Source: Parachlamydiales bacterium
GTDB lineage: Bacteria > Chlamydiota > Chlamydiia > Chlamydiales > JAJFMK01
Assembly: GCA_963765145.1 (NCBI GenBank)
Contig: CAVXVG010000005.1
Span: 4,007 to 68,006 of the forward strand
DNA: 64,000 nt
Direction of reading: 5' to 3'
Below, one piece after another: positions 1 to 64,000 of the stretch (positions are counted from its first letter, which is position 1; each line of letters starts with the position of its first letter). The notes beneath the pieces are model-generated. The model worked only from the letters and a program-made list of their open reading frames with translations. It had not been told where the DNA came from and searched no databases. The position numbers were made by a program, and so were the translations under genes.

Positions 1-536
1 GGGATCGCCCTACCTTCATTGTCCCCCTCAACAACGGAAAGTTTTTGCGAAAGGTGGGGGTGAAAGGGATCATTGAACTGGATTGGTGGGAATCGTATGG
101 TCCTGTCACTTTAACCCCTTCCCACCATTGGTCTTCCCGCACCCTTTTTGATCGGTGTAAATCTCTTTGGGGCGGCTTTTTGTTCCAAGAAAAGGGGTGG
201 AAAATCCTCTATGCCGGCGATGGGGGATATGCAAATGACTTCAAGAAGATCTACGAAAAATTTGGCTCACTCGATCTGTCTCTCATCTCGATAGGCTCTT
301 ATGCCCCCCGCTGGTTTATGAAAGAACACCACATGTGCCCGGAAGAGGCTTTGCAAGCACACCTCGACCTCCATTCCAAAAAAAGCATAGCTTACCATTT
401 TGGTACTTTCCAGCTAGCCGACGAGCCCTACCACGAACCTGCCGAGCGTCTGAAAGCCGCCCTGCAAGAGCACGGGTTATCGCCAGACACCTTCCTCGTC
501 CCCGAGCACGGCCAAACCTTCAAGTTCTCCCTTTAG
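1..536 (+). CDS. MBL-fold metallo-hydrolase, C-terminal part (gene enters from left edge)
   Basis: Frame of ORF 45..536 stays open back to nt 3. Sequence (ILYAGDGGY, IAYHFGTFQLADEP) resembles beta-lactamase-fold / NAPE-PLD-like hydrolases. Stop TAG at 534-536. Confidence 0.55.
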   Translation, partial: DRPTFIVPLNNGKFLRKVGVKGIIELDWWESYGPVTLTPSHHWSSRTLFDRCKSLWGGFLFQEKGWKILYAGDGGYANDFKKIYEKFGSLDLSLISIGSYAPRWFMKEHHMCPEEALQAHLDLHSKKSIAYHFGTFQLADEPYHEPAERLKAALQEHGLSPDTFLVPEHGQTFKFSL

Positions 537-553
537 TTACCCTTTTTTTTGGG
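483..553. repeat. Direct repeat DR1, copy a (true 3' end of the MBL-fold gene)
   Basis: ccagacaccttcctcgtccccgagcacggccaaaccttcaagttctccctttagttaccc+T8+ggg recurs at 1392-1462. Confidence 0.9.
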
Positions 554-554
554 G

Positions 555-1322
555 CTATGGGTAACGTTCGTTAAATGCATCGATAGCCGCATTAATAACG
601 CCCGTTCCAAGATCTTTAGAGTCAATAAACTTCTGTTCATTATAAAATAAACCAGACTGAATTTGTGACGCTTTGTGATTAGTTGGTTGAAGAATTACAT
701 TTCTTCTAGGCGTCCTAAATAAACTATAATCAACTTCATCATAAGTGAAAGTGATCGAGTTTTTTTCCGTGACACGGCTCATGATTTCTTTAATTCCTTG
801 AGTTGCTACCAATCGGGCGTCTGAGATAGCTGCGGGGTCAACAAGCTTAACTTGTTCACCCTCTACATACTTGTTAAGAGTACCCAGACACGACGCGTCT
901 AAATTTCTTTTAATAAAATCATCGAATGATCCGAATTCTGTAGCTTTTGGCACAAATTTTAAGAATAAAGCCTGCATAACTTCATCTCGATTATTAAATT
1001 TTGAGGCAATAATATCGAGTTTTTTCAAAAAGACAAAGTTGCTCCCTTGAAGGGTATTAGTTGATCTCTCTGGACTCTGGTAATCTCCCGCCATACCAGT
1101 TTCTATAACGTGCTTATCAGGGTTATATTTGATGTATCCTTCCGAAATCAAGAAAGTGTCAGGCAAGCCTTTAAACTCTCCCACTGCTACTTTGATTTTT
1201 CTTGACGCAGCATCTTTCCCTACAGAATTAACTGTACTTTCCCATGCAGTCTTTAGCTTTTCTTGATTCGTGGGCAATATTGGTCGAGCATAAGAACCAT
1301 CACTAGTTAATGTTAAACTCAT
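555..1322 (-). CDS. Hypothetical protein (255 aa), AT-rich orphan cargo ORF
   Basis: Uninterrupted 255-codon ORF with ATG start. Visibly more AT-rich than its neighbours. I recognise no motif. Lies exactly between the DR1 copies. Confidence 0.5.
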   Translation of the reverse strand: MSLTLTSDGSYARPILPTNQEKLKTAWESTVNSVGKDAASRKIKVAVGEFKGLPDTFLISEGYIKYNPDKHVIETGMAGDYQSPERSTNTLQGSNFVFLKKLDIIASKFNNRDEVMQALFLKFVPKATEFGSFDDFIKRNLDASCLGTLNKYVEGEQVKLVDPAAISDARLVATQGIKEIMSRVTEKNSITFTYDEVDYSLFRTPRRNVILQPTNHKASQIQSGLFYNEQKFIDSKDLGTGVINAAIDAFNERYP

Positions 1323-1391
1323 AATAAAAACTCCAATCTTCTATTTTTCATATTAAAGTGAACTATATTTAATAGTAAAGAGTAGGGTGCC

Positions 1392-1462
1392 CCAGACACC
1401 TTCCTCGTCCCCGAGCATGGCCAAACCTTCAAGTTTTCCCTTTAGTTACCTTTTTTTTGGGT
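1392..1462. repeat. Direct repeat DR1, copy b
   Basis: Matches 483-553 with two substitutions and a 1-nt length difference. Still encodes PDTFLVPEHGQTFKFSL-stop on the + strand. Confidence 0.9.
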
Positions 1463-1887
1463 TTTGCTTTTTCAGGTGTGGAAAGAAAGACACGATAATC
1501 TGTTTTTAGGACTGTCGCTAATTTTTTTGCCGTTTTTTCACCAACAGGCCTTTTTCCATTTTCCATCTTGGAAATATTGTCTTGTGAAATGTTGGTAAGG
1601 GCGGATAATTCTTTTTGGGAAAGGCTTTCACGAAAGCGCGCTCCTCTTAGTGCCAAACCTGCTTTTGTATGTTTCTCAATACGGTCTTTGGCAACCTCTT
1701 CCCAGGGCTTAGCCTCATCCCATGACTTTCTTGCGTCTTCTAAATGATCTAAAAAGGATTTTAGGCTTTCTTTAGTTGCCTTGTCGTTTGGTACTTGGTA
1801 AAGGATTTGTTTGTTTCCGGGGATCCCAATCGTTATCTGTATAGTACTTTGAGTACTAGTATGGCGCTGCCTCATGTGTCCCGACAT
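1429..1887 (-). CDS. XRE-family helix-turn-helix antitoxin (HigA-like)
   Basis: C-terminal HTH LSQKELSALTNISQDNISKMENGKRPVGEKTAKKLATVL. Overlaps the upstream toxin ORF. The toxin-then-antitoxin order is as in higBA. Real start may be the M at 1875. Confidence 0.7.
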   Translation of the reverse strand: MSGHMRQRHTSTQSTIQITIGIPGNKQILYQVPNDKATKESLKSFLDHLEDARKSWDEAKPWEEVAKDRIEKHTKAGLALRGARFRESLSQKELSALTNISQDNISKMENGKRPVGEKTAKKLATVLKTDYRVFLSTPEKAKPKKKVTKGKT

Positions 1888-2158
1888 AAAAAACCTCTAT
1901 TTCTTTCCGATTGGTACTTACAACTCTCCAGCAAGCAACAAATGTTGGCTTGCCCCGTTTGAGATGGCAATGGTAGGTGTCTTTTGACAGTTTCCCATAG
2001 TGAGGCCATGCAATTCTTTCAGGGCCGCTTATCTCCATCTCAATGATCAAAAAATCTACTAAATCAGTAATGGAAGGTTTTGTCCTGCCATTTTTTTTTA
2101 GTTTTTCATACTGCTTTTCAGCTTTGTTGGATAAACGAATGTGCCAACGTTCGCCCAT
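1856..2158 (-). CDS. RelE/ParE-superfamily (RelE/YafQ-like) toxin
   Basis: About 100 aa from ATG 2156-2158; the track ORF starts at a TTG at 2215. HCHLKRGKPTFVACWRV ... VFYVGTHEAAPY resembles the RelE/YafQ C-terminal pattern. Paired with the XRE antitoxin. Confidence 0.6.
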   Translation of the reverse strand: MGERWHIRLSNKAEKQYEKLKKNGRTKPSITDLVDFLIIEMEISGPERIAWPHYGKLSKDTYHCHLKRGKPTFVACWRVVSTNRKEIEVFYVGTHEAAPY

Positions 2159-2216
2159 TTCAATCTCTTGGGTAGCATACAATTTGACATATGTCAAATT
2201 AATGAGCAAGGCCAAA

Positions 2217-4484
2217 CTACCAGGGAAAGTGGCGGGCGATGCGGTGGAAGAGGGCTTCGAGACAGGAAGTTAGGACAGAAATTTTGCGGAAGAAGAGGGC
2301 GCTCCAAGAAGAAGGCTCCGGTTGAGCCCTATTTTTCCACTGGTGGGCTGTTTTTGCTTGGGTGATCTCAGCAAGTCTTGGCACATCGACTATAGGGCAG
2401 CGGTTTTTCCACAAAGGGGGAATCTCTACATTTTCACGCATCTCTACGACTAAAAAGAGCTTTCCACATTCCACCTTTTCTTCAATGCGATCCAGAAAGA
2501 TCGATCCAAACTTAGTAGCTAATTGAGTGCCTTGAAAGAAAAGAATCAACTGTTCTGCCTTGTCGGTAATCTCTTCGACCACTTCGCTTAATTGAACTTT
2601 CCGGTCTTGAATATCTTGATAAATTTCATTCAGGTCGATGGTTAAAGTGGCTCTAGAAGGAAATTGCTTGAAAACTTGATGGATCAAGGTAGTCTTTCCA
2701 ACGCGTGGTTGGCCGGTGACAAACACTGCAGTGTATTCATCTGAATGCAAAGCTTTTGTAACAACGTTTGTTTCAGTCCGATCGATACTTGTCTTGGTAG
2801 ATGGGGCGATACGCTTGCCATACTTGTGCAAGAGAGAGGCTTGATCGATCAAGGTTAAATGTGGGTCGTTCTTCAATCGTTCAAGTTCAAGTGTGACATC
2901 CTCAGCCGACAACTTTTCTATTTTAGCTAACCTGTTGATGACAACTTCTGGAGTGACTTCTGTGATCCCCTCTCTTGAGGCTCGGTTACAGATAGTATCG
3001 AGGAGCTTATAGGCAGAAGAGGGGAGCCCTTCATGCTTTACGAACTTAAAAGAGAGGTAAACAATGGCTTCCAGAGCTTCGGATGTAATCGAGAAAGGGG
3101 CTTCATGTTTGCAGTAGCTTGCTTCAAGCCGTTTTTTATCAAGCTTGAGCACTTCAAGAGCTAGCTTGGGGGTCATTCTGTCGATTTTTTGAAGCTGAAA
3201 ACGGCGTACAAAGTCGGGAGCTGACTTGACCAAACGTTCAAATTTCAACTCGGTGGTCATAGCGACCATAGGAAAGTTTGCCTCGTCAATGTGGGTCAGT
3301 AAAAGATCGGCAATCGTCGTCTCTTGCGACGAATGACTATCGGAAGTTTGAGAAATTTCATCAAAGACGATCAAAACTTCGTTGGCATGCTTTTTTGCAT
3401 AGTCGACAAGTGTTTGGATCTTTCCTTCCATCATGCCACGATAGGGAGTGTTTGCGAGCAATCTGCTAGTATCTACAAACAAGACCCTTCGTCCTTTCAT
3501 ATTGTCAGGGGCTTTACCTTCATGAATTCTTCGGGCAATTTCTCTGGCGATTTGCGTTTTACCACACCCTGTAGGACCTGTAAGAAGAACAGATGATAAT
3601 TTCTTTCCACCTAAGTCATCAAAAATTGACTGGATCTCTTCCTCTCGGCCATAAGCCGGAGAGATTAGCCCCTTTTCTGCAAGCTCGGTAAGATCGATTG
3701 TAAAGGTTTTGATATCCACTTCGGATTTGCCAGCTTGGGAACCTAGGATCTCTTTAAAAAACGATTCCATCATTCTTTCCGGATGGCGATCAACTTTAGA
3801 CGGTTTTTCTATCCGATACTCGCCTGAAATCGAAGGGAGTTCTTCTTGAGTAAAGGTGCGTGTGGAAAATGCGTTTTTTAAATCTTCATCTAATAAAACA
3901 GCGCTGAATTTTGCACCCTCTTGCAGGGATGTCTCCTCAAAATCGACAAAAACTGTCTTGTCAGTCCCATAAGCTGAGATGATTTGCTCTCGCAAGAAGA
4001 CTTTTTCCTCATTTGGCAAAGAGGGTTCAATAAGAAAAACCCGTTTGGCAATCTCATCCTCTCCTGGTTTTGTGTCAGGCTTTTCATATTTCATCAGGTA
4101 GGCAAGGGTCATGAGTTGATTTTTTGCCTCTTCAAGTCCCAATGATTCAAACGAGGTAATCATCGACGAAACAATCCTCATATTTCGGTAATGATATTGT
4201 AGAAAAAGCTCCCGACCTTTTTCATTTTCAGAAACCATTTCGAATGCTTCGTCTGTCAGGTCACGTACGAGCCCATTATCCATCATCTTTTGTAGAACTT
4301 TTTTGGCGTTCTGATCTGCCTGAGGTAAATAATGGGGCTTTTCTAGGGGTGCAGGCGGCAAAGAGCGGCTGACCCCATTGGTAAATACATGAGGGGGCAG
4401 AATGGGTGCAGTCTTAGTCGGAATGATCTTAAAGTTTGGCCAGGCGGGGATCCAAGAATATAGCTTATTAAGGTTGAATAGCAT
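2217..4484 (-). CDS. Divergent Clp/Hsp100-type AAA+ ATPase with novel N-terminal module and degenerate second P-loop domain
   Basis: Residues about 265-520 align by eye with the D1 domain of the clpC in this window. Shared elements: GREEEIQSIFD..LLTGPTGCGKT (Walker A), YRGMMEGKIQTLV, LIVFDEI (Walker B), FVRRFQ. A second P-loop, VTGQPRVGKTTL, lies near residue 590. Confidence 0.75.
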   Translation of the reverse strand: MLFNLNKLYSWIPAWPNFKIIPTKTAPILPPHVFTNGVSRSLPPAPLEKPHYLPQADQNAKKVLQKMMDNGLVRDLTDEAFEMVSENEKGRELFLQYHYRNMRIVSSMITSFESLGLEEAKNQLMTLAYLMKYEKPDTKPGEDEIAKRVFLIEPSLPNEEKVFLREQIISAYGTDKTVFVDFEETSLQEGAKFSAVLLDEDLKNAFSTRTFTQEELPSISGEYRIEKPSKVDRHPERMMESFFKEILGSQAGKSEVDIKTFTIDLTELAEKGLISPAYGREEEIQSIFDDLGGKKLSSVLLTGPTGCGKTQIAREIARRIHEGKAPDNMKGRRVLFVDTSRLLANTPYRGMMEGKIQTLVDYAKKHANEVLIVFDEISQTSDSHSSQETTIADLLLTHIDEANFPMVAMTTELKFERLVKSAPDFVRRFQLQKIDRMTPKLALEVLKLDKKRLEASYCKHEAPFSITSEALEAIVYLSFKFVKHEGLPSSAYKLLDTICNRASREGITEVTPEVVINRLAKIEKLSAEDVTLELERLKNDPHLTLIDQASLLHKYGKRIAPSTKTSIDRTETNVVTKALHSDEYTAVFVTGQPRVGKTTLIHQVFKQFPSRATLTIDLNEIYQDIQDRKVQLSEVVEEITDKAEQLILFFQGTQLATKFGSIFLDRIEEKVECGKLFLVVEMRENVEIPPLWKNRCPIVDVPRLAEITQAKTAHQWKNRAQPEPSSWSALFFRKISVLTSCLEALFHRIARHFPW

Positions 4485-4491
4485 GGTGATC

Positions 4492-6243
4492 TCAAGTAGT
4501 GCTTAGAAGCTCTTTTCGCTTCTTTTCATCTAAAGCCTTAAAGAAAGCCTTAAATTTTAGATCTTCAGGCAAGCAGATACAGTTAACGTTATTTTTCTCT
4601 CCATAGTTGTTTGTAAAAGTGACAAAAAGTGCCTTTAACTTATAAATAGATCTGATTTCTTCTTTCACAAGAAGAGCTTCGTCTGGCGTTAAGCTGGGGT
4701 GAATCCAGAAAAATCTTCTTGTAAACTCACTCTCTTTTGGTCGATCGGTTTTCATGTAAAATGCAGCAGCTCTGACGGCCTCTTCTGCAGATTTCTTGCC
4801 ACTATTAGGTAGGGCAATGGTGACATTGCCATTACCCATTTTCATTTGGGCAAAAGATTGTTTTTTCCACTGAGAAGAAAAAGCCGCCTCATCAGTAATG
4901 TCACGAATAAGACCCGCCTTTTCGTAGGGGAGGAGTTCTTCGGCTTTTCTTGGCAAATAATCCTTTTTGCTATGAAGCTTGTCTATGTAAGAACGGGCTG
5001 CTTGGCTGAGTGGGGGAGGTGTCGCTTTTTCTTTTTTTCTCACTTCTTGAATAACATAAGAGCCAGGTTCTAAGCTGCAAGCCTTCCATGCATGATCAGA
5101 AGATTCCAAATCTACTTTTTCCCAAGACTCCAGAAGAGCGGCAGTTTTATCTAATGTGAAAATTTGCTTTGTAAGTAACTGTTTGTCAACCCCATTGAGT
5201 CTCTCATGGAGAACATAAATCCGTTTTGCTTTTTCCTCTCCTTTCAGAGGCAATGTTTTCATTAAAAAAGCGACATCATTAATAAGCAATTTTCTTTTAG
5301 AAGATACTGAGCCTCCTGAGGGTGTAAGACTTACAGCGTAATAGTCTTCCATATAGAGGGTAGGTAAATCGCGTGTGTTTTGGCGTAGCGCTTCGACAAT
5401 CTTCTTGGCATCATTGTAGAACTTAGTTCTTTCAGGAGTCGCTTCATTTGCTTCTGTTGTGTCAGTTATTTCGCGAACGAGTCCAAGGCTCAGAAGTGTT
5501 TGCATTTCTGAACTAATGAGAGGTAAAAAGTTCTCTGTAGAAATCGTTTGTTCTCCGTGGTCGACATAATGACCACCGAGGCGAAGAGGGCCATCTGCTT
5601 GCGCTTCCCTCAGCTCTTTCATTCCTGGTAAATGATCGAGTTTTTCTGGAATCGGAGGAAATCTTTCAGCTTCGTCCATCTCTTGTTGCAGTGTTTTTAA
5701 CACCTCATTTCCCTTCTCGGTAATGTAGGCATAAGAAAGCTTTTTTTTAAAACTTTCTGGCAAAATCAGGTAAGTTCCAGAACCTACCCTGTCAAATTTA
5801 TGCTTGTCGGCTGTACACTCAGCAATGCAGGCATATCGGTCGTACACAGATTTAAGCTTCCATCTAACTAACACTTGCTGTTCTTCTGTCAATTTTTCAG
5901 AGAGTATGAAAATTCTTTTAGGAGTCTCGTCTTTCTCAGCAGGCGGTTGAATTTTCATGAGAAGTGCAGTGGTTTTCATGAATGCCGTTACACTGGATGC
6001 ATTGATCTGAACCATCCCTGAAAAAGATCTTATCATGCGTACAGATTGCTGCTGATCAGGAGTTATTAGGTCAGCATGACAGGAACATGTGTAAGCATCT
6101 ACTGTAAGGTCGCGGACCAAGCCGGTAGTGATCAAGTCATAAATTTTTTCATCGAGCTTGGGTAGATAGCTTCTAGAGTTAGATGATTCCAATTTACTTA
6201 AAGCATTGAAAAACGGATTTAATATTGTAGCAAGAAAAGACAT
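4492..6243 (-). CDS. Protein built of three copies of the module found at the N-terminus of the adjacent ATPase
   Basis: The pattern YLP..GL(V/I)R(D/E)(L/I)TD ... (F/L/Y)MK..P...(K/R)R(I/V/F)(F/Y)...L..E...L...I..(Y/L) repeats three times. Ends 7 nt before the ATPase gene start. Confidence 0.6.
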   Translation of the reverse strand: MSFLATILNPFFNALSKLESSNSRSYLPKLDEKIYDLITTGLVRDLTVDAYTCSCHADLITPDQQQSVRMIRSFSGMVQINASSVTAFMKTTALLMKIQPPAEKDETPKRIFILSEKLTEEQQVLVRWKLKSVYDRYACIAECTADKHKFDRVGSGTYLILPESFKKKLSYAYITEKGNEVLKTLQQEMDEAERFPPIPEKLDHLPGMKELREAQADGPLRLGGHYVDHGEQTISTENFLPLISSEMQTLLSLGLVREITDTTEANEATPERTKFYNDAKKIVEALRQNTRDLPTLYMEDYYAVSLTPSGGSVSSKRKLLINDVAFLMKTLPLKGEEKAKRIYVLHERLNGVDKQLLTKQIFTLDKTAALLESWEKVDLESSDHAWKACSLEPGSYVIQEVRKKEKATPPPLSQAARSYIDKLHSKKDYLPRKAEELLPYEKAGLIRDITDEAAFSSQWKKQSFAQMKMGNGNVTIALPNSGKKSAEEAVRAAAFYMKTDRPKESEFTRRFFWIHPSLTPDEALLVKEEIRSIYKLKALFVTFTNNYGEKNNVNCICLPEDLKFKAFFKALDEKKRKELLSTT

Positions 6244-6292
6244 ATATTCTATTTTATAGACATTCTATTTAAAAATAAATTGATTTTTACTT

Positions 6293-6563
6293 CGCAACGC
6301 GTTTGGAGTGCTCGAACTCTTGTTGCGCTTTGACTTTCAAAGAGTGAAAGCGCAACAAGAGTTCGAGCACTCCTGAGTAAGTCTCTTAAAACACAATTCT
6401 CTTAAACTTAAGAAATACTCTCTGTGATCTCTCGAGTCCTCTGTGGTTGAAATATCTTTAAATTTTTATAACCACAGAGGACTCGAGAGATCACAGAGAG
6501 TATGAAAACTTACTTCATGATCTTAGGGACGGCAGTCTCTTCCTTGCTCCAAACGCTAGCGCG
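6293..6563. repeat. Composite palindromic repeat, family G (termini CGCnAnGCGTTTGGAG / CTCCAAACGCnnGCG)
   Basis: Contains hairpin gtgctcgaactcttgttgcgc...gcgcaacaagagttcgagcac and the cacagag hairpin at 6418-6500. Related copies at 24390-24944, 29049-29471 and 52029-52696. Confidence 0.85.
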
Positions 6564-6573
6564 TGGGGTGGGG

Positions 6574-7533
6574 TTACCACACAGGGATGATGCCGGTGAG
6601 GTTGTTGCGGTCCCATTGAGTGTGGATGGATGCTTGAGGATCATACTCCAGTTGGCCGTTCATCTGGTTGTACACCATGAGATTGCGCTCATCATATCGG
6701 TCGAGGAAAATATTGGTTTGAGAAGTGTGCACATCAAACCCCGGCTTTGCGACGATTGTTGTTCGCTTGCTGCCATCTTCCAGCTTTTCTTCAATCGTTT
6801 CGTAACGAGTGGTAGGCATCAAATTCCAGTGAGATTTTGTATCGAGTAATTCTCGTCTGAAGACAAGGGTCTGGCCTACGAGAGATCTATCGCCCATCTG
6901 ATCAAAGATCAGGGTTGCTACACTGAATTGATTCAAGCGAAGAGCTAAAAGAAAAGGGGTTGCTTCGATGAATCGTTGCGGTTGGAGAGATCTTTCCGGC
7001 AGACGAGGGGCAAAATGCTTTGTAAAGAAAAATTCACCTGTGTCTTCGTTGAGCCACGCATGGGTGTTGAGCTCTGCCCCTTGGCGGATCTTCTTTTCTG
7101 CAAGAGAGGGATTGTCGGTAGCGATCGCTTTAAATAGTTCTTTTGAAAGGATGTCCTTTGTGTATTGGCTGATGTTGCCTCTCATGAACCGTTTTTCGCC
7201 ATATAAAGGGAGCACTCTAAACTGATAGCTAGAGAGATCTTTGTAGCTCAGCTCTTGAAGGGAACGGAAGTCATCGGCCTGATTTTTGAGCATGAACTCA
7301 CGGACGCTATTGATGTTGGCATAGACCTTTTCGCCATTCACTGTGATGGTGACAGCTTTGCCAAGGATGTAAGCGCCGGCTTGTGTTAGTGCATTATTAT
7401 AGGTGTCGATGCTACCTGCGTAGTCGCCATTGATCGCAAAATGGGTTCTACCCCCATCTACAACTGTATCGATAAGTTCAGCTTTTTCGATTCTCATTTG
7501 AAAGTCCTTTTTTTTAGAAGTCAACATTCTCAC
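6574..7533 (-). CDS. Hypothetical protein, possibly with two ankyrin-like repeats
   Basis: ELFKAIATDNPSLAEKKIRQGAELN and ATPFLLALRLNQFSVATLIFDQMGD resemble the ankyrin consensus (TPLhlA...LL..GAD). Lies 17 nt downstream of mfd on the same strand. Confidence 0.45.
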   Translation of the reverse strand: MRMLTSKKKDFQMRIEKAELIDTVVDGGRTHFAINGDYAGSIDTYNNALTQAGAYILGKAVTITVNGEKVYANINSVREFMLKNQADDFRSLQELSYKDLSSYQFRVLPLYGEKRFMRGNISQYTKDILSKELFKAIATDNPSLAEKKIRQGAELNTHAWLNEDTGEFFFTKHFAPRLPERSLQPQRFIEATPFLLALRLNQFSVATLIFDQMGDRSLVGQTLVFRRELLDTKSHWNLMPTTRYETIEEKLEDGSKRTTIVAKPGFDVHTSQTNIFLDRYDERNLMVYNQMNGQLEYDPQASIHTQWDRNNLTGIIPVW

Positions 7534-7550
7534 AAATAAATGTTAAGATT

Positions 7551-10500
7551 TTATGAAGTGAGTTGGTCGATGGCGGCCACGAGAGAAGCGGGGGTCATGG
7601 CTTTAGGTAAGAAAGTTTTCCGGTCAACTAGATCTTTCCCCACTTTTTTCTGAGCAGTAATGGTGAATTTTTCAATTTTGATCAAAGGACATTTGCGTGT
7701 TGCGCCAAAAACTCTCGCTTTAGAAAGGGCCAAGAGCCATTCGGCCTCTGAAGGCAGTGGACCAAAACGGTCAGCAAGCTCTTCTCCGATCGAATCAATT
7801 TCGTTGATCGCAACCGCGTCGCCAAGTCTTCGGTAGAGGTCGAGCCGAAGGGTAACATTGGGGACATAAAGCTCCGGCAATTTGGCGTTCAAAGAGGTAT
7901 CGACTTTGCAGTCGATCAAGCTTTTTGGGCCTTCCCCTTTTAGGGCGTGGATGGTCCGTTTCAATAATTTGCAATAGAGGTGAAAGCCAACAGACGAGAC
8001 ATCGCCCGACTGCTCTGTGCCTAGAAGGTCGCCGGCTCCTCGAAGTTCTAAATCTCGCAAGGCTACTTTTAATCCTCCTCCATGTCCAGAGGTGTTGACT
8101 AAAGCATCCAACCGTTTTTTGGAAATTTCAGGTAACCGCTCGATTTTGCGGACAAAAAAGTAACAAAAAGCCTTTCTGTTCCATCTTCCAACTCTTCCTC
8201 TCAGTTGATAAAGGTCGGCAATTCCAAATGTGTCTGCTCGGTCGATAATGATAGTATTAGCATTGGGGATGTCAATGCCGCTTTCTACAATGGTTGTGGA
8301 GACCAAAATGTCGGCATCACCTTTTTTGAAGGTGTGGAAAATTTGATCGATCTCGTCGTTTGATAACTGACCATGTCCAACGATGATTCTGGCTTCAGGA
8401 ACCAATTTTTTTAAGTGGGCTGCCACATCAAAAATGGTTTCCACCCTATTGTGGATGAAATAGGCCTGTCCACCCCGGTTAAGCTCCCTCCTTAACGCTG
8501 TTTGAATCATGATGTCGTTTGGTTCGACCAAAAACGATTGGATCGGCAGCCGGTCTTGCGGAGGGGTCTTAATTTCAGAAATATCACGCACCCCAATGAG
8601 GCTCATGTAGAGAGTGCGGGGAATCGGGGTGGCGGAAAGGGTTAAACAATCGACGCCTGCCCGCATTTTTTTGAGGTGCTCTTTGGCTTTGACCCCAAAC
8701 CGTTGCTCTTCATCGATGATTACAAGACCAAGATCTTTAAAGCCGATATCTTCCCCAATGATCCGGTGTGTGCCGATCAGAATGTCGATCGACCCCTTTT
8801 TTACCGATTCGATGATCTCTTTTCGCTCTTTGGGCTTAACAAAGCGGGACAGATGGGCCACACGGAGGGGAAAGCCCAACATCCTTTCGGTGAAGTTTTC
8901 GTAATGTTGCAGAGCCAGAAGGGTAGTAGGAACTAGGACGGCGACCTGTTTGCCCCCTTCTATAGCCTTGAAAGCGGCCCGCATCGCTACTTCTGTTTTT
9001 CCATACCCTACATCGCCTGAAATCAACCGATCCATCGGTTCGGGATCCTGCATATCCTTTTTGATGTCGGCAATCGCAGATAGCTGATCTTCTGTCTCGA
9101 TGTAGGGGAACGCATGTTCAAAAGCGATCATCTCTTCATCATCCGGCGGGAAGGCAAAACCCCCTTCAATTTCCCTTTTGGCATAGAGCTGGAGCAGATC
9201 GTTGGCATAACCAAAAATTTCACGCTCTGTTTTTTCTTTGATATGTCTCCATTTGGGAGAGCCAATTTCAGAAAGGCGAGGAGTCGATTGATCAACACCG
9301 ATATAGCGAGAAACGAGGTGAGACTGATGGAGGGGAACGTAAAGTTTTCCTGCTTGAGCATATTCCAGAATCAAAAATTCGGTTTCGACTCCTTCATGGT
9401 TCGGCTGTTTTGCAAACCCTATAAACTTTCCAATCCCATGGTTAAGGTGGACCACCAAGTCGCCCGGATCAAATTCTTCCAGTAGAAGCTCGTTTGAATG
9501 GCGGGTTGACCTTTGCCTTTTCCTTCGGATCTTTGGTCGATTGGTCCACTCGGCAAAAGGGAAAAGAACATCTCCCTTTTTGCCGTCGACGAGCCCTTCC
9601 GATAAATAGCCTCTGTTAAAAGTGTAGGGCATTTTTGGAGATAAAGAACAAAAAGCTTCTCCAAGTAGCTTATCCTCTCGGTCGCTCTCGGTAAGGAAGG
9701 TAATCGAAATAGGGGCAGGAGGGGAAAGGAGGTCAGTTAAAAGCCGGTCTCCCGCGACATCTTCATCGACTGCTAAAAAATCGCGCAGTCGTTGGTAAGG
9801 GTGGTGATAGGCAAAGGCGGTAAAAGGGCGGCCAAAGGCCTCGAAAGTCACCTGGCTGGCACGCCGTTGTACAGTTGACAAGGCTTCTAACGATTGATCT
9901 GTCAGAAAAATTTTCTGCAGGTCATTGGCTTCGTTCAGAAACTGTTCAAAGGTAATCAGGTGAACCGGTGAGGGCCCAATCAAGCTTTTAAGTTGCACCC
10001 ATCTTTCTTCCATCTCCTCAATGTCATCGAAAATAATCAGTGGAGGCTTTTGAAAGCTATGAAGCAGCGATACCTCATCCCCTTTATTCAACATTTCTCG
10101 CTCGATGGCAGGAAAGAGGGTAAAAGAGGGCAGTTTTTCAATCGAACGTTGGCCAAGTGGATCAAACCGACGGATCGATTCAACCTTCCCTTCCCAAAAT
10201 TCCATCCGGATAGGGTCGGCGCATGTACTTGGGAAAAGGTCGATAACCCCACGTCGGCGAGAAAATTCGCCCTTGTCGGCGGTTAAAAGGACCTCTTGGT
10301 AACCAAAGCGTTGCAGCGTCTCGACAAAGGCCTTTTCATCTAGTTCTTGTCCCGTTTTAATTGGAAGCTCAAGAGTAGAAAGCTTGTGACGGGGCAGTAC
10401 TTTTTGCAAAAGACCTTGCAAATTGGTCACCACAAGCGGCTTTGGGTCTTTGGCAATTTTTTTAAGCACTTCAAAGCGCTCGCCGACCACGTCGGCCGAA

Positions 10501-10730
10501 GGGGAAATCTCTTCTGTCGGCAACGTTTCCCAGGCCGGCAATTCCAAAATAGGGCAAGAAGCAAAATAGGGGAGATCTAGAAGCATCCCGCCCTCTTTGT
10601 CGCCCAAATTGGAGACGATCAATACAGGTCTGTCTGTCAAGTCATAAGCAAGGGCTGCCAATAAGGCCTTCGGAGTGCTCCAAAGGTCTGAAATGACAAC
10701 CGATTGACCAGCCAGGATCGCTTCCTTCAT
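7551..10730 (-). CDS. mfd: Transcription-repair coupling factor
   Basis: Helicase motifs GDVGYGKTEVAMRA and IIDEEQRFG, plus the TRCF C-terminal region. Start placed at ATG 10730 (MKEAILAGQ) because the 20 upstream codons of the track ORF run towards and partly into the repeat at 10750-10988. Confidence 0.93.
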   Translation of the reverse strand: MKEAILAGQSVVISDLWSTPKALLAALAYDLTDRPVLIVSNLGDKEGGMLLDLPYFASCPILELPAWETLPTEEISPSADVVGERFEVLKKIAKDPKPLVVTNLQGLLQKVLPRHKLSTLELPIKTGQELDEKAFVETLQRFGYQEVLLTADKGEFSRRRGVIDLFPSTCADPIRMEFWEGKVESIRRFDPLGQRSIEKLPSFTLFPAIEREMLNKGDEVSLLHSFQKPPLIIFDDIEEMEERWVQLKSLIGPSPVHLITFEQFLNEANDLQKIFLTDQSLEALSTVQRRASQVTFEAFGRPFTAFAYHHPYQRLRDFLAVDEDVAGDRLLTDLLSPPAPISITFLTESDREDKLLGEAFCSLSPKMPYTFNRGYLSEGLVDGKKGDVLFPFAEWTNRPKIRRKRQRSTRHSNELLLEEFDPGDLVVHLNHGIGKFIGFAKQPNHEGVETEFLILEYAQAGKLYVPLHQSHLVSRYIGVDQSTPRLSEIGSPKWRHIKEKTEREIFGYANDLLQLYAKREIEGGFAFPPDDEEMIAFEHAFPYIETEDQLSAIADIKKDMQDPEPMDRLISGDVGYGKTEVAMRAAFKAIEGGKQVAVLVPTTLLALQHYENFTERMLGFPLRVAHLSRFVKPKERKEIIESVKKGSIDILIGTHRIIGEDIGFKDLGLVIIDEEQRFGVKAKEHLKKMRAGVDCLTLSATPIPRTLYMSLIGVRDISEIKTPPQDRLPIQSFLVEPNDIMIQTALRRELNRGGQAYFIHNRVETIFDVAAHLKKLVPEARIIVGHGQLSNDEIDQIFHTFKKGDADILVSTTIVESGIDIPNANTIIIDRADTFGIADLYQLRGRVGRWNRKAFCYFFVRKIERLPEISKKRLDALVNTSGHGGGLKVALRDLELRGAGDLLGTEQSGDVSSVGFHLYCKLLKRTIHALKGEGPKSLIDCKVDTSLNAKLPELYVPNVTLRLDLYRRLGDAVAINEIDSIGEELADRFGPLPSEAEWLLALSKARVFGATRKCPLIKIEKFTITAQKKVGKDLVDRKTFLPKAMTPASLVAAIDQLTS

Positions 10731-10749
10731 CTGCAACTCATTAAAATAA

Positions 10750-10988
10750 ACCACAGAGGCACAGAGATCACAGAGGAAATATGAGAGCAATGAGAGAGAC
10801 TGCTGCTATACATTTTAACTTTTTTTCTTTGTGTATCTTTATCTTCGTGTCTTTGTGTCTTCGTGTTTAATTTTTTTAAAATGGTTGGAACACAAAGACA
10901 CGAAGGCACAAAGAAAGAAGGATGCTTCCTACGAGCAATACACTCACTGCTCTCAATCTTTCTCTGTGATCTCAGTGCCTCTGTGGTG
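10750..10988. repeat. Nested hairpin repeat (cacagag family with inner cacaaag hairpin)
   Basis: Outer arms are ccacagaggcacagagatcacagagg / cctctgtgatctcagtgcctctgtgg. An inner palindrome lies at about 10826-10918 (ctttgtgtcttcgtgtt...aacacaaagacacgaaggcacaaag). Confidence 0.85.
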
Positions 10989-10998
10989 AAATGAAAAA

Positions 10999-13596
10999 TC
11001 ATTCGATGAGGCTCAAAAACAGTTTGGAAGCCTCTTCAAAGCGGCCCCGATTCTTCATCACACCCTGGGCAAGGTTTGGGCGTCCACCCGCGCTGCCGTC
11101 GACGACCGCAGCTACTTTTTTGAGGAGATCGGCGGCGTTGTGCCCTTTTGCAACCAACTCTTCGTTGATCCTTAAGATGAGGGGAGAAACTTGCCCCTCT
11201 TTTGTTGTGATCAAAAAAGCTTGGAAACGTTGATCAGTAGCTAAAAGTTCGGCCACCTCTTTCAATTCGTCTTGAGAAACGTCAAACGTGGTAACAAGAG
11301 TTTTTTGAGCAGGCAAAGCTTGAAGCAGGTTTTTTAATTCCAATCGCTTAGCCTCTTTTAAATCTTTTTGAAGATTTTTGTTTTCCTCAAGCAGCGATTT
11401 TACTTTGGTGACGAGTGTTGGACCAGACCCTTTCAACAACTCTTCAAGGGCAAGAAGGGTTGCCTCTGCATTGCGGTAGTGCAACAGGGCTTCTTCTCCG
11501 GTCACCGCTTCGATCCGGCGGACGCCGGAAGCGATGCTCCCCTCTTTTACAATTTTTAAAAGGCCTAAAGTCCCCGTTGATTGGGCGTGTGTTCCCCCGC
11601 ACAGTTCGATTGAAGGGCCCATTTGGACAACACGAACTTTTTCACCATACTTTTCGCCAAAAAATTGCTTAATATCAGAACGTCCTTTGACAGCATTGTA
11701 GGCTAATTCTTCCGTTTTAACAGGAACGTTTTGCAAAATCAGCCGATTGATGATCCCTTCAATAGAGGCAATTTCTTCGGAGGTCAACGGTTTATGGTGG
11801 TTGAAGTCGAAACGGAACCGTTCTCCTTCTACCAAAGAACCGGCCTGTTTGATGTGGTCGCCCAACACTTGAGCCAACGCATAGTGAAGCAGATGAGTTG
11901 CCGAGTGGTTTTTTTCCACTTTTCGACGATTTTGGGCATCAAGCGTAGCAGAGATGGTTTCATTAGCCTCTAAAGAGCCCTCTTTCATGACGCCGTAGTG
12001 GAAAGTTAAACCTGTAAAGGGGGATTTTGTCGTCTGAACTTGAAAACGTCCGGTTTTGCATTCAAGCAACCCTTTATCGCCCGATTGTCCACCCATCTCT
12101 GCATAAAAAGGGGTTTGATCAAGCAAAACGGCCCCTTCATCCCCTTCTGAAAGGCGATCGACAAGCTCTCCGTTTTTCATCAAAGCGACAATTTTTCCTG
12201 TCGAGTGGTCGTGACCATAACCGGTGAAGGTGGTCGCCCCTGCTTTATTCAGAAGCTGTTGGTAGACCTGGGATGAAACTTCTTGGCTGGTTGTCTTTTG
12301 GCTTTGTTTCGACCTTTCACGTGCCTCTTTTTCAAGCACGGCAAACCCATCTAGGTCTACTTTAAGGTTACTATCTTTGGCTAAAAGGACGATCTCATCA
12401 ACCGGCAGGCCGTAAGTATCTTTAAGCTTAAAAGCATCAGAGCCCGAAATCAGATGAGAGGCACCGGCATTTTCGATCACTTCTCGTAAGAGGTTGCCGC
12501 CTCGCTTGAGGGTGCGGAAAAAACCTTCTTCTTCTTGTGTCAATACGTCGGCGATGATCGACTGGTGTTTTTTAAGTTCAGGATAGTCTTCGCCCATCTC
12601 TGCAACTAAAGTAGGCAAAATGTCGGCTAGGAAAGGTTTTTCGAAGCCTAAATTTTTTCCATAACGTACGGCCCGTCTCAACACTTTACGTAAGACATAG
12701 CCCCGGTCGACGTTGCCGGGCTGAACCCCGTCTGCAATAGCAAAAGATAGTGTTCTTAGATGGTCGGCGATCACACGGAAAGCAGGAGCTAATTTATCGT
12801 CATCGGCTTTGTAGACAAGGCCGGAGTGCTTTTCAATTCCGTTAATTAAACTGCGCAAAATATCTGTTTCAAAAACAGTGTCAACACCGCTCTTGAGCAT
12901 CATGACTCTTTCAAGGCCACTACCGGTGTCGATGGAAGGGTTTGGAAGGGGGTGTAAAACGCCATCCTGCGTCCGGTTGTACTGCATGAACACCAAGTTC
13001 CAAAACTCGATGAACCGATCGCCTGTTGGGTCATCTTTAGGAGAGGTCCCGGAACCATAAGCGTCACCTCTGTCGAGATAAAGCTCGGAGCATGGACCGC
13101 ATGGGCCGGTTTCACCCATCGCCCAGAAGTTGTCTTTTTCTCCCATTCTGACGATGCGGGAGGCAGGGACATAACGGGTCCAAAGCTTAAAAGCCTCTTC
13201 ATCGGTTTCAAAAACTGAAGGCCAAATTTTTTCTGCAGGAAAGCCGAAAATTTCAGTAGCTACTTCCCAAGCGTAGGCAATGGCAGCCTCTTTGAAATAA
13301 TCGCCAAACGAGAAGTTGCCCAACATTTCAAAGAAGGTGAGGTGCCTTGCGGTATGACCTACGTTTTCTAAGTCGTTGTGTTTGCCCCCGACCCGTAAAC
13401 ATTTTTGGCTTGTCACGGCCCTCTTGTAAGAGGCTTGACGATGTCCCAAAAATAAATCTTTAAATTGATTCATTCCTGCATTGGTAAACAACAAAGTTGG
13501 GTCGTCATGCGGCAAAAGAGGAGAAGAGGGAAGAAGCGTATGTCCACGCTCTTGGAAATAGTGGAGATAATTCTCCCGAGTTTTTTGGCTGTCCAT
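10999..13596 (-). CDS. alaS: Alanine--tRNA ligase
   Basis: FTNAGMNQFK, HLTFFEMLGNFSFGDYFK, editing-domain HSATHLLH and a C-terminal DHHA1-like region. Full length, 865 aa. Confidence 0.96.
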   Translation of the reverse strand: MDSQKTRENYLHYFQERGHTLLPSSPLLPHDDPTLLFTNAGMNQFKDLFLGHRQASYKRAVTSQKCLRVGGKHNDLENVGHTARHLTFFEMLGNFSFGDYFKEAAIAYAWEVATEIFGFPAEKIWPSVFETDEEAFKLWTRYVPASRIVRMGEKDNFWAMGETGPCGPCSELYLDRGDAYGSGTSPKDDPTGDRFIEFWNLVFMQYNRTQDGVLHPLPNPSIDTGSGLERVMMLKSGVDTVFETDILRSLINGIEKHSGLVYKADDDKLAPAFRVIADHLRTLSFAIADGVQPGNVDRGYVLRKVLRRAVRYGKNLGFEKPFLADILPTLVAEMGEDYPELKKHQSIIADVLTQEEEGFFRTLKRGGNLLREVIENAGASHLISGSDAFKLKDTYGLPVDEIVLLAKDSNLKVDLDGFAVLEKEARERSKQSQKTTSQEVSSQVYQQLLNKAGATTFTGYGHDHSTGKIVALMKNGELVDRLSEGDEGAVLLDQTPFYAEMGGQSGDKGLLECKTGRFQVQTTKSPFTGLTFHYGVMKEGSLEANETISATLDAQNRRKVEKNHSATHLLHYALAQVLGDHIKQAGSLVEGERFRFDFNHHKPLTSEEIASIEGIINRLILQNVPVKTEELAYNAVKGRSDIKQFFGEKYGEKVRVVQMGPSIELCGGTHAQSTGTLGLLKIVKEGSIASGVRRIEAVTGEEALLHYRNAEATLLALEELLKGSGPTLVTKVKSLLEENKNLQKDLKEAKRLELKNLLQALPAQKTLVTTFDVSQDELKEVAELLATDQRFQAFLITTKEGQVSPLILRINEELVAKGHNAADLLKKVAAVVDGSAGGRPNLAQGVMKNRGRFEEASKLFLSLIE

Positions 13597-13686
13597 AGGA
13601 GAAATTGTATCGCAAGCAAACGAAAAATAACAGAGTGAACAGAATGCACGGACAGAAGCATCAACCTAAGGAAAAACATCCTATAA

Positions 13687-13833
13687 ATTTAACAGGGTGA
13701 ACAGGATGACCAGGATAAGCTCTGCCTAATTTCACTCTAGAGTGGTAAATAAAGAGCAAAAAAAGGCTTCATTTAATTAGCGCCTATTGGTGGCGAAGCT
13801 TATCCTGGTCATCCTGTTCACCCTGTTAAATTT
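13687..13833. repeat. MITE-like inverted repeat, family B (arms TTAACAGGGTGAACAGGATGAnCAGGATAAGC)
   Basis: The roughly 40-nt arm atttaacagggtgaacaggatgaccaggataagctctgcc has its reverse complement about 65 nt downstream. Other copies at 22767-22927 and 39811-39966, plus a half copy at 42148-42205. Confidence 0.85.
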
Positions 13834-13855
13834 ATTGGTGTGATGAGCGGAATCG

Positions 13856-14464
13856 TTATTCGATTTGTTCTTTTGTTAAGGAAAATCCCGTGATTGGTGG
13901 GTCGTCATCCCAAAAGCTTAAAGGGGGAGGCGGGGCGTTGAAAAAGGCGTCTTTTTCAAGGAAGCGGTCGACCGCTTCCCGTTCCTCAGTCGAAAATTTA
14001 AATCCGAAGTCTTTCAAATGGTCCCAAGGAACTTTGGTGGGTGCCGGTTGCGAGGATAAAAGGGATTTGCCGTGGACAAAAATTTTTTGTGTGGCATCTT
14101 CCCCGCCTGCAGAGAGGAGGGCTAGCGCCTCGCCGAAGTTGTAAGCCACTCCTAATGCATTGACGCCGATAGCGCTAAATTTTTTCAAACTTAAGCCTAT
14201 CTCTGCGGTGACCGAGGAAAAACGGGGAGAGCTATAATCTGCGTCACTCACTTGATGTACAGCTTTTTGAGAGTTTTGAACGTTTTTTACTGACTCCATC
14301 GTTTTAGCGTAGATAGCAGTTAAAGCGATGATAAGAGCTGCATTTCGTAAAGCCGGATTCCCAAACCACCCATCAATCACACGGCCAAGAGTCATCCATC
14401 CAGGGTTTTGTGTTTGATGGATCACATCGATCCCCACAAAGACTAAAGGCGTTAAACTACTCAT
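13856..14464 (-). CDS. Hypothetical protein (202 aa)
   Basis: ORF with the ATG at 14462-14464 forming an ATGA overlap with the stop of the upstream membrane-protein gene. No recognised motif. Confidence 0.45.
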   Translation of the reverse strand: MSSLTPLVFVGIDVIHQTQNPGWMTLGRVIDGWFGNPALRNAALIIALTAIYAKTMESVKNVQNSQKAVHQVSDADYSSPRFSSVTAEIGLSLKKFSAIGVNALGVAYNFGEALALLSAGGEDATQKIFVHGKSLLSSQPAPTKVPWDHLKDFGFKFSTEEREAVDRFLEKDAFFNAPPPPLSFWDDDPPITGFSLTKEQIE

Positions 14465-15336
14465 TTGATCCAGATGAGCACTGCCGTTAATAGGCAAAGT
14501 GCTGAAATCTCAGATTTTCTAAGTTCTTCTTTTAAAATGAAATACCCTCCTAATGATGCAATCAATGGGGTGCAGTTCAGAATAGGCCATGTTAAATAGG
14601 AATGTGGCTGCCCAAGCGCAAGGAGAAAAGCCCCTTGGGTGAACAGGAAGGCAAATGTCCGAAGAAGGGTCATCGGAATATTCATTGTCGCCATCACCTC
14701 GGCCATCCAAAGAGCCGGGTGTTTGGCTTTGAACAGAAGGGGAATGAACGAATAGACCACCCGGCAGCCTAAGATGGCATTGTTTAGCAGCCAAAACGCC
14801 TCAACAGTTTGTATGCCTCCGTCTTTTGGCAAAAAGACAAACACGACGGCTTGAAAGTTGATGGCAAAAGCGATGGTGATCAGCGAGATCCAAGGAATAT
14901 GTTTGAAAAAGTTGCCATTGCGGATAAACAGGGGGCAAAAGGCAAGAAGGGAGGCAGCGTAAAAAAGATATTCCCTCTCACTCCAGGCTCCAGTGATCGG
15001 CAGCAAACAAAGAGGAATCAATACCTCTCCAATTTTTGACAGGATCATCACCCGTGTGATTTCCATATGCTTAAAAGCAAAGGAAAAACTATAGGAGGCC
15101 AGCTGTATGGCTAAAGCAAAAATCCAAGGTCCCGGCTGCAAAAAGAGGTCGAGAAAGTTTTGCACCGGAAAAAAGATGAGCGAAATGACCAGGCAAAGGA
15201 TAAAGGGGAGGGTGACATTGAAAAGGGCGTTGAGGAACAAATCTTTTGTTTTCATTCCTAAAAGGTAGCGGTCGATAAGGTTGACACCCCCTCTGCAGAA
15301 TGCAGAAAAGAGGGCAACCCAAAGCATGGGATCCAT
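14461..15336 (-). CDS. Polytopic membrane protein (DMT/EamA-like by topology only)
   Basis: About ten hydrophobic segments across 291 aa. Family assignment is tentative. Confidence 0.5.
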   Translation of the reverse strand: MDPMLWVALFSAFCRGGVNLIDRYLLGMKTKDLFLNALFNVTLPFILCLVISLIFFPVQNFLDLFLQPGPWIFALAIQLASYSFSFAFKHMEITRVMILSKIGEVLIPLCLLPITGAWSEREYLFYAASLLAFCPLFIRNGNFFKHIPWISLITIAFAINFQAVVFVFLPKDGGIQTVEAFWLLNNAILGCRVVYSFIPLLFKAKHPALWMAEVMATMNIPMTLLRTFAFLFTQGAFLLALGQPHSYLTWPILNCTPLIASLGGYFILKEELRKSEISALCLLTAVLIWIK

Positions 15337-15550
15337 AAGCGTCTATTATAAATTATATTCTCTATCTCATCCAGAGGATAGGGATTCCTCCATTTATAGC
15401 AAGCTCCACTTTTCCCCGTGCCCTCATTCTATTACCCACAAATTCAACCCTTGCCCGTGCCCTTGCCCGAAAATGAAAAGGCCCGGCTCTTTTAAGTCGT
15501 AGCGTAGTTTGATATACTTAGGCCTTAACTGCGCTGAGGTAAATTAGAAA

Positions 15551-16492
15551 TTGTTGCTGTCTTGTGAAAATGTAGAATTGGTTTCCCCGTTCTTTGACAG
15601 AACGGAGTGTTTGACTTGCTATGAAGCTATCATTTATGCAGGCAAAACAATGAAAGTGATTGTTCCCGAATGTCCGCTTGCCTTGGGTTCTCTAAAAATT
15701 GTTCCTCATTCGCATGCTGAAAGTTTCTCTGAATGGAGTGACTTCAACGAACTAGAAACATACGAGCTTCTTCAAAAAATTGTTCGGATTTGGGAGAAGA
15801 AGGGGATCACTGACTACCTTATTTACGGGAAGGAATCGAATCATTCCAAGTCTATATTTAGCTGGGAAATTGTTCCGTATCCAAAGGATGGATGGAAATT
15901 TTGGAAGCAGTTCAAAGTCTTATGGAACATTGCTTTTGGAAGCCGGTGCTTACCTGAAGTTGAACGGCGTAGGATCGTTAAAGATTTTTTTCTCCAGCCC
16001 CTCACTAATCAAATTGAATCTATCACAAAAATTGCTCAAGGAAACGATGCATTTTGTAATCAAAAAGTTATCGACAAGCAACTAGTTTTTGAAGGGAAGG
16101 AAGTAAATGTCCTTTATGATTATGCCCCTATAGGAATTGGTGAAGAGAAGCTCCATTTCTTGATAGTCCCGAAGCTACACCGTTTAAAATTTTCTGATTT
16201 AACAGAAACAGAATATTTGGAAGCCATGCAGTTATCGCAAAAGTTGATCAGCTTTTACAAAGATAAAGGCTGTCACACTGCTTACCTTTTTGATAAAACA
16301 GGTGCTGAGGCTGGGCAATCGGTGCCCCATTGGCACGAGCATCTCATCTTTGCAGCTACGAAAACCCAAGAACTTTTCGGTAAGTTGACTATTTTAAAAA
16401 ATATGCTTATTGGCTCTTCTCCTCTTTCTGAAAAAGAACTTCAAGCTCGCGTTCAGTCATTGCAAAATGAACTGAAGGAAGCTTTAAGTTAG
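15551..16492 (+). CDS. Tandem HIT-fold protein (degenerate N-terminal HIT + intact C-terminal HIT)
   Basis: The C-terminal half carries the histidine triad SVPHWHEHLIF after HFLIVPKLH. The N-terminal half keeps the fold pattern (CLTC..., LKIVPHSH) but FSWEIVPY replaces the triad. The track start is a TTG; the next ATG is at 15650-15652. Confidence 0.65.
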   Translation: MLLSCENVELVSPFFDRTECLTCYEAIIYAGKTMKVIVPECPLALGSLKIVPHSHAESFSEWSDFNELETYELLQKIVRIWEKKGITDYLIYGKESNHSKSIFSWEIVPYPKDGWKFWKQFKVLWNIAFGSRCLPEVERRRIVKDFFLQPLTNQIESITKIAQGNDAFCNQKVIDKQLVFEGKEVNVLYDYAPIGIGEEKLHFLIVPKLHRLKFSDLTETEYLEAMQLSQKLISFYKDKGCHTAYLFDKTGAEAGQSVPHWHEHLIFAATKTQELFGKLTILKNMLIGSSPLSEKELQARVQSLQNELKEALS

Positions 16493-16534
16493 TAAGAGCG
16501 TGGCCCTAAGCTACGTTTTTAGATAAACAAGGAA

Positions 16535-16584
16535 AAATTCGAACTAAAAAAAACGCACTTCGTGCGTTTTATCATGAGCAGGCC
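16535..16584. repeat. Direct repeat DR4, copy a
   Basis: aaattcgaactaaaaaaaacgcacttcgtgcgttttatcatgagcaggcc recurs at 18289-18339. Confidence 0.8.
16546..16570. terminator. Bidirectional intrinsic terminator hairpin between convergent HIT and BTB genes
   Basis: aaaacgcac-ttc-gtgcgtttt, flanked by an A-run and a T-run. Confidence 0.6.
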
Positions 16585-16586
16585 CT

Positions 16587-18077
16587 TTAGGACTTGAACC
16601 GTTCTTCTACCTGTTCCTTATAGGTGTCGCCGGCCTCAATTTTTTTCAAGACCGGAAGGTTTCTGATCAGTGAGTCTTCCTCAAGCAGGGTCTGGATGAA
16701 TGCTTCCCTTTCTTCGTCTGTTTTAAGAGAGGAAAAATGGTTGTTTAACCAGGTGACAGCGCGGTCTACCAGGGTGGGCGCTTGGAAGTAATCTGCCGTC
16801 GCAATGATGTCGATCGCGTTGTTTACATCTGTAAATTCCAAAAAGGGATCAGCAAGATATCTAAGAAGATCTAGGACAGCATCGGCAGAGACGTCTTGTA
16901 GAGGCAATGCTTGCATAGTTCCCGAAAAATAGGTAGAAAAATAATTTGAATTGTCGGCAAGCAGTTTTTGATCAGCGCCAAAAAGGGAGGCTATCTCTGT
17001 TTCCCCTTCCAATGTGCACTCAATTGTTCGCTCTTCTTTCGTCAGCTCGTCCCAGGTGATCTCTTTTGAACCATTGAGAAGTGCTAATGCCATTGCGGGA
17101 GACAATACAGCCTCTTTTCCTTCATTCGCAATTATTAGCAACTTCCATTCATCTGCTCCTGTTTTTGACCATTGATGGAGGGCTTTAGCGATCAACAGCC
17201 TGGGATCTTTCACCTCTTTTTCGTCCAAATCTCGGGCAGCAACTTTGAACAGCTCCAGCGTAGCCCTTGGAGACAGCTTGAATAAGGAGTTTTGAGGTGG
17301 ATTGAAGCCTTTATCTAATTCTGGGAACAGCTCTTTCGTAGCTCTTGGAGACAACTCGGACAAGATGTCTTGAGGTGGGTTGAAACCTTTATCTAATTGA
17401 TCTAATAAGGATGCTAGTTGGACGATGTGGCGAGCATGATCGCGATTTCTGACATTCTTCAATTGAGAGTTAGCAGCTTTCAGTACATCATTCCTTTGTT
17501 CCTTGGGAATGCCTAGAATTGCGTCTATAATATAAGATATGTGTTCACGGCTATTCTTAAAGTCAAAATAGGGAGCCGTCATCGTAAGAACAGACGCGAG
17601 TTCATCCTCAGGTATTTTTTCCAGAAGCAAATATTCCATATAATGAGACGCTACTTGTTGAGCTATAAGGCTCATACAAACCCTATTTGCAGCCAGTACG
17701 ACTTCTTTGTTTAAACTAGTTTCGGGGATTCGCAATAAACACCTCCTCAAAATTGAAGCATGATAAAAGTCTTGAAAAGGCAGGCCAAGCGAGTTCATGA
17801 ATATTTTCATGGAGACGCCTTCAACGTTGGTTTTTCCAGCCTCTTCCTCAGAATTACGATTAAAAACAATCTCTCCTATTGTTCTTAAAAAACTCTGTGG
17901 GAGGGGCTGAGGGATATTGACCTCATTGCTGTTGGGAGTGATGACTGCGCTAGATAATGCCTTGATGCGTGTTAGAAGATCCCCTTCTCCTCTCAAATAG
18001 GAAGTAGGATTATGAATGAATTGCTGGATGTTTGGATTGGAAAAATCAATCGTCATGATCACCTCCACGGTCATCAT
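16587..18077 (-). CDS. Eukaryote-like BTB/POZ domain protein
   Basis: Residues about 352-447 fit the BTB pattern: ECTLEGETEIASLFGADQKLLADNSNYFSTYFSG...LPLQDVSADAVLDLLRYLADP...AIDIIATADYFQAPTLVDRAVTWL. An internal 25-aa tandem duplication is encoded at nt 17247-17399. Confidence 0.7.
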   Translation of the reverse strand: MMTVEVIMTIDFSNPNIQQFIHNPTSYLRGEGDLLTRIKALSSAVITPNSNEVNIPQPLPQSFLRTIGEIVFNRNSEEEAGKTNVEGVSMKIFMNSLGLPFQDFYHASILRRCLLRIPETSLNKEVVLAANRVCMSLIAQQVASHYMEYLLLEKIPEDELASVLTMTAPYFDFKNSREHISYIIDAILGIPKEQRNDVLKAANSQLKNVRNRDHARHIVQLASLLDQLDKGFNPPQDILSELSPRATKELFPELDKGFNPPQNSLFKLSPRATLELFKVAARDLDEKEVKDPRLLIAKALHQWSKTGADEWKLLIIANEGKEAVLSPAMALALLNGSKEITWDELTKEERTIECTLEGETEIASLFGADQKLLADNSNYFSTYFSGTMQALPLQDVSADAVLDLLRYLADPFLEFTDVNNAIDIIATADYFQAPTLVDRAVTWLNNHFSSLKTDEEREAFIQTLLEEDSLIRNLPVLKKIEAGDTYKEQVEERFKS

Positions 18078-18288
18078 CCTAAAAGTAGTTCCTTTCTATT
18101 AAGAGGGTATTGATCCACTATTTAAAGTGTATAAAGGCGGTATAGCCCATCAATATAGCTTTAAACTTTCAATAGGTTGTAAATAAGATAGTTACATTCT
18201 AAAGGAAGCCGGCCAGGCGATTATAAGCCACTGCCAAAAGCCCCTCCCTGACCGGAAGTTGCGAAGCAACGATGAGAAGATGCAGAGA

Positions 18289-18339
18289 AAGATTCGAACC
18301 AAAAGAAACGCACGAAGTGCGTTTTATCAGGAGCAGGCA
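18289..18339. repeat. Direct repeat DR4, copy b
   Basis: aagattcgaaccaaaagaaacgcacgaagtgcgttttatcaggagcaggca. Same flanks as copy a, but the hairpin loop is inverted (gaa versus ttc). Confidence 0.8.
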
Positions 18340-18445
18340 CTCCAAACGCGCTGCGGAGTAAAAAGGGTTGGGTTTTGAGGAGTGGTCATTTAATTTTTGC
18401 TTTCACTTCTTAGAAAAGGGGGAGGGGGGATAGAATGGATGGCCT

Positions 18446-20428
18446 ATGGAAAACTTGACCCTTGATTTAAAGAAACAACTAGAAGAAATAGCGAAAACGA
18501 TCCGTCACCTCTCCATCGACGCAGTGGAAGCGGCAAATTCCGGCCATCCGGGCCTTCCGCTAGGTTGCGCAGAGATAGGCGCTTATTTGTATGGAAATCT
18601 TTTAAAACATAATCCCAAAAATTCTAAATGGATGAACAGAGACCGCTTCATCTTGTCTGCGGGGCATGGGTCGATGTTGCTTTACAGCGTTCTTCATTTG
18701 GCAGGGTTCGACCTTTCTTTAGACGAGATCAAAAAGTTTCGACAATTAGGTTCTCATACACCAGGCCACCCTGAATCGTTTGAAACAGATGGTGTTGAGA
18801 CAACGACTGGTCCTTTAGGTCAAGGGATTGGGAATGCTGTTGGTCAAGCCCTTGGACTAAAGCTTTTGGGCGCACAGTTCAACACACCAGAATTTAAAGT
18901 ATTTGATGCCAAAGTTTATACCTTGGTAGGCGACGGTTGCATCATGGAGGGGATCTCGTCTGAAGTTTCTTCTTTAGCAGGTCACCTTTGCCTTGATAAC
19001 TTGGTTGTGATTTACGATGCCAATAAAGTCTCTTTAGATGGCCCTTTAAGCGATTCTTGCTCCGAAAATACAGCCGAGCGATATAAAGCTTATGGTTGGG
19101 ATGTGTATGAAGTGGATGGTCATGAACTCGATGACCTTCACCAAACTTTTTCAAAGGCTTTGAAAGACCAAAAGCGGCCTATCATTATCATTGCAAAGAC
19201 GACTATCGGAAAAGGATCTCCCAATAGAGCAGGTACTTTTAAAATACATGGCTCTCCTCTTGGAAAAGAAGAAACATTGTTGACAAAAGCTGCTTTGGGA
19301 ATAAATGGGGAACCATTTTTTGTCCCACCTTCAGTCACATCGTTTTTCGATCAAAAACTCAAAAACGATCGCCAAAAAGAAACTGAGTGGAAAGATAAAT
19401 TTGAAGTGTGGTCAAAAGCTCATCCTGAATTGCGGAAGAAATTTGATCAAATGGCGCAAAAAAAGCTTCCGGACAACATGATCGAATTGTTGAAGCAAGT
19501 TCCGTTTCCTGCTGCTATTTCGACACGTAAAGGGTCGCAAGAATTGTTGCAGGTCATAGGCAAGGAACTTCCCTTCGTCTACGGAGGTTCTGCCGACCTT
19601 TCAGGTTCTGACATGACCTGGATGAAAGTTTTCCCTGCAGTGACTAAAGACCATTTTGAAGGAAGAAACATCAAATTTGGTGTCAGAGAGTTTGGAATGG
19701 CAGCGATGGCTTCCGGGCTTTACGAAACAGGGATGATCATCCCGTTTGTAGGGACTTTCTTGACCTTCTCAGACTACATGAGAAACGCGATCCGTCTGGC
19801 CAGTTTGATGAAGCTGCGAGTCGTCTACCACTTTACCCACGATTCGATCTTCTTGGGAGAAGACGGGCCGACTCACCAACCGATTGAACAACTCGCTTCG
19901 TTGCGGACGATTCCGAACCTCCATCTGTTCCGCCCCGCCGACCCCAATGAATTAATTGCGGCTTGGGTCTCTGCTTTAACTTATCAAGGGCCAACAGCTT
20001 TTGCCCTGTCCCGCCAAAATCTGCCAATTTTACAACACTCTTCCATTGAAGGGGCTCTTAAAGGGGGCTATGTCCTTAAAAAAGAAGAAAACGGGCATGC
20101 CTTTACTTTGATTGCAACAGGTTCAGAGGTTTCATTAGCACTTGAGACTGCTCAACTGTTGGAATCAAAAGGGAAAGGGACACGCGTTGTCTCGCTACCT
20201 TGCTGGCAACTGTTTGATGGGCAAAGCAAGAGCTATCAAGATGAAGTGTTAGGAAAGGCAAAAAGGGTCAGTATTGAAGCCGGAACCACTTTTGGTTGGG
20301 CCCATTTCATCGGACTCGATGGTGTTGCCATAGGGATCGACCACTTCGGAGCCTCTGCGCCAGACAAAGAGTTAGCGAAAGCTTTCGGATTTACCAAAGA
20401 AGCCATTACCGATAGGTTGTTAAAATGA
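18446..20428 (+). CDS. tkt: Transketolase
   Basis: SGHPGLPLG, GDGCIMEGISSE and THDSIFLGEDGPTHQPIE. 660 aa. Confidence 0.95.
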   Translation: MENLTLDLKKQLEEIAKTIRHLSIDAVEAANSGHPGLPLGCAEIGAYLYGNLLKHNPKNSKWMNRDRFILSAGHGSMLLYSVLHLAGFDLSLDEIKKFRQLGSHTPGHPESFETDGVETTTGPLGQGIGNAVGQALGLKLLGAQFNTPEFKVFDAKVYTLVGDGCIMEGISSEVSSLAGHLCLDNLVVIYDANKVSLDGPLSDSCSENTAERYKAYGWDVYEVDGHELDDLHQTFSKALKDQKRPIIIIAKTTIGKGSPNRAGTFKIHGSPLGKEETLLTKAALGINGEPFFVPPSVTSFFDQKLKNDRQKETEWKDKFEVWSKAHPELRKKFDQMAQKKLPDNMIELLKQVPFPAAISTRKGSQELLQVIGKELPFVYGGSADLSGSDMTWMKVFPAVTKDHFEGRNIKFGVREFGMAAMASGLYETGMIIPFVGTFLTFSDYMRNAIRLASLMKLRVVYHFTHDSIFLGEDGPTHQPIEQLASLRTIPNLHLFRPADPNELIAAWVSALTYQGPTAFALSRQNLPILQHSSIEGALKGGYVLKKEENGHAFTLIATGSEVSLALETAQLLESKGKGTRVVSLPCWQLFDGQSKSYQDEVLGKAKRVSIEAGTTFGWAHFIGLDGVAIGIDHFGASAPDKELAKAFGFTKEAITDRLLK

Positions 20429-21432
20429 AACCTTCTCCTCTCTTACAAGCCCTTTATGGCGAACGGACAGGCAGACCGCCTGTTTGGTTCATGCGTCAGG
20501 CGGGACGTGCATTGCCTCCCTTTCGTAAACTAAGAGAGGAGCACTCGTTTTTAGAAATTTGCCACGATCCTGCCCTTGCCGCTGCTGTCACATTGATGCC
20601 GGAACAGCTCGGTGTGGATGCCTTGGTCATATTTTCTGATATTTTAATTCCTTTAGAAACTTATGGGGTTGGGTTGTCTTATCCTGAAGGGGTGGGCCCA
20701 AGGATTGAACATCCTATCGAGCGTACCGGCGGAGTGGATGACCTTTTTCCTCTCAACTTAGAAGCGCTCTCTTTCCTTCCTGAGGCTATCAGACGGGTGA
20801 AGCACGAAAGCCCGTTGCCGGTCATCGGTTTTGCAGGCGGTCCTTTTACACTGGCCTCTTACCTTATTGAAGGTGGACATGTAGGGGAATTGAAAAAAAC
20901 CAAATGTTTCATGTTGGACGACCCGCGTGCTTTTGCCGCTTTGATGGAACGGCTCACACGAGACACGATCCGCTATTTAAAGATCCAGTTTGATGCAGGG
21001 GCCGATGCTCTTCAAATATTTGAAACATGGGCTTCACACCTTTCACCTTATCAGATGAATCAACATGTGATTCCCCATTTGCGCCTCATCGTCGAAGAGG
21101 TCAAACGGTGGCAGGTACCTTTATTGCTCTTTGCGCGGGGACACCATTATCCTGCGCTTGGCAAGTTGGAACCGACCGGCTTGAGCATCGATCACACTGT
21201 AGATTTACAAAAAGTGAGAGATATGTTCCCCCACATGGTTTTGCAAGGGAATTTAGACCCTGCTGCACTATTGTCGCCGCATGGACTAAAAGGGGAAGTT
21301 GAACGTATTTTGAACGAGAGAGAAGGGGATAGGGCCTTCATATTTAATTTGGGGCATGGGGTGTTACCAGAAACGCCAGTTGCTTCACTGCAAGAGGTGA
21401 TTCGTCTTGTCAAATCTGCTCACGGATCTTAA
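20425..21432 (+). CDS. hemE: Uroporphyrinogen decarboxylase
   Basis: N-terminal PPVWFMRQAGRALP signature. 4-nt overlap with the tkt stop. Confidence 0.9.
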   Translation: MKPSPLLQALYGERTGRPPVWFMRQAGRALPPFRKLREEHSFLEICHDPALAAAVTLMPEQLGVDALVIFSDILIPLETYGVGLSYPEGVGPRIEHPIERTGGVDDLFPLNLEALSFLPEAIRRVKHESPLPVIGFAGGPFTLASYLIEGGHVGELKKTKCFMLDDPRAFAALMERLTRDTIRYLKIQFDAGADALQIFETWASHLSPYQMNQHVIPHLRLIVEEVKRWQVPLLLFARGHHYPALGKLEPTGLSIDHTVDLQKVRDMFPHMVLQGNLDPAALLSPHGLKGEVERILNEREGDRAFIFNLGHGVLPETPVASLQEVIRLVKSAHGS

Positions 21433-22762
21433 GGTTTATGACAAACCGCTTCCACGGTATACAAGCTATCCTACAGCGCCTCTGTGGTATTCCCTTGCCG
21501 AAGCAGATTATGTAGAACATCTGTCCCGCATCGAGGGGCAGTCGGTCAGCGTCTACATCCATGTCCCCTTTTGCCATTCGATGTGTCTCTATTGCGGCTG
21601 TTCAGTGGTGCTCAACAGAAAACGGGAAAATGAAGAGCGGTATGTCGCAGCATTGCAAAAAGAAATACGCCTTCTCCCTTTCAAGAAGAAAGAGGTGACG
21701 CAGCTTCACTTTGGGGGAGGGACTCCCACAAAATTGACTGTAGAAGATTTTCAGGCACTTTTCGAAACATTGCAAGAACGGTTTGTCTTTTCTAAGAATG
21801 CAGAAATTGCCATTGAAATTGACCCCAGGACCGTTTTTGGCGATGGGGGAGAAAAGTTAAGAGGCTTGAAGCGAGTCGGTTTTAACCGTGTTAGCTTTGG
21901 CGTGCAAGATACCGATCAACAGGTCCAAGAAGCGGTTAAACGTCGGCAAACAAGGGAAATGACAGAAGAAACTTTCCACAAAGCGCGTGAAATTGGTTTT
22001 GAGGGGGGCATTAACATCGACCTGATCTATGGATTGCCTTATCAGACCGAACAGACGTTTAGGCAAACGGCAGAAGAGATTGTCACCTTAGGGCCCGATC
22101 GGATTGCCCTGTTTTCCTATGCTAAAGTCCCTTGGTTAAAAGCCCACCAAAAAGCGATTAAAGATGAAACCTTACCTACAACGGAAGAGAAATTTCACCT
22201 TTATATTGCTGCTAGAGAAACATTTTTGGCGGCAGGCTATGTGGCTTTGGGGATGGACCATTTTGCAAAAAAGGGAGATTCGCTCTCTTTAGGGATTGCC
22301 AATGGGACGTTGGGACGTAATTTTCAAGGTTATACGGTGAAAGCTTCTCCGTTATTAATTCCTCTTGGTCTTACGGCTGTCGGCGATTTAGGCTCCGGCT
22401 ATTTCCAAAACGAAAAAGAATTAGACGATTATTATGGGGCGCTGGAACAAAACAGACTGCCGATTCATCGAGGAATGATTTTGAAGCCGGAAGATCAATT
22501 GAGAAGGTATGTGATTCACACCTTGATGTGCCGTTTCAAACTGGATAAAAAGGAATTCGAATTGCTTTATCATGAGCAGTTTGATGTCCACTTTGCAAAA
22601 GAGGTGCAGGTGCTTCAACCTTTTATCGATAATGGCTTTGTGATCGACACATCAAACGAGCTACAGATCGTTGCCAACGGGCAGTTATTTGTCAGAAATA
22701 TTGTGTCTGTTTTCGACGAATACCTCCCTTCCCAAAAACACCATTTTTCCAAAGCTGTCTAG
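21407..22762 (+). CDS. hemN: Oxygen-independent coproporphyrinogen III oxidase (radical SAM)
   Basis: YIHVPFCHSMCLYCGC (CxxxCxxC), GGGTP and a HemN C-terminal domain. The track start is a TTG overlapping the hemE end, so the start is uncertain. Confidence 0.88.
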   Translation: MSNLLTDLKVYDKPLPRYTSYPTAPLWYSLAEADYVEHLSRIEGQSVSVYIHVPFCHSMCLYCGCSVVLNRKRENEERYVAALQKEIRLLPFKKKEVTQLHFGGGTPTKLTVEDFQALFETLQERFVFSKNAEIAIEIDPRTVFGDGGEKLRGLKRVGFNRVSFGVQDTDQQVQEAVKRRQTREMTEETFHKAREIGFEGGINIDLIYGLPYQTEQTFRQTAEEIVTLGPDRIALFSYAKVPWLKAHQKAIKDETLPTTEEKFHLYIAARETFLAAGYVALGMDHFAKKGDSLSLGIANGTLGRNFQGYTVKASPLLIPLGLTAVGDLGSGYFQNEKELDDYYGALEQNRLPIHRGMILKPEDQLRRYVIHTLMCRFKLDKKEFELLYHEQFDVHFAKEVQVLQPFIDNGFVIDTSNELQIVANGQLFVRNIVSVFDEYLPSQKHHFSKAV

Positions 22763-22766
22763 TGGC

Positions 22767-22927
22767 AAAAGCATCCTAAAAATTAACAGGGTGAACAGGA
22801 TGAACAGGATAAGCTCCGCCTATAAAAAGCAGTTCCTTTTGTAGACATAAATGAAAAGAGTGGACTTCGCCTATAAAAGCGCTCTATAAAGCTAGGCGGA
22901 GCTTATCCTGTTCACCCTGTTAATTTT
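22767..22927. repeat. MITE-like inverted repeat, family B
   Basis: Left arm aaaagcatcctaaaaattaacagggtgaacaggatgaacaggataagctccgcc; right arm ggcggagcttatcctgttcaccctgttaatttt. Confidence 0.85.
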
Positions 22928-22961
22928 ATATTATAACCAAAAAACCTTAGGTTGCGGCGTA

Positions 22962-23046
22962 TGCCCGTGCCCGATTTTTTACCAAAAAGGTTTTAGGCAA
23001 AGGGGTAAGGGGAAGGTTTTTTTCGGGCAAGGGCACGGGCAAGGGT
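22962..23046. repeat. Small palindrome with GCCCGTGCCC arms
   Basis: gcccgtgcccgatttttt ... ttttttcgggcaagggcacgggc. Related motif cccttgcccgtgcccttgcccgaaaa at 15449-15473 and gagggcacggg at about 52698. Confidence 0.6.
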
Positions 23047-23065
23047 TGTTTCTTCTTGAAGAGAG

Positions 23066-23128
23066 ATGTGGAGATGGCTACGATGAAGTGTTGAAGTGAG
23101 GGTAGAATGAAACGTTCGTTATTGGCTT
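23066..23128. repeat. Direct repeat DR2, copy a (degenerate copy of the 5' end of the TPR gene)
   Basis: atgtggagatggctacgatga...atgaaacgttcgttattggctt matches 25004-25066. Here it reads MKRSLLA-stop. Confidence 0.75.
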
Positions 23129-24263
23129 AATCCGATTTTTGCAAGTGGCTAATAAGTGCTTGTCGTGCTTTCTTTAAAGTATTCTGATTGTAGCCAACGA
23201 AACCAGTTTGGGTGTACATAGAGTCATCCATCAATTTTTTCCATATCCATGCGTAAAGCGCAAAAATGTCGTCGAGATCATCCTCATCTTTTTTAGAGAG
23301 TGAGTCGTTTGAACTATGTAAGCAAAAACGGTAGCGGGTTGTGCTTTTTTCAATGTTGTATGTTTGATCATCAAAGAAGATATTTGTATGTAAGATGCAG
23401 AATGGTGCAATCCTGCTTAGCAAGTCAATTTTGTACGTCGATTCAGGAATATTAGAAACATCGAGTAACCCAATCGGTAAACTTGTCGGAATCTTCGTTC
23501 CAAGGTCTTCAAAATTCCCTATCACTGACACGATGTTCCCAGACAGGGCATAGTGGTGTAGTTGTTTAAATTGTAGGTCGTTTTGGTGATACCCTACTCC
23601 TTCAAAAGCCCCTGTTGTGTTATTCCTCCAATAGTTACGTGGAGAGAAATAGACTTTGGCGCAACTCTCTAAATTTTTTTCATAGTATTTTTTGATCCGA
23701 TCGGGCAATGAGCCTATTGCGAGCTTCTCTCTTATTTGCTCAACTCTCTTTCCAAAGGGGAGACAATTTTTCTTGTTAAAATCATAAATAGGCTCATTAC
23801 TTGGCCATTTTCTCTTAATCAGTTGAGGCACACTTTCTATTTGCTGCTCTGAAATAGGTTCAGAAAGCTGCTGAAATGCCTCTTTTGTTTCAGAAATTGC
23901 CAGCAATAGTACAAGAAAATCGTTGTAAGCTTTAATGCAATGGTTGAGATCAACAATCACTACACCCTGTGTCTTCGCCGGGTCTGCCAAAGCAAGTGTA
24001 AAGAAATTTCTTTCCGCCCCTGTGCCAATCGTATAACCATGCGGCACACTTTTTAGATGAGATGCCATCCGTTCAGGATATGTCTCATTGGGGGATAGAT
24101 AGATGTGATAAGGGTTGTTTTCGATATCCAGAGAGAATTTTTCAGAGTAAGACTCTTCAAAGAGGTGCCAGAGTGATTTTTCGACATTTTTTCTAATTTG
24201 TAAAGGTTGGGCAGGAGGCTGGGCTTGGTTCTGGGAACTAAAATAGATATCTACTATGTGCAT
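23127..24263 (-). CDS. Hypothetical protein (378 aa), AT-rich cargo ORF
   Basis: Uninterrupted ORF with ATG start and no motif I recognise. Its stop codon overlaps the end of DR2 copy a. Confidence 0.5.
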   Translation of the reverse strand: MHIVDIYFSSQNQAQPPAQPLQIRKNVEKSLWHLFEESYSEKFSLDIENNPYHIYLSPNETYPERMASHLKSVPHGYTIGTGAERNFFTLALADPAKTQGVVIVDLNHCIKAYNDFLVLLLAISETKEAFQQLSEPISEQQIESVPQLIKRKWPSNEPIYDFNKKNCLPFGKRVEQIREKLAIGSLPDRIKKYYEKNLESCAKVYFSPRNYWRNNTTGAFEGVGYHQNDLQFKQLHHYALSGNIVSVIGNFEDLGTKIPTSLPIGLLDVSNIPESTYKIDLLSRIAPFCILHTNIFFDDQTYNIEKSTTRYRFCLHSSNDSLSKKDEDDLDDIFALYAWIWKKLMDDSMYTQTGFVGYNQNTLKKARQALISHLQKSD

Positions 24264-24389
24264 ATTTACCGATTCCTAATCCTTATGCAACAATTTTACC
24301 AATGCAATTAATTAATTTAATTAGGAGAGGGTTAATTTTTGATTAATAGCTTTTTCGTTAAAACCCCATGTTTCCAAAGCTGTTTAATT

Positions 24390-24944
24390 CGCGAAGCGTT
24401 TGGAGTTGTTGCATAATTCCTTGTAATGTTTCGTCTCTCCTGCAGCCCTTCAGGCTGCCATATAAATTTTCGTCCTGGACCCGGGGCGTTGCCCACGGGC
24501 TGTTGCAGTTTTGGCCTTTCAGGCCAAGGGAAAAGCATATATTGCGAAGGTTTTCCGGCTGAAAGCCGGATAGTTGCAACAGCCCGCGGGCAACGCCCCG
24601 GGTTAAGTTGGAAAATAAAATTGGCAGCCTGTAAGGTTGCAGGAATAAAGAAGCGCAGTGAACAATTATGCAACAAGGCCGTGCTCCTGAGCCTGTTTAG
24701 CTTTGACTTATCAGTAAAAGTGAAAGCTAAACAAGAGTTTAGCACTCCTGAGTAAGCGCTCTCAACAACAAAGGATTTCAATTTAGCAAAGCATCTCCGT
24801 GTTCTCTGTGCCTCTGTGTTTAAAACTTTTTAAAAAATTAAAACACAGAGACACAGAGATAACAGAGGAAGATAGAAAGAGAAATACATTCTTACTTCAG
24901 GATCCGAGGGACGAGAGTCTCTTCCTTGCTCCAAACGCTTCGCG
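24390..24944. repeat. Composite family G repeat carrying one nested family D palindrome
   Basis: Termini cgcgaagcgtttggag / ctccaaacgcttcgcg. D element (ctgcagcccttcaggctgcc...) inserted at ttgttgcataatt/aattatgcaacaa. Also contains a cacagag hairpin at about 24795-24880. Confidence 0.85.
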
Positions 24945-25003
24945 GAAGAAAAAACTTTTAGGCTTCAAGCGCATCACAGAGGCTGCAAACATTTCGCGTT
25001 AAA

Positions 25004-25066
25004 ATGTGGAGGTGGCTACGATGAGAGATTGAGGTGAAAACATGATGAAACGTTCGTTATTGGCTT
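25004..25066. repeat. Direct repeat DR2, copy b (true 5' end of the TPR gene)
   Basis: See DR2 copy a. Confidence 0.75.
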
Positions 25067-25860
25067 TAACGCTGTGTATCGGTGGATTGCAGGCTGACTG
25101 GTGGGATTCTGTCACAAACGTTTTAGGCCCAAGTGGGCAAGAAGAAGAATCTGGCCCTTCTTCTGACGACAAGCTGAAAATTTTGAACGCGGCGATCAGC
25201 TCCAATACCTTGCCGCCAAATCTACAGATGTCGTTGTTAGTCGAAAGGGGCAACATCTATCTCGATAACCAACAGTATCAATTGGCTCTGAACGACTTTA
25301 ATGCGGTATTAGCAAGAAAACCTGAAGACAAAGAGACCCTTTTAGAAGCATTAGCGGGCCAGGCTAAAGCACAATTAGCTTTGGGAAAAACCGATCAATA
25401 TTTGGCAACTCGTACCATCTTGATCAACATGGCGCCACCTGAAGGGTATCCGGTCGAGTCCGATTACTATTACCTTGTAACGTTTCCGGACACATGGGGC
25501 GGACCCAATTGGTGGAGAAACCCTGCCTGGAGAACCCCCTATCACCAATGGTTACGTAATAACCACTCCCACTCGCCAAGCGTTGTCTTCTCTAAAAACA
25601 ACGTCAATGTTGTTAAAAAGCCAATGATTAAAACTGTTCCTTCCGCACAGCCTGTAAAACCTGCCACACCTGTAAAAAGTGTGGAAGAGGCAAAAAAGAG
25701 GATGGGTGAAAAATTGCCAGAGACAATGCCTGCCGAAAAGCCTATGATGGAAAGAGAAAGGGAAGCTCAACGTTCTACTGAACGGGTGGACGAGCCCCAA
25801 AGCAGACCGGCGGCTCCGGAAGCCAGACCCGGTCCCGACCGTCCGGGCAGTAATAGATAA
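25042..25860 (+). CDS. Secreted TPR-like protein with Pro/charge-rich C-terminus
   Basis: Signal peptide MMKRSLLALTLCIGGLQA. TPR-like segment RGNIYLDNQQYQLALNDFNAVLARKPEDKE. Confidence 0.6.
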   Translation: MMKRSLLALTLCIGGLQADWWDSVTNVLGPSGQEEESGPSSDDKLKILNAAISSNTLPPNLQMSLLVERGNIYLDNQQYQLALNDFNAVLARKPEDKETLLEALAGQAKAQLALGKTDQYLATRTILINMAPPEGYPVESDYYYLVTFPDTWGGPNWWRNPAWRTPYHQWLRNNHSHSPSVVFSKNNVNVVKKPMIKTVPSAQPVKPATPVKSVEEAKKRMGEKLPETMPAEKPMMEREREAQRSTERVDEPQSRPAAPEARPGPDRPGSNR

Positions 25861-25920
25861 ACTGAAAGTTGAAAATTAAAGGGGTCCTCCCTAGAGTTCA
25901 AGAAAAGATAGAGATCATCC

Positions 25921-28479
25921 ATGTTCGATAAATTCACCAACCGCGCAAAACAGGTCATTAAATTAGCTAAGAAAGAGGCGCAAAGACTGAACCACAACTA
26001 TTTGGGCACCGAACATGTCCTTTTAGGGCTCCTAAAATTAGGGCAAGGGGTTGCAGTTAATGTCCTCCGGACGTTGAACATCGATTATGAAGCCATACGC
26101 GCTGAAGTCGAAAAAGTCGTTGGCTTTGGCCCTGAAGTACAGGTGTTTGGCGATCCTGCGCTCACCGGTAAAGTTAAAAAAGTTTTCGAATATGCAAATG
26201 AAGAAGCTGCCAACTTAAACCACAACTATGTGGGCACCGAGCACCTTCTTTTAGGGTTGCTACGGCAAACTGAAGGCGTTGCAGCTCAAGTGCTTGAAAA
26301 CCTCAACGTCAATCTGAAAGACGTTCGAAAAGAGGTGTTGAAAGAGCTTGAAAACTTTAACCTCCAATTGCCTCCGCTCGGCAGTTCCGGCACGCCTCCG
26401 CCTCCTTCCTCCAGCCGCCCTTATGAAAAAGGGGCCACAGCGGCAAATAATGATAAAATGCCGGCGCTAAAAGCCTATGGCTATGATCTGACCGAAAAAG
26501 CCCGTGAAGGGAAGATGGATCCTGTCATCGGCCGAAAAGACGAGGTCGAAAGGCTTATCCTTATTTTATGCCGTCGCCGTAAAAACAACCCTGTATTGAT
26601 TGGTGAAGCAGGCGTTGGTAAGACAGCGATTGTCGAGGGGCTTGCACAAGCGATTGTCAGGGGAGATGTGCCTGATAACCTGCGCAAAAAGAAGCTGATT
26701 AGCCTTGACTTGGCTTTGATGATTGCAGGTACTAAGTACCGCGGGCAATTTGAAGAGCGGATCAAAGCTGTCATGGATGAGATCAAGAAAAATGGAAACA
26801 TTTTGCTGTTCATCGACGAGCTCCATACGATTGTTGGGGCAGGTGCAGCTGAAGGAGCCATTGATGCATCCAACATTTTAAAACCGGCCCTCTCTCGCGG
26901 CGAGCTGCAGTGTATTGGTGCGACAACAGTTGATGAATATCGCAAACACATCGAAAAAGATGCTGCCCTAGAAAGACGTTTCCAGAAAATATTCGTTCAG
27001 CCGCCGACGGTCGATGACACCATCATGATTCTGAATGGCTTGAAGCAAAAGTATGAAGAGCACCACAAGTGTATCTACACACCGCAAGCAATCGATGCTG
27101 CTGCAATGCTGTCTGACCGTTATGTCCATGGCCGCTTTCTACCCGATAAGGCGATCGACCTACTTGATGAAGCCGGTGCAAAAATGAGGATCTCGATGAT
27201 GAACCAGCCTCAAGACATCAGCAATTTTGAAAAAGAGATCGAAGAGGTCCGGGTTGCTAAAGAAGAATCGATCAGTAAGCAGGAATATGAAAAAGCTGCC
27301 AACTTGCGCGATCGGGAAAAGAATCTCCGAGAAGACCTTCAACGAGTTAAATCGCAGTGGGAAAGCAATAAAGAAGAACATGAAGTGATCGTTGAGGAAG
27401 AAGATGTCGCCATGGTCGTAGCTCGACAAACCGGCATCCCGATCCACCGCTTGACCGAAGAAGAGACCCAAAAGGTTCTCAAAATGGAAGAGGAGCTGAA
27501 AGGGACTATCATTGGTCAAGAAGATGCGATCAAACAGGTCTGCCGAGCTATCCGTAGAAGCCGTGCCGACATCAAAGATCCGAACCGGCCGATCGGTGCC
27601 TTCCTATTCTTAGGTCCTACAGGTGTTGGTAAAACCCTGCTTGCAAGACTTTTAGCCATCCAATTATTTGGTGGGGAAGATGCCTTGATACAAGTTGACA
27701 TGTCTGAGTACATGGAAAAATTTGCCGTCAGCCGTATGACAGGTTCCCCTCCGGGCTATGTTGGGCATGAAGAGGGTGGTCAGCTGACCGAACAGGTGAG
27801 ACAACGCCCCTATTCTGTTGTCCTTTTTGACGAAATCGAAAAGGCCCACCCAGATGTGATGGATATTTTACTGCAAATTTTGGAAGAAGGGCGTTTAACA
27901 GACTCTTTCGGACGAAAAATCGACTTCCGCAATACCATCATTATCATGACATCGAACGCCGGTGCCGACTTGATTAGGCGCACCACAGAGATGGGCTTTG
28001 GAGCAAAAGAAGAAACACTTGAGTACGAGGCAATTAAAGAAAAAATCGAGCGTGAGGTGAAAAAACGGTTTAAACCAGAGTTTTTGAACCGTCTCAATGG
28101 CGCTGTCATTTTCCACCCATTGACCAAAGAGCACTTGAAGAAAGTTATCCGGTTAGAAATCGAGAAGCTGCATAAGCGATTAAAAGCTCGCCAAGTCACT
28201 TTGGATCTAGACGAAAAGGCTTTAGATTTCTTAGTGGACAAAGGGTACCAACCTGAAATGGGGGCAAGACCTATCCGAAGAACTGTTGAAGAGTATCTTG
28301 AAGATCCATTAGCAGAAAAACTGTTGTTGAACCCAAATGAAGGGCGCCGCTGTTTGGTCACTGTTGAAGGAGATGCTATCAAAATCATCGATGAAGAGGT
28401 GTTTCCTTTGATCAATCAAAAAGGGAAAAAAGTAAAAGCTCCTCTTCCGGTTCAAGTGTCTCAAGAAAATCCTCAATGA
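25921..28479 (+). CDS. clpC: ATP-dependent Clp protease ATP-binding subunit ClpC
   Basis: Duplicated Clp_N repeats and two AAA+ modules ([18 protein letters not shown]). UVR-like linker [18 protein letters not shown]. 852 aa. Confidence 0.95.
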
Positions 28480-29045
28480 CGTTTTATCAAATTAGATCAG
28501 ATCCTCCTGAAGTGCAGGTGGATCTGATCTATGCAACGGCTGAGAATTTCACCGGAAAAACACTTTACGATGCCCCTATTTTTGCCTTGATTGGCGAGAC
28601 GATTGAGGCCCTTAAAAAAGCTAAACAGCAATTGGCAGCTATGGGTTTTGGTCTATTGCTGTGGGATGGTTACCGCCCTTTTGCCACTCAGGTTATGATG
28701 TGGGACATGGTACAAAATGAACGGTATGTGTCTGATCCGCACAAAACAGGAGGACGACATACAAGGGGCACCGCTGTCGATTTGACGTTGACCGATCGAT
28801 CGGGGCACCCTTTACAGATGCCGACCCGTTTCGACGATTTTACGGACAAGGCTTCGTATGCTTATCAAGATTTGCCCGAAGAGGTTTTGGCCAGGCGCAC
28901 GTTGCTAAAAAGTGTCATGGAAGCTTGTGGGTTTGTTGCATTCCACACTGAGTGGTGGCATTTCGATTTGCAGGGTTGGGAAGGGTTCCCCCCGCAACAT
29001 GTCCCGTTAAGCACCCTTCAGAACGCCCCTCTAGTAAAGCTTTAA
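28476..29045 (+). CDS. ddpX: D-alanyl-D-alanine dipeptidase (VanX/DdpX family)
   Basis: [22 protein letters not shown] and EWWHFDL match the VanX zinc-ligand motifs. 4-nt overlap with the clpC stop. Confidence 0.85.
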
Positions 29046-29048
29046 CAA

Positions 29049-29471
29049 CGCAACGCGTTTGGAGTGCTAAACGGCCTTGTTGCATAATTCAATTTCTAAT
29101 TAAAAAATGTAGCTCCAGGCTTTAGAAGTACTTGCAAAAATCGGATTGTTGGCTTTTTTTTAGAAACAGGTCCGAAGACCGAAATATGAAAGCCCAGCGC
29201 CGAAGGCCTGGGTTACAAATGTGAAATAAAATTGGAGTCCTGAAAGGACGGCATAAAATATCTCCTGTAGTGTTTGTGGAACAGGATATGTCGTCCCTTC
29301 AGGACTCCAATTTCTATTGGCATACTTACCCTGGCCTTCGACCAGGGCTTTCATATTTCGGCCCTTCGGGCCTGTTTCTGAGCTTAATCTGATTTTTGCA
29401 AGTGCCTCTAAAGTCTAAGCTACAATATTTGTCCAAATTAAGATTAATTATGCGCTCCAAACGCTAGCGCG
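29049..29471. repeat. Family G palindrome split by a nested family E element
   Basis: Reads cgcaacgcgtttggagtgc...ttgttgcataatt [E] aattatgcgctccaaacgctagcgcg. Confidence 0.8.
29108..29424. mobile_element. MITE-like 317-bp palindromic element, family E, copy 1
   Basis: Terminal inverted repeats tgtagct..ctttagaagtacttgcaaaaatc.gatt / aatc.gatttttgcaagt.cctctaaag.ctaagctaca, with long internal symmetry. No credible coding capacity. Confidence 0.85.
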
Positions 29472-31599
29472 AGGCAGGTAGTTTTGCTGTTTGTAGAGGG
29501 AGGGTGACGGTGAAGGTGGAGCCGAGGTCGGGGGTGCTGGTGAAGGTGATGGTGCCATCCATCATTTCGACGATGGCGCGGGTAATGTAAAGGCCAAGCC
29601 CAGATCCTGGCACGTTTCCACGCCTGATCGGCGAGAATTTTTCAAAGAGATGTTGCTGGTCTTCTTTGTTAATACCCACGCCAGTATCTTCCACCTCGAG
29701 CGATAACACCCCTTTTTCTAAGGCTTCGGTATATCCGATGGTAACTAAAACAGACCCTTTATTTGTAAATTTGATCGCATTTCCCACCAGGTTATTAAAG
29801 ATCTGCCGCAATCTTGTTGGGTCGATATAGAGCTGTTCCGGAACATTGCAATGCAGTTCAAGCGATATCCCTTTTTCTTTTGCTTTAGGTAAAAGAAGGG
29901 TGATTAAATCGCCCGCGATTTTGTTGACATCTTCGATAGAAGGTTCAAGGGGGATTTTACCTGTTTCCAGTTTGGCTAAATCTAACACCTCATTGACCAC
30001 CTTTAGAAGGTGTTGGCCTGAAGAGCGCATGATGTCCAGCAATCGCAACTGTTTGGCATCTTCTGTGGTATTTTCCAGAATGTCGACTGAGGCAATGATC
30101 CCCGAAAGAGGTGTCCTCAGTTCATGGCTAACTTGGGCAAGAAAAGCCGACCGAGCCAAACTGCGGGCAGCTATCATTCTGCTCTCTTCAAATAACTTGA
30201 GGGCCATGTAGGTCAAAATCGCCACAAAAATCGAAATCAAAGACCCAAAAAGAAAAGCTGTTAAAGGAAAATAGCTTTGTTCGTTTTTAATAAACTGAGA
30301 AGTGGCCCAAAAATCTACCTTCCACTTTGTGTTGAAAATTTTAACAGAATCTTTTGCCTCTAAATACTTATAAGTCACATCATTTTTGTTGTTTTCATAG
30401 ACCTCATGTCCACTAGCAGAAATGGTCAAGCCTGTTTCTTTTTTCCGATATTCGGGCACAAAGTCTGACAAAAGCTCATCGATTGAAATCACTCCGACTT
30501 CATGGTTGTTTTTACGTCCTTTAGGAGTTACATAAATTAAATGGGGGCGATCGGTCGCATGAGAAAAGCGGATTTTGGGCTTTCTTTTGGGCGTCAGCTC
30601 TTTTGCACGCTCTTGGATCTCTCTTTCTATGTCGCCTCTGTTGGTCAAAATAGACCATTTTTTTTGAATGATCTCTCCGGAATCCGACAATTTGACGATG
30701 CCGACTAGCCCCTGTAGGTCGTGTAGGTAACTGATAGCGCTCTTCTTCCATTCGTTTTCTGGCGAAGAGGGTGACTTTTCAAAATTTATCTTCGACAGCC
30801 GATCAAGTGCGCTTGTCACAATTGTCATTTTTTCAACCAGGGCCTTTGTATACTCTTTGGCTAGCGATTCCACCGTTTGATGGATGTAGGAGGCTTGGTG
30901 GAGCGCCAAAGCCCTTGTAAAAGCAATCGTGGTAGAAAAAAGGATCATCCCAACCAGGGCAGCACTCCAAATAGGCAAGATGCTCTTGTCAGTCTCTGCA
31001 AGTTCTTTTGTGGCAGCTGCAAGTTGGAGGAGGGAGGCTATTGAGAGGCCAATAGCCGTTGAAAAGGCCATCCTTGTTAAATCGCCCCAGCTGTAGGCAG
31101 CTTCAATCCCCGAAACATACCCCCAAAAAGCAACCAAAGTGATGGCAAAACAAAGCCCGGCTAGTAGACCAATTAGTAAGAGGTGGAACGTCTTGAGCTT
31201 TTTAAGATTAAAGAGCAGCAGAGAAAAGAAAAGGCAAGTAAAACAAAATAAGGTGTTTAAACCACAATATTCGACCTCCATAAGTTTCGAAGGCTCGAAA
31301 AAAAGCTGGTTTAACCCCCAAGGAAAGTCAAATAGCCTCTGGATGAGTAAAATCAGGGCAAAAAGCCCCCCCATCAAAGCAATAGCTGTCGACGCTTTCT
31401 TTAATCCGAGAATGTAAAAAAGAGCTCCAAACCCTAGAATAACTAAAAGAAGGGCTGAATTGAAATACATGGGGGCAAAGGAGGGGCTCCATTGAACCAG
31501 CCAGACCGCTCCGGTCAGCCATCCTATAATAACGCTTAGCCCCAGTAGGATAACGAAAATTGAACCCCATACTCCCACTTTCCAGATCTTTTCGCCCAT
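29464..31599 (-). CDS. Membrane sensor histidine kinase (no response regulator adjacent)
   Basis: Multi-TM N-terminus. HisKA FLAQVSHELRTPLSGI; HATPase_c NLVGNAIKFT, EDTGVGI, GSGLGLYITR. Confidence 0.88.
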   Translation of the reverse strand: MGEKIWKVGVWGSIFVILLGLSVIIGWLTGAVWLVQWSPSFAPMYFNSALLLVILGFGALFYILGLKKASTAIALMGGLFALILLIQRLFDFPWGLNQLFFEPSKLMEVEYCGLNTLFCFTCLFFSLLLFNLKKLKTFHLLLIGLLAGLCFAITLVAFWGYVSGIEAAYSWGDLTRMAFSTAIGLSIASLLQLAAATKELAETDKSILPIWSAALVGMILFSTTIAFTRALALHQASYIHQTVESLAKEYTKALVEKMTIVTSALDRLSKINFEKSPSSPENEWKKSAISYLHDLQGLVGIVKLSDSGEIIQKKWSILTNRGDIEREIQERAKELTPKRKPKIRFSHATDRPHLIYVTPKGRKNNHEVGVISIDELLSDFVPEYRKKETGLTISASGHEVYENNKNDVTYKYLEAKDSVKIFNTKWKVDFWATSQFIKNEQSYFPLTAFLFGSLISIFVAILTYMALKLFEESRMIAARSLARSAFLAQVSHELRTPLSGIIASVDILENTTEDAKQLRLLDIMRSSGQHLLKVVNEVLDLAKLETGKIPLEPSIEDVNKIAGDLITLLLPKAKEKGISLELHCNVPEQLYIDPTRLRQIFNNLVGNAIKFTNKGSVLVTIGYTEALEKGVLSLEVEDTGVGINKEDQQHLFEKFSPIRRGNVPGSGLGLYITRAIVEMMDGTITFTSTPDLGSTFTVTLPLQTAKLPASR

Positions 31600-31685
31600 G
31601 CTTTTTCTATAAAGCTCTGAAATTTTAAAGAATATTAATAAAGATCGGTTTCAATGGGGTTGACGAAATAAAAGGGGAGCTCCCT

Positions 31686-34600
31686 ATGAGTACAGTTGGC
31701 GGCGGCAATGCAAGCTATGGTGATATTGAGAATTTTTATGGGCAATGGAAGGCCAACTTGTCTACAGATATGAAAGAACAGGCGGCTTTCGCAGCTTTAA
31801 GCGACGATGATAAAACCATTGTTTTATTAGCATTTAAGTCTCTGTCAAAGAGAAACATTGAAGGCAATTTAGGGACTATTAGATCCGATACATCGGAGCC
31901 TGAAACTGATGCCCCTGATAATATCTCCTTACATTCCATTGAGAGTATTGGAACTGATGGTAGCTCTATGTATTCCTACGCAAGTGGTGATAGTAATGAC
32001 AGTGATTATAGTGATGATGATGGCCCTTTTTACAGGTTGCTTTCCTTTGTAGCTGACGATGGAGATGATAGCTCCCTCACCTCAAATGATAGCTCTGTAG
32101 ATTTTGGCCACACAGGCAACATTGTAACGAAGGAAGATTTGGATGGCGTTCTAAGTAAGTTGAAAAGTAATAAGCGTTTAAATTTTGAAAATCGTAAAGA
32201 AGTCTCTCGAGACATCACCAAGGCTGTCGACCAGAGTTACAGAAATATCATGCGGGTTGCAGGACACCTTCCCACAGACAGTGAGAGGAAATATGCAGCT
32301 GGCTATACAGAAGCAAAATTTAAAAGTATTTACAAACAGCGGGCCGCCTTGCAGGAGGCGTTTGAAGGCGATTTTGTAGGTCAGATGATGGAGGGGATTG
32401 ATGTCCCCACTGAAGGTCTACTTTCTTCTAAACCTCTCTATGACAATTTAAAAGCTTGGGCAGAGAAGAACATTAAGAGTGGAGATTTTCAAAAAGCTGC
32501 GCTCAAAATTATTAAAGACTTGAAGGAGCACGAAACCGAATTTACGAAGGGAAAAGTTCAAGATAGTAATTTGCGAAATCAAGTTGAGGTATTTAAGGAT
32601 AGGCTCACCTTGGCTTTTATCGAATTAAACCCGCAACTAACACCAGAAGATATTAAAAAACTAAATCGGTTCGGTTTGAAAGGAACAAGCCAGCAACAGG
32701 TGATACGAGATTGTTTTATCGATTTAGGGAAAGTCTTTATTTGGCCCCTCCAAAAAGCCTTTGAGGTGCTTAAACCGGGTGAAGTGAGGGACGAAGCGGT
32801 ATCTGCCATTCGGTCCGGGTTTATGAAGCTGATTATTGACCCCGATAAAGGAAATCGGTTGATTGCGACCTTTAAGGAGATATTTACCCAGATTACAAAA
32901 GCCCCATTAGAGTCGATGGGGGCAGTGGGTCGTATGAAAGGGCCTTTCGCCGCGATTGCTAATAGGCCTGAAAACGTCGTGTTTCAAGAAATCAATAAGT
33001 TGGAGGCCCAGGTAGTCGAAGAGCGGGCAGAGATAGATAAAGTGATTAATGACGGGCTGACACTGGAAGGAGGCATTCCGGAAGCGCAAAGAGAGACCCT
33101 TTTAGAAAAGATCGCGGTTTACCATGAAAACTGCCAGTTATTGCTGGCTATGATGGAGCTAAAGGAAAGCCTTTTTGTAAAAGGGTACGTTCTTCTTCCC
33201 CACTTGGCAGCTGGTCACGGTAAGGAGATACACGCTCAAGCAAATGTCTTGATGAACCATGTAGCCTTTGCTGTCGATATGAGGGGTGTTCTAGAGCATG
33301 CCGATCAAGTCGCAGTCAGGATGGAAGAAAAAGGGATCAGCGCTCAAAATGCCTACTTATCTTTGGTCAAAGGCACTCCTCCGAAAGAGGGAGAGACCAT
33401 TGAGTTGTCTCAGGAAAGAGTAGAAGTTGAAGCCGAAGCTGCAGAAAAGTTGGAGAGGGCAGGCAATTGGTTGCAGTATGCCCGCTCGAGAGGAGATCTG
33501 TCTGCACCCATTTATTTGGCTGACTTGATTTGTACTTCAGATCGAAAAGCTTGGTCTCCGGAAAATGCCGATCGCACCTTTGCAACAGCGCAGATGTTGT
33601 TAAACGAGTCTTTCAAAGGGGGAGACTATGAACGTCGAGCAGATGCCGAGACAGCGATGAGATCTTTGCTCCGGCTCCGTTTTGAGGCTTCTGTTCGAAA
33701 TGATCGGCCTATGGCGGAGCAGACCTATAATGCCCATGAGCTCATCAAAGGGATGAAGTATGTCAACTCGGTCACCCGCTTCCCAACAACTGCAGCTAGA
33801 GAAACAGCTTTAAGAAATCAGCTGTTAGGTTTGGTTCTATTAGGCTCGCAAGAGGCCGGACAAGTTATTCTCGACCAAATTGACCAGCATGCCAAAAAAG
33901 GGCGTGTAACCGCAGGTGATGTTTTGGTGCTTTCAGAATTGGCAGCCGAGGGGTTTCCCGGCGCAAAAGAGAGGTTGCAAAATGTTACGCAAATGAAATC
34001 CTTTCTGGATAAGGTTGAAAAAGATGCTAAAAAAGAGATACTAACTTCTGAAGCCTTCAGAGCTTTAGCCAGTCTGGCAGCCCACGGAAATGTGAAGGCA
34101 AGATCTGTTCTTGGTGATCTTAATAAGGGAGACTCAGGCTTTCTTGGGGTATTTGGTCGTTCATATCCTCCAACAGAAGATGAAGATTTTTTGGATATGG
34201 CCATTTCCAACTGGGCGATGTCTATTGCCGCCGGGAGCTCATTAACACAAATTCCATCCATGCAATACGACCACGTGAAAGGCTTTAAAGAGTTTTATGA
34301 TCGGTATGCCCTGTCGCCTATCCAAATAGACTTCAACATTCCTCCTTTCAAGGGAGTAGAAGTAGACCTTGAAGCGATATCAGACCGGGCAGCTAAAGGG
34401 AAGCTAACTGAAAAAGATGTCAATAACTTGGTTTTAGCCATTGGCAGCGGAAATCGCGAGGCTATCCTCACCTTAGACGATGCTATCGTCAAGATGGCTG
34501 CTAGGCATAGTGAAATCCAAAAATCCAAAAATCCGAATGAAGTATTGAAATTTGCAAAGTGGGCTTTAGGGCAGGCCAAGAGCCCCGATGGTTTGCAGCG

Positions 34601-35375
34601 TCCTCTTGCAGATCAGGCTGACAATATCAAGGAAAGATACAATAAATTGTTCCCATCAGTGTTCGCGGAACAAATCCCAGCTCAACAGGTTCAACCAGAA
34701 GTTCCATCATCGGAAACGGAAGCTGAAACGATTAGCCAAGGATCGATCGACGATAGTCTTTTGGATTCAGATTTAAACGATTTTGGACCTCCTCAAGCAC
34801 CTATGGAGCCTTTTTCGTTGCAACAGACTCTGATTGCAGCAATTGAACGTGTAAATGAAAAAGTAGAGATAGAGGTAGAGAGCGAGTATGAGGTTGCCCC
34901 AGCTGCAGCTACCGCGTCCCCAGCCGCAACTGTTACTGAAGTTCCTCCCCTGTCAGACACTGAATTTTTGTTTAAAAAAATGAACGAGGGGGGGCAAGTG
35001 GAAAGCGAAGCATTTTTCACTGAGATGGGGCGTCGTTTTGAAAGAGGAGTCGTTTCTTGGGTGGATTTAAAATTCCTAACGAACTCTCTTCTAAGCAGTG
35101 AGAATAAAGTTAAGGCAGATAACCTTTTAAGAATAATTGCAAATGCAAAAACAGAAGGAACCGACGACTACGCAGCCATTGCGAATTTAAACATGGGTGA
35201 AAAATGGGCTGCCGATGTGTTGTTAAATGAAATCAATACATCGCTTAAGCCTCCCTCAGATCCCTTGGGGGAAAACTCATTGTTATCAGGTCAGCCTAAG
35301 GCTATCTCTACCTTCAAGATAAATTGGCAGTTTTGGAAAAAGAGTTCGAAAGGCACACAGGGAGAATCTCTATGA
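31686..35375 (+). CDS. Large hypothetical protein (1229 aa) with acidic Ser/Asp/Tyr-rich N-region and Sel1-like motifs
   Basis: No signal peptide. SYASGDSNDSDYSDDDGPFY tract. AA..G...A...L motifs (LAAEGFPGAKERL, LAAHGNVKARSVLGDL, IGSGNREAILTL). SD-like aggggag upstream. Confidence 0.6.
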   Translation: MSTVGGGNASYGDIENFYGQWKANLSTDMKEQAAFAALSDDDKTIVLLAFKSLSKRNIEGNLGTIRSDTSEPETDAPDNISLHSIESIGTDGSSMYSYASGDSNDSDYSDDDGPFYRLLSFVADDGDDSSLTSNDSSVDFGHTGNIVTKEDLDGVLSKLKSNKRLNFENRKEVSRDITKAVDQSYRNIMRVAGHLPTDSERKYAAGYTEAKFKSIYKQRAALQEAFEGDFVGQMMEGIDVPTEGLLSSKPLYDNLKAWAEKNIKSGDFQKAALKIIKDLKEHETEFTKGKVQDSNLRNQVEVFKDRLTLAFIELNPQLTPEDIKKLNRFGLKGTSQQQVIRDCFIDLGKVFIWPLQKAFEVLKPGEVRDEAVSAIRSGFMKLIIDPDKGNRLIATFKEIFTQITKAPLESMGAVGRMKGPFAAIANRPENVVFQEINKLEAQVVEERAEIDKVINDGLTLEGGIPEAQRETLLEKIAVYHENCQLLLAMMELKESLFVKGYVLLPHLAAGHGKEIHAQANVLMNHVAFAVDMRGVLEHADQVAVRMEEKGISAQNAYLSLVKGTPPKEGETIELSQERVEVEAEAAEKLERAGNWLQYARSRGDLSAPIYLADLICTSDRKAWSPENADRTFATAQMLLNESFKGGDYERRADAETAMRSLLRLRFEASVRNDRPMAEQTYNAHELIKGMKYVNSVTRFPTTAARETALRNQLLGLVLLGSQEAGQVILDQIDQHAKKGRVTAGDVLVLSELAAEGFPGAKERLQNVTQMKSFLDKVEKDAKKEILTSEAFRALASLAAHGNVKARSVLGDLNKGDSGFLGVFGRSYPPTEDEDFLDMAISNWAMSIAAGSSLTQIPSMQYDHVKGFKEFYDRYALSPIQIDFNIPPFKGVEVDLEAISDRAAKGKLTEKDVNNLVLAIGSGNREAILTLDDAIVKMAARHSEIQKSKNPNEVLKFAKWALGQAKSPDGLQRPLADQADNIKERYNKLFPSVFAEQIPAQQVQPEVPSSETEAETISQGSIDDSLLDSDLNDFGPPQAPMEPFSLQQTLIAAIERVNEKVEIEVESEYEVAPAAATASPAATVTEVPPLSDTEFLFKKMNEGGQVESEAFFTEMGRRFERGVVSWVDLKFLTNSLLSSENKVKADNLLRIIANAKTEGTDDYAAIANLNMGEKWAADVLLNEINTSLKPPSDPLGENSLLSGQPKAISTFKINWQFWKKSSKGTQGESL

Positions 35376-37909
35376 CAACACGTTCAGGTGATTTAAGTTT
35401 TGGGCAAGCTCGCGATGTCTATTCTGCATTTTATACTGCAGGCCATGCAGATGGAAAATCGGAAGCGAAAGTGTTTGGAGAGCTGTCGCTAGATGAGCGT
35501 AAGGTGATTGTCCGTGCCATCGAAGTGTTAGGAGGAAGAAAAGGTACCGCCGGAAGTTCTCTTGTGTCAGACGATCGATTAACACCTCTAATTAAAAAAT
35601 TAGGAGGCGATAACGTGACGACCATTGATGATAAAGACTTACCAAATGCTCTAAAAGGTAGTAAACCCATCCTTGTCCAAGGGCGGGCTGAAATAGGGAT
35701 GGCCAACCGCTTCTTAGTACACGATAAATTTTTAAAAGCTCTTGAGCCAGACGGAGAACTTTATCAAAAGCTTGAAGGGTTTTTTAATAATCCTCACGCA
35801 TCGCAAAAAACATTGGTGAACAGGGCCGTAAAAGAATGGGTGGAGAATTTACCTCCCGGAGAAGGGAAAGCGGCGGCTAAAGAAGCTTTGCAATACCTAG
35901 AAGCAAGTATCAACAATTTTTCTTCTGCGCATGGCTTTACCCCAGAGAATTTAAAGAAGGTCATTGGCGATTTTAGAGAAAATATTCACAAAGAACTTGT
36001 GCTTGCATGGGGTGCAACACCTTTAACAAAAGCAGACCATCAAGCGATGGGGATTGGCGCTTTGGATCTGCTGCCATTTTCTATCAACAAAACCACCATC
36101 AAACAAAAACGGGCAGAGTTTGAGAGCATTGTTGACGATCTTAGGGATCCTAAGAAAAGCAAGGAAGGGCTTGAGGAAAGGCTGTCGCAACTTGAGGGCG
36201 AGCTGTTGCCAATGGTCCGCTATCCGGAATGTGCCGGTCTTTATTCACGTGTTGTAGGTGAGCATGTAAATCTCTTAAGAGAAAGCAGGGATCCAGAGGT
36301 TGAAGATCGGGCGATTGAGCTTACGAAAATTCAGTATATTTATGCCATGTACGCCGCTGCAAAGGGAAATGGAGAGGGGGCGTATAGCTTTGCTAGAGGG
36401 TTTGTCGAGTTTGGGTTGTGGACTAAAGATGAGAGGGAAAATACCCTAAAAGAGGGTTTGCGTTTAGTTGACTTAGCCATTAATGCGGCCAAGAAAAGCG
36501 GAGATAAAGGGTTGCTCGCGAAAGCCAATGTTCTAAGAGCTGTTCTTTTAGAAAAAAATTACCTGACTTTACTTGAGCTAAGAAATGAGTTTGAGGAACC
36601 GAGAAGTGTAAAAAAAGCGGAAAAATATGTCATAGACAACTTTGTTAAATTGGGTTTTGATGGCATTGAGGGGCTTTATATTTTGTTTGTCAGGGGTGGA
36701 TCTTCTGCCGACCCGATGATCGACCTGCTGAAGAGGTTCCTGGTAGGCCCATTCAAGGTAAAGCCAACAGCAGAACATGTTAAGTGGATCACCACCGCAG
36801 CCTTAGCCGGCAATGAGAAGGCTATAAAGCTTTTAACCAAGCTTGTTGAACTTTATCCTGCAGAAACCAAAAAAGTTCCTGCCCTTATCCCGGCCGCGCT
36901 GTTAGTAAAGGATGGGGTCCATACCAATGCAAACGTTAGTGAATTTACACGAATAGACGCTTTGAAATGTTACCAAGAGGCCTTTGACCATTTGGCAAAC
37001 GAACTTAGGGAATTAAAGAATTCCGGACAGTTAAATCGAGCTACACTTGATGCGATTTTGCCAAGATTAGAGGTATTACGTGGCAAGTATGAGGCGCTTC
37101 TTAGGCAATTCCCGGATAAGACTCTTACACAGTCAGCAATGCAGTTAAGAAAGGACATAAACACTGCAATCGAAGAAATCAAAGAGGCTGAAGTTGGAGT
37201 TTTGGAGGAAGCGCCAGTCCCGGGCATAGCTAAGCACATGGACTTAGGCTCGCCAAAAGTTGCTCCATCTCGTAATAGGTTTTTCAGTGCCGTCAGCAAG
37301 TTTTTTAATGAATGGGTCATGCCCAAGTCTGAAATTCTGAAGTTCAGGGAACCTGCAGGAAGCCCTGAGCCGATAGATCCCCAGTTGACAGCTGCCGATT
37401 TTCATAAGTCGAAAGATGAAGATTTAACGAAAACCGAACCCTCTTTGTTAACTACCACCATCTACGACATCGATGCCCTAGAAATAAGTGATTCATTCAT
37501 CGACCGCATAGGTGGTTCTTTAACTCCAATTCCTGCGCCAGCTAAAAAAGCAGCTCCTGTGATTTCAGCGGTTGAAGTCGGTGACGAAGCTACTCAAGGT
37601 GTCGTCAATGTGTTTGGGGAATTTTGGGATGCAGCAGATGGAAAAGTTCACTTGAAAGGATTTCTTTCCATGGCAGGGCAAGACGAATTTGATAAGGGGA
37701 ATTTTAATCAAAAGCAAATAGAAGCTGCAAAGAAGACCGAGTTCATGGCTCAAATAGCCAAATTAAAAGAGCTGGGTGAAAAAGAACAACCTATCGCTAT
37801 TCGGTTGATGGCCGATAAAATGGGCAATGCCAAATATGTTAATTCCCTAACCAAGCTTATTGAAGATGATAGATTTGAAGCAGTCCAAAAACTCCTTTCC
37901 GCTCAGTAA
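35372..37909 (+). CDS. Large hypothetical protein (845 aa), paralogous N-terminus to the upstream gene
   Basis: ATG at 35372 forms an ATGA overlap with the upstream stop. FGELSLDERKVIVRAIEVL compares with AALSDDDKTIVLLAFKSL in the upstream protein. Sel1-like AALAGNEKAIKLLTKL. Confidence 0.6.
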   Translation: MTTRSGDLSFGQARDVYSAFYTAGHADGKSEAKVFGELSLDERKVIVRAIEVLGGRKGTAGSSLVSDDRLTPLIKKLGGDNVTTIDDKDLPNALKGSKPILVQGRAEIGMANRFLVHDKFLKALEPDGELYQKLEGFFNNPHASQKTLVNRAVKEWVENLPPGEGKAAAKEALQYLEASINNFSSAHGFTPENLKKVIGDFRENIHKELVLAWGATPLTKADHQAMGIGALDLLPFSINKTTIKQKRAEFESIVDDLRDPKKSKEGLEERLSQLEGELLPMVRYPECAGLYSRVVGEHVNLLRESRDPEVEDRAIELTKIQYIYAMYAAAKGNGEGAYSFARGFVEFGLWTKDERENTLKEGLRLVDLAINAAKKSGDKGLLAKANVLRAVLLEKNYLTLLELRNEFEEPRSVKKAEKYVIDNFVKLGFDGIEGLYILFVRGGSSADPMIDLLKRFLVGPFKVKPTAEHVKWITTAALAGNEKAIKLLTKLVELYPAETKKVPALIPAALLVKDGVHTNANVSEFTRIDALKCYQEAFDHLANELRELKNSGQLNRATLDAILPRLEVLRGKYEALLRQFPDKTLTQSAMQLRKDINTAIEEIKEAEVGVLEEAPVPGIAKHMDLGSPKVAPSRNRFFSAVSKFFNEWVMPKSEILKFREPAGSPEPIDPQLTAADFHKSKDEDLTKTEPSLLTTTIYDIDALEISDSFIDRIGGSLTPIPAPAKKAAPVISAVEVGDEATQGVVNVFGEFWDAADGKVHLKGFLSMAGQDEFDKGNFNQKQIEAAKKTEFMAQIAKLKELGEKEQPIAIRLMADKMGNAKYVNSLTKLIEDDRFEAVQKLLSAQ

Positions 37910-37932
37910 GCCACACCTTGTTGCATACTAAA

Positions 37933-38249
37933 TGTAGCTTAGACTAAAGAGCCACTTGCAAAAATCAGATTAAGCTCAGAAACAGGCCCGAAGGGCCGAA
38001 ATATGAAAGCCCTGGTCGAAGGCCAGGGTAAGTATGCCAATAGAAATTGGAGTCCTGAAGGGACGACATATCCTGTTCCACAAACACTACAGGAGATATT
38101 TTATGCCGTCCTTTCAGGACTCCAATTTTATTTCACATTTGTAACCCAGGCCTTCGGCGCTGGGCTTTCATATTTCGGTCCTTCGGACCTGTTTCTAAAA
38201 AAAAGCCAACAATCCGATTTTTGCAAGTACTTCTAAAGTCTAAGCTACA
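37933..38249. mobile_element. MITE-like 317-bp palindromic element, family E, copy 2 (inverted relative to copy 1)
   Basis: Reverse complement of 29108-29424 with only a few mismatches by eye. Confidence 0.85.
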
Positions 38250-38286
38250 TTTTTTGTTCTCTGTGCTATCTGTGGTCGCGGAATCA

Positions 38287-38715
38287 TTAGGATTTATTCT
38301 TAGTTTTGTTTTTGAAAACAATCGGTTCGGCATAGAGGGGATGCTTTGCGATGGCGACAGGGAGACCTTCGTAAAAGAGAATCGCTTGGTAGGAGAGGTA
38401 GCCGCCGGTATCGAGATAGGTTTGCCCTCTCAACGGGATTTCGAAGCGACCGGCGCAGTTGGGGAGGAAGAAGGCCTCTGTTTCTCGCTCACCACAATGG
38501 AAAACACGGGTGAGTTCGAGCCAGTAACCCGGTTTTTTAGGAATGGTCCAGTGGATGATGAGAGTTTCGCCTTGGCTATTTGGGTCGCACCGACGGGGGT
38601 CTGGAGTTTGAACGTAAGTACTGGCAAGACGTTCGAGGGTGTCATAGCGGGTGTAAACGGTTAGATTGGGGCCGCAGCAGGCCGAAAGTAAGAAAAGGAA
38701 AAGAAGGGCTCTCAT
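38287..38715 (-). CDS. Putative lipoprotein
   Basis: MRALLFLFLLSAC lipobox. ATG at 38713-38715 forms an ATGA overlap with the DAHP synthase stop. Confidence 0.55.
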   Translation of the reverse strand: MRALLFLFLLSACCGPNLTVYTRYDTLERLASTYVQTPDPRRCDPNSQGETLIIHWTIPKKPGYWLELTRVFHCGERETEAFFLPNCAGRFEIPLRGQTYLDTGGYLSYQAILFYEGLPVAIAKHPLYAEPIVFKNKTKNKS

Positions 38716-39698
38716 CTGCAACTTAAAATGAGTTCTTCGGTCTCTTCCCAGCCGAGGCATGGGTCAGTGGCTGAAAGGTAAGGAGAGTTGCCTTTGCCAC
38801 GCTCGATGAAACTTTCTACCATGGCGCCGATGATCCTTTTTTCCCCTTTTTCGTAGCGTTCGAACACCTCTAAAAAATTTTTCTTTTGCTTTTCTAAATC
38901 TTTTTGAGAGTTGTCGTGGGCGCAGTCGATGACCATCTTGGGCTCCAGATCAAATTCGAGTAGCCGGTGTTCAATTTGGTCAAGAACATGGGTTTGAAAA
39001 TTAGGGCCATTTGGACCACCACGGAGAACTAAGTGGGTGTAGGGGTTCCCGGGTGTTTCAATGAACTCGAGTTGTCCTTGCAAGTTGGGAAGAATGGTCG
39101 ATTGAGGCTGGCGTGCCGCGACCACCCCTTGGATGGCCATTTCAAAAGAACCATCGATCCCGTTTTTAAAAGCGATGGGAAGTGTCAGAGAGGAAGCTAA
39201 TTCACGATGAACGGCTGAGGCCGAGGTTCTGGCTCCAATCCACCCCCACGTCACCAAATCGGAGGTGTAAGGGGCAAGTAAGGGGTTTAAAAACTCTGTT
39301 GCAAGTGGAACTCCCATTTTGGTGAGCTCTAAAAACAGCTTGCGAGATTCATAGATCCCTTTCACAACTTCAGGAGGCTTTGAGCTAGTTGGGTCGGTGA
39401 TAAAGCCTTTCCACCCTCCCCAGCTGCGGGGCTTTTCTAAAGAGGCCCGCATGACAATGAAGAAAGTATTTCCTAAAGATTTTTGAAGCTCAACCACTCT
39501 TTGGCCATATTCTAAAGCACTTTCAGTGTGGTGGATAGAGCATGGGCCTAATACAAGCAGAAATCCGGGCGATCCCTGTAGTTTTTTTTCAATCTTCTGC
39601 CTAAAAGCTGCAATTTTTAACGCCTCGGCAGGTTGCAAGGATAAATCCTTATGCAATTGATCAAGGGTTGGAAGAGGGGTCGAGTGGCAAAAGAACAT
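38712..39698 (-). CDS. aroG: 3-deoxy-7-phosphoheptulonate (DAHP) synthase, class I
   Basis: LVLGPCSIH, EKPRSWGGWKGFITDP and WIGARTS are typical of class I DAHP synthases. Confidence 0.8.
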   Translation of the reverse strand: MFFCHSTPLPTLDQLHKDLSLQPAEALKIAAFRQKIEKKLQGSPGFLLVLGPCSIHHTESALEYGQRVVELQKSLGNTFFIVMRASLEKPRSWGGWKGFITDPTSSKPPEVVKGIYESRKLFLELTKMGVPLATEFLNPLLAPYTSDLVTWGWIGARTSASAVHRELASSLTLPIAFKNGIDGSFEMAIQGVVAARQPQSTILPNLQGQLEFIETPGNPYTHLVLRGGPNGPNFQTHVLDQIEHRLLEFDLEPKMVIDCAHDNSQKDLEKQKKNFLEVFERYEKGEKRIIGAMVESFIERGKGNSPYLSATDPCLGWEETEELILSCR

Positions 39699-39810
39699 AT
39701 CGTTAAAGATTCTTCCTCATTCCCACTAAACAGGCAATCCAAAAAATAACCAGATGGCTAAGTATATTTGCATGAATCAAAGACATTCTTGTTGTGACGC
39801 CAGAAAAAAA

Positions 39811-39966
39811 TAACAGGGTGAACAGGATGAACAGGATAAGCTCTGCCCACAAAGGAAATGTTTTTTTAAACAAATGGAAAGAATGGCTTCGCCTCTGCTT
39901 TTACCATTTTGAAATAGAGAGGCAGAGTTTATCCTGTTTACCCTGTTAAATTTTTAGGATGCTTTT
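39811..39966. repeat. MITE-like inverted repeat, family B
   Basis: Left arm taacagggtgaacaggatgaacaggataagctctgcc; right arm ggcagagtttatcctgtttaccctgttaaatttttaggatgc. Confidence 0.85.
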
Positions 39967-40004
39967 TCCTAGGTAATGCCGCTAGCGCGGACTGCTTATT
40001 TTTG
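39907..40004. repeat. Direct repeat DR3, copy a (orphan copy of MITE arm + recF 3' end)
   Basis: ttttgaaatagagaggcagagtttatcct..gtttaccctgttaaatttttaggatgctttttcctaggtaatgccgctagcgcggactgcttatttt matches 42132-42240. Confidence 0.85.
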
Positions 40005-40025
40005 TTTGGATGTGGGTATGGTTCT

Positions 40026-41435
40026 TTAATCTGGAAATAAGGCGAGGACTAGATGTCTTTTATCCAAAGTCGTCGGAAGTGGTAGCAGATTAATATCAGT
40101 TTTAATGTAGTAGAGTTCTTTTAGTCGTTTATAAAGCATGTTGATGAATTGTCTTAAGAGATAAAATTCCGGCATGAACATCTGATATTGGCGAATGGCT
40201 AACTGGGCGCTAGTGATCTGATCAATAGACTTAATCTGTTTCAATTTCTCTAATAGCTGAGGAAGCTTTTCTTTTGAAAACCGATAAGGGATGTCGGCAA
40301 AGGATTCATCCATCATTTGGTGAAAGGGAAACTTGAGAAACTTTTCTAGGCGGACTTCCAAATCTTTAGCGAAACTTAAAAACAGTTGATAACACTCTTT
40401 GTAAACTTTTGCGTGTTGAGTCATTTTATGTTCAACTTGATCTTGAATCGTTTCAATTCCATCAACACAATCATCCACCGGATAGAGATCGCCTAAAAGG
40501 TGGCTTACAGTTTTCTCAAAGTCGTCATTGAGTTCAAAGTCCATAAAAAAGTTTCCTTGTCGAAAAGCATTCAAAATCTCAATCACCCCCTTCCAGTCTT
40601 GCCCAAAGTGAGGTGGGCTGCGCAGAATGGGAGCGATAAAAGCTGGCAATAATGGCTCTATTTGGATTAAGCAATTGCGAAAAAGTACTGTCTTAGTTAT
40701 TTCAGAACTATTTTGGAGCCCGGGAATTACTGAACGGATTGCAATAATTGCTTGGAGTATTCTATTCCAGGTAGGGGCTGTTTTTGGCAATTTGCCGATG
40801 ATAACTTGCAATTCTTTTTGTTTTTTTAATTCATAGTTTTTTTTGTTTTTTACCTGTGTTGCTATGAGTATCCCTGCTGCGGCAAAATGGTCAAGCGCAG
40901 TCATCAAGCTTCTTTTAGAGTATCCTATTTCAACGAGGTCGGCGGCTGAAAAATACTTCCCTTTTCGTGCGAGAAAGTGTGTCAAGATGTCAGCTTTTGC
41001 CCCAGGGCCAAATAAGCTTCGTGTTCGAAGCGCTAGAAGGGAGGGAGATTCAAGCGGCGGAAGCAAAGATTTTCCGCTCAAGTGAACTTTAAATTGAACT
41101 GTCTCTTCTGCGCTCGGCCACTTTGCTGATGATATCGAATTTAAAGCTGCAGCAAATTGTGAGAAAGAGCGCATTGCATCATTATTCAATCCTTTTAGAA
41201 GCGCGCGTAGCCGACTGACCGAAACATACTCATGGTAGCGAGAGAGCCAATCTAAGGCTTCATCGCGTAGGCGAGGGTCATATTCTGAGACAACTGTAGT
41301 CAAAATAATCAACTCTTCTGGTGGGATTAGGCAGTTCTCGTGAAAGCGGTCGATTCCGGCTACCCCCAATTCTTTCCACAAGCTCCATGCAAGTCCAGCA
41401 AGCAGGTGATCAAACTCTTCCTTCATTTCCACCAT
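40026..41435 (-). CDS. Hypothetical 469-aa protein with central winged-helix-like segment
   Basis: ADILTHFLARKGKYFSAADLVEIGYSKRSLMTALDHFAAAGILIATQ looks like a wHTH. Its start lies 1 nt after the stop of the upstream nucleotidyltransferase gene. Confidence 0.55.
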   Translation of the reverse strand: MVEMKEEFDHLLAGLAWSLWKELGVAGIDRFHENCLIPPEELIILTTVVSEYDPRLRDEALDWLSRYHEYVSVSRLRALLKGLNNDAMRSFSQFAAALNSISSAKWPSAEETVQFKVHLSGKSLLPPLESPSLLALRTRSLFGPGAKADILTHFLARKGKYFSAADLVEIGYSKRSLMTALDHFAAAGILIATQVKNKKNYELKKQKELQVIIGKLPKTAPTWNRILQAIIAIRSVIPGLQNSSEITKTVLFRNCLIQIEPLLPAFIAPILRSPPHFGQDWKGVIEILNAFRQGNFFMDFELNDDFEKTVSHLLGDLYPVDDCVDGIETIQDQVEHKMTQHAKVYKECYQLFLSFAKDLEVRLEKFLKFPFHQMMDESFADIPYRFSKEKLPQLLEKLKQIKSIDQITSAQLAIRQYQMFMPEFYLLRQFINMLYKRLKELYYIKTDINLLPLPTTLDKRHLVLALFPD

Positions 41436-41436
41436 T

Positions 41437-41991
41437 TTATTCTCCGAGTTGTAGTAATGCTTCAGCTAAAGTTCTCGCAAATTCTTCTGATACGTCATGC
41501 GTTTTACACCAAAAGCCCGCTTTTAAAAGCTCTTCGCTTGTGGGGTGTAATCGCTTTAAATCTTCGAAATGCTTGGAGCCGGGGCCTTGATCGACTGAGG
41601 CATAGAGTTTAAAACAAATCTGATCAAACCGGCTTGCGCAGAAGAGGGTTAGTCCACCGAAGTGGATGGGTTCTAAGCGCTTTTGAAATCCTTCTGGTAG
41701 TCCCATTTCCCATAAATCGGCTGCTGTGGAATTGATCCAGTCTTCAGGCAGCTTAAGTGCCGTTCCAACTTCTCTAATTGCTGCAAGAAGTGGAGCTGGT
41801 AAGGGTCTGGCTGAAATGAGCTCGTTTCCATCGATCATGGCAACAACATCTACATCTTTTGTAGGTCGAATGACGCATCCCAATAATAATAAGGCGCCTC
41901 CACCAATGGCGACTATTTCATATTTCAATCCTTTATCTGACAAATAGGAGCCTAATACCTCTAAGGCATCATTTAATGTATTTGAATCCAT
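41437..41991 (-). CDS. Minimal nucleotidyltransferase-fold protein (MNT / AbiEii / DUF6036-like)
   Basis: From ATG 41989-41991 (MDSNTLNDALEVL). Contains the polymerase-beta-type NTase pattern IGGGALLLLGCVIRPTKDVDVV (G-G-x-A ... R-x-T-x-D-x-D). Confidence 0.6.
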   Translation of the reverse strand: MDSNTLNDALEVLGSYLSDKGLKYEIVAIGGGALLLLGCVIRPTKDVDVVAMIDGNELISARPLPAPLLAAIREVGTALKLPEDWINSTAADLWEMGLPEGFQKRLEPIHFGGLTLFCASRFDQICFKLYASVDQGPGSKHFEDLKRLHPTSEELLKAGFWCKTHDVSEEFARTLAEALLQLGE

Positions 41992-42131
41992 AATGCTCCA
42001 GATCGAGAAGTTTAACATCTCAATTCGACATCTTAATCTTACCAAAAAGTGAATTAAAATGGTAATGCGGCTTGCTTTAGCCAATACCAACTATGGTTTG
42101 GGGGAAGCCTTTTTTGTCTCTGTTTCTACCG

Positions 42132-42240
42132 TTTTGAAACAGAGATAGGCGGAGCTTATCCTATTGATCCTGTTCACCCTGTTAAATTTCTAGGATGCTT
42201 TTTTCCTAGGTAATGCATGCTAGCGCGGACTGTTTATTTT
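42132..42240. repeat. Direct repeat DR3, copy b (half family B MITE + true recF 3' end)
   Basis: See DR3 copy a. Contains the recF stop codon at 42220-42222. Confidence 0.85.
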
Positions 42241-43248
42241 CTTTCTAATTTCGGTGTGGTGGGTGGCGGTGTTGGCAACGGGAGCGGTTGAGGTGATGAT
42301 GACTTGGCCGAGGGTGGGGGCGATGTCCCAAAACTTTTCGATGCGGATGGGGTCTAGGCTGGCTGTCAAATCGTCCAGAAGAAGAAGAGGCTTCCCTTCA
42401 TGGATGGCATGGTGGGCCAGCTTTATGGCCAATAAATAAGATTTTTTTTCCCCTTCGCTTCCAAAATGACGAATTTCCCTTCCATCAGCATGAAAAAGAA
42501 TGTCATCTCGGTGGGGCCCGTTCAATGTATAGCCGCAATCGAGCTCCTTTTCCCTTGCTGTTTTCCACAGCTCTCTTAAATTTGTTTTGGTTTTGTAAAC
42601 AAACTCCATCTTTTTGTGTACGCCAAGGAGATGACGAAAAAGAGGGTCGGCGTGAGGCAACAGTTTTTGCAGCCCCTGTTCTCGTTCCGAAATCAGGTAA
42701 AGGGCGCTTTTTTCTAGTTCAGTTTCAATCGCATCGAGCATCTGAACGCGCTTGCTTTTCAAGTTCCCATTTCGGCACTCCAAACCCTTTTGATAACGAA
42801 GTCTATGGTGCAGATAAGTGGGATTCTGTTTGGCTAACAGTAGGTCAAGAAAACGGCGCCGGTCATCTGAAGAACCGGTTATGAGGGTGGCATCTTGAGG
42901 AGTTAAAGAAACTGCAGGGATCAGGCCCAACACTTCGCTTGCACCGCTCAATTTTTTTTGACCGGCGTAAAAACTCGCCTTTTCATCAAAAGTCCAGCCA
43001 AGTTGATGGTGCATGGCCGTGCCGGATTTATAATGCAATTTTGCAAATGCTTTAGAAAAGCCCTCTTCAACAAGATGTTGGGCTCTTTTTGTTCTAAACG
43101 ATTGGCCAAAAATAAAAAGGGTTAAAGCCTCAAGGATCGAACTTTTACCTGCTCCATTTTCTCCCCAAAGCAGGTGAATCCCGTCCGAAAAAGAAAAAGC
43201 AGCTTCTTCAAAGCACCGAAAATGGGAAAGAAGAAGCTGCTCGATCAT
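42220..43248 (-). CDS. recF: DNA replication and repair protein RecF
   Basis: Walker A GENGAGKSSILEAL. SMC-type signature FGSEGEKKS and Walker B LLLLDD. Immediately downstream of dnaN. Confidence 0.9.
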   Translation of the reverse strand: MIEQLLLSHFRCFEEAAFSFSDGIHLLWGENGAGKSSILEALTLFIFGQSFRTKRAQHLVEEGFSKAFAKLHYKSGTAMHHQLGWTFDEKASFYAGQKKLSGASEVLGLIPAVSLTPQDATLITGSSDDRRRFLDLLLAKQNPTYLHHRLRYQKGLECRNGNLKSKRVQMLDAIETELEKSALYLISEREQGLQKLLPHADPLFRHLLGVHKKMEFVYKTKTNLRELWKTAREKELDCGYTLNGPHRDDILFHADGREIRHFGSEGEKKSYLLAIKLAHHAIHEGKPLLLLDDLTASLDPIRIEKFWDIAPTLGQVIITSTAPVANTATHHTEIRKKINSPR

Positions 43249-43263
43249 TTTTACGATGAGATA

Positions 43264-44391
43264 CTAATGTGTCTCTTCAAGACGCATTGGCATCAACATG
43301 AAGAGAGGGGTCGTTTTCGAATTGTATCCTTCAGGCTCTTGGTCGATCAAAAGGCCGGGATTGTACGCATCGGTGATTCCCAAAGTGACTGTTTCTCCTT
43401 TGCAGTGGCGAAGGATGTCTAAAAAATAACCGGGGTTAAAGGCGATGTCAATTTTATCCCCGCTGTATTGTAGAGGCATCGATACTTTTCCTTCTCCCAC
43501 CTCGGCTGCGTTAGCAGATAATTTGAGCTCTTCTGGGCAAAAAGAGAATCTTACCGATTGAGAAGCATCAGCTGTAAACAGAGAGATTTGTCTCAATAAG
43601 GAGATCAATTCATCTCTGTGGATAGTCAACATTTCTTGCGGGCTTTGAGGAATGACTCGCATAAAGTCAGGAAATTCGCCCGGAAGCAGTTTAGTGACAA
43701 AAAGGAATGAGGGTGTTTGGACAGCTACTCGATCGGGTTGGAGATAGAGGACCATTTTCTCTTCCCCTTCCAAGTTTCTGAGCAGCTCATCCACCGCACG
43801 GATGGGGAGGATGGCATTTCCAAGAAATTCTTGAGTTCCAATAGGAGGAAGGTGGGCTTTTGACAACTTTTTCCCATCAGTCCCAACAAAGGTAACCAGC
43901 CCCTCTTCAATTCTCATCAACACGCCGGTCAAAGCGTAGCGGCTATCTTCTTTTGAAACGGCAAAAGCCGTTTTATAAAGAGACTCTTTGAACGTTTTTG
44001 CGTCGATTGTGGTTTTTTGTGCCCCTTGAAGATCGGGGAAAGGAGGGTATTCAGCAGGGGGAAGAGCGTGGATTTTAAAGCGAGAAGCATTGGCGTTGAT
44101 CTCAATGACCTCGTCTTTTCCTTTCCAAATTTCCACCGCGTGGCAGGTTAATTCGTTGATGAGCTGAGTAAGCCTGCGCGCAGGAAGGGTAGTAGCCCCC
44201 TCTTCTTGCACTCGGGCTTCGGCAAATGTTTGCATACCGATCACAAGATCGGTACCTGTTACAGTCAGTGTATTCCCTTTAGCTTCCAATAAAATATTGG
44301 ATAGAATTGGGAGGGCTGCTTTTTGCCCCACAACTGTCTGTAGACGCTTTAATAATTGAAGAAGATCTTGTCTTTGAGCAATAAATCGCAT
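43264..44391 (-). CDS. dnaN: DNA polymerase III beta sliding clamp
   Basis: Three-domain clamp pattern (LPILSNILLEA, ..TGTDL.., FNPGYFLDIL). Start taken at ATG 44389-44391 (MRFIAQRQDLL). Confidence 0.9.
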   Translation of the reverse strand: MRFIAQRQDLLQLLKRLQTVVGQKAALPILSNILLEAKGNTLTVTGTDLVIGMQTFAEARVQEEGATTLPARRLTQLINELTCHAVEIWKGKDEVIEINANASRFKIHALPPAEYPPFPDLQGAQKTTIDAKTFKESLYKTAFAVSKEDSRYALTGVLMRIEEGLVTFVGTDGKKLSKAHLPPIGTQEFLGNAILPIRAVDELLRNLEGEEKMVLYLQPDRVAVQTPSFLFVTKLLPGEFPDFMRVIPQSPQEMLTIHRDELISLLRQISLFTADASQSVRFSFCPEELKLSANAAEVGEGKVSMPLQYSGDKIDIAFNPGYFLDILRHCKGETVTLGITDAYNPGLLIDQEPEGYNSKTTPLFMLMPMRLEETH

Positions 44392-44474
44392 AGTACTGGC
44401 ACTTTTTACAAAACGGGAGCATATCATTTTTCCCGTTTTCAGATTAGACTTCTTTTCGAGTATAATAATTCGAT

Positions 44475-44918
44475 ATGACCGACCTTGTTTCCAACAGAAA
44501 AGCCTTTCATGACTATGAAATTCTTGAGACTTTAGAGTCTGGAATTGCTCTTGTCGGAACGGAAGTCAAGTCGCTTCGTGAACACCACGGTAGTTTGTCA
44601 GACGCCTTTGTCATCTTTGAAGAGGGAGAAGCTATTTTGATTTCTTCCGCAATCACCCCTTATCGGTTTGGAAATGTCCATAACCATGAAGAGCGGAGAA
44701 AAAGAAAGCTACTCCTCCATAAAAAAGAAATTTTTGACCTGAAAAGGAAAAGAGAAGAGAAGGGGCTTACCATCATTCCCCTTGCATTTTACCTGAAAAA
44801 GGGGAAAGTCAAAGTGCGCCTTGCTGTTGTAAAAGGGAAAAAGCAACACGATAAACGGGCTGCCACAAAAGATCGCGAGGTTAAACGAGAAATCGACAGA
44901 GCGATGAAAGAGAAGTAG
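44475..44918 (+). CDS. smpB: SsrA-binding protein
   Basis: [29 protein letters not shown] and a basic C-terminal tail. 147 aa. Confidence 0.93.
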
Positions 44919-44919
44919 A

Positions 44920-45339
44920 ATGAAAGTTTTAGTTGCTGCGGTTGGTAAACCACCCAAGGGATGGGTAGCAGAAGGTCTTTCAGAGTATACCGAGCGGCTA
45001 AAAGGTGTTCTTTCAATCGAGTGGCATTTTTTTAAAACGGACGATCAGTTAATCGCGTTCGTCAAAAAGCAGAGACAGATTGTTCTTTTAGACCCCAATG
45101 GTAAGCAAGTAACAAGCCCTGCTTTTTCGACTCTATTTCATCAAAAAGTGGTCGAGGGGGGCGCCTCTATTACTTTCGTCATTGGCGGCTCCGACGGCCT
45201 TCCCGAATCGCTCAAAAGCCAGGGACACCTGCTGAGCCTTTCTTCCCTGACCTTTACCCATCAGATGGCGCCTCTCATCCTGATCGAGCAGATCTACCGC
45301 GCCATCGAAATCGCAAAAGGCACTCCCTACCACAAGTGA
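44920..45339 (+). CDS. rlmH: 23S rRNA (pseudouridine1915-N3)-methyltransferase RlmH (SPOUT)
   Basis: ITFVIGGSDGL and LSLSSLTFTHQMAPLILIEQIYRA...G.PYHK. Confidence 0.88.
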   Translation: MKVLVAAVGKPPKGWVAEGLSEYTERLKGVLSIEWHFFKTDDQLIAFVKKQRQIVLLDPNGKQVTSPAFSTLFHQKVVEGGASITFVIGGSDGLPESLKSQGHLLSLSSLTFTHQMAPLILIEQIYRAIEIAKGTPYHK

Positions 45340-45378
45340 ATAAACGTGCCCGAACAAAAAAAGGCGGAGCGAAGAGGA

Positions 45379-45452
45379 TGAAATAACGAAAAAGTCACCC
45401 ATCGGTAGTATATTGGCTGGCATACACCGATGGGTGACTTTTATCGTTATTT
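45379..45452. terminator. Long hairpin between convergent rlmH and ClC genes
   Basis: gaaataacgaaaaagtcacccatcggt ... accgatgggtgacttttatcgttatttc. Arms of about 27 nt with a 17-nt loop. Confidence 0.55.
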
Positions 45453-45470
45453 CGCCTCTGCAGGCCTCGC

Positions 45471-46829
45471 CTACCGGGAGGCTTTAAGGCCGCGGGGCAA
45501 TAATATGCCACGCCTAAAGAGTCTGAGGGTGTAAATGCTTTCGTGGCAGATGGCTGCGCGAACGCTATAAGCAATTGCAACCGTCAACATTGTAGGAAGG
45601 ATGTGGTAAAAGTCGTGGGTCATCTCCATCACAATGACGATCGCTGTGATGACAGCGCCTGTTGTTCCTCCTACCATTCCAGCCATTCCAGCCACAGCAA
45701 ATAGACTTGCGTCAATGGCAACGCTCGGAAATAACGCATTGAAAAACTGGCCGTAGGCAGCGCCAAAGACAGCTCCTAAAACAAGCGATGGCAAAAACAC
45801 ACCGCCTGTTCCTCCTGATCCTAAGGTCAGGCAGGTTGCAAGGAGTTTGGAGAAAAATAAAAAAGAGAGTACCCAAGGGTTTACAAGGAGTTCTTTTAAT
45901 GTATCGAAGATAAGCGCATAGCCTAAGCCCTCGATATAATAGTGACCGAAAAACACCATGCACAAGTAAAACATGACTCCTACTATAAACATGCCTATTG
46001 AATGTCGAAGATAGGGGTTTTTAAAGACTGCATGGAACAGGTCGTCAAGGCCGCAAAGAAGGTAAATAAATAGGGCGCTTGCGAGGCCTAAAAAGATGCC
46101 GAAAGGGATGAAAAACAGAGTCATCTGCAATATTGACGGATAATCTAGAGGAGGCAAAGAGGCGACTAGAAGGACAGGATCCATTCCGAAAAGGAAATAA
46201 CCAATAAATGTGGCCACAACAGTAGAAATGGTGACCAAGCTGATGCTGGTTTCATTAACAGATACAAGAAGTAATTCAAGTGCAAATAGCATTCCGCCAA
46301 GAGGCGCGTTAAATGTGGCGGCAAGTCCGGCAGCACCTCCTGCTGCAACAAGCATGGTGCGTTGCGCAGCAGGCATAGCAATCAATTGTCCGATAGCTGA
46401 GCCAAGTGCACTGCCAATTTGGATGATGGGCCCTTCACGGCCAACCGAGCCGCCGCTTCCGATAGAAATGGCAGATGTTAAAGCTTTGACAAACGCAACA
46501 ACCGGCCTGATTTTGCCCCCTTGAAAGTGATTGGCATACATCACCTCAGAGACCCCATGCCCTTTAGCTTCATGAGAAACATTTTCAATCAACCATGTGA
46601 CGACCAAGCCTCCAAGCACCGGGGCAAAGATAATGCCTGCACCCCAAACGCTTGGCAACGTGTGTAGATCTGTGCCGTAATAAAAGCTAAATTCCCCCAA
46701 AAAAAAGAGGTTGTGCATCAGGTTGATGAGATTGCGAAAAATCGCCGCACCCACACCGGCCAATAGCCCAACGGCTACAGCGCACCCTATCAGGACTGGG
46801 ACCGATAAAGATTTTCTACTTGATGCCAT
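45471..46829 (-). CDS. ClC-family chloride channel / H+-Cl- antiporter
   Basis: GSGGSVGREGP and GGVFLPS motifs. Polytopic, 452 aa. Confidence 0.88.
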   Translation of the reverse strand: MASSRKSLSVPVLIGCAVAVGLLAGVGAAIFRNLINLMHNLFFLGEFSFYYGTDLHTLPSVWGAGIIFAPVLGGLVVTWLIENVSHEAKGHGVSEVMYANHFQGGKIRPVVAFVKALTSAISIGSGGSVGREGPIIQIGSALGSAIGQLIAMPAAQRTMLVAAGGAAGLAATFNAPLGGMLFALELLLVSVNETSISLVTISTVVATFIGYFLFGMDPVLLVASLPPLDYPSILQMTLFFIPFGIFLGLASALFIYLLCGLDDLFHAVFKNPYLRHSIGMFIVGVMFYLCMVFFGHYYIEGLGYALIFDTLKELLVNPWVLSFLFFSKLLATCLTLGSGGTGGVFLPSLVLGAVFGAAYGQFFNALFPSVAIDASLFAVAGMAGMVGGTTGAVITAIVIVMEMTHDFYHILPTMLTVAIAYSVRAAICHESIYTLRLFRRGILLPRGLKASR

Positions 46830-46843
46830 CTGGGGTGCAAAAA

Positions 46844-47335
46844 CTAAGCAGGTTTTAGCGAACGATAGACGCGTAGCGAGGCAACGCCGCCTTGGATCAG
46901 GGCAACGCCGACAGCCACATCAATAAAGCCGCGGACATCAATTGGAACGGGTAGATTATTGATCAACATCCCAAGTGTCATCATGACCCCTAAGATGATC
47001 CATCCTTTCCGATCATAGGCTTGTGAAAGGGGGATTGGGTTGGTTTCAGACTGCAGCCGTAATAGGTTTCTTTCCACCCCGGGTACAATGACTTTCCGAC
47101 CTTTAAAAACGCCTGCAACAAGAGCAATGATCACTAAAAAAATCATAGCCATGCTTGCATCGCCAAAAAGAGAAGTGAGAGGTCGCACAAAAGGGAGTGT
47201 TAAAGAGGGAAGTTCTCCTGCAAGGCTTGTCGCCTCTGAAATAAAATTAACGCCTTTTCTATTGAGCATGATGCCCGCAAGGAAATAGGGCAAGCCAGAG
47301 AGAAAAATGATCAGTTGCGGTTTAAACCGAAGCAT
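46844..47335 (-). CDS. Small integral membrane protein
   Basis: Four hydrophobic segments. Same strand as the ClC gene and 14 nt upstream of it. Confidence 0.45.
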   Translation of the reverse strand: MLRFKPQLIIFLSGLPYFLAGIMLNRKGVNFISEATSLAGELPSLTLPFVRPLTSLFGDASMAMIFLVIIALVAGVFKGRKVIVPGVERNLLRLQSETNPIPLSQAYDRKGWIILGVMMTLGMLINNLPVPIDVRGFIDVAVGVALIQGGVASLRVYRSLKPA

Positions 47336-47383
47336 GGGAAAGACTCCTTAAAATAGAATATTTTAAGGAGTGCTCCCATTAAT

Positions 47384-48478
47384 TTAGTAGGTAAATGATG
47401 CGGAAAGGACAAGACCTTGGAAAGAAAGGTCATTGCTGGATTGGTTGGCATTAGGTGATACAACAACTTGGCCGAGAGAAAAATTGGCAAAATTCACTTG
47501 TCTGAAATATTGATGGAGTTCCCAACCGGCTTTCAGTTGCAATAACCCGTTGCCGTTTTCATACATAAAATGGTTCCATTGCACACCAAAAGCTAGATCC
47601 ATGATGGTGCGGACGACGTTTGGCCTATATGTACTTTCTACAGTAATAAGTGATGTGAAATTTAGTACGTTTGTTCCCGCCCCGGAAAGAGAGGATTTAT
47701 TTTTACCATATAGCAGGGCTGTGGAAAAATCTCCGTATAGCCCAAGGCCGCACATCATGTCCCAGGTAGAGGAAAGGCCTGCCACAATTCCAATTCCCTT
47801 AAATTCATTCCTTAACTTTGCGGTAATGGTAGCGGTATTTGAAATAATGGAGCCGTCGGTTGTAAAGATTTGGTTAAAAGAGGAAGTTTTTTGATTTAAG
47901 AAAAGGGCTCGTAATCCACCATAGGGTTTTAATGTGACCTTATGGCCGACATAAAATTCCCTATTGATGACAAGATCCGCTTGCTCTAATTCCACTTGCC
48001 AGTGGGCCTTTAAACTGGAATCGGAAACAGCTGTAAAATTAGTTGAGTTGACATAGGGAGATGCGACCAGTGTTGTTGTAGTCGTCGTATTTGCTAATGC
48101 CGTGGAGTAGAAGAAATCGTGCAAGTAGTGAGTCCAATTGAACGCGACTCTCCATTCATTGCAAGGCCATCCTGCATCTACGCCTACTCTAAAGCCCGCT
48201 TTGTATTCATACTTGTAATCTTGCAAGCTCACAAAGATCGCCTCAGATAAGACATCGCCCGCTAGTCTTGCTGGCGAATTGATCGTAATGGCAGCGGGAT
48301 TTCCTTCTGCATGCGGTTGCCAGTAAAGGAAATCAAAATGGCCTCCCCAAACACAGCATTCATTTGAGATTAAAGGAGGGTTGACTGCGTAGGTGTAGCA
48401 GTTCGGATCATCCAAAGCCATACAGCAAGGACCAGCAAAAAGAGTGATGGGGGCTAAAAGAGATAGAAATTTTTTCAT
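47384..48478 (-). CDS. Cysteine-rich beta-barrel outer membrane protein, family member 1
   Basis: Signal peptide. N-terminal CC..DP.CY.YAVNPP...CC.WGG.FDFLYW, WTHYLH, and a C-terminal FQGLVLSASFTY. Confidence 0.7.
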   Translation of the reverse strand: MKKFLSLLAPITLFAGPCCMALDDPNCYTYAVNPPLISNECCVWGGHFDFLYWQPHAEGNPAAITINSPARLAGDVLSEAIFVSLQDYKYEYKAGFRVGVDAGWPCNEWRVAFNWTHYLHDFFYSTALANTTTTTTLVASPYVNSTNFTAVSDSSLKAHWQVELEQADLVINREFYVGHKVTLKPYGGLRALFLNQKTSSFNQIFTTDGSIISNTATITAKLRNEFKGIGIVAGLSSTWDMMCGLGLYGDFSTALLYGKNKSSLSGAGTNVLNFTSLITVESTYRPNVVRTIMDLAFGVQWNHFMYENGNGLLQLKAGWELHQYFRQVNFANFSLGQVVVSPNANQSSNDLSFQGLVLSASFTY

Positions 48479-48485
48479 TATAGGC

Positions 48486-49577
48486 CTAATGGTTAAAGGT
48501 TGCGGATAGAACGAGTCCCTGGAAAGCTATGTTACTGGCCGGCTTTTTGAAGCTGCCACCCACAAACATCTGGTCTTCGCTCAAATTCATAAGAGTGTTT
48601 TGGTTAAAATAAAGGTGTTCTTCCCAACCGGCCCTTAAGCAGACGACACTTCCATTGGCTAAGTTGGAACTTTTCCACTGAAGGCCAAGGGCAAAATCGA
48701 ACGCATATTTGACCGTATTGAGGTCGTGAGAAAAATGGGCGTTTATAAAAGTTAAGTTTTGGCCTAATTCAAGGCCGGTATTGGTTAGTTGGCCTTGTAG
48801 GGTTGACCGACTTTTTCCGTAAAAAATGGAACATTTCATATCGGTGTATAAGCTGCATTGGCAGAGAAAGTCCCAAGTAGAGAAAAATCCTCCCACCAAA
48901 CCTACCCCTTTAAAATCGGTTGAGGCTTTAAGGTTTGTGGTAGAAGTATTGAATGACTGCCCAACGGGCGCACCGTGGATGGTGTTAGAGGCTTCGACTT
49001 TTTGTTTTAACAAAAAGGCCCTCAAGCCTCCATAGGGACAAAAAGTTACTTGATGTCCAAAGTAAAATTTCCGATTCAATACAAGGTCAAGCACCTCTAG
49101 TTGCGTGCGCAAAGAAGAATCGACGAATGAATCCGAGTATAAAACATCATTGTCTTGAGGCGTAAAAAATCCAATGTTTAGGTAAGAGGATAGGGCAACC
49201 TGATTTCCGGTAGCTGAAACAGATCCCTGATTGTGGTGAAGGTAGTGGGTCCAATCTAAAGACACATTCCACTCGTCGCAGGGTAATCCTGCATCAATAC
49301 CTATACGAAATCCGGCTAGATAGTCATATGCATACTCTTTTGTTATGAAAGAAAACGGGCCGCTGGTTGTGGAGGATTTTGCATTAGAATCATTTTTCAC
49401 CACATAGGCAAACGGGTTTTCATCTTCTGAAATTTGTAAATAGAGAAAATCGAAATGACCTCCCCAATTGCAGGTTTCACGTGAAATGGGTGGAGGGTTG
49501 ACCCCAAAGGGATAGTTACAGCCGGTATCTGCTAGCAATAGGGTAGGGACTAAAAAAGTAAGGAAACCTTTTTTCAT
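48486..49577 (-). CDS. Cysteine-rich beta-barrel outer membrane protein, family member 2
   Basis: Paralog (GVNPPPISRETCNWGGHFDFLYLQ, WTHYLH, FQGLVLSATFNH). Start taken at ATG 49575-49577. Confidence 0.7.
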   Translation of the reverse strand: MKKGFLTFLVPTLLLADTGCNYPFGVNPPPISRETCNWGGHFDFLYLQISEDENPFAYVVKNDSNAKSSTTSGPFSFITKEYAYDYLAGFRIGIDAGLPCDEWNVSLDWTHYLHHNQGSVSATGNQVALSSYLNIGFFTPQDNDVLYSDSFVDSSLRTQLEVLDLVLNRKFYFGHQVTFCPYGGLRAFLLKQKVEASNTIHGAPVGQSFNTSTTNLKASTDFKGVGLVGGFFSTWDFLCQCSLYTDMKCSIFYGKSRSTLQGQLTNTGLELGQNLTFINAHFSHDLNTVKYAFDFALGLQWKSSNLANGSVVCLRAGWEEHLYFNQNTLMNLSEDQMFVGGSFKKPASNIAFQGLVLSATFNH

Positions 49578-49579
49578 GA

Positions 49580-50695
49580 TCAATAAGTCAAACTAGCAGA
49601 GACAACAAGTCCTTGCAAGGTTATATCACCTGCAGGTTTGCTCAAATTAACATTGAAGAGGGCCTGATCAAATGACAAGCTAGGTAAGGTGTTTTGGCGG
49701 AAGTAAATTTGTTGTTCCCATCCTGCACGCAGGGTCAGTATAGCCCTCTGTTGGCAAAAAGATTCTCTCCATTGCAAGCCAAAAGAAAGGTCTAGTAAGG
49801 CTTTAATTTGATTGCGGTTTTGGGTCACATTGGCCGTAAAGCCGGTTGTAGGTGCATTTGTTAAAGTTGGAGTCGTTGCATTGCCTGTCAGGTTAGATTT
49901 GTTTTTCCCATAAAGGGCAGAGGCTGAAATATCCCCATAAAAACTTAAGTTGCACAAAAACTCCCAAGAAGAAAATAGGCCAGCCTCTATCCCAACACCT
50001 TTAAAATCGGATGAGGATGTGGCAAGGCTTGTTTGGGTGGCTAAAGGTTCTCCGCCTATGAAGCTTGCGATAGTATTGGTTGTATGGACTTTTTGTTTCA
50101 AAAGGAGGATTTGCAATCCGCCATATGGCATGAGGGTCACTTGGTGGCCAATATAAAATTCTCTGCTGCATACCAGATCAATGAGGTCTAATTGGATTTT
50201 CCAGTTAGCATTGACGCTGGTTTGACCAAAAGTAACACCTGCATCAATGAACGAAAAGGTTCCGAAATTAAAATAACTACCTAAGGCAACTGTTAGCGGG
50301 TCATTCGTGAAGATAGATCCGTGGTTAGTATGGAGATAATGGGTCCAATCTGCATTTAGTCTCCATTCGTTTTGAGGTAGGCCAACGGCTATTCCTAACC
50401 TAAAGCCCCCCTCGTAATCGTAGTTAAAATCTTTAAGAGTTAAGGAATAATTCCCGTTTGGCGAAGGTGCTCTTGTCGTAACGCTGTTTGAGATACTTGC
50501 AGCAAACTCATTGTTTTCAACAGAAGGTCTCCAATAAAGAAAGTCTAAACGTCCTCCCCATATCCAACAAGGGTTGCAACAAATAGGTGGGTTAACAGCG
50601 TAAGGATAACAATGTGGTTCTTGCAGCCTTTCACAACAAGGATCTGCCAAGAGGGGAGAGATTGCAGCGAGGAGAACAGGCAAAGTTATTTTCAT
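49580..50695 (-). CDS. Cysteine-rich beta-barrel outer membrane protein, family member 3
   Basis: Paralog (DPCCERLQEPHCYPYAVNPPICCNPCWIWGGRLDFLYW, WTHYLH, LQGLVVSASLTY). Confidence 0.7.
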   Translation of the reverse strand: MKITLPVLLAAISPLLADPCCERLQEPHCYPYAVNPPICCNPCWIWGGRLDFLYWRPSVENNEFAASISNSVTTRAPSPNGNYSLTLKDFNYDYEGGFRLGIAVGLPQNEWRLNADWTHYLHTNHGSIFTNDPLTVALGSYFNFGTFSFIDAGVTFGQTSVNANWKIQLDLIDLVCSREFYIGHQVTLMPYGGLQILLLKQKVHTTNTIASFIGGEPLATQTSLATSSSDFKGVGIEAGLFSSWEFLCNLSFYGDISASALYGKNKSNLTGNATTPTLTNAPTTGFTANVTQNRNQIKALLDLSFGLQWRESFCQQRAILTLRAGWEQQIYFRQNTLPSLSFDQALFNVNLSKPAGDITLQGLVVSASLTY

Positions 50696-50874
50696 TATCC
50701 AACCTTCTGAAGTATGTATTTGAGAGTCATGGAAAAAAGATTTTTATGCAACGCATTAAAGCTTTTTGTAAGAAAGCTCAGTGGTCATCTGTTTGGCAAA
50801 TATCTTATGAAAGTGCTAGTGTCTAATTGCGTAAATAAGTGATCATATTTTTAACCAAAATTACCCTCTAGAGG

Positions 50875-51645
50875 ATGATGACAGCCCTTCCTTTTCTTGC
50901 ATTCCTAGGTGGCATAGGCGCCACATTTTTAATATACCCTTTTTGGAGCTCGATCCTTATAAAAAGGAAAAAACGGTTTGCACCAGGAACACTTGTTATT
51001 GATTCAAGTGCACTTTTAGACCCACGCTTAGTTGATGTCGCAGTTTCAGGGTTATTAGATAAGAGATTGTTATTGCCTCACAGTGTTCTTAAAAAATTAT
51101 CATTAGAAGCGCAGTCTGAAGATGAAATGGAAAGGCTGAAAGGGAAAAAAGGGTTAGAAAACTTCCGTCGGCTTGAAGCATTGGAAAACCTTGAACTGCA
51201 AATTGTGGATGTCAAAAGTGAAAAACGGGGCAGCACCTATCTAGAAGCCTTATCAATTGCGAAAACTTTAGACGCCGATCTATTAATTTCTGACCCAACT
51301 TTACAAGACCCTGCTATCACTGAAGGGGTTAAAATCATCAATCTTCAACTGGTTGCACCATCCTTCAAGCAGCCTATCCAAGGTGGAGAAAAATTGGTTG
51401 TGAAAGTGCAGCGAATGGGAAAAGAGATAGGGCAAGGGGTAGGCTATTTAGAAGATGGCACCATGGTTGTCATCAATGGTGCTTCAGACCTGATCGGTGA
51501 AACTTTAGAAACGATTGTTCTATCTGTTAAGCATAACACCGCAGGCCGTATGGTCTTTTGCAACACCAAAGAAGAGCATGCAAAAACTGCAGAGGGGCTG
51601 CTAGATAAGATGAAGCGACCGACTCTTGCCCGATTTCCTTTATGA
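50875..51645 (+). CDS. PIN and TRAM domain membrane-anchored protein (YacL-like)
   Basis: N-terminal TM segment. PIN-like LVIDSSALLDPRL ... LLISDP. C-terminal TRAM-like GEKLVVKVQRMGKEIGQGVGYLEDGTMVVINGA. Confidence 0.65.
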   Translation: MMTALPFLAFLGGIGATFLIYPFWSSILIKRKKRFAPGTLVIDSSALLDPRLVDVAVSGLLDKRLLLPHSVLKKLSLEAQSEDEMERLKGKKGLENFRRLEALENLELQIVDVKSEKRGSTYLEALSIAKTLDADLLISDPTLQDPAITEGVKIINLQLVAPSFKQPIQGGEKLVVKVQRMGKEIGQGVGYLEDGTMVVINGASDLIGETLETIVLSVKHNTAGRMVFCNTKEEHAKTAEGLLDKMKRPTLARFPL

Positions 51646-52019
51646 GTGCAATCAGAGGGATTGGTCATGATCTGATCGAAATTGATCGGATCGAGAAAGT
51701 TCACAAAGAACATGGCGATCGTTTTTTGGAAAGGATTTTCACAACAGAAGAAATTAAGTACTGCTTTACGAATCGCGATCCATACCCTTCATTAGCAGCC
51801 CGATTTGCTGCCAAAGAAGCGGTGTCTAAAGCCATTGGCACAGGAATTGGCAGGGAAGTCAACTGGAAGGATATTGAAGTGAGAAGAGAAGCTTCTGGCA
51901 AGCCTGTTGTTGTGTTGAGCCGCTCCTTGCAGGCCAAATTTCCTGGTGTGGATGTTTTGCTTACCCTGTCACATACCAAAAAAATAGCTTCCGCTTTCGC
52001 TATCCTTATCCAGAAGTAA
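51642..52019 (+). CDS. acpS: Holo-[acyl-carrier-protein] synthase
   Basis: GIGHDLIEIDRIEK, AARFAAKEAVSKA and LTLSHT. Confidence 0.88.
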   Translation: MSAIRGIGHDLIEIDRIEKVHKEHGDRFLERIFTTEEIKYCFTNRDPYPSLAARFAAKEAVSKAIGTGIGREVNWKDIEVRREASGKPVVVLSRSLQAKFPGVDVLLTLSHTKKIASAFAILIQK

Positions 52020-52028
52020 AGTTAAATA

Positions 52029-52696
52029 CGCGAAGCGTTTGGAGCAAGGAAGAGACTCTCGTCCCTCGGATCCTGAAGTAAGAATGTATTTCTCTTTCTA
52101 TCTTCCTCTGTTATCTCTGTGTCTCTGTGTTTTAATTTTTTAAAAAGTTTTAAACACAGAGGCACAGAGAACACGGATATGCTTTGCTAAATTGAAATCC
52201 TTTGTTGTTGAGAGCGCTTACTCAGGAGTGCTAAACTCCTGTTTTAACACGGCCTTGTTGCATAATGCCTTATACGTTTCTCCTGCAGCCCTTCAGGCTG
52301 CCATCTTTATTTTCTACCTTAACCTGGGGCGTTGCCCACAGGCTGTTGCAACTATCCGACTTTCAGCCGGAAAATCTCTATACACGTTTTCATTGGACTG
52401 AAAGGCCAAAATTGCAACAGCCCGTGGGCAACGCCCCGGGTCTAGGATGAAAATTTATATGGCAGCCCTTCAGGCTGCCATCTTTATTTTCTACCTTAAC
52501 CTGGGGCGTTGCCCACAGGCTGTTGCAACTATCCGACTTTCAGCCGGAAAATCTCTATACACGTTTTCATTGGCCTGAAAGGCCAAAATTGCAACAGCCC
52601 GTGGGCAACGCCCCGGGTCTAGGATGAAAATTTATATGGCAGCCTGAAGGGCTGCAGAATTATGCAACAAGACCGTTTAGCGCCAAACGCTTCGCG
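52029..52696. repeat. Composite family G repeat, inverted relative to 24390-24944, with a tandem pair of family D palindromes
   Basis: Termini cgcgaagcgtttggag / cgccaaacgcttcgcg. Cacagag hairpin at about 52095-52185. D elements at 52284-52461 and 52462-52657. Confidence 0.85.
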
Positions 52697-52730
52697 TGAG
52701 GGCACGGGATTAGGCGTGCCCTGAAATGAC

Positions 52731-53940
52731 CTAGTATTGGAATAAGGCCGAGATGACTAAGCCTTGAAAGGAAACATCGGTTAACCGTTGTGTTACAGTA
52801 GATTTAGCAACCCCGGTTTCTTGATAGTGCACATCCATTTCAATGAAGGTGTTTTGACGGAAAAGGAGGTGCTCTTCCCATCCGGCTCTAACGGCAAAGT
52901 TATTTGCCCCCCTGAATAGCTCTCCTGACCATTCAATTCCAAAGGCCAAATCTAAAGTGGCTTTTAGGTTGTTAACCCTTCTATCTGCAAAATAATTAAC
53001 AACGTTTGGGCCGGCTATCACCCCTATGGCAGCTGGAGGAACGATCGAATTTAATGATCCTTTTAAATTCGATCTGCTATTTCCATATAGAATAGATGAG
53101 GAAATGTCTCCATAAAATCCTAAGTTACAAACAACATCCCAAGTGGTTTCAAGGCCCGCCTCTATTCCAACGCCCTTAAAGTCTGAGCATAAATCAGCAG
53201 TCATGTTGGTCGCTACGATGCTTTTCTCAGCTCCGGCTGTGAATAAGTAAGATGTACTTGCGCTAGAGTGAAGGGTTTGTTTTAAGAACATTGCCTTTAA
53301 GCCGGCGTAGGGGGCTAAGAGTGACTTTATGCCCTACATAAAATTGCCTTTGGAAAAGAAGGTCGAGTGTATTGTAGTCGACTCTCCATTGTCCATTAGC
53401 GCTGGAATCAAAGAGCAGAGAGGATGCAAAGGAGTCACTTGTAAGCGCTGAATAGAAGGAGGGGTCTTGTAAGTAACTTAATGTTGCAACCTGCATGGTG
53501 CCGGGAACTGAGGCAGAGTTGCTATTTGAACCTCCTGCACTTGCATAAGCTTTTGGACTGTGATGTAAATAGTGTGTCCAATCTAAGCTAAGGCGCCATT
53601 CGTTGCATGGATAACCTACATCTACACCTACGCGAAAACCGGCTTGCCAATCATACTTCACATCAGCTTGGGTCACTGAAAATTCATCAGATCGAAAAAA
53701 GGAGCGAGTTCCGAATGATCCAAAAGCGCCGCTATTTAATACTGTGGCAAAGGAGTTATTATCCGAATAGGGTCTCCAATACAGGAAGTCGATTCGCCCA
53801 CCAAAATTGCAGCAAGAAGCTGCGCTGATTGGAGGGTTAACCGCGTAAGGGTAACAAAGCGGGTCTTCAAGCGGCATGCAGCAAGTGCTTGCTAAAAGCG
53901 GTGTAGAGGCTAACAATGCCAATGGCAAAATTTTAAGCAT
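52731..53940 (-). pseudogene. Frameshifted member of the cysteine-rich OMP family
   Basis: ORFs 53263..53940 and 52731..53291 together align along the whole of the 53971..55191 paralog. The frame is lost at 53310-53314, where a C5 run on the coding strand corresponds to C4 in the paralog. Confidence 0.8.
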
Positions 53941-53970
53941 AAGATTCCTTTTTGTCTAAGATTGGCATTT

Positions 53971-55191
53971 TTAATATTGAAATAAGGCTGTAATAACCAG
54001 GCCTTGAAAGGAAACATCTGTCATCCGTTGCTTTACATTGGAAGTAGCAACGCCGAGACTTTCGTAATTCACATCCATTTCGATGAAGGTGTTTTGACGG
54101 AAAAGAAGGTGCTCTTCCCATCCGGCTCTAACGGCAAAGTTGCTTGCCCCGCTGAATAGCTCTCCTGACCACTCAATTCCAAAGGCCAAATCTAAAGTGG
54201 CTTTTAGGTCGTTAACTCTTCTTTCTGCAAAATAATTAACAATATAAGGAGTGGCCAACAGTGTATCGCTCGGAGGAACATTGGAATTTAATGATCCTGT
54301 TAACTTCGATTTGCTATTTCCATAGAGTATAGATGTTGAGATGTCACCATAAAACCCTAAATTACAAATAACATCCCAATTGGTTTCAAGGCCTATCTCC
54401 ACTCCAACACCTTTAAAATCGGAGCATAGATCGGCATTCATGTTGGTTGCTACGCTATGTATAGTAGCTAGGTCTACAACAGAAAATTGATAAGATGTTT
54501 CTGCATAAGAGCGAAGGTTTTGTTTTAAGAACAAAGCCTTTAAGCCTGCATAAGGGGCTAAAGTAACTTTATGTCCCACATAAAATTGCCTTTGGAAGAG
54601 AAGGTCCAGTGTATTGTAGTCGACCTTCCATTGGCCAACAGCATTGGAAGCAAAATTCATGGCAGGAGTTGTGAAAGCACTCGAAAGAGGTGCATAGAAA
54701 GAGGGATCTTGTAAGTAACTTAAGATGACAACCCGGTTTGGGGGGATTGCGGTAAGGGTGTTAAGGAATTGGCTGCCTGCATTTCCAGCGTTTACATAAG
54801 TCTTTGGTGTGTGATGCAAATAGTGTGTCCAATCTAAGCTAACGCGCCATTCGTTGCATGGATAGCCCACATCTACACCTACACGAAAACCGGCTTGCCA
54901 ATCATATTTCAGATCAACTTGGGTCACTGATAATTCGTTAGAGCGGAAAAAGCCGGCTCCTTCGAATGTTCCAAAAGCGCCGTTATTTATCACAGTTGCA
55001 AAAGAGTTGTCGTCTGAATAAGGCCTCCAATACAAAAAATCGACCCTTCCGCCAAAATTACAACAAGGGGATGAGCTCACAGGAGGATTTACCGCATAAG
55101 TGTAGCAATTGGGGTCTTCAAGAGGCATGCAGCAAGTGTTTGCTAACAGCGGTGTAGAGGCTAAAAGCGCCAAAGGGAAAGTTTTAAGCAT
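53971..55191 (-). CDS. Cysteine-rich beta-barrel outer membrane protein, family member 5
   Basis: Start taken at MLKTFPLALLASTPLLANTCC, by analogy with the pseudogene start. CCMPLEDPNCYTYAVNPP, WTHYLH, FQGLVITALFQY. Confidence 0.7.
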   Translation of the reverse strand: MLKTFPLALLASTPLLANTCCMPLEDPNCYTYAVNPPVSSSPCCNFGGRVDFLYWRPYSDDNSFATVINNGAFGTFEGAGFFRSNELSVTQVDLKYDWQAGFRVGVDVGYPCNEWRVSLDWTHYLHHTPKTYVNAGNAGSQFLNTLTAIPPNRVVILSYLQDPSFYAPLSSAFTTPAMNFASNAVGQWKVDYNTLDLLFQRQFYVGHKVTLAPYAGLKALFLKQNLRSYAETSYQFSVVDLATIHSVATNMNADLCSDFKGVGVEIGLETNWDVICNLGFYGDISTSILYGNSKSKLTGSLNSNVPPSDTLLATPYIVNYFAERRVNDLKATLDLAFGIEWSGELFSGASNFAVRAGWEEHLLFRQNTFIEMDVNYESLGVATSNVKQRMTDVSFQGLVITALFQY

Positions 55192-55347
55192 AGGGTTTCT
55201 GATTTCCAAATCTTAGAAAAATTCAATATGATGGAATGGCAGATTAAAAAACTAGCAATTCCCGTTGGAAGACAGTGCAGCACCCCGAATGGGTACCCAC
55301 ATCAATTTCCTATAAATTTAATAGGATGAATAGGAGCTTGATTATTC

Positions 55348-56148
55348 CTAAAAGGCTAAAGGGAACCGCCATTCAAGCCAAAGCTTGGTCACGTTTGTGT
55401 AGAAATTTGCGGTCCAAACAGTGCTTTCGACTACAATTCCGACTTCGGTGTCACAAATTGTTTCCCAATAGCCTGCCACCGCAGAGATAGCATAAAATTC
55501 GTAAGGTCCCCAACCTTTGTTAAAGGGCGTATTTCTGATCAGATGGCTCCCAAAAGACTCTATTCCTCTAATCCCTATCAAATAGTGACGTGCATCGTTG
55601 ATCTTTTGCTCAAAGGTACAGCCTTCTTCAAGCCAGGGCGTCCCTCTATTGGCTATGCCGAGGGAGAAAAACCCGGATAGCCTAAACCACCAATCTAAGC
55701 AGCGAGTCCACTCTTTTCCAACAGCTAGAATCGCTCTCCATTCCCATTCACCAAAATGGATTAAGGCAGGTTGCGCAAGGGCACGCCCACCCACATTAGT
55801 CACATTGAGCGATAGCATGACGCTTACCGGATCGCCGATCAAATCGTTCATCAGCAATTTAGAAAACGAAAAATCGAAACGATTATAGAGAAACGAGTCT
55901 CGATCAGTTTCTGCAAATTCGAAATCAAAACCCATTTCTAGGTCTCGATCTAATGCCAGGTCGAAATCTAAGCCCTGAATCCAGACATTGTGGGCACTTT
56001 TTTGAGGTAAATGGCCTAAATTCCAATACCCCCCATACAGTGTTGCAACAGGGAGCTTGTCAATGCCGGTCCAAGGGCTATAGACGTCTGCAGACAGAGA
56101 GGTAAGAAGTAAGGAAATGGTTAGACTTCCAAAAATCTGCATTTTTTT
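55348..56148 (-). CDS. Putative outer-membrane beta-barrel protein (unrelated family)
   Basis: Signal peptide MKKMQIFGSLTISLLLTSLSA. Alternating hydrophobic pattern and a C-terminal ...WRFPLAF. The start at 56148 avoids overlap with trxB. Confidence 0.45.
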   Translation of the reverse strand, partial: KKMQIFGSLTISLLLTSLSADVYSPWTGIDKLPVATLYGGYWNLGHLPQKSAHNVWIQGLDFDLALDRDLEMGFDFEFAETDRDSFLYNRFDFSFSKLLMNDLIGDPVSVMLSLNVTNVGGRALAQPALIHFGEWEWRAILAVGKEWTRCLDWWFRLSGFFSLGIANRGTPWLEEGCTFEQKINDARHYLIGIRGIESFGSHLIRNTPFNKGWGPYEFYAISAVAGYWETICDTEVGIVVESTVWTANFYTNVTKLWLEWRFPLAF

Positions 56149-56174
56149 CATGCAAAGCAAATTTCGAAAGAAGT

Positions 56175-57119
56175 CTATTCCCGCGCTGCAAGCCACCGTT
56201 CCGCCTCAAGTGCTGCCATACAACCTGTTCCGGCGGCGGTAATGGCTTGTCGATAGACGGAATCTTGCACATCACCTGCTGCAAAGACCCCTTCTATGTT
56301 TGTTTTTGTCGTGCCTGGAACAACTTTGATATACCCATTGGGGTATAGGTCGATTTGATTATTTAAAAAGGCTGTATTTGGAACATGTCCAACCGCAAAG
56401 AATAATCCGGAGGCTGGGTGGGTCTCGATCTGGCCAGTTTTTAAGTTTTTGATCGTGATCGATTCCATCAATTTAGTGCCGGCAACCTTTTCGACAACTG
56501 AATCCCAAACAATTTCTAATTTAGGGTGGGACAGCGCCCTTTTGGCCATGATTTTTGAAGCGCGGAGCTCGTCACGTCTGTGGACTAAATAAACACGGCT
56601 TGCATAGTGGGTTAAAAAGAGGGCCTCTTCAACAGCAGAATCACCACCCCCGATCACATAAAGGGGTTTGTTTCTGAAAAATGGGTTGGCACCGTCGCAA
56701 ACAGCACAAGCGCTGACACCCTTATTCCAATATTCTGCATCTCCGGTTCCCGGAACATCGAGCCTTTTTGCAGTGGCGCCTGTTGCGATGATCACACATT
56801 CGGCAAGATAGGTTTGTTTAGCGATCACTTCAAAGGGGTGTTTGCCAGTCAGATTGCAGGCTGTCACATCTTCTTGCAAAAAACGGGCGCCAAAACGTTC
56901 GGCCTGTTTTTTGAAAATCTCCATCAAGTCAGGACCTGTAATTCCGTTTGGAAAGCCGGGATAATTTTCTACTTCGGTGGTGGTCATGAGTTGGCCTCCA
57001 GCAGGGCCAGAGTAAAAACCTTCAAACATGAGAGGGTTCATGTTCGCTCTTGCGGCATAAAGGGCAGCTGTATAACCGGCAGGACCCGAGCCAATGATGA
57101 TCACTTTTTCTTTATTCAT
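56175..57119 (-). CDS. trxB: Thioredoxin-disulfide reductase
   Basis: IIIGSGPAGYTAALYAAR, redox site CAVCDG, GGGDSAVEEALFL. Confidence 0.93.
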   Translation of the reverse strand: MNKEKVIIIGSGPAGYTAALYAARANMNPLMFEGFYSGPAGGQLMTTTEVENYPGFPNGITGPDLMEIFKKQAERFGARFLQEDVTACNLTGKHPFEVIAKQTYLAECVIIATGATAKRLDVPGTGDAEYWNKGVSACAVCDGANPFFRNKPLYVIGGGDSAVEEALFLTHYASRVYLVHRRDELRASKIMAKRALSHPKLEIVWDSVVEKVAGTKLMESITIKNLKTGQIETHPASGLFFAVGHVPNTAFLNNQIDLYPNGYIKVVPGTTKTNIEGVFAAGDVQDSVYRQAITAAGTGCMAALEAERWLAARE

Positions 57120-57196
57120 AATTCTAATTATAAAGGCTGATCAGCTATTCCCGCTAGCCTCAATTACTCGAAGAGGTGTCAAGGATTGTGAAAAAA

Positions 57197-57205
57197 TGGT
57201 ACAAT
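57197..57205 (+). promoter_or_regulatory. Possible extended -10 promoter element upstream of the symporter gene
   Basis: tggtacaat (TGn + TACAAT) lies 32 nt before the ATG. No convincing -35 element. Confidence 0.25.
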
Positions 57206-57236
57206 ATAGTGATTGTAACTGTATGAGAGAATCTGC

Positions 57237-58676
57237 ATGATTTCCGGTCGGCTTTTAGCCTTCCTTATTTACTTCGCCATCCTATTGACGATTGGTTTGG
57301 TTTCAAGACGTCGGATGAAAAATGACGCCGATTTCGTCATGGGAAACCGGAAGGTTAACTTCTGGTTAACGGCATTATCTGCCCAATCAAGTGACATGAG
57401 CGCTTGGTTATTTATGGGTTTTCCCGGCATCGTTTTTGCTCGTGGAATGCCGGAAGCTTGGATAGCCTTAGGGCTTGTGGGTGGGATGTTCGCCAACTGG
57501 AAGCTTGTGGCTCCAAGACTGCGTCGTATGACTGAAAGCTACGACAGCTACACACTGTCTACCTTCTTTGAAAGACGCTTCAACGATCATTCGGGTATTA
57601 TCCGTGTTTTGACAGGTCTTTTAGCCCTTCTTTTCTTAACGGCCTATCTTACAGCTCTTGTGATTGCAATGGGCAAAGTTGTCTCGTCCCTATTCCCAAT
57701 CTCTTATGCAGCCGGCATCTTGATTTCGATGCCGATTCTGATTTTCTATGTTTTCATCGGTGGTTTTTTGACAGTTGCATGGATGGACTGTTTCCAAGCC
57801 ATTTTTCTTATTTGCGTTGTTTTGTTTGTCCCTTACATTGCCTACGATGCGATTGGTGGTGCAGCTGCCATTGCACACGTTGCCGCTGCAAAACATATCT
57901 CTATTTCCCTCTTTCACCAAGATTGGATGTTGATGCTGCCCGCTCTTTTATACGGGTTGGGATGGGGAATGGGCTATTTTGGCCAGCCCCATATCATCAC
58001 AAAATTCATGGGGGTTACATCTCCAAACGATCTTAAAAAATCGATGATTTTGGGGATGAGTTGGCAGATTGTGGCTTTAAGCGCCGCTGTTTTTATTGGT
58101 TTGATCGGGATTGCCTATTTCCCTGATGGGCTTTACAACCATGAAATGGTCTTTGTCGAAATGGTGAAGATCCTTTTCAACCCATTTGTTGCCTCATTCT
58201 TGTTGTGCGCTGTCATTGCTGCCAATATGTCGACGATGGATTCGATGGTGCTGGTTGCAGGTTCCATTTTCTCTGAAGACATAGTTCGCAAAATGACAAA
58301 GAAGCCGCTTGGCCCTAAAGCGCTTTTGGTCATGGCGCGCATTGGCGTCGTTTTGTTCCCATTGATTGCGATGATCATTGCGTTCTTTTATGAAAATGGG
58401 CTTATTTTGGATATGGTTGGATATGCTTGGGCAGGTCTTGGCGCTACATTTGGCCCCATCGTTTTTGCAGCCCTTTATTCAAAAGTGATCAACAAGTATG
58501 GTGTGATTAGTGGGGTAGCAGTAGGAGGAGCCGTTGCGGCGACATGGCCCTTATACGGTTTATATTTAATACCCATACCATTATTGCCTATAATTCCAGG
58601 CTTCATTGCTTCTTCGGTTGTGATGTATGTGGTTTCGTTTCTAACTCGCCAAAAGGAGCATGAACATGTGTCCTAA
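57237..58676 (+). CDS. Sodium:solute symporter family transporter (PutP/PanF-like)
   Basis: About 13 TM segments with an SSS-family layout. Substrate not assignable from sequence alone. Confidence 0.75.
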   Translation: MISGRLLAFLIYFAILLTIGLVSRRRMKNDADFVMGNRKVNFWLTALSAQSSDMSAWLFMGFPGIVFARGMPEAWIALGLVGGMFANWKLVAPRLRRMTESYDSYTLSTFFERRFNDHSGIIRVLTGLLALLFLTAYLTALVIAMGKVVSSLFPISYAAGILISMPILIFYVFIGGFLTVAWMDCFQAIFLICVVLFVPYIAYDAIGGAAAIAHVAAAKHISISLFHQDWMLMLPALLYGLGWGMGYFGQPHIITKFMGVTSPNDLKKSMILGMSWQIVALSAAVFIGLIGIAYFPDGLYNHEMVFVEMVKILFNPFVASFLLCAVIAANMSTMDSMVLVAGSIFSEDIVRKMTKKPLGPKALLVMARIGVVLFPLIAMIIAFFYENGLILDMVGYAWAGLGATFGPIVFAALYSKVINKYGVISGVAVGGAVAATWPLYGLYLIPIPLLPIIPGFIASSVVMYVVSFLTRQKEHEHVS

Positions 58677-58881
58677 AATGGATGAAAAAGCACTTTTAGA
58701 ACTGTTTGCCTCCTTTGTTCACGAACATGAAAAAGAAGATCAAAACACTAAAGCTGAAGAGCTTAAAAACAAAATCCGCAAAAAGATGGACCCATTCTCT
58801 GCCCGCTTTGCCTCCGGCGCCCAAGAATTATTGAAGTCGTTAGAAGCTACATCCGCCACATAGCTGCACATCTCTGCTTCT

Positions 58882-59805
58882 CTAAATTTCGTTGAAACAT
58901 ACGGACGGATCCCACTCTTCTGCAAGAGGAGGAGGGCTTGGGGGCAAGATCTCTCCATAATAATCCATTTCATTGTCTATCGCAGGAGATTGTAGATTAG
59001 ATGGATATGTGTTCTCTTGGTCTGAAGGTAAGTGTTCATACGGTGAGGTAACTAGGTCTTCGAGAGTATTTGACGGTACTCTTGGAAGAGGGTTTGCTAG
59101 GGAAGAGGGAATGGCGGTGTGCTTTTTTTGCAAATCATCCATTATTGGAAGGCAGATTTTGGAGATTTTTTGAGTATCGCTATTAGGATTCCTATGAGAC
59201 TTTTTTTTGGAAGTGTTGCGGTGATGGGGGCGTGTTTTGGCTTGCGCTCTTAGTATTCTTTGGTAACATGCATCACAGATTTTAGCAGTCGTATCTTTAG
59301 GGTTGGAATGCCAGCGGTGAGTGTTAGCAGTGCGTGAGCAGGTGGAACACGCCACTTTGGGTTGGGCTCTCCTTATTCTTTCATAGCATGTGTGACAGAC
59401 TTTAGCAGTCCTATCTTGAGGGTTGGGACGCCAGTAGCGAGAGTGTGTGTTTGAGCAGTTGGAACACGCTTCAGGCTTCGGTAGAAATTTAGGCCCACGT
59501 TTATTAGGAGCTTTAGCCAACGAAACGGGCTGTTTACTTTCGCTACTATTTTGAACCGGATTTTCGTGAAGAGGTCGCGGTTGATCTTTAGTAACTTCAA
59601 CATGTGAAATAGTTGGTTTACCACGACGTTCTGCGAATGTTTTAGCGTCAAAAACTTTTACAACAATGTTTGCACTTCTTTGTGCAACGGACTGATGACT
59701 TTCGGCACTTGCTGTATTTCTGTATTTTGGTGGAAGTCGAAATTCGTCTGAGATCGCAGGAAATTTGAAACTAATTTTGCTGCCAAATGTTGTGTTTAAT
59801 AACAT
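58882..59805 (-). CDS. Protein with two tandem GATA-like C4 zinc fingers
   Basis: CSNCSNTHSRYWRPNPQDRTAKVCHTCYERIRR and CSTCSRTANTHRWHSNPKDTTAKICDACYQRILR (residues about 114-180, nt 59266-59466). Basic tract after finger 2. AT-rich flanks. Confidence 0.6.
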   Translation of the reverse strand: MLLNTTFGSKISFKFPAISDEFRLPPKYRNTASAESHQSVAQRSANIVVKVFDAKTFAERRGKPTISHVEVTKDQPRPLHENPVQNSSESKQPVSLAKAPNKRGPKFLPKPEACSNCSNTHSRYWRPNPQDRTAKVCHTCYERIRRAQPKVACSTCSRTANTHRWHSNPKDTTAKICDACYQRILRAQAKTRPHHRNTSKKKSHRNPNSDTQKISKICLPIMDDLQKKHTAIPSSLANPLPRVPSNTLEDLVTSPYEHLPSDQENTYPSNLQSPAIDNEMDYYGEILPPSPPPLAEEWDPSVCFNEI

Positions 59806-59886
59806 GAAAATACCTAAACAAATAATGTTATATTATTTTACTGTTTTTTTGTGATATTTTCTATTAAATATTGTTGAAATATTAAT

Positions 59887-60750
59887 TTATCTGCGGACTG
59901 TCCACCAAACTTTGATGGTGGAGGGGAGAAGGGCTTTTCCTGCAACTTCAGTTTCTAATAATAATAAGATCGTGGCGTAGGCATCGGCCTCTTCTGCAGT
60001 TGGAGCTAAGACCGAAACGCTAGTAACATGTCCTGACTTTTGTTCTAAAAATCTTCTTTCAAGTGGGTTATAAAGATGAAAGAAGGTTTTTTCTTCTTCT
60101 TTCCAAAATTGTTGGTAGTCACCACTTGTGGCAAGCCCCCCCTCCCAAACATCGAGAATTTCATCTTGCCCATAGAGAGCAATTCTCCAGGGGGCTTCTT
60201 CCTTGCTTTTGGTTGAAAAGGCAAAATCACCCCCCCATTCTACCAAGACCGATGGAAACCCAAGTTGATTCATGGCTTTCAGCAGGGTGTCAATGGTAGT
60301 TCCTTTGGCAATTCCACCAAGGTCAAGTGTGAGTGGCAGCGTCTTGATGATAGCATCAGCTTCAAAGTGTAAAGTATTCCATCCGTCGGTTTTTAATGAG
60401 GGGTCAAAAATCCCTTTAGATAGTTTTACAAAGGCATCAGTCCTTTGTAAAAGGGATAACAAGGATGGAGAGGGGTGGAAAGGAACATTTGCCGGCCAAC
60501 TATTTAAAGCAGAAAGCTCTGAATCGGGGTTGAATTTGTTAAAAACCCGATGAGTTTCAAGGAAAATAGCCTCGATTCTATCTTCAATGGTTTGCTTTTC
60601 TTCTTCCGACAATTGTTTTCTGATCGCAACCTGGTAGGGCATGGTCATGGCAATGCCGGTAAAAACCACTTTGGGTTCAGGAAGCGTTTCCTGGCAGCCC
60701 GGAATGAGCAGTAAAAGGCTTAAGAAGTGTGATAGACAAAGCTTTTCCAT
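59887..60750 (-). CDS. apbE: FAD:protein FMN transferase (ApbE family lipoprotein)
   Basis: Lipobox LLLIPGC. MTMPYQV, DLGGIAKG, ATSGDY and HLYNP. Confidence 0.85.
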   Translation of the reverse strand: MEKLCLSHFLSLLLLIPGCQETLPEPKVVFTGIAMTMPYQVAIRKQLSEEEKQTIEDRIEAIFLETHRVFNKFNPDSELSALNSWPANVPFHPSPSLLSLLQRTDAFVKLSKGIFDPSLKTDGWNTLHFEADAIIKTLPLTLDLGGIAKGTTIDTLLKAMNQLGFPSVLVEWGGDFAFSTKSKEEAPWRIALYGQDEILDVWEGGLATSGDYQQFWKEEEKTFFHLYNPLERRFLEQKSGHVTSVSVLAPTAEEADAYATILLLLETEVAGKALLPSTIKVWWTVRR

Positions 60751-61598
60751 GTATTTTCCAATAGCATTGCAATGGTCATCGGCCCAACACCGCCGGGAAC
60801 AGGGGTGATATAGCTGGCGTGGCCGATCAGCTCTTCAAAAAAGACATCGCCGACAATTTCTTGTCGTCCATCGAGCAAGTTGACCCGTTTGGTGATGCCA
60901 ACATCCACAACAATGGCCCCTTTCTTCACCATATCGCGGCGGATAATGTGGGGTTGCCCTGCAGCAACGATGAGTATGTCTGCATGTCGAGTGATAGAGG
61001 CTAAATCGGGAAAAGCACGGTGCAAAACAGTCACGGTGGCATCAAAACCTGGAACTGTTTGCATCAGTAAGGCTGCCATTGGCTTTCCAACGATGTTGCT
61101 GCGGCCAAAAATGACCACATGCTTACCCGAAACAGACAAGCCATAGGTGTCGAGCAACCTCTTGATTCCAAGGGGAGTGCAGGGGATCAACCCTGTCAGG
61201 TTTCCGCATAGCAGATTGCCCTGGTTAAGAGGATGTAATCCATCGACATCTTTATGTGGGTCGATCCAAGATGCAACCTCTACAGGGTTAAAGTGAGGAG
61301 GGAGTGGAAGCTGAACTAAAATTCCATCAACGCTAGGGTCATGATTCAACCGGTCGATGAGGGCAAATAAAGTTTCTTTGGAAGTGGAGTGGTTCAATAA
61401 AAACTGTGTTGAATGGATACCGACTCGCTCGCAAGCGGCGATTTTTCGTCCCACATACACATGCGACGGAGGGTGATCGCCTGCTAAAATGACGGCAAGG
61501 CCCGGCCTTCGCCCACCACCTAGTTGGGCAATCATCAAGGCTAGCTCCTCTTCGATGAGGGCTGCAATTTTTTTTCCGTCTAGAAGACAGGTATCCAT
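60720..61598 (-). CDS. folD: Bifunctional methylenetetrahydrofolate dehydrogenase/cyclohydrolase
   Basis: PGLAVILAGDHPPSHVYV, VQLPLP, VVIFGRSNIVGKPMAALL, TPVPGGVGPMTIAML. Confidence 0.93.
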   Translation of the reverse strand: MDTCLLDGKKIAALIEEELALMIAQLGGGRRPGLAVILAGDHPPSHVYVGRKIAACERVGIHSTQFLLNHSTSKETLFALIDRLNHDPSVDGILVQLPLPPHFNPVEVASWIDPHKDVDGLHPLNQGNLLCGNLTGLIPCTPLGIKRLLDTYGLSVSGKHVVIFGRSNIVGKPMAALLMQTVPGFDATVTVLHRAFPDLASITRHADILIVAAGQPHIIRRDMVKKGAIVVDVGITKRVNLLDGRQEIVGDVFFEELIGHASYITPVPGGVGPMTIAMLLENTWKSFVYHTS

Positions 61599-61750
61599 CC
61601 CATCAGTTTACAGCAGATAGGAGTTCAATGGAATTTCCTTGGAAAGAAATACGAAAGCCTTCAAAGCCCGAGGCCCCAGTAAAACTCCTGAAAGGAGTTC
61701 CGGATTGTAGCCCAGAGTAAACGAAGTGTAACTCTGGGTGAGTTGGCACA

Positions 61751-61781
61751 TAAAAAACGGCACCCACGAATGTGGGTGCCG
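61751..61781 (-). terminator. Intrinsic terminator after the vWA gene
   Basis: On the minus strand: cggcacccac-attc-gtgggtgccg followed by tttttta. Confidence 0.7.
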
Positions 61782-61841
61782 CTCTAAACACTTCGCAAGA
61801 AGAGAAGTTTTGAAGGGTTAGCTTCGGTTAACCCTTAAAAC

Positions 61842-63731
61842 TCACTCATCGCGGCGTCCTCTTACAACGTACGTTCTCTCTTGTAACTCTTCAAAAGTGG
61901 GTTGGTAAGTGACTTGTCGATCAAGAGCTGTTTTGAGCCTTAATAGCGATGCGATAGATTTGGCAAGCTTTGTGTTCGTGCAGTTGAATTGTTCATCCAT
62001 AAATTCAGCTTTGATCAAAGATTGCGCGATCTCTTCTATTTTCTTCTTTTTCTCATCGTTGCTAAGGCCGTAACCCTCGCATGCTTTTATAACAGCAAGT
62101 GTCTCTAAGTTGAGCGCTTCAGTTAAAATTTCTGGATCCTCATTTTCGTCAACAGGTACTGATACCTTAGCACTAGTATTGCCGCTGATCAAAGCGATCT
62201 CAAACCGAGCGTTATTTAAAGGGTTTTGCCCTTTTGGCATTTCAACACGGACAATTTTCACATTAACATCAGTAGAAGAGAGGCCCCCTAAGTGGTAAGC
62301 ATTCCCATCTTTCCGCACGTCGTTGAGGAAGGTCACGGTATTTTGATCGATACCTTTGACTTCACAAAGCATATTGTCAATCTGCTGGTTGGAAATTTCC
62401 TTGAAGATCTTATTAACAGCTCCCTGGGTAGTTAATCCTCCTGCCTGAGCATTCCCGTTATCAGCGATGTAGTTGTAGATAGAGCTAAACGCACCTGGTG
62501 AGCCTTGCGGACGTTGGTCGGTGGTGGCCATTCGCATGAACGCTTCCTCATGACCTTTGCCAGCGCCAAGCGCCATGAATGTAGCATCACTCTGCGCTAA
62601 CCGCTCATGGATTGGGCGAAATGATATAGGCTCTATCTCAACATCATTTTTGCCGTCTGTCAAGACGAGCAATGCTGCGGATGCAGCGGTGCAAGCCGTT
62701 TTCATTTGTTGCAGAGATAAGGAACTCACATCCAGTCCTGCCATAATGTTGGTACTACCACTTGCAATAAGATCCTTTAGGACGGTGTTTTGAACGGATG
62801 TAATATTGTCTTCGGTGAGCAATGTATTTGCTAATACTGTTTTAGCAGAGCCACTAAAGGTGACAATTGACACCCAGATTTCGGCGTCCTCCTCAATGAT
62901 TTTGGCTAGGGCTTTTTCAAAAAAGAGGATCATCGCAGCTCTGACGTTGATCAATCGACCACAATCATCCATGCTACCACTCACATCAACACAAAAGGCA
63001 AAGATCATCTTTTTATTGCCGATCGGCAAAGCGGTAACGCCAGTCTCTGGCTGCGCCTTGATTTGCAGGTAATAAACATCATTTTCTTCTGTGCCAGGAC
63101 CTTTTTTTGCAGAAATGACTATGCGTACTCTATCAGCAAGGCTTGTGACAGCTGAAGTAGAACTTGTTGCAACGTTAGAAGATGAGGTTGCGACCCTGCT
63201 GGCAGGGGGATTAATCGACTGTTGGCGAGTAGAAGAAGCTGCATTTGGAGATGAGGTCATCGATGGTTGGCGAGATTGTGAGCTGCCGGAATTCGTTGAA
63301 GGTTGAGGATTTGCAGCAGCTGGGGCTGGTGGGTTAGAGCGAGAAGAGGAAGCTGTAACTGGGGAGGGGGTCGTCGGTTGTTGACGAGATTGTGGGCTAC
63401 CAGAATTTGTTGACCGAGAGGAAGAAGATTGCGGATTTGGGTTAGAGCGAGAGGGGTTAGTGTTTCCACTGCCTCTAGAGGCTGAACCCTGGCCGCTGCT
63501 AGGTGGACGAGGACGAGGTGTATGGAAGCCGGCGGCTCTTAAGATTCTTTCAGCGATGATGTTGATGACAGGAACAAGCAGTATAATAGCTGTTGCCAGG
63601 GAAGCAAGGCGTTTAGAGAGATCGATGACGGCATAGGTTTTGCTGTCTTTAGTTGCAGTCACTGCACTAAAGTATTGCGCTCGAGCAAAGTTTGTTGCCG
63701 GTGTGTTTGTTAGGTTAGTAAAAAAGTTCAT
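61842..63731 (-). CDS. Membrane-anchored von Willebrand factor A (vWA) domain protein with Ser/Pro-rich repeats
   Basis: One TM helix (LASLATAIILLVPVINIIA). Low-complexity S/P/N/Q region with an imperfect ~38-aa duplication. MIDAS-type FCVDVSGSMD ... VTFSG ... LVLTDG. Confidence 0.75.
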   Translation of the reverse strand: MNFFTNLTNTPATNFARAQYFSAVTATKDSKTYAVIDLSKRLASLATAIILLVPVINIIAERILRAAGFHTPRPRPPSSGQGSASRGSGNTNPSRSNPNPQSSSSRSTNSGSPQSRQQPTTPSPVTASSSRSNPPAPAAANPQPSTNSGSSQSRQPSMTSSPNAASSTRQQSINPPASRVATSSSNVATSSTSAVTSLADRVRIVISAKKGPGTEENDVYYLQIKAQPETGVTALPIGNKKMIFAFCVDVSGSMDDCGRLINVRAAMILFFEKALAKIIEEDAEIWVSIVTFSGSAKTVLANTLLTEDNITSVQNTVLKDLIASGSTNIMAGLDVSSLSLQQMKTACTAASAALLVLTDGKNDVEIEPISFRPIHERLAQSDATFMALGAGKGHEEAFMRMATTDQRPQGSPGAFSSIYNYIADNGNAQAGGLTTQGAVNKIFKEISNQQIDNMLCEVKGIDQNTVTFLNDVRKDGNAYHLGGLSSTDVNVKIVRVEMPKGQNPLNNARFEIALISGNTSAKVSVPVDENEDPEILTEALNLETLAVIKACEGYGLSNDEKKKKIEEIAQSLIKAEFMDEQFNCTNTKLAKSIASLLRLKTALDRQVTYQPTFEELQERTYVVRGRRDE

Positions 63732-64000
63732 AAATCTCTCTAAATGTGGTTAAATTATTGCTCGGCATTTTTGCCTTTTATGGGTTTAAGAGGCCAGTTC
63801 TTGTGAGTAGCATGATGACCGCCTTCTCGGTGATCGAAATGCCGTAGGTTGCCTCATCTGTTGGGAAGAGTTGATCTACTTTGCCGTCGAGTTCTGTTTC
63901 TGTAAACCCTTTATCCCTGAGGATATCGCGAATTTCTGCTTGATGGGCCGATTCCAGGTTGTTTTAAATAGGTCAAAGCGTGGTTTTGCTTCTTTCCAAG

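Follow-up and report, generated by a model that had tools for sequence, protein, structure and literature searches.

The locus and its product

The window, by which we mean the whole stretch of 64,000 nucleotides that was analysed, comes from an uncultured chlamydia of peat or soil. Its AlaRS is 50–58% identical to those of Chlamydiota MAGs and 42–46% identical to those of other phyla, and it also has a 61% match labelled 'uncultured Verrucomicrobiae'. The window is of chlamydial origin, and an earlier reading made from the DNA letters alone (referred to below as the sequence-only reading) was right to assign it to an intracellular bacterium. On its minus strand it encodes a 307-aa protein with two tandem zinc fingers resembling those of GATA factors, and we will refer to the following features:

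58882..59805, minus strand: 307-aa coding sequence of a tandem GATA-like zinc-finger protein (ORF list and translation, ATG start)
59470..59805, minus strand: N-terminal region, aa 1-112, basic, Pro/Ser-rich and predicted to be disordered (AlphaFold2, composition)
59362..59466, minus strand: finger 1, aa 114-148, C-x2-C-x19-C-x2-C and then a basic helix (unit model 44.2 bits)
59242..59349, minus strand: finger 2, aa 153-188, C-x2-C-x20-C-x2-C and then a basic helix (unit model 36.2 bits)
59116..59241, minus strand: degenerate third finger, aa 189-230, with one of four Cys left (P0002 alignment, AlphaFold2)
59191-59208, minus strand: KKKSHR basic cluster, aa 200-205, within the degenerate third finger
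58885..58974, minus strand: acidic-hydrophobic C-terminal tail, aa 278-307 (7 D/E, 0 K/R, 9 F/W/Y/L/I/M)
59806..59886, minus strand: AT-rich upstream spacer (81 bp, GC 0.15) that contains a single sigma-70-like hexamer pair

As the sequence-only reading had proposed, the ORF contains two tandem CxxC...CxxC units, with the pattern C114-x2-C117-x19-C137-x2-C140 in finger 1 (CSNCSNTHSRYWRPNPQDRTAKVCHTCYERIRR) and C153-x2-C156-x20-C177-x2-C180 in finger 2 (CSTCSRTANTHRWHSNPKDTTAKICDACYQRILR). The duplication that it saw at the DNA level is confirmed, at coordinates that it had placed approximately right: positions 59236-59324 are 78% identical to 59356-59444 over 89 nt, and positions 59330-59352 are 87% identical to 59447-59469, the duplicated segments being offset by 120/117 nt. 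When the six frames of the window were scanned with a hidden Markov model of the family's finger unit, which was built including the window's own finger 1, the sole match was this ORF (E=2.7e-20). The region that follows finger 2 aligns column for column with finger 3 of the homolog P0002, HRNPNSDTQKISKIC being similar to WHSNPKDTTAKIC, and in the full-length AlphaFold2 model this relic has a finger-like strand-strand-helix arrangement of low confidence. The KKKSHR tract noted earlier is thus present, but it sits inside this degenerate finger and not in a free tail.

In the same model pLDDT is below 50 across the whole N-terminal region, and the first ~17 residues of the protein, MLLNTTFGSKISFKFP, are kept in the alignment with the divergent ortholog P0058; we consider aa 1-112 a candidate secretion-signal region. 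The N-terminus has no hydrophobic stretch of the Sec type (Kyte-Doolittle hydropathy over any 12 of the first 40 residues is at most 0.65), in agreement with the absence of a signal peptide claimed previously, and the termini are indeed rich in Pro and Ser (21% of the N-terminal part and 26% of the C-terminal part). The C-terminal end motif EEWDPSVCFNEI is common to the protein and P0058, and the tail as a whole may resemble an activation domain of the acidic type or a short motif for binding to the host. The ORF is intact in 9 population variants, with every Cys kept, and protein P0061, encoded on an NCBI/ENA MAG contig of 158,747 bp, is identical to that of the window.

Of the AT-rich spacers said to enclose the gene, only the upstream one is borne out, the downstream spacer being 18 bp long with a GC of 0.50. 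The upstream spacer is nearly invariant between lineages. We rejected promoter-like hexamers as a signal, as they are no more frequent than in shuffled sequence. A BTB/POZ protein is encoded in the same window; among bacteria such proteins are almost confined to Parachlamydiaceae, and in a heterologous assay proteins with this domain behaved as type III substrates (PMC4209131). The window ORFs that were scanned, which include every one of at least 250 aa, contain no genes for a secretion system, and none of the RNA-seq runs searched contain the gene.

Assignment of the fingers

An AlphaFold2 model of aa 110-191 has a pLDDT of 88.5, and in a Foldseek search with this model the top five matches are GATA1/GATA3 double fingers (probability 0.91-0.99), the top-ranked ones being bound to DNA, with LIM and PHD-like domains among the weaker matches. 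Single fingers superpose at 1.2-2.3 Å over 35-38 residues on GATA4, AreA, cGATA1 and AtGATA18. Against viral structures there are weak matches only, including a Marseillevirus 'GATA zinc finger protein'. The predicted fold is a GATA-type treble clef, with two hairpins and a helix around one Zn.

Sequence profiles provide further insight into this assignment. The sequence-only reading had suggested a Pfam GATA scan as a check, and on that check the protein falls short: the scores for PF00320 are 14.0 bits for the whole protein, 17.6 and 14.5 bits for the isolated fingers and 18.6 bits for the double-finger fragment, all below the gathering threshold of 26.8 bits. Among the 59 family members described below, however, 38 match PF00320 at E<=0.01, and bacterial members pass the cut-off with 67.4 (P0004), 66.8 (P0067), 38.1 (P0002), 30.4 (P0009), 29.0 (P0018) and 28.2 bits (P0014), as does the homolog P0003 with 48.2 bits. 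A profile of the family searched against the PDB has as its best match the GATA3 double finger (E=4e-6), and also matches GATA1 (E=4e-5). The GATA-type identity of the fingers is therefore supported indirectly, by predicted fold and by homology through relatives, although the protein itself remains under the Pfam cut-off.

The GATA features that the earlier reading found to be retained are kept in part. The CxxC pairs and the basic tail are present, and there is a W in both cores (SRYWRP in finger 1, THRWHS in finger 2), which lies seven residues beyond Cys2 in the first finger and eight beyond it in the second. The R of the core is found in finger 1 only, and the second knuckles are CHTC and CDAC, with no CN[AS]C in the protein. 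The knuckles are separated by x19 in finger 1 and x20 in finger 2, as against x17/18 in GATA fingers of the PF00320 type. As judged from these features, the fingers are a divergent GATA subtype with x19 spacing and CxxCY replacing CNACG. In GATA fingers the C-N-A-C second knuckle and the T-x-L-W-R-R core contact DNA, and because these canonical contact residues are replaced the DNA sequence recognised is probably not WGATAR. An assay with (A/T)GATA(A/G) could come out negative even for a DNA-binding protein.

A family of tandem finger proteins

A phmmer search of 1.84 billion proteins returned 58 relatives at E<=1e-3, all of which align through the double finger (aa ~112-187). They form a family of unannotated tandem GATA-like (treble-clef, Cys4) zinc-finger proteins, found in Chlamydiota and with one member labelled as from an Anaplasmataceae MAG. 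The GC-rich members P0003, P0042 and P0055-57 appear to be eukaryotic. Their arrays comprise 2-12 units, and 82 of 166 finger units have the x19 spacing. Finger number and copy number vary widely, and paralogs adjoin IS elements.

Relatives bear clear mono- or bipartite NLS-like motifs. The motif K[KR]x[KR] follows the last finger in 24 of 42 tails, compared with a shuffled expectation of 5.6±2.0 (none of 1000 shuffles attained 24), and in its strict form it is absent from the window's protein, which has only KKKSHR. Acidic-hydrophobic tails occur in 15 of 58 family members and in 2 of 43 window ORFs (p=0.006), and the six-finger paralogs combine such tails with KRKK-x10-KRAK. In P0039, which is encoded on a chlamydial contig, five family fingers precede a SET domain (40.8 bits against a cut-off of 22.4) whose best solved relative is the Legionella effector LegAS4. 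An HNH nuclease domain suggested by eye in P0031 was rejected, having no Pfam support at E<=0.001.

Other searches were less productive. Queried with the protein, a word-indexed homolog search gave a 95%-identical cluster (P0001) and nothing else, and the same kind of search with a family alignment (A3) found no match. The GTDB species representatives, searched with the ortholog alignment, contain no relative, both the genome and the family being absent there, and no family member was found in the viral contigs scanned. Our literature searches returned nothing relevant on bacterial or chlamydial GATA-finger effectors or on such a family.

Evolution of the locus

The gene lies in a conserved synteny, FolD-ApbE-target-orf67-SSF, which is seen in three lineages and consists of housekeeping neighbours. 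Its GC of 0.434 is similar to that of the genome (0.445), with a lower GC3 (0.347 versus 0.41-0.49). The horizontal acquisition put forward by the sequence-only reading is, as a recent event, not borne out by this composition and synteny, and we rejected a recent foreign origin on base composition, since the GC matches the genome and it is GC3 alone that is somewhat reduced. In L085 the protein has a positional ortholog of 36% identity, while the adjoining ApbE is 88% identical. Comparison with the metagenome contig L001 reveals the following block:

58830..59880, no strand assigned: block of 97-100% nucleotide identity to L001 (sliding-window identity; flanks 85-96%)

Within the gene pS against L001 is 0.015, versus 0.23-0.32 in the flanks (binomial p=2e-21), and the block indicates an allele shared recently between lineages. 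Of 18 differences from L001 in the gene, 15 alter the amino acid, which is incompatible with the omega of <=0.17 seen for the neighbours (p=9e-5). Positive selection was considered and rejected, as an omega of 1.4 is indistinguishable from 1 (p=0.41). We conclude that the gene is under relaxed or diversifying evolution relative to its neighbours, and that the locus is hypervariable and recombining between conserved flanks.

Proposed function and alternatives

The best explanation, and one that we favour with modest confidence, is that the protein is a host-directed nuclear effector built on tandem GATA-like fingers, an explanation that would entail export, nuclear localisation, nucleic-acid binding and an effect on host transcription. 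In this model the bacterium would export the 307-aa protein into a eukaryotic host cell, in chlamydiae via the type III system, with an export signal carried by the disordered N-terminus and its conserved first residues. At 34 kDa the protein would be small enough to enter the nucleus by diffusion, and it has basic clusters. There the two intact fingers would bind DNA or chromatin, and the acidic-hydrophobic tail would recruit host factors, much as an activation domain does. The NLS-like motifs, acidic tails, SET fusion and fast evolution described above lend indirect support to secretion and nuclear action.

Other explanations concern either the fingers or their place of action. Were the protein unrelated to GATA factors, it could be a zinc ribbon of a generic kind (DUF7573, FYVE in its C-terminal half, DksA/TraR or a double zinc ribbon) or a spurious ORF with GATA-like CxxC spacing by chance. 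On the query DUF7573 and FYVE do score at least as high as GATA (21.5-26.2 and 19.3-26.4 bits against 14-18.6 bits), with all three under their own cut-offs. DUF7573 (PF24458) was rejected at 21.5 bits for the whole protein and 26.2 bits for the finger fragment against a gathering threshold of 30.2 bits, and so was FYVE (PF01363), which remains below its cut-off of 27.8 bits and is matched over profile positions 34-66 of 67 only. WxxD, R(R/K)HHCR and RVC are the PI3P-binding motifs of FYVE, and R[RK]HHCR and WxxD are absent from the protein. A double zinc ribbon was likewise rejected as a better assignment, and the DksA/TraR-type C4 finger, the competing family named by the sequence-only reading, gives no Pfam match at E<=10 with either the protein or its fingers. 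With GATA matched by 38 of the 59 family members, DUF7573 by 13 and FYVE by 6, with GATA ranked first by both the PDB profile search and the fold search, and with the ORF kept intact across many metagenomes, we regard a non-GATA origin as highly improbable. A separate suggestion accepts a host-directed effector but has its fingers contact proteins and not DNA, in which case it might mimic host GATA factors and titrate their partners. Precedents are the N-fingers of vertebrate GATA factors, which bind FOG, and treble clefs of the LIM type, which likewise contact proteins. The replacement of DNA-contact positions (CNAC by CHTC/CDAC, and T-P-L-W-R-R by S-R-Y-W-R-P/T-H-R-W-H-S) and the LIM and PHD-like domains among the weaker Foldseek matches are consistent with this. 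However, a basic helix and tail are kept in both fingers, the net charge of the whole finger region is +10, double GATA fingers bound to DNA match best in structure, and the fusion to a SET domain of histone-methyltransferase type suggests chromatin targeting, and we find contact with proteins quite unlikely as the main role.

It is also conceivable that the protein is never secreted, and that a domesticated eukaryote-like zinc finger binds the chlamydial chromosome, regulating it as a nucleoid-associated protein or in the course of the developmental cycle. Chlamydiae use the eukaryote-like, histone H1-like Hc1/Hc2 on their own chromosome, and a chlamydial SET protein reportedly methylates Hc1/Hc2; the SET fusion is therefore ambiguous evidence for a host target and would fit a role inside the bacterium too. 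The conserved synteny among housekeeping genes in three lineages and the GC typical of the genome point in the same direction, and the basic regions could be mere DNA-binding tails. It would nevertheless be unusual for a core regulator to vary so strongly (36% identity where the neighbouring gene has 88%, omega near 1), the clustered NLS-like motifs and acidic-hydrophobic tails of the family have no obvious intrabacterial role, copy and finger number vary widely with paralogs next to IS elements, and the SET domain of P0039 is closest to that of a Legionella nuclear effector, LegAS4. On balance we think this role unlikely, and we return to the host-directed nuclear effector as the preferred explanation.

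An extension of that explanation, which we offer tentatively and consider doubtful as a general statement, is that the arsenal of environmental chlamydiae, and of at least one Anaplasmataceae lineage, includes secreted transcription-activator-like effectors made of tandem GATA-like fingers, a zinc-finger analogue of the TAL effectors of Xanthomonas. The repeat scaffold would be nearly invariant, and a few repeat-variable residues, situated immediately ahead of the Trp, within the knuckles and in the helix that follows CxxCY, would read host DNA. The NLS would bring the protein to the nucleus, where an effect on host transcription or chromatin would come from the acidic tail or, in a single member, from a SET methyltransferase joined to the fingers. 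The gene in the window would then be a two-finger member with one finger relic, engaged in an arms race with a protist host.

GATA fingers are a hallmark of eukaryotic transcription factors. To our knowledge, bacterial effectors with a eukaryote-type sequence-specific DNA-binding domain are very rare, TAL effectors being the classic case. As a bacterial protein that may act in the host nucleus, the window's protein is a credible candidate. If this is true, the family would add a new class of candidate nucleomodulins, would open a route to how environmental chlamydiae reprogram protist hosts, and would possibly supply a new modular DNA-binding scaffold. The signature of the locus, a hypervariable allele with near-neutral substitution, conserved flanks and recent sharing between lineages, could help to find other host-interaction genes in uncultured symbionts.

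Comparison with known systems

With eukaryotic GATA fingers (PF00320; GATA1/GATA3, AreA and plant GATA18), which are the best profile and fold matches of the chlamydial family, the fingers share the Cys4 treble clef and its tandem arrangement, with a helix and basic tail after two short hairpins. The C-x2-C-x7-W spacing of the first half is the same in finger 1, the W lying one residue further on in finger 2. They differ in the inter-knuckle spacing (x19/x20 in the chlamydial protein versus x17/x18), in a family loop of the form W-x-K-D/N-P-x-D-x-T, and in having CxxCY in place of CNACGLY, with a two-residue deletion after the last Cys. The family's arrays extend to 12 units, its carriers are obligate intracellular bacteria, and the window's protein scores under the Pfam cut-off.

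The F-box, BTB-box and RING/U-box effector families of environmental chlamydiae (PMC4209131) likewise place eukaryote-type domains in a chlamydia, a BTB protein being encoded in this window, and they too vary in copy number with a birth-and-death style of evolution. Their architecture is of the ubiquitination type, whereas that of the finger family is of the transcription-factor type, and GATA or zinc fingers are not mentioned in that work (PMC4209131).

The TAL effectors of Xanthomonas are type III-secreted transcription activators with the same layout as the family, namely a non-globular N-terminus, a repeat array, NLS-like motifs and an acidic tail, and in both the repeats are near-identical, of DNA-binding type and hypervariable at few positions. 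The likeness would be one of possible mode of action, as there is no kinship in sequence or fold: the family's Zn fingers have a period of 39-46 aa, versus helical repeats of 34 aa in TAL effectors, and the window's protein has only two intact repeats.

Finally, the SET nucleomodulins (Legionella LegAS4/RomA and chlamydial NUE) differ from the window's protein, which has no SET or other catalytic domain, and we know of no GATA-like fingers in LegAS4 or NUE. P0039, however, joins five fingers to a SET domain with LegAS4 as its best solved relative, and this fusion links the finger type to chromatin-directed effectors.

Tandem fingers of a GATA-like protein

Exactly two CxxC...CxxC units, each with a basic stretch behind it, are present in the ORF that the sequence-only reading had singled out:

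58882–59805 (−): target ORF, 307 aa, ATG start
Finger 1: C114-x2-C117-x19-C137-x2-C140, then ERIRRAQ
Finger 2: C153-x2-C156-x20-C177-x2-C180, then QRILRAQ
KKKSHR: aa 200–205

The proposed tandem duplication of the fingers is likewise seen in the DNA, where 59236–59324 matches 59356–59444 (78% over 89 nt) and 59330–59352 matches 59447–59469 (87%), with a 3-nt register shift between the two matching blocks. A finger-unit model, which has the window's own finger 1 among its input sequences, matches only the target ORF in a six-frame translation of the whole window (E = 2.7e-20). Searched exhaustively with phmmer, a set of 1.84 billion representative proteins contains 58 relatives at E ≤ 1e-3, of which 14 reach E ≤ 1e-10; in all 58 the match to the target runs through aa ~112–187. 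The finger resemblance is not due to chance.

The N-terminus is without a hydrophobic signal-peptide-like segment and both ends of the protein are Pro/Ser-rich, as had been noticed, while of the AT-rich spacers said to enclose the gene only the upstream one qualifies (81 bp, GC 0.15; downstream 18 bp, GC 0.50). KKKSHR is indeed present after the two fingers, although it sits within a degenerate third finger (aa ~189–230). This segment retains one of four Cys, aligns with finger 3 of P0002 (the closest non-orthologous relative, from the closest paralog family), echoes WHSNPKDTTAKIC in its HRNPNSDTQKISKIC, and adopts a finger-like strand-strand-helix, at low confidence, in the full-length model.

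Alone, the target falls below every curated threshold, has no match in an NCBIfam scan, and finds plant GATA18 as its best sequence match in the PDB (E = 0.11).

Pfam scores of the target, in bits (whole target; double-finger fragment; cut-off)
DUF7573: 21.5; 26.2; 30.2
FYVE: 19.3; 26.4; 27.8
GATA: 14.0; 18.6; 26.8

The FYVE match covers the last half of the profile only and the FYVE signature motifs are absent, so we reject it; DksA/TraR, the treble-clef alternative that had been raised, has no match at E ≤ 10 in Pfam scans of the target or its fingers.

We conclude that the fingers are nevertheless GATA-type in predicted fold and, via relatives, in homology, because the family evidence settles what the sub-threshold target does not. 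In separate Pfam scans of 59 family members, GATA is matched by 38 (best 8e-19), DUF7573 by 13 and FYVE by six, and family members encoded on bacterial contigs score above the GATA threshold (P0004, 67.4 bits; P0067, 66.8; P0002, 38.1; P0009, 30.4; P0018, 29.0; P0014, 28.2). When a profile built from 30 double-finger segments (A3) is run against every PDB sequence, the double-finger DNA-binding domain of GATA3 comes out on top (4hc7, E = 4e-6) and GATA1 next (3vd6, 4e-5), followed by GATA18, GATA2, GATA4 and AreA. The profile's non-GATA matches are multihaem cytochromes and similar proteins, explained by CxxC(H) composition. AlphaFold2 with the A3 alignment models aa 110–191 at a mean pLDDT of 88.5, with strands then a helix in each finger. 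Foldseek places DNA-bound GATA1/GATA3 double fingers in the top five PDB matches (probability 0.91–0.99; E-values are weak, as expected with 35-residue domains), and the fingers taken singly can be superposed on GATA4, AreA, chicken GATA1 and AtGATA18 at 1.2–2.3 Å over 35–38 residues.

Judged by sequence, the family fingers constitute a distinct GATA subtype. Their consensus is CssCgtTkTsrWyKdPxDpTkdrCnaCYrkA, and among 166 units the inter-knuckle spacing is x19 in 82, x20 in 26 and x18 in 24. The loop behind W exceeds that of canonical GATA fingers by two residues, and in the A3–PDB alignment GL is missing after the last Cys, CxxCY replacing CNACGLY. Of the T/W(R/H) core said to be kept, the W is present in both target fingers and the R in finger 1; TPLWRR itself is replaced by SRYWRP and THRWHS in the target fingers, and CNAC by CHTC and CDAC. 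It is through the CNAC and TPLWRR positions that GATA1 and GATA3 touch DNA in their complexes, and therefore binding to WGATAR is not to be assumed.

Architecture and distribution of the family

Family members have 1–12 recognisable fingers each, five divergent members having escaped the motif search. Clustered basic motifs follow the last finger: of 42 tails, 24 contain K[KR]x[KR], against 5.6±2.0 when sequences of matched composition are shuffled (0/1000 shuffles reach 24). The last 30 residues are acidic and bulky-hydrophobic in 15/58 members against 2/43 window ORFs (p = 0.006), for example DLFLLKLTDEMFPGLDEFF, DFDLDSFFA and LPFDEDDSFLEEDWEP. The target has the KKKSHR cluster only, without a strict NLS consensus, and ends in a tail of this kind, in which 7 residues are acidic, 9 hydrophobic and 0 basic. 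The family layout, a non-globular N-terminus, an array of DNA-binding-type repeats, an NLS and an acidic tail, looks like that of a eukaryotic transcription activator. Paralogs of P0002 lie on three contigs, all with a 46-aa period:

L095, 748–2106: six fingers, bipartite NLS-like KRKK-x10-KRAK, acidic tail; adjoins a transposase-like ORF
L097, 1398–2780: six fingers, KRKK-x10-KRAK, acidic tail
L096, 299–1105: four fingers, apparently truncated

The repeat scaffold of the six-finger paralogs hardly varies (KGTxCxxCxxTTxxxWYKNPQDPTxKICxxCYxRI), and what variation there is concentrates in the three positions preceding W, the inner residues of the first knuckle, the first inner residue of the second knuckle and the helix after CxxCY, which are the predicted DNA-facing surfaces, going by GATA–DNA complexes. 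Another relative, P0039, carries five fingers then a SET domain (40.8 bits, cut-off 22.4) whose best solved relatives are the Legionella nuclear effector LegAS4 and a homolog (5czy, 8sr6, E~8e-5).

The genomic contexts that could be retrieved are bacterial:

P0002: upstream of a ClpB-type gene
P0028: between UvrD/RecD-type helicases and GlnA/HolA
P0067: labelled Anaplasmataceae MAG at NCBI; adjoins a second GATA-match paralog and an IS110 transposase
P0039: Dxs on its contig 69–76% identical to Simkania, Rhabdochlamydiaceae and Chlamydiae MAG proteins

P0002, P0028 and L095–L097 belong to a JGI mini-metagenome series that has given Chlamydiae MAGs from other samples; this is suggestive, not proof, of a chlamydial origin. 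Contig L092, labelled Anaplasmataceae MAG, has adjacent multi-finger GATA-match genes (4255–5904 and 6001–7596) near an IS110-type transposase, and the family is therefore present, and expanded, outside Chlamydiota too. A minority of relatives are GC-rich and eukaryotic-looking (P0003, P0042, P0055–57). P0003 (L091, 6001–7863; 620 aa, nine fingers, polyQ tracts) lies beside several DUF7477 genes on a contig of 67% GC and could be eukaryotic, viral or bacterial in origin, a point that matters for which way any horizontal transfer went. None of the sources queried gives the target or its relatives a functional annotation, the few recorded names being 'hypothetical protein'.

Evolution of the locus

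The order FolD–ApbE–target–small ORF–SSF transporter is conserved in three lineages. The small ORF is as follows:

58660–58863 (+): 67 aa, convergent with the finger gene, overlapping the end of the SSF transporter gene

Without a Pfam match, it is 89–95% conserved in two other lineages (pN/pS 0.08) and is a real small gene.

On L085, from a more distant lineage, ApbE is 88% and the small ORF 89% identical to the window's proteins, against 36% for the target, whose ortholog is shorter by 50 aa. This divergent ortholog retains the opening ~17 residues (MLLxTTF..FKFP) as well as the EW(D/N)PSxCxN of the C-terminus. The pattern is opposite on L001, a metagenome contig of a nearer lineage: the flanks have pS 0.23–0.32, whereas the target and its upstream spacer are 97–100% identical (target pS 0.015; 3 synonymous differences against about 50 expected, p = 2e-21). 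We read this as a target allele recently common to both lineages, via recombination or exchange. Within ApbE, a short block (60030–60230) has 98–99% nucleotide identity to L001, against ~90% for the rest of the gene, which suggests mosaic recombination among these chlamydial lineages beyond the finger gene.

Fifteen of the 18 target differences from L001 change an amino acid. The resulting omega, about 1.4, is not distinguishable from 1 (p = 0.41) and is incompatible with the neighbours' omega of ≤0.17 (p = 9e-5). All nine population variants keep 307 aa and every finger Cys and Trp; with the divergence, this means that the target is maintained yet very fast-evolving. Horizontal acquisition of the family from a eukaryote, as had been proposed, is plausible. 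Any acquisition of the target gene is not recent, because its GC (0.434) is close to that of the window (0.445) and its synteny is conserved; its GC3 is somewhat low (0.347 vs 0.41–0.49).

Organism and genomic setting

The assumption of an intracellular bacterium fits the window's AlaRS, which comes nearest to MAGs of Chlamydiota (Parachlamydiaceae, Simkania, Rhabdochlamydiaceae; 50–58% identity, other phyla 42–46%); one 61% match is labelled 'uncultured Verrucomicrobiae'. A single 158,747-bp NCBI/ENA MAG contig carries the exact AlaRS, transketolase and FolD proteins together with the target (P0061). Among metagenomes, those of peat and soil alone contain near-identical DNA. [quoted passage not shown] Other features are:

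16587–18077 (−): BTB/POZ protein, 496 aa, domain aa 344–442 (PF00651, 38.9 bits, cut-off 20.5)
47384–50695 and 52731–55209 (−): six tandem Legionella_OMP paralogs (PF05150)
31686–35375 (+), 1229 aa; 35324–37909 (+), 861 aa; 4492–6243 (−), 583 aa; 40026–41435 (−), 469 aa: no Pfam match (E ≤ 1e-8)

Bacterial BTB domains are reported almost only from Parachlamydiaceae, whose BTB proteins behaved as type III substrates (PMC4209131), and the BTB/POZ protein is a candidate second effector. ORFs 52731–53291 and 53263–53940 match the C-terminal and N-terminal halves of the Legionella_OMP profile respectively, as though a frameshift had split a single porin gene. The four large ORFs may be lineage-specific chlamydial proteins.

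Possible function

We lean towards the target being a secreted effector directed to the host nucleus. It would be exported from the bacterium and enter the nucleus, where the GATA-like fingers would bind DNA or chromatin and the acidic tail would engage host factors, with an effect on the host. What the analysis shows is the fold of the fingers with its homology, the chlamydial origin, how the family is built, the fusion to SET in a relative and the way in which the locus evolves. The fusion is ambiguous between a host and a bacterial target, since chlamydiae use proteins resembling histone H1 on the bacterial chromosome itself, and a SET protein of chlamydiae reportedly methylates them. It would also suit a protein that binds DNA inside the bacterium, the main alternative, which we consider unlikely; evolution as fast as the target's is unusual in core regulators and usual for host-interaction proteins. 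Loss of the canonical DNA-contact residues would fit a host-directed protein whose fingers bind proteins, a somewhat more doubtful explanation again. A generic zinc ribbon or chance ORF is largely excluded and very improbable.

A literature search for bacterial or chlamydial GATA-finger effectors found none, and GATA or zinc fingers go without mention in two papers on chlamydial eukaryotic-like domains (PMC9666466, PMC4209131). The GATA fold, effectors with eukaryote-like domains and nucleomodulins are already known as concepts; the novelty lies in the tandem x19 finger subtype and the transcription-factor-like architecture in obligate intracellular bacteria, an overall layout that the finger family has in common with the TAL effectors.
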